Assembly: GCA_023544565.1 (NCBI GenBank)
Contig: JAMJFS010000005.1
Location: forward strand, 9,453 to 33,452
From: Methanosarcinaceae archaeon
GTDB lineage: Archaea; Halobacteriota; Methanosarcinia; Methanosarcinales; Methanosarcinaceae
Direction: 5' to 3'
Length of the DNA stretch: 24,000 bases
A model generated the notes under the pieces. The model was not told the origin of the DNA. It ran no database searches and was given only the letters and a program-made list of their open reading frames with translations. Position 1 is the first letter of the stretch; each line of letters opens with the position of its first letter. Position numbers and translations under genes: made by a program. Positions 1 to 24,000 of this stretch are shown piece after piece.

Positions 1-561
1 GTTGAACGTATAGAGTATGCAGCAGGCGAAGCTGCTGTAAGGGCAGTACAGGAAAATAATAAGATCTTGCACGATTCTGCGAATGCACTCAGGGTTACGC
101 CAGAACATCTTCCGTTAACAATTGATAGATTTTTTGGAGAATGGAAGGAATTCAAAAAGGAAAATGCACGGTTAAAGGATGAACTGGCACATGCACTTGT
201 GCATAAAATGATGCGAGGCGCAGTTGAGATAAATGGCATTCGTATAGTTACTGAAACAATAACGCATGCAGACAGTGAAGAACTCGTAAAGATCGCATTG
301 GGGCTCGCTGAACAGGATGATGTTGTTGCGCTCCTTGCAAGCAATTTGGAAGGCGTTAAGATAGTGGCAACTGCCGGAAAATCTGCTATTGAACAAGGTG
401 TCGATGTTGGCAAAGTTGTGCGCGAAATGTCGCATATTGTTGGCGGCGGCGGCGGTGGTCGCCCTGATATGGCACAAGGTGGCGGTGTCGATCCTTTGAA
501 GATAGATGATGCATTAATTAGTGGCACAGAACTTGTGAAAGAACAGTGTGCTATTAAATAA
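1..561 (+). CDS. alaS: Alanine--tRNA ligase, C-terminal fragment (5' end lies outside the window)
   Basis: The frame is open from base 1 (VERIEYAAGEAAVRAV...) and runs into the track ORF 67..561. The C-terminal DHHA1-type glycine motif GGGGGGRPDMAQGGG is typical of AlaRS C-termini. TAA stop at 559-561. Confidence 0.8.
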   Translation, partial: VERIEYAAGEAAVRAVQENNKILHDSANALRVTPEHLPLTIDRFFGEWKEFKKENARLKDELAHALVHKMMRGAVEINGIRIVTETITHADSEELVKIALGLAEQDDVVALLASNLEGVKIVATAGKSAIEQGVDVGKVVREMSHIVGGGGGGRPDMAQGGGVDPLKIDDALISGTELVKEQCAIK

Positions 562-577
562 TATTAACAATTATATC

Positions 578-604
578 AATAATAATAATAATAATAATAA
601 TAAT
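578..604. repeat. (AAT)9 trinucleotide microsatellite just downstream of alaS
   Basis: Nine perfect AAT units read directly, followed by CAA-rich low-complexity sequence. Confidence 0.95.
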
Positions 605-662
605 ATTTACAACAACAAAATTGTAACAATTATAACATTAAAGACATTAATTGGGTGTTCAA

Positions 663-2006
663 ATGATACCAATTGAAATTAATAAGTTTTTTTCGGAAGG
701 ATTTAGTAAGACACTTTTATTCAAGGGCAGACCGGGTACCGGTAAGACCACTTTTGTTTTTGAGATACTCATTGAACTATGCCCGGATGGGAATTGCATC
801 TACATCTCACCGCGCATTGACAAATCTTCATCCTATGGCAGATTCCCATGGATCGAGGGTGATTTCAACAGCAACGAAGAATTTTTTGAGATGCTTGATG
901 CGCGTGTCAGAATGGTGCAGGGGGCATTTGATGAAAAACCATTGATCGTAATTGATTCAATTGATGCATTGAGCATTGCGACAACCGATTCTTCCAATTG
1001 GTTGGAAAACAAGTTTAAACTTGAACGCATGTTGATCGATTTTGGTAATAAGACAAATGCTGATATATTGATGGTTACAGAGCAGACCGATCTGACATCA
1101 CTTGATTATCTGGTAGATGGTGTGATATCCCTTGAAATTTCACAGATATCTGAGCGGGATATCAGGAAGGTCCACATACACAAACTGCGTGGAGTGGGAC
1201 TTTCACAGTCAAAATATCTATTTACATTGCAAGATGGCAGGTTCAGCAGTTTCGGACCTTTTGCAGTAGCATATCCCAAAGAGACCGTTGTCTGTGAACC
1301 TATCAAAGATCCAATACGCAGTAAAATATCAACCGGGACAGCGGATTTTGACAATATACTTGGTGGCGGATATCAAAAAGGAAGTTTTAATCTTTTTGAA
1401 ATAACAAGCGGTGTGGGAGATTCATTCTATAGTTTGTTGCTGCCCACATTTATAAATCATCTAAATCTTGGTCGCGGGCTCTTGAGTATGCCATCTGAGG
1501 GTACGAGCGTAGAAACTGAAAAAAGTATGATCGAACCTTTTTGTGGTGAAGATCGTTTCAAGAATAAGTTTGTCGGTTTTGAGATACGTGAGATGAATGG
1601 CAGGATCCCTGCTTATGTCGAACCACTTACAGGCAACATCTCAAAGGATATGGATTCCATTTTATCGGTAAAACGGGAACTTATCATACAATCATCCGGT
1701 GCTCCAATACTTGACTATGTAGGTCTTGACACAATGGAGTACAATTACGGTGTTGAGGATATCGGCAGAACAATAGGCATGTTGGCATCCCGTACAAAGA
1801 TAACTCAAAACGTTGTTCTGGCAGTTGCAAAACATGGTCAGAAGATCACGGAATCTGTAGCACACATGGCAACCACACATTGGAAATTCGAGAATATCGA
1901 TAAAACACTTGTGATGTATGGGATTGTTCCCAAGACCGGATTATATGTTGTTGAGATGGATTTCGAACAAGGGTTCCCACATGTAACATTGTCACCTGTT
2001 AAATGA
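663..2006 (+). CDS. KaiC/RecA-superfamily (GvpD-P-loop-like) ATPase with a degenerate second domain
   Basis: Track ORF 651..2006; ATG at 663 follows GGGTG. The N-terminal domain has Walker A GRPGTGKTT and a Walker-B-like strand LIVIDSID. The second half repeats the KaiC-like layout (TGTADFDNILGGGYQKGSFNLFEITSGVGDSF), but the P-loop is lost (GVGDSF in place of GxGK[ST]). Confidence 0.7.
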   Translation: MIPIEINKFFSEGFSKTLLFKGRPGTGKTTFVFEILIELCPDGNCIYISPRIDKSSSYGRFPWIEGDFNSNEEFFEMLDARVRMVQGAFDEKPLIVIDSIDALSIATTDSSNWLENKFKLERMLIDFGNKTNADILMVTEQTDLTSLDYLVDGVISLEISQISERDIRKVHIHKLRGVGLSQSKYLFTLQDGRFSSFGPFAVAYPKETVVCEPIKDPIRSKISTGTADFDNILGGGYQKGSFNLFEITSGVGDSFYSLLLPTFINHLNLGRGLLSMPSEGTSVETEKSMIEPFCGEDRFKNKFVGFEIREMNGRIPAYVEPLTGNISKDMDSILSVKRELIIQSSGAPILDYVGLDTMEYNYGVEDIGRTIGMLASRTKITQNVVLAVAKHGQKITESVAHMATTHWKFENIDKTLVMYGIVPKTGLYVVEMDFEQGFPHVTLSPVK

Positions 2007-2014
2007 TGAACGGA

Positions 2015-3847
2015 TCAATTATATTCATTAATTGACATTTGTTTGCCTGATGCCTTTGGAATTGTGAAGAAGAAGGATGTACCTTTTCCAAGTTCACTTT
2101 CAACCCAGATCTGACCCCCGTGCTTTTCTATGATGTTCTTGCTTATGGTGAGCCCCACGCCACTTCCACTATACTTTCTTGTTGTTGTGGCATCGACCTG
2201 GAAGAACTTATCAAATATTTTGCTAACATTCTCTTTTGAGATCCCAATCCCCGTATCTTTGACACAGACCTCAACAAATCCATCATTTGTGTACTTTGCA
2301 CTAATCTCAATTCTGTCGCCATTTTTAGTGAACTTGATCGCATTATCCATGAGTTTTGTAAGGACATATGTCATTTGTTGTGGGTCAGCATATAAATACA
2401 GATCCTTTTCAAGTTCAGTCTTTATGTCAATATTGGAAAGGTTTGCTTTAGGCTCCACATCTTTTAGTGATGTATCAAGAACATCTTTAAAATTAACGTT
2501 TTCAAATACAAGTTTGATACTTTTAATTTCGCCCATTGCAGTTTCTATGAGGTCTTGAACCATCCGGTTCTGCCTATCAATAGCATTTATTGCTCTAGAA
2601 AGATACTCGTTCCTTTTATCCAGATCATTTTCATTCATAGCAACTTCAATAAAACCACGCATGATCGTGATCGGAGTACGTAGTTCATGTGAAATGTTCG
2701 AAATGATATTATTCTTCATCTCTTCGATCTTTTTGATCTCTGTAATATCTCTTGCTGAAATAACATATTTTGTGCCATCGCTAAATTCCACATCTGAATG
2801 GCTTACAATTATGTCTTTTATGAGTCCATGTTTTGTTATTGCTTTTGTTTCATATGGTTCACCCATACCATTTTGGACATCTTCCCATTGTTGCAGTATA
2901 AAATCCCGATAGTCGTCAGGAATCAAGATCATGAAATTTTGACCAATAATCTCGTTTTTATCATAACCTGATAATGTCAAAAAAGCATCATTGACAAATT
3001 CAAATCGACCTTCTACATCAACTACAAAAATCATATCGTGACTTCCTTCAATGATCGCATCAAGATAATTTTTTGTATCCATAACATTTGCGGCTGCTTG
3101 CTCATGTTTATACATCAATGTTTGGATCTCAATTGCCATATCATTGAAAGTATGTGCAAGATTACCGATCTCATCTTCATTTTTCACATCAATTTTATGG
3201 TCAAAATTTCCCTTCCCAAACTCTTTGGCACCATCTTCCAGTAGTACGATAGGTTTTGTGATGATATTTCCTGCAGTAAATGCTATAAATGCCCCGATGA
3301 TCAATGAGATTGCAGTAAATATTGTGAAAACTAATGTTGACCTTTTGATCGTGTCTCTTATGCCTGTTTGGGAGATCCCGACATGTACTTCCCCAAGTTT
3401 GCCGTCAAGGACAGGATTTGCAATATCACTGATATATTCTCCACCAATGTCCAACAGTTTAATTTTTTGTTCACCATTTGCAGGGTTTACGTTTTTCATA
3501 GCAATAGGGAAACCATCTTTAAATGTGTGGACTATTACATTCCCATTACTATCCAGGATAAATGCATATGAAACATCAGATTCAGTTTTTTTTGTTATCT
3601 CAACGAGATTTTGTAATTTGATGATATCATCATAAAGAATTGGATTCACGCTATTTTCAACAAGGGTGTTTGAAATCGTCATTCCTTTTTCTTGCAGTTG
3701 CTGCGTCAGTTCATTTATTTGAACTGTGTGAAGATAAGTCCCCATTGCAAGACTAAGGATAAAAACAATGCTGACCACAGCTACGATTAACTTTGTCCTT
3801 ATGTTTAAGTTCGAAACAGTTCGTAAAAAACTATTGTTTTCACTCAT
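2015..3847 (-). CDS. Membrane sensor histidine kinase (2 TM + extracytoplasmic sensor domain, HAMP, PAS, HisKA, HATPase_c)
   Basis: H-box SHELRTPIT, N-box LMDNAIKFT, G1 VKDTGIGI, G2 GSGVGLTIS. Two hydrophobic helices flank a ~150 aa loop. The preferred start is ATG 3847 (MSENNSF), which gives an ATGAGTGA overlap with the stop of the upstream binding-protein gene. Confidence 0.9.
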   Translation of the reverse strand: MSENNSFLRTVSNLNIRTKLIVAVVSIVFILSLAMGTYLHTVQINELTQQLQEKGMTISNTLVENSVNPILYDDIIKLQNLVEITKKTESDVSYAFILDSNGNVIVHTFKDGFPIAMKNVNPANGEQKIKLLDIGGEYISDIANPVLDGKLGEVHVGISQTGIRDTIKRSTLVFTIFTAISLIIGAFIAFTAGNIITKPIVLLEDGAKEFGKGNFDHKIDVKNEDEIGNLAHTFNDMAIEIQTLMYKHEQAAANVMDTKNYLDAIIEGSHDMIFVVDVEGRFEFVNDAFLTLSGYDKNEIIGQNFMILIPDDYRDFILQQWEDVQNGMGEPYETKAITKHGLIKDIIVSHSDVEFSDGTKYVISARDITEIKKIEEMKNNIISNISHELRTPITIMRGFIEVAMNENDLDKRNEYLSRAINAIDRQNRMVQDLIETAMGEIKSIKLVFENVNFKDVLDTSLKDVEPKANLSNIDIKTELEKDLYLYADPQQMTYVLTKLMDNAIKFTKNGDRIEISAKYTNDGFVEVCVKDTGIGISKENVSKIFDKFFQVDATTTRKYSGSGVGLTISKNIIEKHGGQIWVESELGKGTSFFFTIPKASGKQMSINEYN

Positions 3848-4781
3848 CTTCTGCACCTTGTGCCTCAGCAAATACACTCATTTCACCTACGGAATCATAG
3901 GCACTGTTATTGATAATAGTGAATTTATCAATATTTATATGTTTTAGAATATCTGCTCCCTCTGGATCTTCATGCATTGTAAGTAAAATATTCTGAAGTT
4001 CGATCTTAAAATCAGGATTTGTGTCAGGATGGACAACGATTGGTGGTATTCCATACGGCTGCGATTTTGAGATTATCTTTGTTTTGTTGGTATATACGGG
4101 GTTTCTAGCAGAATTATAATCCCATATTAGACTATCAACTGCTGCACCATCAACGAGTCCTTTGGATACGGCTTCAATAGATTTATCATGGCTGTATGTG
4201 AAAATATATCCTGAAAAGAATGAATCCGGTGTTTCATTAATGAGTGCAAGCATACATGTTGGTGATAATTTTCCTGTGTTGGACATTTCATCGGTAAATG
4301 CGAATTTTTTACCACGAAGATCTTCGAAGCGGGTGGCATCACTGTCGATAGGAACAATGATATAAGAGTAATAAACAGGTTCGCCTTTAACCACGGGCGC
4401 CACTAAAAGTTCCATACCAAACCTGTCCCGCCCATCGATGTATGCTCCACTGCACACAAACGCAGCATCAAGATATTGAGATTCAACAAGGTCGTTTGTT
4501 TCTGCATATGTTTCTCTTTGCACCAATTCAATCGGGTGATTGATTTTTTTAGATATATATGCCAGTAGATCTTCATAATACACAATTGTTTCTGTTGGCG
4601 AGATCATTGCCGAAACAGCGATTTTGAGTGACGATACATTTGATTGTGTTTTGAGTGTTGTGTCTATTTCATCCATATCGATGGTTATAGCTTCATCATC
4701 ACTGAGGCATCCACTTAAAAAGATTATCGGCATACATACTATCAAGATCAACATTGCATAATGTGCTTTATTTATTGTCAT
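3840..4781 (-). CDS. PhnD/SsuA-like periplasmic-type substrate-binding lipoprotein, no ABC permease or ATPase adjacent
   Basis: Signal peptide with lipobox-like LSGC. The body (LKIAVSAMISPTET...YAETNDLVESQYLDAAFVCSGAY) matches the remembered pattern of phosphonate/PhnD-type binding proteins. It overlaps the kinase start by 8 nt. Confidence 0.75.
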   Translation of the reverse strand: MTINKAHYAMLILIVCMPIIFLSGCLSDDEAITIDMDEIDTTLKTQSNVSSLKIAVSAMISPTETIVYYEDLLAYISKKINHPIELVQRETYAETNDLVESQYLDAAFVCSGAYIDGRDRFGMELLVAPVVKGEPVYYSYIIVPIDSDATRFEDLRGKKFAFTDEMSNTGKLSPTCMLALINETPDSFFSGYIFTYSHDKSIEAVSKGLVDGAAVDSLIWDYNSARNPVYTNKTKIISKSQPYGIPPIVVHPDTNPDFKIELQNILLTMHEDPEGADILKHINIDKFTIINNSAYDSVGEMSVFAEAQGAEDE

Positions 4782-4975
4782 GATGTCACCGTAAATTCAC
4801 ACAAATTGATATACAAATAAGTAGTACTTATATAGGAACATGAGCATTTAATATTTATATATTTGTATATTTAATTTAATCATGTGTTTTTTGTATCCCA
4901 AAGATTAATATCAAAACAAAACAAATGTTTATTCGTTATGTTCTAATAATTTGGTGTAGGCATAAAAGGGGTTTC

Positions 4976-6040
4976 ATGTCGGATGATCAGACTAAAAAAA
5001 TACTAGCTACACTTCGTGATGAGTTGGTATCAAAAAACACATTGTTTTTTGCACCTGTTGATAGTTTCATCGAGCGTATTATTTATTACCACATATTTGA
5101 TCTTCTAAGCAATAACCCCGAGCGCACAGTTGTGTGGTTGTGTTTAAAAGATTCAAGGAAAGAGGTACTTGATAAGTTTGATGAATTTGGTTTTGACATT
5201 CATGATTTCATGGAAAATATCTGGTTCATAGACATTGAGAGTACAAGCAAGGAATTGAAAGATAATACGTATTATTGTAATTCCCATACCGATTATACAA
5301 AAATGGCATTGTATGCAGTGAAATTATCATCCGAACACAATAATCTTGTATTTGTGATCGATGACATGACCATTCTTGCAAGTGATACATTCCAGGTCAT
5401 AGAGAATTTCATAAAATTTGTCCAAAAATCAGTTAAAGAGAATGGTGGCAGTGTTATCTCAATGCTTGGTAAGGGTATTTTGCAGCCAGACACCGAAGCT
5501 TTGATGAAATCATTTTTTGACATAATTGTTGATGTCCAGCATGGTGGTGAGATGCATGCGAATATTGGTTTGGAAAGTCTGGATGTGCGGTATAATATCG
5601 AAGGGGGTATGATCACTTTTGAATATATTCAGAAAAGGGTTAAAAGGGATCGGTTAAAGATATTGATCGTGGATGATGAACCGGATATACCTGAGCTTGT
5701 GGAGTTATTGCTAGCAGATGAACCTTTTGATTTCATATCGGCAAGCGGTGGTTATGAGGCTATCGACATGGCAATATCCGAACTTCCTGATATGATCCTT
5801 CTTGATATTATGATGCCGGATATGGATGGGTATGAAGTAGTGCAAAAACTAAAAGAGAGCAAGGTTGCATGTGATATACCGATCATTATGGTGTCTGCGA
5901 AATCAGAAGTTAGTGATAAGATCAAGGGAATGGAACTTGGAATTGATGATTATGTTTCTAAACCATTTGACATGCGTGAACTCAATGCACGAATAAAGAT
6001 GGTTATGAAAAGGTTAGGATGGAGCGCAGATACAAAGTAA
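4976..6040 (+). CDS. Hybrid protein: P-loop-less RecA/KaiC/FlaH-like N-terminal domain fused to a receiver (REC) domain
   Basis: The C-terminal ~120 aa form a canonical receiver (VDDEPD, LLDIMMPDMDG, VSAK, SKPF). The N-terminal ~230 aa show an alternating strand/helix pattern with a Walker-B-like LVFVIDDMT but no GxxxxGK[ST]. The start is moved to ATG 4976, preceded by AAGGGG (track start 4925). Confidence 0.7.
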   Translation: MSDDQTKKILATLRDELVSKNTLFFAPVDSFIERIIYYHIFDLLSNNPERTVVWLCLKDSRKEVLDKFDEFGFDIHDFMENIWFIDIESTSKELKDNTYYCNSHTDYTKMALYAVKLSSEHNNLVFVIDDMTILASDTFQVIENFIKFVQKSVKENGGSVISMLGKGILQPDTEALMKSFFDIIVDVQHGGEMHANIGLESLDVRYNIEGGMITFEYIQKRVKRDRLKILIVDDEPDIPELVELLLADEPFDFISASGGYEAIDMAISELPDMILLDIMMPDMDGYEVVQKLKESKVACDIPIIMVSAKSEVSDKIKGMELGIDDYVSKPFDMRELNARIKMVMKRLGWSADTK

Positions 6041-6095
6041 AGATATATATGTTAGATAGATTACATTTATAATGGTTTTATAATGGTGGTTAAAA

Positions 6096-6470
6096 ATGAG
6101 TCAAGTAGTAATGGTTGTAGATGATGAACCAGATACAATAGACCTTGTAAGACTGGTTCTTGAATCTGAAGGGATTGATGTTGTTGGTGCTAACAGTGGC
6201 AATGAATGTCTTAAAATGATCGATAACAGCAGACCAGATGCAATTTTATTGGACATCATGATGCCTGAAATGGATGGATGGGAAACATTCCATAAGATCA
6301 AAGAAAAAGATGCAACCATTCCAGTATCAATGCTTACTGTAAAAAGTCAGGAATTTGACAAGATGCTTGGTTTACATGTATTAAAAGCAGATGACTACAT
6401 TACGAAACCGTTTGGCAGAAAAGAGTTGGTAGAACGCACAAAAGCATTGCTCGGCTTAAAACAGCCCTGA
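6096..6470 (+). CDS. Single-domain CheY-like response regulator
   Basis: VVDDEPD, LLDIMMPEMDG, TVK and TKPF receiver signature in a 124 aa protein. GGTGG lies upstream of the ATG. Confidence 0.9.
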   Translation: MSQVVMVVDDEPDTIDLVRLVLESEGIDVVGANSGNECLKMIDNSRPDAILLDIMMPEMDGWETFHKIKEKDATIPVSMLTVKSQEFDKMLGLHVLKADDYITKPFGRKELVERTKALLGLKQP

Positions 6471-6484
6471 TCGATCTTCGTATA

Positions 6485-7537
6485 TCAGATCACTTCGCAC
6501 AATATTGCTTTTTCATCTTTTACAAAAAGATGTATGGTATTTTCACCACTTAATCCATTTTCGATCTCATTTCGTATAGTCCAGTAGTCAGCAGGGCCAA
6601 CACCGGCCCTTAATACAACTGTGCCCACATCATGTCTTTTTAAAATGGAATTTATTGCCTTAGGTTCAAAATCAGTAACCTGAAATACAGAATAATTATG
6701 TTTTATCATCCCGTTTTTGAATTGTGTATTGGATGTGAGGAGAAGTCTTTTTTTATCGATCTTAAAAAGTTCAACATCTACATTGGCAATGTCTTTTTTA
6801 ATTGATCCTGCAAGTTGAGGCAACATCTCTGCTTTGACCACGGACGGTTGTGGTTCGTATGCGTACTTCTTGATGTTCTGTGTTTCTTTAATATCATAAG
6901 TTGTATCTGTTGAACCTATATATGTGCCATCCGGAAGTGATACTGCTGATCGCTCGCATTGTTTCAGGTTCCCAAAATACAATGTCAGGCGATTAAGTTG
7001 TCCATCAAGAGAAAGGTATTCGCGTTCACAATCAAACGGGATTCGATCAGGCGGCATCTGTGGTGGCGCTTCAAACACGAAGTTGTCGGTCTTATCAGAA
7101 TATGCGGACATCACATTTGGAATTCCGGGTTCAAGACTCATTACTTTGCGCATATCTTCTTCAGCAGGTCTGGCAGGATCTGAGAATATCACATCAACTT
7201 TTGGGATCTGCTCCATCACATCCGGAGATAATGCATCACCACATATGAATACCACATTATCGATATCATGAAGTTCGCAGTTTTTCCTTGCGTACTCGAT
7301 CTTTTTTGGATCGATCTCTACAGCATATACAAGATCACATTCTTTTGCAAAGAATATCGTTTGTCCACCTATGCCGCAACTGATGTCGGCGAGTGTTTTG
7401 CACTTCAGGCGTTTTGCCCGATATTCCGCAACGACCTTTGGTGTTGCGAACCGGATCCCATCTTTATCGGAATAAAGGGGTTTTTCAAAATTCTTTTTTC
7501 GTGGCACATTGATCAGTATGTACACAGGTTCAAACAA
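6485..7537 (-). CDS. Class I SAM-dependent methyltransferase (RNA guanine-N2-MTase-like core with a C-terminal THUMP-like extension)
   Basis: Motif I LADISCGIGGQT, acidic loop VYAVEID, motif IV VIFSDPARP. TTG is the only start candidate after the upstream in-frame TGA. The substrate is not determinable from the sequence. Confidence 0.7.
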   Translation of the reverse strand: MFEPVYILINVPRKKNFEKPLYSDKDGIRFATPKVVAEYRAKRLKCKTLADISCGIGGQTIFFAKECDLVYAVEIDPKKIEYARKNCELHDIDNVVFICGDALSPDVMEQIPKVDVIFSDPARPAEEDMRKVMSLEPGIPNVMSAYSDKTDNFVFEAPPQMPPDRIPFDCEREYLSLDGQLNRLTLYFGNLKQCERSAVSLPDGTYIGSTDTTYDIKETQNIKKYAYEPQPSVVKAEMLPQLAGSIKKDIANVDVELFKIDKKRLLLTSNTQFKNGMIKHNYSVFQVTDFEPKAINSILKRHDVGTVVLRAGVGPADYWTIRNEIENGLSGENTIHLFVKDEKAILCEVI

Positions 7538-7841
7538 TTTAAAATCATCTTTTGGAATGTGAGTTTGAAATCACAATCTTTTTAAGCAACATTATCATCA
7601 GTTTCATACATATTCATTTAATAGAATCTGCAAAAATGTATTGTGCTTGAATAGGTTACTCTCGTTTACATTTATGCAAAGTAGATAAATGATGGAAAAG
7701 TAATCTGACATCATATATTATTATGACCGAATCACCGTTAGATTAAAATTATGGATTCATTAAATGAAAACAGTAAAATATGATTGTAATGCTTAATATT
7801 ACATTCAATTTAATATATTCAAATCAGAGAGGTATAATAAA

Positions 7842-8792
7842 ATGAGAAAACTGATGTTAATTTCGTTGATAGCACTTATTGTTGCTATGTTGGCGATTCC
7901 GGCATCTGCGGAAGAGGGTTTTTCAGTAACCAGTTTAGATGCGAAAGATGTGGACTGTAGATCTTCATGTCACACCCCAAACCCTCACACAATACATGCT
8001 GGAAAACCAGTGTCATGTGTGAATTGTCATGGTGAAACCCTTTCAATTGCGATTCCGCAATGTGAAAATTGCCATAGTGGACCAATACACGATGTTCACA
8101 AAGGCAAGGTAGCGACAGAAGATTGTTCATATTGTCACCAGAGTCTTGAGGGTGTACACAATACTATAGCGGCTGAAAGCGTATGTGCACATTGCCACAA
8201 GGACTTGATCGTAGTTCATGGTGGCGAAACTGAAAGTTGTACAAAATGTCACAGCACGGCTCCGAATATTGTAAAACCTGTTAAGACTGCAAATATGGAC
8301 ATTATATGTCAGGCATGTCACGTGAGTGATAATGTGGCATCTGTTCACGGAAATGAATCTAACAAGCAGGCATGTTATAACTGTCACCGACCTGGAGAAG
8401 GCGAAGTAAGTGCAACGCAGATCCCACACAATATTCACATTCCGGATGTAACATGTGTGGCATGTCACATGGATGAAGAAATTATCATTGTTCCTGAATG
8501 TACAAGATGTCATGATGTCGATGACCTTCACGCATTTGGTACTGTTGGCATAAAATCTAAAGATGAGATGCAATGCAGCGCATGTCACCCGGATTCATAC
8601 TTCGGTGGTTCTAAACCGGCAGAAGTTGTAGATAAAACTCCTGAAAACAAAGTAACAACATCTGATAAACCAACATCTGATGAACCAACACCAATTGAGT
8701 CAGGGAATGAAGAACCAATCCTACCAGGTTTCGGAATTATTTCTGCAATCGGTGCAATTGCTGCTCTTTATTTTGTAAGTAAAAGAAAGTAA
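7842..8792 (+). CDS. Secreted multihaem c-type cytochrome (10 CxxCH + 1 CxxxCH) with Thr/Ser/Pro linker and PGF-CTERM archaeal surface anchor
   Basis: Signal peptide MRKLMLISLIALIVAMLAIPASA. Haem motifs: CRSSCH, CVNCH, CENCH, CSYCH, CAHCH, CTKCH, CQACH, CYNCH, CVACH, CTRCH, CSACH. The C-terminus PGFGIISAIGAIAALYFVSKRK is preceded by KTPENKVTTSDKPTSDEPTPIESGNEEP. Confidence 0.9.
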   Translation: MRKLMLISLIALIVAMLAIPASAEEGFSVTSLDAKDVDCRSSCHTPNPHTIHAGKPVSCVNCHGETLSIAIPQCENCHSGPIHDVHKGKVATEDCSYCHQSLEGVHNTIAAESVCAHCHKDLIVVHGGETESCTKCHSTAPNIVKPVKTANMDIICQACHVSDNVASVHGNESNKQACYNCHRPGEGEVSATQIPHNIHIPDVTCVACHMDEEIIIVPECTRCHDVDDLHAFGTVGIKSKDEMQCSACHPDSYFGGSKPAEVVDKTPENKVTTSDKPTSDEPTPIESGNEEPILPGFGIISAIGAIAALYFVSKRK

Positions 8793-8807
8793 ATTTTACT
8801 TTCTTTT
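8781..8807 (+). terminator. Candidate terminator: perfect A/T-rich palindrome plus T-tracts overlapping the cytochrome stop codon
   Basis: AAAAGAAAGTAAA (8781-8793) is the exact reverse complement of TTTACTTTCTTTT (8795-8807) and is followed by ATTTTAG. The stem is weak because it is almost all A:T. Confidence 0.4.
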
Positions 8808-8976
8808 ATTTTAGTGACACTGTTCCAAAAATCAGTTATTTTGTTGACACCAACTTTAGGTAAAATCAGCGTAAATCTGTGTCTGAAATATAAGTAGATA
8901 CTGATTTATACAGATTTGTAGTTGTACCTGAATCTGATATATTCACGATATAACTGGATTTTGGTACTGTTTCGTG

Positions 8977-9009
8977 CGAGTTAATCCGAGCATAGCGAGG
9001 ATTTTCTCG
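8977..9009 (-). repeat. Family-A intergenic hairpin element, copy 1 (hairpin part only)
   Basis: Reverse strand reads CGAGAAAATCC-tcgctatgctc-GGATTAACTCG. The architecture matches copies at 12227, 15885 and 22479, and an oligo-T tract follows on the + strand (ctattttta). Confidence 0.6.
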
Positions 9010-9243
9010 TCTATTTTTATAATATGTTTTTGCTTAATTGATTCCTGTTTTTGAAATATTAGTTTAATATTTTTATTCGTAATATTTTACAATTTGATTA
9101 ACAGTGGTCAAAATTTAAAGTTTGCAAATGTCCAGGGATAATTTATATCTAAAACAAGTTCATGGCATACTTTTTTTGAATATTTATATATAATAGTATG
9201 CATATACTTATAAATGTTCATTTATATAATCATAAAGTGAAAC

Positions 9244-10488
9244 ATGGCTGGATTTGCTAATAAAATAAAGAAATTAACTGGTGCATTCAGTAAAAAAGGT
9301 ACACTCAACGAGGCTGCATCACCATTTGACACCGTAGCCCCACCATTTGGTAATAATCCATTTGATACGGGAGGAGTTTCAGGCATGTCTGCAGGTGGTC
9401 CACCAGATATAGGATCAGTTCCAAATATGGCGGCGGGTGGTCCCCCAGGCATGGGAATCGATCCATCTGCACAGCAGGCAACCGCATCAGTCGATAATAA
9501 GATGGCAGAAGAGAACTCAAAAAAGATCATTAATCTCGAAAGCAGGTTATCAAAAGTTGATGTAAACATATCAATGGTGCAACGTGAAAGCGTAGAGGTT
9601 AAAAAAACAGTTGAGAAGATCGACCAGAGCGTGCTTGAACTTTTATCCCTTTATGAAATTGTATCTAATCAGGTAAACCCTTTTGTTGGTGAAGCTGGAA
9701 CAGATCGCGAGAGCATCGAACGTTTTGAAAAAGATGAAAAACGGATGACTGAACTCGGTGACGTCATAGTAATGTTAAAGAATGAGATCGATGTTTTATC
9801 ACAGCGTGCTGAAATACCCCGCGTGGCACCCGAAACCGACGGGAAGATCAGTGATATCGATACAAAGATTGACGCATTTGCAGATGCAATGGTATCATTA
9901 CATGAAAGCATAGAAGTTATATCAATAAAAACAGATGAACTGGTTCTAAAAACCGGACAACTGAATCAGGATATAGTTGATCTGGCAGACACCACAAGCA
10001 ATATCTCAAAAAGGGTAGATGATCTGGAAAAGATCGATTTCACAAAGATGGCACAAACAGTGCCTACAGTGGAAGAAGATAATACTTCTGAAAATGAACA
10101 GGTGTCTGAGGTCAAAACACAGAATGGACATTCTATCATACGTCTGGATAGTATCAAACGCGACCCGATGAGTGTGGTCGTATTGCTTAACTGGATCGAA
10201 TTTTTAATGGAGCGTGTTGGAAGGAATAATCTCATGGATGCGCTTGACTACTATGTAGATATCGAATGGATCAGTGAAAATGTGCGTTCTGAAATAATGG
10301 CATATGCACGGGGCATCGATTATTATGTTGAAAAACCGACATGGAGACTGCTTCCCGAAGACCATACAAAATCCCTTCTGTTCATTGAGAGGCTCTGTGG
10401 ACGCAAGATTGATAAGAACATGCTAAGCACGATCGATCGGGAGATGTCAAAGGTCAAGCACGGCTTAGAGGAATTGTATGGGATTTGA
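9244..10488 (+). CDS. arlCDE: Archaellum accessory protein, fused FlaC/FlaD/E-type (ArlCDE)
   Basis: Gly/Pro-rich N-terminus, long coiled-coil middle, and a C-terminal FlaD/E-type domain (DPMSVVVLLNWIEFLMERVGRNNLMDALDYYVDIEWIS). It sits first in an F-G-H-I-J gene order. Confidence 0.85.
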   Translation: MAGFANKIKKLTGAFSKKGTLNEAASPFDTVAPPFGNNPFDTGGVSGMSAGGPPDIGSVPNMAAGGPPGMGIDPSAQQATASVDNKMAEENSKKIINLESRLSKVDVNISMVQRESVEVKKTVEKIDQSVLELLSLYEIVSNQVNPFVGEAGTDRESIERFEKDEKRMTELGDVIVMLKNEIDVLSQRAEIPRVAPETDGKISDIDTKIDAFADAMVSLHESIEVISIKTDELVLKTGQLNQDIVDLADTTSNISKRVDDLEKIDFTKMAQTVPTVEEDNTSENEQVSEVKTQNGHSIIRLDSIKRDPMSVVVLLNWIEFLMERVGRNNLMDALDYYVDIEWISENVRSEIMAYARGIDYYVEKPTWRLLPEDHTKSLLFIERLCGRKIDKNMLSTIDREMSKVKHGLEELYGI

Positions 10489-10909
10489 AACATCTGTTGT
10501 AATTGCCATTTTCTTTTTGTCAGCTATGGTCCTTGGAACCACGGCATATGTAGTAATGAGTTCTTCACAGGATCTGGTGGATGATGCATCGTATGAGCAA
10601 AATGAAATGCAGATCAAACGTTTGCATACTGATATTGTAATAGATATTTCTACGCCAACAGGTTCGGCTGCATTATATGACCTAGCGCTTACGATTACAA
10701 ATACAGGAAGCAAGACATTAAAATCGGATGAATTGAATGTATTGGTCGATGGAATAATTCAAACATATACTTTCACACCAACAACAACAACATGGACGCC
10801 GGATGAGGAAAAAATACTTTCAATTGAAGGACTTTCGGGGGGAGGCTCACATAGGGTTAAAGTGGTAACAGAGAACGGAATCTCCGATTACGATACATAC
10901 AATGTTTGA
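10478..10909 (+). CDS. arlF: Archaellum stator/S-layer-binding protein FlaF (ArlF)
   Basis: MGFETS N-terminus with a single TM helix followed by a beta-rich domain. It overlaps arlCDE by 11 nt and is a paralog of the next gene (shared ...V[KR]VV[TS]ENG.SD ending). Confidence 0.75.
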   Translation: MGFETSVVIAIFFLSAMVLGTTAYVVMSSSQDLVDDASYEQNEMQIKRLHTDIVIDISTPTGSAALYDLALTITNTGSKTLKSDELNVLVDGIIQTYTFTPTTTTWTPDEEKILSIEGLSGGGSHRVKVVTENGISDYDTYNV

Positions 10910-11016
10910 GCAGATATACACAGAATGTTTAAAAATGAATTCACGTAGTTAAAGTATTAAAATAATCAACTTTATATCAATTATACACATAATAGAATTA
11001 AAATAAAGGTCTGAAC

Positions 11017-11502
11017 ATGTTGTTCTCACGCACAATTTTCAAGGATGAACGGGCAGAAACTGCCATTACCCATATGATATTTTTCATAGCTGCAGTCGTA
11101 TTGGCAATGGGAGTTGTTGCAGTTCTATCCACAAATGTCCAATCCATATCAGGTGCAACCACGGCAGGCAGCAAAGTAATGTCTGATCAGTTAAGGACTG
11201 ATATTACAATTATAAATGATCCGAATGAGGTGCCATACATTAACAATGAAAATTATACGTTCTATGTCAAAAACACAGGAAGATCCGAGCTTAACATTGA
11301 TTATGTGAATATTATTTTGGATGGTGTGTTGATCCAATCGAATAATCAGGATATTACTGTTTTGGATGGAGATGTGGTGTGGCGACCGGGCGATGTTCTG
11401 GGCATAAATGTAACAATAAGCCAACTAAGTTCAGGGGATCACAGTGTTCGTGTGGTATCAGAAAATGGCAAATCAGATGCCATGAATTTTATAACTCCTT
11501 AA
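11017..11502 (+). CDS. arlG: Archaellum protein FlaG (ArlG)
   Basis: N-terminal TM helix (ITHMIFFIAAVVLAMGVVAVL) with a FlaF/G-type beta domain. Position in the operon is consistent. Confidence 0.75.
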   Translation: MLFSRTIFKDERAETAITHMIFFIAAVVLAMGVVAVLSTNVQSISGATTAGSKVMSDQLRTDITIINDPNEVPYINNENYTFYVKNTGRSELNIDYVNIILDGVLIQSNNQDITVLDGDVVWRPGDVLGINVTISQLSSGDHSVRVVSENGKSDAMNFITP

Positions 11503-11529
11503 AAACATTGATGGATAGAGGTAATTACA

Positions 11530-12225
11530 GTGGCTAATGTTTGTTCGTTTGAGATTCCAAGAGATGAGTTTAACAGAAAACTGGGCGGAGGTTTCCCTCC
11601 CGGTTCTTTAGTGGTTATCGAAGGTGGTAGTGGCGGTGGAAAAAGTACGATCTGTCAACGTCTTATATTTGGATTGTTGGAAAATCAAAATAGTGTAACA
11701 TTCGTGTCAACACAACAGACTACAAAAGGATTCATAAACCAGATGTATTCACTTGATTATCCAATTGCGACATATTTACTAAATGGGAGTTTCCTTTTCA
11801 TTCCTGTCATTCCACTGGTTCAGGCTGCAAAATCAAGGATCGATTTTCTTGAACGTTTGATGGGTGCAAAGGATTTGTTTGAGAATAATATAATTGTCAT
11901 TGATACAATTTCTTCTTTAATTAAATACAGTGTGGACAATGAAAAAAGTCTTGATCTAGTCTCATTTTTCAAAAAACTGAATGGAATGGGAAAGATTATA
12001 ATTTTGACTGTTGAGCCAAGCCAATTAAGTGAAGATATAACTTCTATGTTTCGCTCTTCGTGTGATATTTACATAAGTTTAATGGTGAAACCAATGGCTA
12101 ATGAGGTCAAGCGTACAGTAGTTGTTAACAAATTCACAGGAGCCAAGGGGCCTGTGGGGCAGATGATAGGATTTAGGATCGAACCGAAGGTAGGTCTTGT
12201 CGTAGAGATTGCGGCGGTTGGTTAA
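11530..12225 (+). CDS. arlH: Archaellum KaiC-like ATP-binding protein FlaH (ArlH)
   Basis: GTG start after GAGGTAA. Walker A GGSGGGKST and a RecA/KaiC-like single domain of 231 aa, located immediately upstream of flaI. Confidence 0.9.
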   Translation: MANVCSFEIPRDEFNRKLGGGFPPGSLVVIEGGSGGGKSTICQRLIFGLLENQNSVTFVSTQQTTKGFINQMYSLDYPIATYLLNGSFLFIPVIPLVQAAKSRIDFLERLMGAKDLFENNIIVIDTISSLIKYSVDNEKSLDLVSFFKKLNGMGKIIILTVEPSQLSEDITSMFRSSCDIYISLMVKPMANEVKRTVVVNKFTGAKGPVGQMIGFRIEPKVGLVVEIAAVG

Positions 12226-12226
12226 A

Positions 12227-12286
12227 CGAGATAATTCTTCCTTCGATCAAATTGACTCAGACTATATAATTCTATAAATTATATAG
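12227..12286 (+). repeat. Family-A intergenic element, copy 3 (hairpin + TATA-like tail) filling the arlH-arlI spacer
   Basis: CGAGATAATTC-ttccttcgatc-AAATTGACTCAG-actatataattctataaatt starts 1 nt after the arlH TAA. By eye it matches the reverse strand of 22453-22511 at nearly every position over ~55 nt. Confidence 0.75.
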
Positions 12287-12312
12287 TATAAAAAATTGGA
12301 AGGTAATGTAAT

Positions 12313-13965
12313 ATGGATCCGGAATTCGAAAAAGCACTGCAAAGAAATCCACATCTTGGAGTATACCTAAACGAGTTCAGGCAAAAAACAGGAACAATCC
12401 CTGATTTTGTCGTAAAATTGTCAAAAGATCTGGATGAGGAGAATGTCAATTTGATTCTTCCTGTGGGTGACCCTGTGTTTATCCATATATACGGGACAGC
12501 CGAGATGGGGGTAGCTCGATATTATACCATTGAACCACCTCTCTTTCCGAAGGAAAAAAGAAAATATACTGCCATCATGAGTATGATCCTTGAGAAATCT
12601 TCCAAAGAGCCAGTGCCGGATGGAGAAAGCGAACTCAAATCATTAATCTCAAAACTTCTTAATGAATCGATTGATATTGGTGCCGGGGGTGATCTCCCAG
12701 ATGAAAATGAAAAACCCGGTCTTTTGCAGAAATTGATCCCAACACAAAAAAAAGTACCGCTTGATCAACAAGAGTACAACAAAATACTATATTATATTGA
12801 GCGAAACATCATTGGTTCGGGCCCTATCGAACCTATTATCAGAGATCCTTATCTTGAAGATATCCATAGTATCGGCATTAGTGGTGTGTTCATTGTCCAC
12901 AAGATATTAGGCATGATGGAAACAGACCTATCATTTGGTGATGACGCCGGATTGGATAGTTGGCTTCGTAGTATGAGTGAACGTATCGGTCGACCTGTAA
13001 GTGATGCCAAGCCTATCGCTGATGGTGCATTGCCCGATGGTTCACGTATCAATATTATTTACAGTCCTGATATCAGTCGGCGTGGAAGCAGTTTCACAAT
13101 GCGTAAGTTTAGTGACGTTCCTGTGAGTATTATTCAGTTGATCAACTGGGGTGCTGTTAATTGCGATATGGCAGCGTATATGTGGATGTTACTTGAGAAT
13201 GGTATGAGTATCTTCTTTAGTGGTGAGACGGCAAGTGGTAAAACAACAATGTTGAATGCATGTCTGTCTTTTATAAATCCTAAATCAAAGATTTTTACAA
13301 CTGAAGATACCGCCGAGGTTCAGCCCCCACATGCTGTTTGGCAGCAGTTGATCACTCGTGAAGACGGACCCCCTGATTCAAGGGTAGATACATTTACGTT
13401 GCTTAAAGCTGCTTTGCGTTCAAGACCAAACTATATCATTGTTGGTGAGATTCGAGGTGTTGAAGGAGCAGTGGCATTCCAGGGTATGCAGACAGGGCAC
13501 CCTGTTTTGGCTACATTTCACGCATCAGCAATTACAAAGATGATCCAGCGTTTAACAGGCGACCCTATCAATGTTCCTGTGACTTTTATTGATAATCTTA
13601 ATGTTGGAATGATACTGCAGGCAGTATATCGAAAGGGAAAGTTCCTGCGGCGCTGCATCTCAATTGATGAGATCGAAGGCTATTATGAAGAAGCCGGCGG
13701 TGTGGTTACAAGAGCAGTATTCCAGTGGGACCCGGAAACAGATACACACGCTTTTAGGGGTTTGAACAATAGTTTTATTCTTGAAAATAAGATCGCTACT
13801 AAATTGGGATATGAGGACAAACGTCAAATATATGAGGATATGTTCTTACGTTCAAGGATACTGCAAGAAATGCAAGCACGCGGCATTGAAGATTATTATG
13901 AAGTGAATAATCTACTGATTAATTTCTATCGACATGGTATTGATGGGTTGCCATTCCCGATATAA
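12313..13965 (+). CDS. arlI: Archaellum motor ATPase FlaI (ArlI), type II/IV secretion ATPase family
   Basis: Walker A GETASGKTT, Walker B NYIIVGEIRG, His-box TGHPVLATFHA. 550 aa. Confidence 0.95.
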   Translation: MDPEFEKALQRNPHLGVYLNEFRQKTGTIPDFVVKLSKDLDEENVNLILPVGDPVFIHIYGTAEMGVARYYTIEPPLFPKEKRKYTAIMSMILEKSSKEPVPDGESELKSLISKLLNESIDIGAGGDLPDENEKPGLLQKLIPTQKKVPLDQQEYNKILYYIERNIIGSGPIEPIIRDPYLEDIHSIGISGVFIVHKILGMMETDLSFGDDAGLDSWLRSMSERIGRPVSDAKPIADGALPDGSRINIIYSPDISRRGSSFTMRKFSDVPVSIIQLINWGAVNCDMAAYMWMLLENGMSIFFSGETASGKTTMLNACLSFINPKSKIFTTEDTAEVQPPHAVWQQLITREDGPPDSRVDTFTLLKAALRSRPNYIIVGEIRGVEGAVAFQGMQTGHPVLATFHASAITKMIQRLTGDPINVPVTFIDNLNVGMILQAVYRKGKFLRRCISIDEIEGYYEEAGGVVTRAVFQWDPETDTHAFRGLNNSFILENKIATKLGYEDKRQIYEDMFLRSRILQEMQARGIEDYYEVNNLLINFYRHGIDGLPFPI

Positions 13966-13976
13966 GGTGATCTGAT

Positions 13977-15632
13977 ATGAATTACAAGCAGGCATTTCAC
14001 AGCATTGATATGGAACCGGCTGATTATGCCAAAAAGTTTGCTATCCCCGTAATTGTTTTTGGTTTTGTCTTTTCGTATATATTATATGCATTTTTACCAA
14101 CACTTTTTGTTGGACCTGCCAAATATATACCGGCTTTACTTCCGGTTATCTGTATATTGTTTGCTGTATACTATCCAATGTCTATGGCTGCCGGAAAGGC
14201 TGCTGAGATCGACAATAATATGCACTATTACATCACACAGATGGGTTCGATTGCAACAGCAGAAACACCGAGACTTGATATTATCCGTATAGTTTCAGAG
14301 AATAAGGATTACCTGTATCTCGCCAGTGAAACAAAGAAGATCTATAATCTTGTAACTGTATGGAACATGAGTCTTGCAGAAGCTTGTAAGTTCATATCCA
14401 GGCGTACACCTTCCATAATTTTTGAGGATTTTTTGGACAGATTCGCACATGGATTGCAGTCAGGCGAGGAAATTAAATCATTCTTATCTGCTGAGCAAAA
14501 TGTTGTTATGAATGAATATGAATCTATGTATAATGGTGCACTTTATACAATAGAGATCATCAAGGAATTATTCGTATCACTGGTCATGTCACTCATATTT
14601 CTTGCATCATTTGCAGTTATCATGCCTGTTATCACCGGTATGGATGCAATCTTGCTTATGAGCATTGTTGTTCTAACTTTTGTTGGAACTGATATTGGCA
14701 TGGTATTCTATACAAAGAGCATGGTGCCAAGGGATCCCACGTGGCAGCAAACAAAAATAATGACGGATGCAAAACTAAAATTGAATCGTTCAATTCCTGT
14801 TTCTATTTTAGGATGTATTGTGGTCACGATCATTGTAATATTATATGGTAAAATGACACTGCCAATAGCAGTTGCAATGTGTTTGACCCCACTTATTTAT
14901 ACAGGCCAAATTTCACGAAAGATCGAAAAAGGCATAAGACGCAGGGATGAAAATTATCCGTCATTTATTAGGTCACTTGGCAGTTCTGCAGGCGCTCGCG
15001 GTGGTTTAATCGATGATGCATTAAAAGCCCTTCGTGCACATGATTTTGGTCCTTTGACAAGTGATGTGAATAATCTTTACAAAAGACTTACAACAAGAAT
15101 TGACAAGGTAAGTTCTTGGAATATGTTTTCAGCGAGTACAGGGAGTAACCTCATACAACGGTTTAGTGTTATGTTTGTAGAATCCACTCATCTTGGCGGT
15201 AAACCGGAAATAATTGGAGATATTATTGCCACCAATTTCCATCGAATTGTAACTCTTAGAAAAAAACGTTACCAATCAGCATCAAGTCTGGTCGGTGTTT
15301 TGTATGGTTTGACAGGCGGTATTGGATTTACGATGTATATCTCTCTTGGTGTTGTTGACCTGATGCAAGAAATGTTTGCCAGTGTAGAAATGCCAGCAGG
15401 AATGTCCATGGGTATGATCCTGTATACTGATGTTGGAAGCATTGAAACATTATCTGCCATGATCTTGTTAACAATGATTGCACATTCGTTGTTTTCAGCA
15501 ATTCTCATTCGTGTAGTAGATGGCGGAAATATGTTAAGCGCATCGACCGATTTTGTGATAATGGTATGGATATCCGGAATTAGTGCAGTTGTTACGACAT
15601 CAGGTGTTGCATCACTGCTTGGTGTAACTTGA
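13977..15632 (+). CDS. arlJ: Archaellum platform membrane protein FlaJ (ArlJ)
   Basis: A 551 aa polytopic membrane protein with two cytoplasmic TadB/C-like soluble loops, immediately after flaI. Confidence 0.9.
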   Translation: MNYKQAFHSIDMEPADYAKKFAIPVIVFGFVFSYILYAFLPTLFVGPAKYIPALLPVICILFAVYYPMSMAAGKAAEIDNNMHYYITQMGSIATAETPRLDIIRIVSENKDYLYLASETKKIYNLVTVWNMSLAEACKFISRRTPSIIFEDFLDRFAHGLQSGEEIKSFLSAEQNVVMNEYESMYNGALYTIEIIKELFVSLVMSLIFLASFAVIMPVITGMDAILLMSIVVLTFVGTDIGMVFYTKSMVPRDPTWQQTKIMTDAKLKLNRSIPVSILGCIVVTIIVILYGKMTLPIAVAMCLTPLIYTGQISRKIEKGIRRRDENYPSFIRSLGSSAGARGGLIDDALKALRAHDFGPLTSDVNNLYKRLTTRIDKVSSWNMFSASTGSNLIQRFSVMFVESTHLGGKPEIIGDIIATNFHRIVTLRKKRYQSASSLVGVLYGLTGGIGFTMYISLGVVDLMQEMFASVEMPAGMSMGMILYTDVGSIETLSAMILLTMIAHSLFSAILIRVVDGGNMLSASTDFVIMVWISGISAVVTTSGVASLLGVT

Positions 15633-15739
15633 TGGAAATACAAAAATACGCAGGTTTATATCCAGACATGATGCGGATCGTATTTGTATAGTTGCGGCAA
15701 GAAATCTGCGTAAATAAAATTGTTTTATCTAAAACCAAT

Positions 15740-15791
15740 ACAACCGCCGTAGGCGGCACAATCCCGCACCACTGCCCCTATAAATATAAAC
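15740..15791 (+). repeat. GC-rich hairpin element (CCGCC-GTA-GGCGG) with AATCC box and TATA-like tail; related to family B and to 19568-19602
   Basis: ACAACCGCCGTAGGCGGCACAATCCCGCACCACTG versus the reverse complement of 19568-19602, ACAACCGCCGCAGGCGGCGCATTCTAACACCACTG (about 29/35 identical by eye). The tail is cccctataaatataaac. Confidence 0.6.
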
Positions 15792-15865
15792 TTTTCCGAC
15801 AGAATATGGTGAGATTGTATTCTCCGAATTAATGCGATTGTAAGTGATTATTTTCTCTTGGCACA

Positions 15866-15917
15866 TATTTACAATTATATAGTACGAGTTAACACAAATA
15901 AAGTAAGCATTATCTCA
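15866..15917 (-). repeat. Family-A intergenic element, copy 4 (diverged hairpin + TATA-like tail)
   Basis: Reverse strand reads TGAGATAATGCttactttatttgtgTTAACTCGtactatataattgtaaat, which aligns with copy 3 (CGAGATAATTCttccttcgatcAAATTGACTCAGactatataattctataaat). Confidence 0.6.
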
Positions 15918-15922
15918 TTGAT

Positions 15923-15985
15923 GGAGGAACGCGCCGCTTACGGAGGATTGTATCGGCATCAAAAATATCTAAACAAATACTGCGA
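15923..15985 (-). repeat. Family-B intergenic element (copy e2)
   Basis: Reverse strand reads cagtatttgtttagatatTTTTGATGCCGAtacAATCCtccgtaaGCGGCgcgttcc, which aligns with 19314-19373 and 19416-19475. Confidence 0.65.
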
Positions 15986-16060
15986 ATTTATGGATTGGAG
16001 TTCGGTATTTGATTCTAAAGCATCAGTTTTATCGTTCAAAAGTGTATCCTGAATTTTGCT

Positions 16061-17110
16061 CTATGTATCATCGTCATCCGAATACTTTGCAGAGATCACA
16101 TTCCTAAATTCATTAACATTTTCCAGCAACTCTTCTTTGGATGTGGTTGATGTGGAAAAGTCCAAAAATAATACTAGTATGTGTTTTGATTTTTTTATTT
16201 TCGCACTAAGAACTTTAATGTTCAATCTTTCAATGGAATCGAATATTTGATCTACGACAGAAAGACCATAAATTTTGATGTGTAAAACTTCGATATATTT
16301 CTTGTCGTAAACTATCCCTGAGTCATCTGCCAGTATCACTACGCCTTTCTCGTATTTTGACATAAGATGTTTGGACGCCAAAGTGATACCTAGAGCACAA
16401 AAAATTGCAAGCATAAATGCATTTTTTGAAAATATTACACCCATGTTATTCCAATCAAGCACCACTTCTTCGGATGTGAATAAAGAACCCATGGAATATG
16501 TGGTATGGGGATCATGACATCCCACACATTTATTATCATTCTCTCCATGATTCCCCTAACTCATATTATTCATCTGGGCTGAATGGCAGATATTACATAG
16601 ATCATTGCTTTCGCTAAGATCTGCGATAAATGAACCTGTTTTTAATTTATCTCCGGAATGGCATGTATTGCAATGTTCCATCCAACTATGATTTCCGCTG
16701 CTAAAATTACTCCTGACATCAGCATGGACATTTGGAGACGACAATGGACCGTGACAGGATGAACAAGATTCTGCACCCGGTATGTGATTGGCATGACAAT
16801 CTAAGCAATCCGGAGTATGATGACAAGGGGCACAATTTTCAGCCCTGCGGTCAATACCATTGTGTATACGGTGGTAATCTTCCCGTCCGTCGATCGTGTG
16901 CAATGAACTGTGGTCACTAGCGTGACAGTTTTCACATTTGGCCTGTGTTGCGATTGCAGATTGAGTTGATATATTTGTATTGTGACATGCGCTACACTAA
17001 TTGTCTTCTAAAGAAATGATTTCATTCTCAGATGCAAATGCATTTCCAACAAACAATAATAGTAACATTGAAAACAAAACCGTTTTTATTACTTTATCGA
17101 TTGTCATCAT
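16061..17110 (-). CDS. Membrane-anchored octahaem c-type cytochrome read as ONE frame through two in-frame TAG codons (16997-16999 and 16556-16558); candidate pyrrolysine/read-through gene or recent pseudogene
   Basis: Track ORFs 16556..16903 and 16061..16525 are in the same frame, as is the upstream stretch to ATG 17110. Hand translation: MMTIDKVIKTVLFSMLLLLFVGNAFASENEIISLEDN-TAG-CSACH..CENCH..(CAPCH, CLDCH, CSSCH, CNTCH, CNICH)..NNMS-TAG-GNHGENDNKCVGCH..TM helix AFMLAIFCALGITLA..~100 aa C-terminal domain. The frame ends at a third TAG (16061-16063); the next in-frame TGA is at 15959-15961. Confidence 0.6.
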
Positions 17111-17316
17111 TATCACTATTGTTACAAAAGAGGGCAAATTCCCCAAACCTTCGATTTTACCAATATATATACACCCTATAATTTAATAAAAGTGTTCCTA
17201 ATTTATTGTGTAAGATGGTGGCAGGGTTTGTCTGCCATATCACTTAAGGGTTGTTTGAAATAATCGAAACTCTTTCCAGTCAGTTGCCCCTAATTTTTAA
17301 AAAACGCAAACCGTCA

Positions 17317-17916
17317 TCACCTCTCCTTGAAAACGACATCAATAGCAAGCCCCGCCGCAAGCAGCATCATATTTGTCTTGTGGTCGGAAAACTTCTCATC
17401 GATCGAGATCATATAAGTGTCCGCAGTAGTGAATAACTCCTTACCGATGCCGGCCCACTTTTTCGTCACCGTGCCGATCTCTGCACCTTTGGGGTCGAGA
17501 AACTTGAAATTCCATCCCTTCCAATCTCCTTTTATGTTCGCGATCTTATTATCCTGCATATCGAACACATTAAAACCGCCGCCGATTGTCAGTATCTTGC
17601 TCTTGAAATATCCAATGGGCATATCGTTTCCATCAATGACCTGCACTTTAGAGCGAATTATCGGCATGTGCTTACGTATTGAAAATACTGGCGCTGCATC
17701 TTCATTCTCATATATATTGACTGTAGTTGGAAGATATCTTTTCTTCATAACTAACCGCATGTATTTCAAAAAACTGGACGGTTCATCCTTCACAATACCG
17801 ATCTGCTCGCCTGATTGTGGATCAAAGATATCATACCTGTCCACAAGTTTCAAAATTCTGGCATGTTCCTTAATAAGATACAAGTTCCTGTCTAACATAT
17901 TTTCAAACTCCAACAT
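17317..17916 (-). CDS. Phospholipid scramblase / LURP-one-related (tubby-C-like) family protein
   Basis: Repetitive beta-hairpin pattern and a C-terminal WAGIGKELFTTADTYMISIDEKF...MMLLAAGLAIDVVFKE. This resembles the scramblase-family tail (FTDADNF...LGA.FLID..FFE) recalled from memory. Confidence 0.6.
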   Translation of the reverse strand: MLEFENMLDRNLYLIKEHARILKLVDRYDIFDPQSGEQIGIVKDEPSSFLKYMRLVMKKRYLPTTVNIYENEDAAPVFSIRKHMPIIRSKVQVIDGNDMPIGYFKSKILTIGGGFNVFDMQDNKIANIKGDWKGWNFKFLDPKGAEIGTVTKKWAGIGKELFTTADTYMISIDEKFSDHKTNMMLLAAGLAIDVVFKER

Positions 17917-18005
17917 TTAATTGAGATGTTAACAGGGTTTCAGTTCAAAATTATTTAAGTTTTGTCATAATTCGCAGATATTAACAAAACAAAGAGTATG
18001 GAAGC

Positions 18006-19077
18006 TCAAACATTCAACATTCTCAATTCTCTCGACAACATATAATATGTCAAACCGAAAGCCATCATATCAGCCAGAGGAAACACGATCCAGACTACGA
18101 TCAATCCAAAGAATATTGGAAATATCAGCACCAGGGGGTATAAGGAAAAAAACCTGACGAGCCAGAGACAGGATCATTGAAGGTCTTGCCTTACCGATGG
18201 ACTGGTAATAAGCCGAACCTACGATCTGGTAACCTATGAAAGGAAATGCAAGTACAATGATCTTAAGCGCGAAAGTGCCAGAATCTATTAATTGTTGGTC
18301 TGTTGTGAAAATCCCAAATATTTGCATCGGGAACAATAATAAGACAAGAAAGCCAAATATCGATATGCCTGTCATGATCTTGATGGACAACAAGATCGTA
18401 TCCTTAACCCTTTTGTAGTTCCCTGCGCCATAATTGAATCCAACGATCGGCTGCATACCCTGTATAGTTCCGAACATCGGCATAAAGATAATCATCATCA
18501 AACGATTGATAACTCCAAACGCCGCAATTGCAACATCTCCGCCATAAAATGCAAGATTATGATTAAGGATCACCACCATAACACTGGTCGATGCCTGCCT
18601 GACAAAACCGGAAATTCCAATCGCAATAGTCTCTCTGACAATGTTATACTGAAGTTTTAAATTTTTCAACTTTAAAGCAAGGACACTCTTGCCGGAAACA
18701 AAATAATATAAAATATAGATAGCACCTACCATTTGCGATATAACAGTCGCCAATGCTGCACCCTTAACACCCATGTGTAAACCAAAAATAAACACCGGGT
18801 CCAGAAAAATATTAAGCACACCGGAAAGGATCATCACGATCATTGCATCCTTTGCATTCCCCTCCGCCCGTAAAACATTATTAATTGACATTGCAAAAGC
18901 AAAGAAGATAGTTCCATACAAAATGATCTCAAGATAATCCAGAGAATAAGGTAAAATAGTATCAGTCAGATTATAGAGAGCTTGAACCAGCATCCCCACT
19001 GTTGCAGGAACTGATAATTTGAAAAGAAGTTTTCCAATACTTTGATCAGCCAATGATCTTGTCCGTTCGTTCATCAA
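18006..19077 (-). pseudogene. MATE-family efflux transporter, apparently decayed (frameshift in a C5/G5 run plus probable internal in-frame deletion)
   Basis: The N-terminus IGKLLFKLSVPATVGMLVQALYNLTDTI jumps straight to LPYSLDYLEIILYG. The track ORF ends in nonsense (PPGADISNILWIDRSLDRVSSG*). Removing one C at 18134-18138 gives the expected hydrophobic tail LVLIFPIFFGLIVVWIVFPLADMMAFGLTYYMLSRELRMLNV*, ending at TGA 18006-18008. Confidence 0.7.
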
Positions 19078-19208
19078 AGATGCCTTATTTGATGTATTTG
19101 AAAAATATTCATAATATTATGATATTCGTTTTTCATTAATTTATATCCCATAGATCCATTCGGTATAAAAAATCACATATCGATTCAATTATACTTAATC
19201 CTATCCAC

Positions 19209-19290
19209 GAGTCAAAAATGTCAGAATTTTATGGTTGTCAATATAAAAAGTCGATACCGTGATCCATACATTAACGTGACATTTTGACTC
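19209..19290. repeat. 15-bp inverted repeat pair separated by ~53 bp (possible cruciform or MITE-like remnant)
   Basis: GAGTCAAAAATGTCA (19209-19223) versus the reverse complement of TGACATTTTGACTC (19277-19290), which is GAGTCAAAATGTCA. The arms differ by a single A. Confidence 0.6.
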
Positions 19291-19313
19291 AGGAATGTAC
19301 ATCAAACAAGATC

Positions 19314-19373
19314 AAATGTACTTGTTCAGGTCATTTTGATGCCGAGTTAATCCACCACAGGCGGCATATCCCT
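19314..19373 (+). repeat. Family-B intergenic element (copy e1)
   Basis: aaatgtacttgttcaggtcaTTTTGATGCCGAgttAATCCaccacagGCGGCatatccc. The stem TGCCG/CGGCA encloses the AATCC box. Confidence 0.65.
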
Positions 19374-19415
19374 ACATTATCGATAAAATTTTCATCTTTT
19401 CACATTTAATTAACA

Positions 19416-19475
19416 AAATGATATTTGTTTCATTATTTTTGACGCCGAAACAATCCACAGTAGGAGAAGCGTCCC
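19416..19475 (+). repeat. Family-B intergenic element (copy e3)
   Basis: aaatgatatttgtttcattatTTTTGACGCCGAaacAATCCacagtaggagaaGCGTCcc, followed by tttataaaca. The stem here is GACGC/GCGTC. Confidence 0.65.
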
Positions 19476-19567
19476 TTTATAAACAAGAAAATAATCCCTT
19501 ATTGTCGCATTAATTCTAATTACGCAATACTACAAGAGACCTATCAGAAAAACCATATTACGAGTAT

Positions 19568-19602
19568 CAGTGGTGTTAGAATGCGCCGCCTGCGGCGGTT
19601 GT
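19568..19602 (-). repeat. GC-rich hairpin element downstream of hgcB, homologous to 15740-15774
   Basis: Reverse strand reads ACAACCGCCGCAGGCGGCGCATTCTAACACCACTG (hairpin CCGCC-GCA-GGCGG). On that strand it is preceded by TTTTGATGCAGA, which resembles the family-B leader TTTTGATGCCGA. Confidence 0.6.
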
Positions 19603-19635
19603 GGAATACGGCGTATTGATATATCTGCATCAAAA

Positions 19636-19917
19636 CTAACAGCATTCACCATCCCCACAAGTGACTTCCTTTTGTCCGGTAATTGCAGACCACATCATCG
19701 CATACGCGCATCCAACTCCACTCTCAACCTTGATCGCATCTGTCGGGCAATTGAGATGGCAGGCTCCACATTCCATGCATGCCTTCTTATCCACCAACTG
19801 CGCCGTCTTTTCACCATCACGGAATACACCATGGGGACAGACAGTGCTACACATCCCGCAATTGATGCACAACTTTGGATCATATTCCAGCGTATTCTCA
19901 GTATATGAATCAAACAT
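19636..19917 (-). CDS. hgcB: Mercury methylation ferredoxin HgcB (2x[4Fe-4S])
   Basis: CINCGMCSTVCP and the hallmark CMECGACHLNCP, with a C-terminal vicinal Cys pair (GDGECC). It overlaps hgcA by 8 nt (ATGTTTGA). The stop is TAG, followed by TTT TGA. Confidence 0.9.
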   Translation of the reverse strand: MFDSYTENTLEYDPKLCINCGMCSTVCPHGVFRDGEKTAQLVDKKACMECGACHLNCPTDAIKVESGVGCAYAMMWSAITGQKEVTCGDGECC

Positions 19918-20998
19918 AAGATCCCCCTCCTGTGATACTTATCAATCGAAGTACGATCATCAATAGAACACCAATTACAAACATCAATGCCATTATAGGA
20001 ACATACCTGTATATCTCTTTTTTAACACCAACCACAGACGTGAAAGTACTGGCTCCCGTGAAGTTAAGCGCGAAAAAAGCAGTGATTGGTGGCATAATTA
20101 ACAAAAATGACAATGCCAGACCCTTGTGCAGCCACCATATAGTATCAGTTGCCATAAATGCATTCCAGGAAAAAGGTAAAATGACCAAAAACCCTAAAAT
20201 AAATCCTTTTGTGCTAAAATCTTTCGTAGGAAGCAAAGGAAGCAACATCGGAAATAAAATCGTCCCTGCAAGAATTGCTACAATTGCAGAAAATACCCCC
20301 ATAACACCACCGATAAGCGAAATGCCAAGAATTACGACCAACAATATTTTTGGCATAAGTAACAACTCAACAGGAGCCAGAACCATGCGATCAAGGAGAG
20401 TGAAGCGAACACGCCGCATCTCATCCGTAGCACGGCGGTCTTTCATATACTCAGGCAGATCGGATGCACGCACAGGACCATACTCCACCTTAAACCCAGT
20501 GCGTGATTTGACCTTATGTGCAGTCACTCCGGTCGCACCAAGTTGCGGCACTATCAATACCCTGTGGTCAACTACATCTGCAAGCCCTGTAACTTCGATC
20601 CGGAATACAAGTTCATCAGTACCGAAAGTACCCTTACCTGCTGCACACCAGACATTAACACCTTTTGTATCAAGCACAAGGATATAACCATCTATTCCAA
20701 CAAGCGATGACCTTAACGCATCAAAACTGAGTGTATAATTCGCACTCACAAAAACCGGCGAATTCCTTGTAGGTTTCCCTAACGCGTAAAGCCCGGGTTC
20801 AACACGATGCTCACTGCGTTTTATTCCCAGTCGTGCAAAAAGATGGTCAAGGCGGTTGGCAGCAGTGATCTCACTTGTAGCGATCTTGATATCCTTCTGC
20901 TTAGAAAGTGATTCGGTATTTAAATCCAATACCATCGGTGCAGGTCCACAACACGATGTGCCACAGTTGCTGTCTTCCTTTTTTGGTAATATGCTCAT
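19910..20998 (-). CDS. hgcA: Mercury methylation corrinoid protein HgcA (cytosolic corrinoid-binding domain + C-terminal TM domain)
   Basis: Diagnostic cap-helix motif GVNVWCAAGKGTFGTDEL and a C-terminal ~170 aa with several hydrophobic helices. The preferred start is ATG 20998 (MSILPKKEDSNCGTSCCG); the track start is GTG 21007. Confidence 0.92.
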   Translation of the reverse strand: MSILPKKEDSNCGTSCCGPAPMVLDLNTESLSKQKDIKIATSEITAANRLDHLFARLGIKRSEHRVEPGLYALGKPTRNSPVFVSANYTLSFDALRSSLVGIDGYILVLDTKGVNVWCAAGKGTFGTDELVFRIEVTGLADVVDHRVLIVPQLGATGVTAHKVKSRTGFKVEYGPVRASDLPEYMKDRRATDEMRRVRFTLLDRMVLAPVELLLMPKILLVVILGISLIGGVMGVFSAIVAILAGTILFPMLLPLLPTKDFSTKGFILGFLVILPFSWNAFMATDTIWWLHKGLALSFLLIMPPITAFFALNFTGASTFTSVVGVKKEIYRYVPIMALMFVIGVLLMIVLRLISITGGGSYV

Positions 20999-21000
20999 TG

Positions 21001-21288
21001 CTAACACCTCACATCACAACATTCTGTGGCAGTTTCAATTCCCACATATCTCAACATTTTCTTGACATCTTCGTTCCGAATACTGTATATTATATTCCTG
21101 CCATCCTTCTCATACTTAAGAATTCCTGCTTCAACCAACGTCTTGAGATGCCTCGAAATTGTAGTCTGGTCTTTATTGATGCATGAAGTGAAATCGCATG
21201 CACAATGATCTTTCATCAGCAAAAAACTTACTATGCAAAGGCGGGTTTCATCTCCCAATGCTTTGAAGAATTTAACCATATTATTCAT
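21001..21288 (-). CDS. ArsR/SmtB-family metalloregulator upstream of hgcAB
   Basis: FKALGDETRLCIVSFL, metal-site-like HCACDF, wHTH DQTTISRHLKTLVEAGIL and a Cys-rich tail TECCDVRC. The preferred start is ATG 21288 (MNNMVKFF). The stop is TAG 21001-21003, followed by CAA TGA. Confidence 0.85.
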   Translation of the reverse strand: MNNMVKFFKALGDETRLCIVSFLLMKDHCACDFTSCINKDQTTISRHLKTLVEAGILKYEKDGRNIIYSIRNEDVKKMLRYVGIETATECCDVRC

Positions 21289-21345
21289 TGCATATATGTA
21301 CATTTGTGCATGTATAAATATGTTTTGCCATCTAAACAACAAAAT

Positions 21346-21380
21346 GTTACAGCCCATTACGGCCCATTACAGCCCATCAT
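21346..21380. repeat. 10-bp tandem direct repeat x3 (RGCCCATTAC) between ogt and the arsR promoter
   Basis: gttac|agcccattac|ggcccattac|agcccatcat read directly. The last unit overlaps the ogt stop codon (21377-21379). Confidence 0.85.
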
Positions 21381-21730
21381 TGTTCAATATCAAGCAATTT
21401 TTTCTTCAACCCTAATCCCCCGCTATATCCTCCAATATCGGTTTTTGCAACCACCCTGTGACACGGAATTACAATAGGATACGGATTTTTTGACAATGTC
21501 CGCCCCACAGCCCTTGCGCCTCCGCTGCTACCGATGCGATCTGCGAGTTCGGAATAAGTAACTGTCGTACCATAAGGGACCTTACGCACCTCATTTAGCA
21601 CAGCCTGCTCAAATTTAGTGAGATTGGATAAATTCGGTTCGTGTTTTAAAAAATCAACATTTTCGCCCATCAAATATCTTGAAATGTCCTTATAAAGTTC
21701 ATCAGAGTTCCAGAGTTCATAATTACTCAT
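21377..21730 (-). CDS. ogt: Methylated-DNA--protein-cysteine methyltransferase (Ogt/MGMT), short form
   Basis: Active site IPCHRVV, plus VPYGTTVTYSELA and GGYSGGLGLKKKLL. ATGA overlap with the upstream protease gene. Confidence 0.85.
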   Translation of the reverse strand: MSNYELWNSDELYKDISRYLMGENVDFLKHEPNLSNLTKFEQAVLNEVRKVPYGTTVTYSELADRIGSSGGARAVGRTLSKNPYPIVIPCHRVVAKTDIGGYSGGLGLKKKLLDIEQ

Positions 21731-22452
21731 AAATGATCACTATCGCCAAACACTTCCATCTCAAGCTGTTCCCTTTTTCGCTTATAACGCCACCATCTAA
21801 CCAACAACAAAACAACAACTGCCAATGAACCAACAACAAAAACCATCAAGTACGGGAGCGTGGCACTCAGCAACAGTGGATTCATATTATCCCTCTCCTC
21901 GTATGTCGGATACATGATGTCCTTCCTGTCATTGCTGTGTGCAAGCCCCAGCGCATGACCCAATTCATGTTTTGTGACCAAAAACATATTCAAGTCACCA
22001 TACTGGCGCCATGCATAACCCTGGTAGTTCCCGACCTCAAGCACAATATCACCACGCAGGTACTTACCATTGACCTCATAAGGACTCCAAAATCCTGCAA
22101 CACCTTCCTCTGCACCTGTAGCCTCTTCGATATTCTCAACCCACATAATGCGTATATCTGCATCATCTGTATTTACCATCTCAAAATCCGGCGTGAAATC
22201 CAACTTTGAGTTGCCGCCGTCCTCCCAATATAAAATAGCGGATTCAACTTGAACACGATAAGTTGAACTGTAATGTTGCGGAACATTCACATCATCAATG
22301 AAAACAGTAATTGGAGAATGGTCCCATGGAGTATCCAGAATTTTTGGATACTCATCAGCAGCTGATGCAAACTGTGATACAAATATAAGAGCTAAAAAAG
22401 AAATTATAACAATTGCAACACCATGTTTCTTTTCTGACATGATATTTTTCAT
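21727..22452 (-). CDS. Matrixin-like (M10/metzincin) zinc metalloprotease with signal peptide and C-terminal TM anchor
   Basis: HELGHALGLAHS (HExxHxxGxxH) followed by the Met-turn DIMYP. N-terminal signal VAIVIISFLALIFVSQFASA and a C-terminal helix LPYLMVFVVGSLAVVVLLLV followed by basic residues. Confidence 0.8.
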   Translation of the reverse strand: MKNIMSEKKHGVAIVIISFLALIFVSQFASAADEYPKILDTPWDHSPITVFIDDVNVPQHYSSTYRVQVESAILYWEDGGNSKLDFTPDFEMVNTDDADIRIMWVENIEEATGAEEGVAGFWSPYEVNGKYLRGDIVLEVGNYQGYAWRQYGDLNMFLVTKHELGHALGLAHSNDRKDIMYPTYEERDNMNPLLLSATLPYLMVFVVGSLAVVVLLLVRWWRYKRKREQLEMEVFGDSDHL

Positions 22453-22511
22453 AGCATATATTTTATAAATATATAGTACGAGTCAATTCGACCGAAGGAA
22501 GAATTTTCTCG
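22453..22511 (-). repeat. Family-A intergenic element, copy 2 (hairpin + TATA-like tail) filling the CMD-protease spacer
   Basis: Reverse strand reads CGAGAAAATTC-ttccttcggtc-GAATTGACTCG-tactatatatttataaaatatatgct, then ATG. It starts 1 nt after the CMD-family TAA, the same placement as copy 3. Confidence 0.75.
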
Positions 22512-22512
22512 C

Positions 22513-22965
22513 TTAATCGTCTTTATCAATTGAGAGGTCACAAACATCACACATTTTGCCGATGTCACCAACACAAGAAAGTTCAGAATCGAGTGCTCGC
22601 GTACCTTCGGCGAGCACAGAAGCATTGGACAATGTCCCCCCTATCAAAATAGCATCAAATATCTCTTCTTTTGAGATCCCCAACCTGGTTGCAACTCTTA
22701 TGTGCATCTTGAGGCAATGATCACATCGAAGCGCAGATGACACACCTATAGATATCAACTCTACCGTTCTTGAATCCATGCGCTTGAACTCACGCATGAT
22801 AGAATCATCGTATAGGATCTTTGGAATTAAAAGTTCAGGCATATCTTTCATGAAATTCAGGATATATGGGATCTCACCATATCGTTCCTTAACATCGCCA
22901 AGAAGTTCATCTACAGCATCCTCTGGTTCCTTTTTCAAAACTTCCCTGATCTTTTCAATTTTCAT
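22513..22965 (-). CDS. Carboxymuconolactone decarboxylase / AhpD-like family protein
   Basis: CMD-family core ...SSALRCDHCLKMHIRVATRLG... with a CxxC. The preferred start is ATG 22965 (MKIEKIREV) after a G-rich stretch; the track start is 22995. Confidence 0.75.
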   Translation of the reverse strand: MKIEKIREVLKKEPEDAVDELLGDVKERYGEIPYILNFMKDMPELLIPKILYDDSIMREFKRMDSRTVELISIGVSSALRCDHCLKMHIRVATRLGISKEEIFDAILIGGTLSNASVLAEGTRALDSELSCVGDIGKMCDVCDLSIDKDD

Positions 22966-23010
22966 CGAACAAGTCCCCCATCTATTTTGTGACATATAAG
23001 GATGGAAAAT

Positions 23011-23946
23011 TTATATTACAAAACCAATCTCTGATTTACGTTGTACTTTAATCAATATATAATTTTTCATTTTTGATGGCATGACCTTTGCCACTTCTGA
23101 AAGTGTAAGACCTTCATCGAATTCGATATTCTCAACCCTCTCATGGAACTCATCATAAGGCAACTTCACACGAAGCCCATCAAGCTGAATTGTGATAGGT
23201 GCAGGAGTCAAAACATGTTCAATCTCAGGTATCTGGTCTTTGATCTCTTTCATGATCCTTACAGGTAAAACAACAAGCGGATCCTTAGCAATCTCTTCCC
23301 GCACACGGTCAACCATTTCACTGACCATTTCATTCATCGTGTCAAGCCCTTCCAATTCCGGTTCTTTACGCAGACGATGTGACACACGCCCTATTCCCCC
23401 AATGTACATATTCGCATTGGGAATGTCCTCGGTTTTTATATCAGGTCCACCTGTAACCACAATTGGAATTTCAATGCCCTCAAATAATTTAGGCTTCTTG
23501 TTAATGATACAATCGCTAAATGTCCCAAATGAAAATAATGCGATATCATGCTCATTTATAAGTTTTCTCTCATAATCAGCAGACAATGCAACCCTTCGTC
23601 CCATGCCCCTTGCAAGACCTATCATATTGGTATTCGCACCACCACGACGCAAATACTCTGCAACATCACATGCCGAATGTGGCAGATGGTGATATGCAAG
23701 TGTGGGGGACACAACCGCGATCTCTGTACCTGTGAGTGGCGACTTTTTCAGTTTTCCAAGCAACTTTGTTGAAAGTGCTTCTACCAGATGTACATCCTTT
23801 TCAGGAATTAGCATAATAAGTGTGACTTCTGAAGCAGCCGGAATTGCCTGTATCAAATACCCGCCAAGATCCTCTAAAAGTTCAAGGATCAATCCATGTT
23901 TGTACATACCGCCATCGTAAATATAAGGTTCAAGAACTGCTGCCAC
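23011..23946 (-). CDS. mmp7: Methanogenesis marker protein 7 (McrC-like)
   Basis: LEPYIYDGGMYKHG N-terminus and a McrC-like core (IAVVSPTLAYHHLPHSACDVAEYLRRGGANTNMIGLARG). The length fits the family as I recall it. A GTG start at 23946 sits 5 nt after GGAGGTGA (track start ATG 23970). Confidence 0.65.
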   Translation of the reverse strand: MAAVLEPYIYDGGMYKHGLILELLEDLGGYLIQAIPAASEVTLIMLIPEKDVHLVEALSTKLLGKLKKSPLTGTEIAVVSPTLAYHHLPHSACDVAEYLRRGGANTNMIGLARGMGRRVALSADYERKLINEHDIALFSFGTFSDCIINKKPKLFEGIEIPIVVTGGPDIKTEDIPNANMYIGGIGRVSHRLRKEPELEGLDTMNEMVSEMVDRVREEIAKDPLVVLPVRIMKEIKDQIPEIEHVLTPAPITIQLDGLRVKLPYDEFHERVENIEFDEGLTLSEVAKVMPSKMKNYILIKVQRKSEIGFVI

Positions 23947-24000
23947 TTGGTTCACCTCCCAATAGTTCATCGAGCATCTTATGAGCTTGTTCTATCCACT

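Follow-up and report, generated by a model that had tools for sequence, protein, structure and literature searches.

The stretch of DNA analyzed here, referred to as the window, comprises 24,000 nucleotides of contig JAMJFS010000005.1 (positions 9,453 to 33,452 of the forward strand; GenBank assembly GCA_023544565.1) from a Methanosarcinaceae archaeon. On its minus strand, the reading frame of a predicted multihaem cytochrome is interrupted by two in-frame TAG codons. Methanogenic Methanosarcinaceae decode UAG as pyrrolysine (Pyl), and the locus thus raises the question of whether these codons are translated or have inactivated the gene. The initial annotation, made from the sequence alone, favored Pyl incorporation or another form of read-through and named a very recent pseudogene as the alternative. 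It is this alternative that is supported by the codons of orthologs, by a sister strain, by the use of TAG in the genus and by the divergence between strains. The window copy is most probably a young pseudogene, derived by stepwise inactivation from the gene of an accessory multihaem cytochrome.

A single cytochrome frame with two internal TAG codons

The minus-strand frame from 17110 to 16061 consists of 349 sense or TAG codons followed by a terminal TAG (Table 1). The TAG codons at positions 38 (TAG-1) and 185 (TAG-2) are its sole interruptions, and we confirmed that it contains no TAA, TGA or frameshift, as had been stated in the initial annotation. Two shorter open reading frames (ORFs), 16556..16903 and 16061..16525, had been assigned to one frame, and both are indeed pieces of the frame described here. 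The downstream ORF had been considered not to be independent; its GTG start at 16525 codes for the Val inside the CVGCH motif, which rules out ORF 16061..16525 as a cytochrome gene of its own. The two TAGs aside, the frame is pristine, with no indels and all eight CxxCH motifs intact, an observation that runs counter to a pseudogene.

A signal peptide had been read upstream of the first TAG, and the signal-peptide-like N-terminus at 17033-17110 (MMTIDKVIKTVLFSMLLLLFVGNAFA) is conserved in orthologs. Judged by its eight CxxCH motifs, this N-terminus and a match of 29.5 bits to the Pfam family Cytochrom_c3_2 (PF14537; cut-off of 25), the gene belongs to the predicted multihaem c-type cytochromes (MHCs). 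TAG-2 divides the haem motifs, with seven CxxCH before it and the eighth, CVGCH, after it.

Table 1. Features of the cytochrome locus. Positions are those of the window; features are ordered in the direction of the gene.
Feature	Positions	Strand	Basis
Conserved 5' flank (promoter/leader) with A/T-rich box CTTTTATTAAAT	17111..17262	-	Ortholog comparison
Disrupted CDS, predicted 8-haem membrane-anchored c-type cytochrome	16061..17110	-	Sequence, intact homologs, Pfam
Putative Sec-type signal peptide, residues 1-26, ...GNAFA/SENE (slash, cleavage point)	17033..17110	-	Read from the sequence; conserved in orthologs
TAG-1, codon 38; newer, strain-specific nonsense mutation (GAG to TAG)	16997..16999	-	GAG/GGG/GAG in orthologs, GAG in C14-18
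Haem-binding ectodomain with 8 CxxCH	16514..16996	-	Motif positions
CSACH	16982-16996	-	
CENCH	16922-16936	-	
CAPCH	16820-16834	-	
CLDCH	16793-16807	-	
CSSCH	16751-16765	-	
CNTCH	16658-16672	-	
CNICH	16583-16597	-	
TAG-2, codon 185; older nonsense mutation (CAG to TAG)	16556..16558	-	CAA/CAG/CAG in orthologs; also TAG in C14-18
CVGCH	16514-16528	-	
Single predicted transmembrane (TM) helix, residues 225-249	16364..16438	-	Hydrophobic segment; helix modelled at P0001 residues 243-264
Predicted cytoplasmic C-terminal ACT-like domain, beta-alpha-beta-beta-alpha-beta	16076..16297	-	AlphaFold2 (AF2) and Foldseek
Genuine stop, TAG	16061..16063	-	C-terminus common to 20/20 family members; TAA in L098 and L099
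3' flank of ~45 nt, kept in four close orthologs, non-coding by pattern	16016..16060	-	Column variability; homology ends there
Intergenic repeat element downstream of the cytochrome	15854..15925	-	C14-18 homology break at 15893 inside

Intact relatives and the architecture of the family

A protein search returned three intact full-length homologs of 350-361 aa that align with the window protein from end to end at 68-75% identity, and the DNA of close orthologs was taken from four loci (L001-L004). The family was widened by a profile search to about 20 full-length representatives, which correspond to ~20 clusters at the 50% identity level, whereas a metagenome scan with the family alignment gave only distant matches (25-35% identity). 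None of the 20 members compared, all of which were called as proteins, contains an interruption. Two proteins, P0004 and P0025, start near the position of TAG-2 and were considered as further TAG-split copies; both genes are intact, and their internal starts had been mis-called.

The end-to-end alignment of the intact homologs shows that the frame is one gene, as originally proposed, and the proposed anatomy of eight haems, one TM helix and a ~100-aa cytoplasmic tail is correct. Across the 20 members, conservation of motifs 4-8 reaches 90% or more, no protein lacks haem 8, the TM helix or the tail, and 17 proteins match PF14537 or PF14522. In an AF2 model computed with the 20 sequences, the C-terminal domain of P0001 (pLDDT 83-94) has a beta-alpha-beta-beta-alpha-beta topology; the haem domain was poorly modelled, as expected without cofactors. 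Foldseek matched the tail to ACT/ferredoxin-like regulatory domains at a marginal E value of ~1e-3 (rmsd of ~3 Å over ~80 columns), with ACT-type matches to IlvN, PGDH-ACT, Rel-ACT and the NikR C-domain, and one of the 20 members showed a weak match to the ACT family PF01842 (E=0.003). According to these models, the intact relatives are likely built as an 8-haem wire outside the cell that is joined through one TM helix to a domain of the ligand-binding type in the cytoplasm. By analogy with their family context, they may serve as membrane-anchored modules for extracellular electron transfer.

In this respect the family resembles other membrane-anchored ANME MHCs, which likewise possess a Sec signal, multiple CxxCH motifs, a C-terminal TM anchor and a presumed role in extracellular electron transfer; a C-terminal TM helix is present in 10 of the 13 MHCs of the Methanovorans metagenome-assembled genome (MAG) KA19 (PMC8470020). 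It differs from them in that the proteins of this small family possess a further domain behind the anchor, predicted to be cytoplasmic and ACT-like, of which we found no description in the papers examined, and in that the window copy is inactivated. The intact family, with its eight haems, TM helix and predicted ACT-like domain, is uncharacterised and may merit study where it is intact.

Sense codons at both TAG positions in relatives

At site 1, the three intact orthologs read GAG, GGG and GAG, and at site 2 CAA, CAG and CAG; the four close orthologous loci carry GAG or GGG at the first site and CAA or CAG at the second. Each TAG of the window is thus one base away from the ortholog codon, through a G-to-T change at site 1 and a C-to-T change at site 2. 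G/C to T is the usual mutational direction, and both observed changes follow it. In the 20-member alignment, the residue that immediately precedes the first haem Cys falls into the TAG-1 column, which is hypervariable (E/G/D/N/Y/K/V), and the TAG-2 column is variable as well (Q/L/R/E/S). A bulky residue might be tolerated in such columns, which would be compatible with translation of UAG. However, TAG is conserved at neither site in the intact relatives compared, that is, in the close loci and in the 20-member family. An ortholog comparison had been put forward in the initial annotation as a check of the read-through reading, and its outcome, namely intact relatives with GAG/GGG and CAG/CAA at the two sites, argues against it. 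The same is true of RNA structure: no unusual structure, such as the stem-loop of the PYLIS type that is an optional feature of Pyl sites, was detected in the 100 nt after either internal TAG (z=+0.17 and +0.16). A search of the window against Rfam gave no match.

The fact that both interruptions are TAG in an otherwise intact frame had been taken to favor read-through. The statistic turned out to be weak. Under several mutation spectra, the probability that a nonsense mutation in this gene produces TAG is 0.22-0.38, and two TAGs out of two are expected by chance with p ~0.05-0.15. Furthermore, ~4.4% of the single-base changes in the gene are nonsense, so that a second stop soon after the first is unremarkable.

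The frame also ends on a TAG (16061), and it had been noted that it could run for another 33 codons. It is indeed open as far as TGA 15959-15961, but these additional codons do not belong to the protein. In all 20 family members, the C-terminus reads ...SAEYSDxYE[LI] and lies at the position of this TAG, and the distant orthologs L098 and L099 end at the same position on TAA; the terminal TAG is therefore a genuine stop. We had considered it as a conserved read-through site, since the TAG end and ~45 nt after it are common to the four close orthologs. This was ruled out, as the variable columns are distributed over the three codon positions at 5:4:4 in the 3' flank versus 91:82:139 in the coding sequence, and as the 5' non-coding flank is equally conserved.

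A sister strain separates the two mutations in time

An exact-protein match of FlaI was found on contig JARGFY010000006.1 of assembly GCA_029211045.1. This contig is 99.85% identical to the window over 6313-15893, and both therefore belong to the same species. The C14 MAGs (accession range JARGFH-JARGGJ) were obtained from the Gladkovsky terrestrial mud volcano, and C14-18 is the sole Methanovorans described among them (PMC11279179); since the accession falls inside this range, we took GCA_029211045.1 to be MAG C14-18. Its average nucleotide identity (ANI) to MAG B4-05, whose assembly GCA_023544565.1 contains the window, is 99.5% (PMC11279179). The window strain belongs to the Taman mud-volcano population. 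Exact-protein look-ups of the scramblase, the 154-aa ORF and MHC2 returned no record.

The profile search also retrieved two fragments with 100% identity to the window protein, both encoded on small C14-18 contigs. The first contig, JARGFY010000240.1, covers MatE and the scramblase gene together with the beginning of the cytochrome gene. Its last bases are ...GAC AAT GAG T, which makes site 1 a GAG (Glu) codon. After a gap of 8 nt, the second contig, JARGFY010000258.1, continues the gene and contains ...ATG AGT TAG AAG..., with TAG at site 2. As TAG-2 is present in two assemblies from different samples and site 1 is GAG in C14-18, TAG-2 is real and is the older mutation, and TAG-1 arose later, in the window strain only. 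The assembly break exactly at codon 38 suggests that both site-1 alleles coexist in the C14 sample. In the 5' flank, the two strains also differ in the length of a TA-dinucleotide stretch at 17162.

Faster divergence of the cytochrome between strains

Over the intact block 6313-15893, the window and C14-18 differ at 14 of 9,581 nt (8 nonsynonymous and 6 synonymous differences). The cytochrome contains 5 differences in 789 nt (P=0.007, or 0.03 if an adjacent GG/AA pair is counted as one event), and thus differs ~4 times more between the strains than the adjacent intact operon. It also shows an excess of nonsynonymous changes (P=0.005-0.03); these strain-comparison statistics rest on 4-5 substitutions. 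The differences are not distributed evenly. In the 242 nt compared after TAG-2 there are 3, all nonsynonymous, one of which replaces a Gly found without variation among the close orthologs, whereas the 544 nt compared upstream of TAG-2 differ only by TAG-1/GAG and one synonymous change, which is not above background (P=0.19). Raised nonsynonymous divergence after TAG-2, few as the events are, is expected if the sequence beyond a real stop is released from constraint, and it speaks against read-through. Over the whole lineage, the N/S ratio of the window copy (1.15) is not elevated compared with those of the intact orthologs (0.65-2.09), so the gene must have been inactivated very recently.

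UAG is an ordinary terminator in the host genus

The host is Candidatus Methanovorans (ANME-3), a methane-oxidising archaeon. A methanogen-type archaeon is indicated by the neighboring genes in the window, among them those of an archaellum operon, an Mmp7/McrC-like gene and a CdhD-like gene. In a scan of reference genomes, the window Mmp7 was nearest to Methanovorans MAGs, with identities of 97, 95, 89, 87 and 81% to KA19, E21, CSMAG_2122, CSMAG_2493 and HMMV, respectively, all of which are classed as Candidatus Methanovorans (ANME-3) (Woods et al. 2025, PMC12180501). The initial assignment to the order Methanosarcinales was thus correct.

UAG serves as an ordinary terminator in this genus. 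In a census of long non-overlapping ORFs, TAG ended 17 of 112 (15%) in Methanovorans loci versus 18 of 362 (5%) in loci of Methanolobus, Methanosarcina and Methanohalophilus, genera that were taken as Pyl-using (Fisher p=0.0008). Within the window, 3 of 24 genes end on TAG, among them those for ArsR (21001) and a ferredoxin (19636). These data agree with the published proportion of ~17% in all 21 Methanovorans genomes versus <5% in Pyl-using Methanosarcinaceae (PMC12180501). A tabulation of TAG use had been suggested as a check of the Pyl reading; carried out on Methanovorans loci, it reveals no depletion of TAG and speaks against that reading. However, as much as 27% of the stops can be TAG in Pyl-positive genomes, and the frequency of TAG is not by itself sufficient to rule out Pyl.

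The Pyl machinery itself has largely been lost. Only 3 of 11 Methanovorans species have kept pyl or methylamine genes, and one of the three sets is visibly degraded (PMC12180501). Two species, SB1 and AG1, retain pyl genes under purifying selection (PMC12180501), which is a point in favor of read-through in the genus; this retention, and the fact that both nonsense codons of the window gene are TAG, run counter to a pseudogene. Judging from the genome counts in the same study, pyl relics occur in seven genomes, of which four probably belong to SB1, two to HMMV1 and one to AG1, and the two-genome species of C14-18 and B4-05 is therefore unlikely to be among those that retain pyl. The pylTS genes of ANME-3 bin S7 failed to complement a pylTS deletion in Methanosarcina acetivorans, S7 pylBCD could replace its counterpart, and the authors judged Pyl incorporation to be unlikely in the S7 organism (PMC12626013). 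KA19 lacks methylamine methyltransferases (PMC8470020), and no tRNA or pyl genes were found within the window. We infer that Pyl decoding is absent in the window's own species.

The cytochrome gene lies in a variable, decaying spot

The cytochrome gene is accessory and dispensable. At the syntenic position in Methanovorans CSMAG_2493, the cytochrome is missing and a SIR2/TPR gene comes after the scramblase gene. In the window, MatE lies 1 kb from the cytochrome and is itself a pseudogene, which lacks ~100 N-terminal residues and has its last 44 residues in another frame. The homology with C14-18 ends at 15893 within an intergenic repeat, and other genes follow FlaJ in C14-18. It is from this absence, the neighboring pseudogene and the strain-variable junction that the accessory status follows. 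No cytochrome ortholog was detected in 80 reference-genome loci that were scanned with Mmp7 and 10-kb flanks. Another MHC gene, which is intact, is present in the window at 7842-8792, and KA19 encodes 13 MHCs (PMC8470020).

Weighing the explanations

The history that we consider most plausible is one of decay in two steps. A C-to-T change would first have converted CAG into TAG at codon 185, and the product would thereby have lost haem 8 together with its anchor and its tail. Later, and in the window strain only, a G-to-T change would have converted GAG into TAG at codon 38, leaving the signal peptide and 11 residues. With UAG acting as an ordinary terminator in the genus, no full-length cytochrome would be made. 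Ordinary prokaryotic nonsense pseudogenes likewise contain in-frame stops that a single base separates from the sense codons of intact orthologs, show serial lesions in related strains, raised nonsynonymous divergence and a neighboring pseudogene, and concern accessory, redundant genes. The window copy departs from them in being very young, in having no indels and in having kept all its cofactor motifs.

In-frame TAGs in a lineage that descends from Pyl users invite a recoding reading during annotation. Here, the comparison with orthologs and with a sister strain points to plain decay, and the case may serve as a worked example for telling gene decay from recoding. For ANME-3, the locus would provide a snapshot of continuing turnover of accessory MHCs in a mud-volcano population, which fits the published picture of Methanovorans remodelling its electron-transfer genes.

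An alternative that we regard as unlikely is that TAG-2 is a tolerated truncation. Strains of the C14-18 type would then make a secreted, soluble 7-haem cytochrome of 184 residues, and the window strain would have lost it through TAG-1. The C14-18 gene is open upstream of TAG-2, with a signal peptide and seven CxxCH motifs, and the contrast described above between an upstream part at background and a downstream part with three nonsynonymous changes speaks for such a product. However, the numbers of substitutions are tiny, and a product without an anchor would be without precedent in the family, in which haem 8, the TM helix and the tail are found in 20/20 members. The window copy would be dead either way.

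A further alternative, which we consider very unlikely, is that only TAG-2 is real and that TAG-1 reflects an error of sequencing, assembly or consensus calling, or else a minority allele, in the assembly of the window. TAG-1 has been seen in the window only; in the C14-18 assembly the codon is GAG and the contig stops 1 nt beyond it, with a gap of 8 nt to the next contig, as happens at polymorphic sites in metagenome assembly graphs. Nevertheless, single-base substitution errors are uncommon in an assembled consensus, and the break fits a true coexistence of two alleles equally well. Nor would the gene be rescued, since TAG-2 is independently confirmed.

The reading favored initially, in which UAG is translated by Pyl-tRNA or another suppressor into a full-length 8-haem cytochrome with pyrrolysine at residues 38 and 185, is not supported, given that TAG is an ordinary stop, that relatives have sense codons and that the TAGs arose stepwise, and we consider it very improbable. 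It is not without precedents. Singleton, non-conserved Pyl sites have been described in Pyl-using archaea, and UAG is ambiguous in M. acetivorans, where RdmS is made in a long and a short form. The neutral or singleton Pyl sites in Thg1 and RdmS of M. acetivorans, and those in archaea in which all TAG codons are read as Pyl, are likewise in-frame TAGs at non-conserved positions in Methanosarcinaceae (bioRxiv 10.1101/2024.09.30.615893; PMC12626013). Unlike these genes, the window gene belongs to a genus that often uses TAG as a stop and in which the Pyl machinery is mostly lost or disabled, it contains two serial TAGs, and it evolves faster downstream than the adjacent intact genes. Even if the host truly used Pyl, reading through two stops in series would give very little product. 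There is only a very slim chance that the window strain still charges tRNA-Pyl or suppresses UAG at low efficiency and produces a certain amount of full-length cytochrome that carries pyrrolysine at two positions on its surface. If so, this would be the first Pyl-containing multihaem cytochrome, and ambiguous UAG decoding would have outlasted methylamine metabolism in ANME-3.

The cytochrome unit and the junction with strain C14-18

The similarity between the target cytochrome gene and its orthologs covers a unit composed of approximately 150 bp of 5' sequence (17111-17262), the coding sequence, and approximately 45 bp of 3' sequence (16016-16060), and breaks off sharply at both ends. This two-sided end of similarity suggests that the gene and its flanks form a cassette that occurs in differing genomic contexts. 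Within the 5' leader/promoter, the (TA)n tract at 17162 differs in length by one TA dinucleotide between the window and C14-18, a sister-strain MAG of the same species. Because of this difference, the cytochrome ORF of C14-18 was called 46 codons further upstream.

The window and C14-18 are 99.85% identical as far as 15893 and divergent beyond this position (from 9582 onward in the C14-18 locus L095). Downstream of FlaJ, C14-18 contains aminotransferase, AsnC, and S8e genes, whereas the window harbors the cytochrome, scramblase, and MatE genes. The junction at 15893 is either a true rearrangement or a mis-join of the MAG at a repeat.

Repeats and neighboring genes

An intergenic repeat of ~60 to 70 nt, with the core GAGATAAT.CTTCCTT...ATTRACTCGTACTATATAAT, was found at the positions listed in the table. 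FlaI and the M10 peptidase gene each have a copy immediately 5', and another copy is located 3' of the target cytochrome gene; the repeat may be a promoter/leader module. The MatE remnant is separated from the small ferredoxin gene by an AT-rich stretch of ~560 bp without ORFs (19078-19635). This stretch contains an inverted-repeat arm (19486-19516) that pairs with a second arm at 15826-15856, and the cytochrome-scramblase-MatE segment is thus bracketed by an inverted repeat.

Coordinates of repeats, neighboring genes, and intact family members
Feature	Location	Strand	Remarks
GvpD-like/KaiC-type ATPase gene	window 651-2006	+	GvpD P-loop and basic region 2 domains
Second multihaem cytochrome gene	window 7842-8792	+	316 aa, C-terminal anchor
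Intergenic repeat	window 12215-12300	+	
Intergenic repeat	window 15840-15925	-	
MatE efflux pseudogene	window 18012-19089	-	Aligned to 471-aa Methanolobus MatE
Intergenic repeat	window 19470-19555	+	
2x[4Fe-4S] ferredoxin gene	window 19636-19917	-	Terminator TAG
ArsR-family gene	window 21001-21357	-	Terminator TAG
Intergenic repeat	window 22440-22525	-	
Intergenic repeat	L001 1310-1391		After cytochrome ortholog
Intact target-cytochrome family member	L098 2380-3546		
Intact target-cytochrome family member	L099 414-1487		

The efflux gene MatE is present as a pseudogene. With respect to the Methanolobus protein, one frame corresponds to residues 104 to 424 and a second frame to residues 422 to 465, and ~100 N-terminal residues are absent. 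Differences between the window and C14-18 are clustered at the frameshift site (18138-18145). The ends of the ferredoxin and ArsR-family genes are consistent with TAG being a working terminator here; the latter gene has another stop two codons past its terminal TAG. No further gas-vesicle genes were found within the window near the GvpD-like gene.

Other multihaem cytochromes

The second multihaem cytochrome of the window, unbroken in both this strain and C14-18, is no more than a remote relative of the target, with 26% local identity. Between its ...SKDEMQCSACH segment and the region of TAG-1, the first in-frame TAG of the target gene, there is a DNA match at chance level (inverted repeat I3). 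As for the distant family members at L098 and L099, the public annotation includes only their C-terminal halves, begun at internal ATGs; at L098, the N-terminal half is covered by a spurious overlapping ORF call, and a different, second MHC gene is located directly 3' of the family member.
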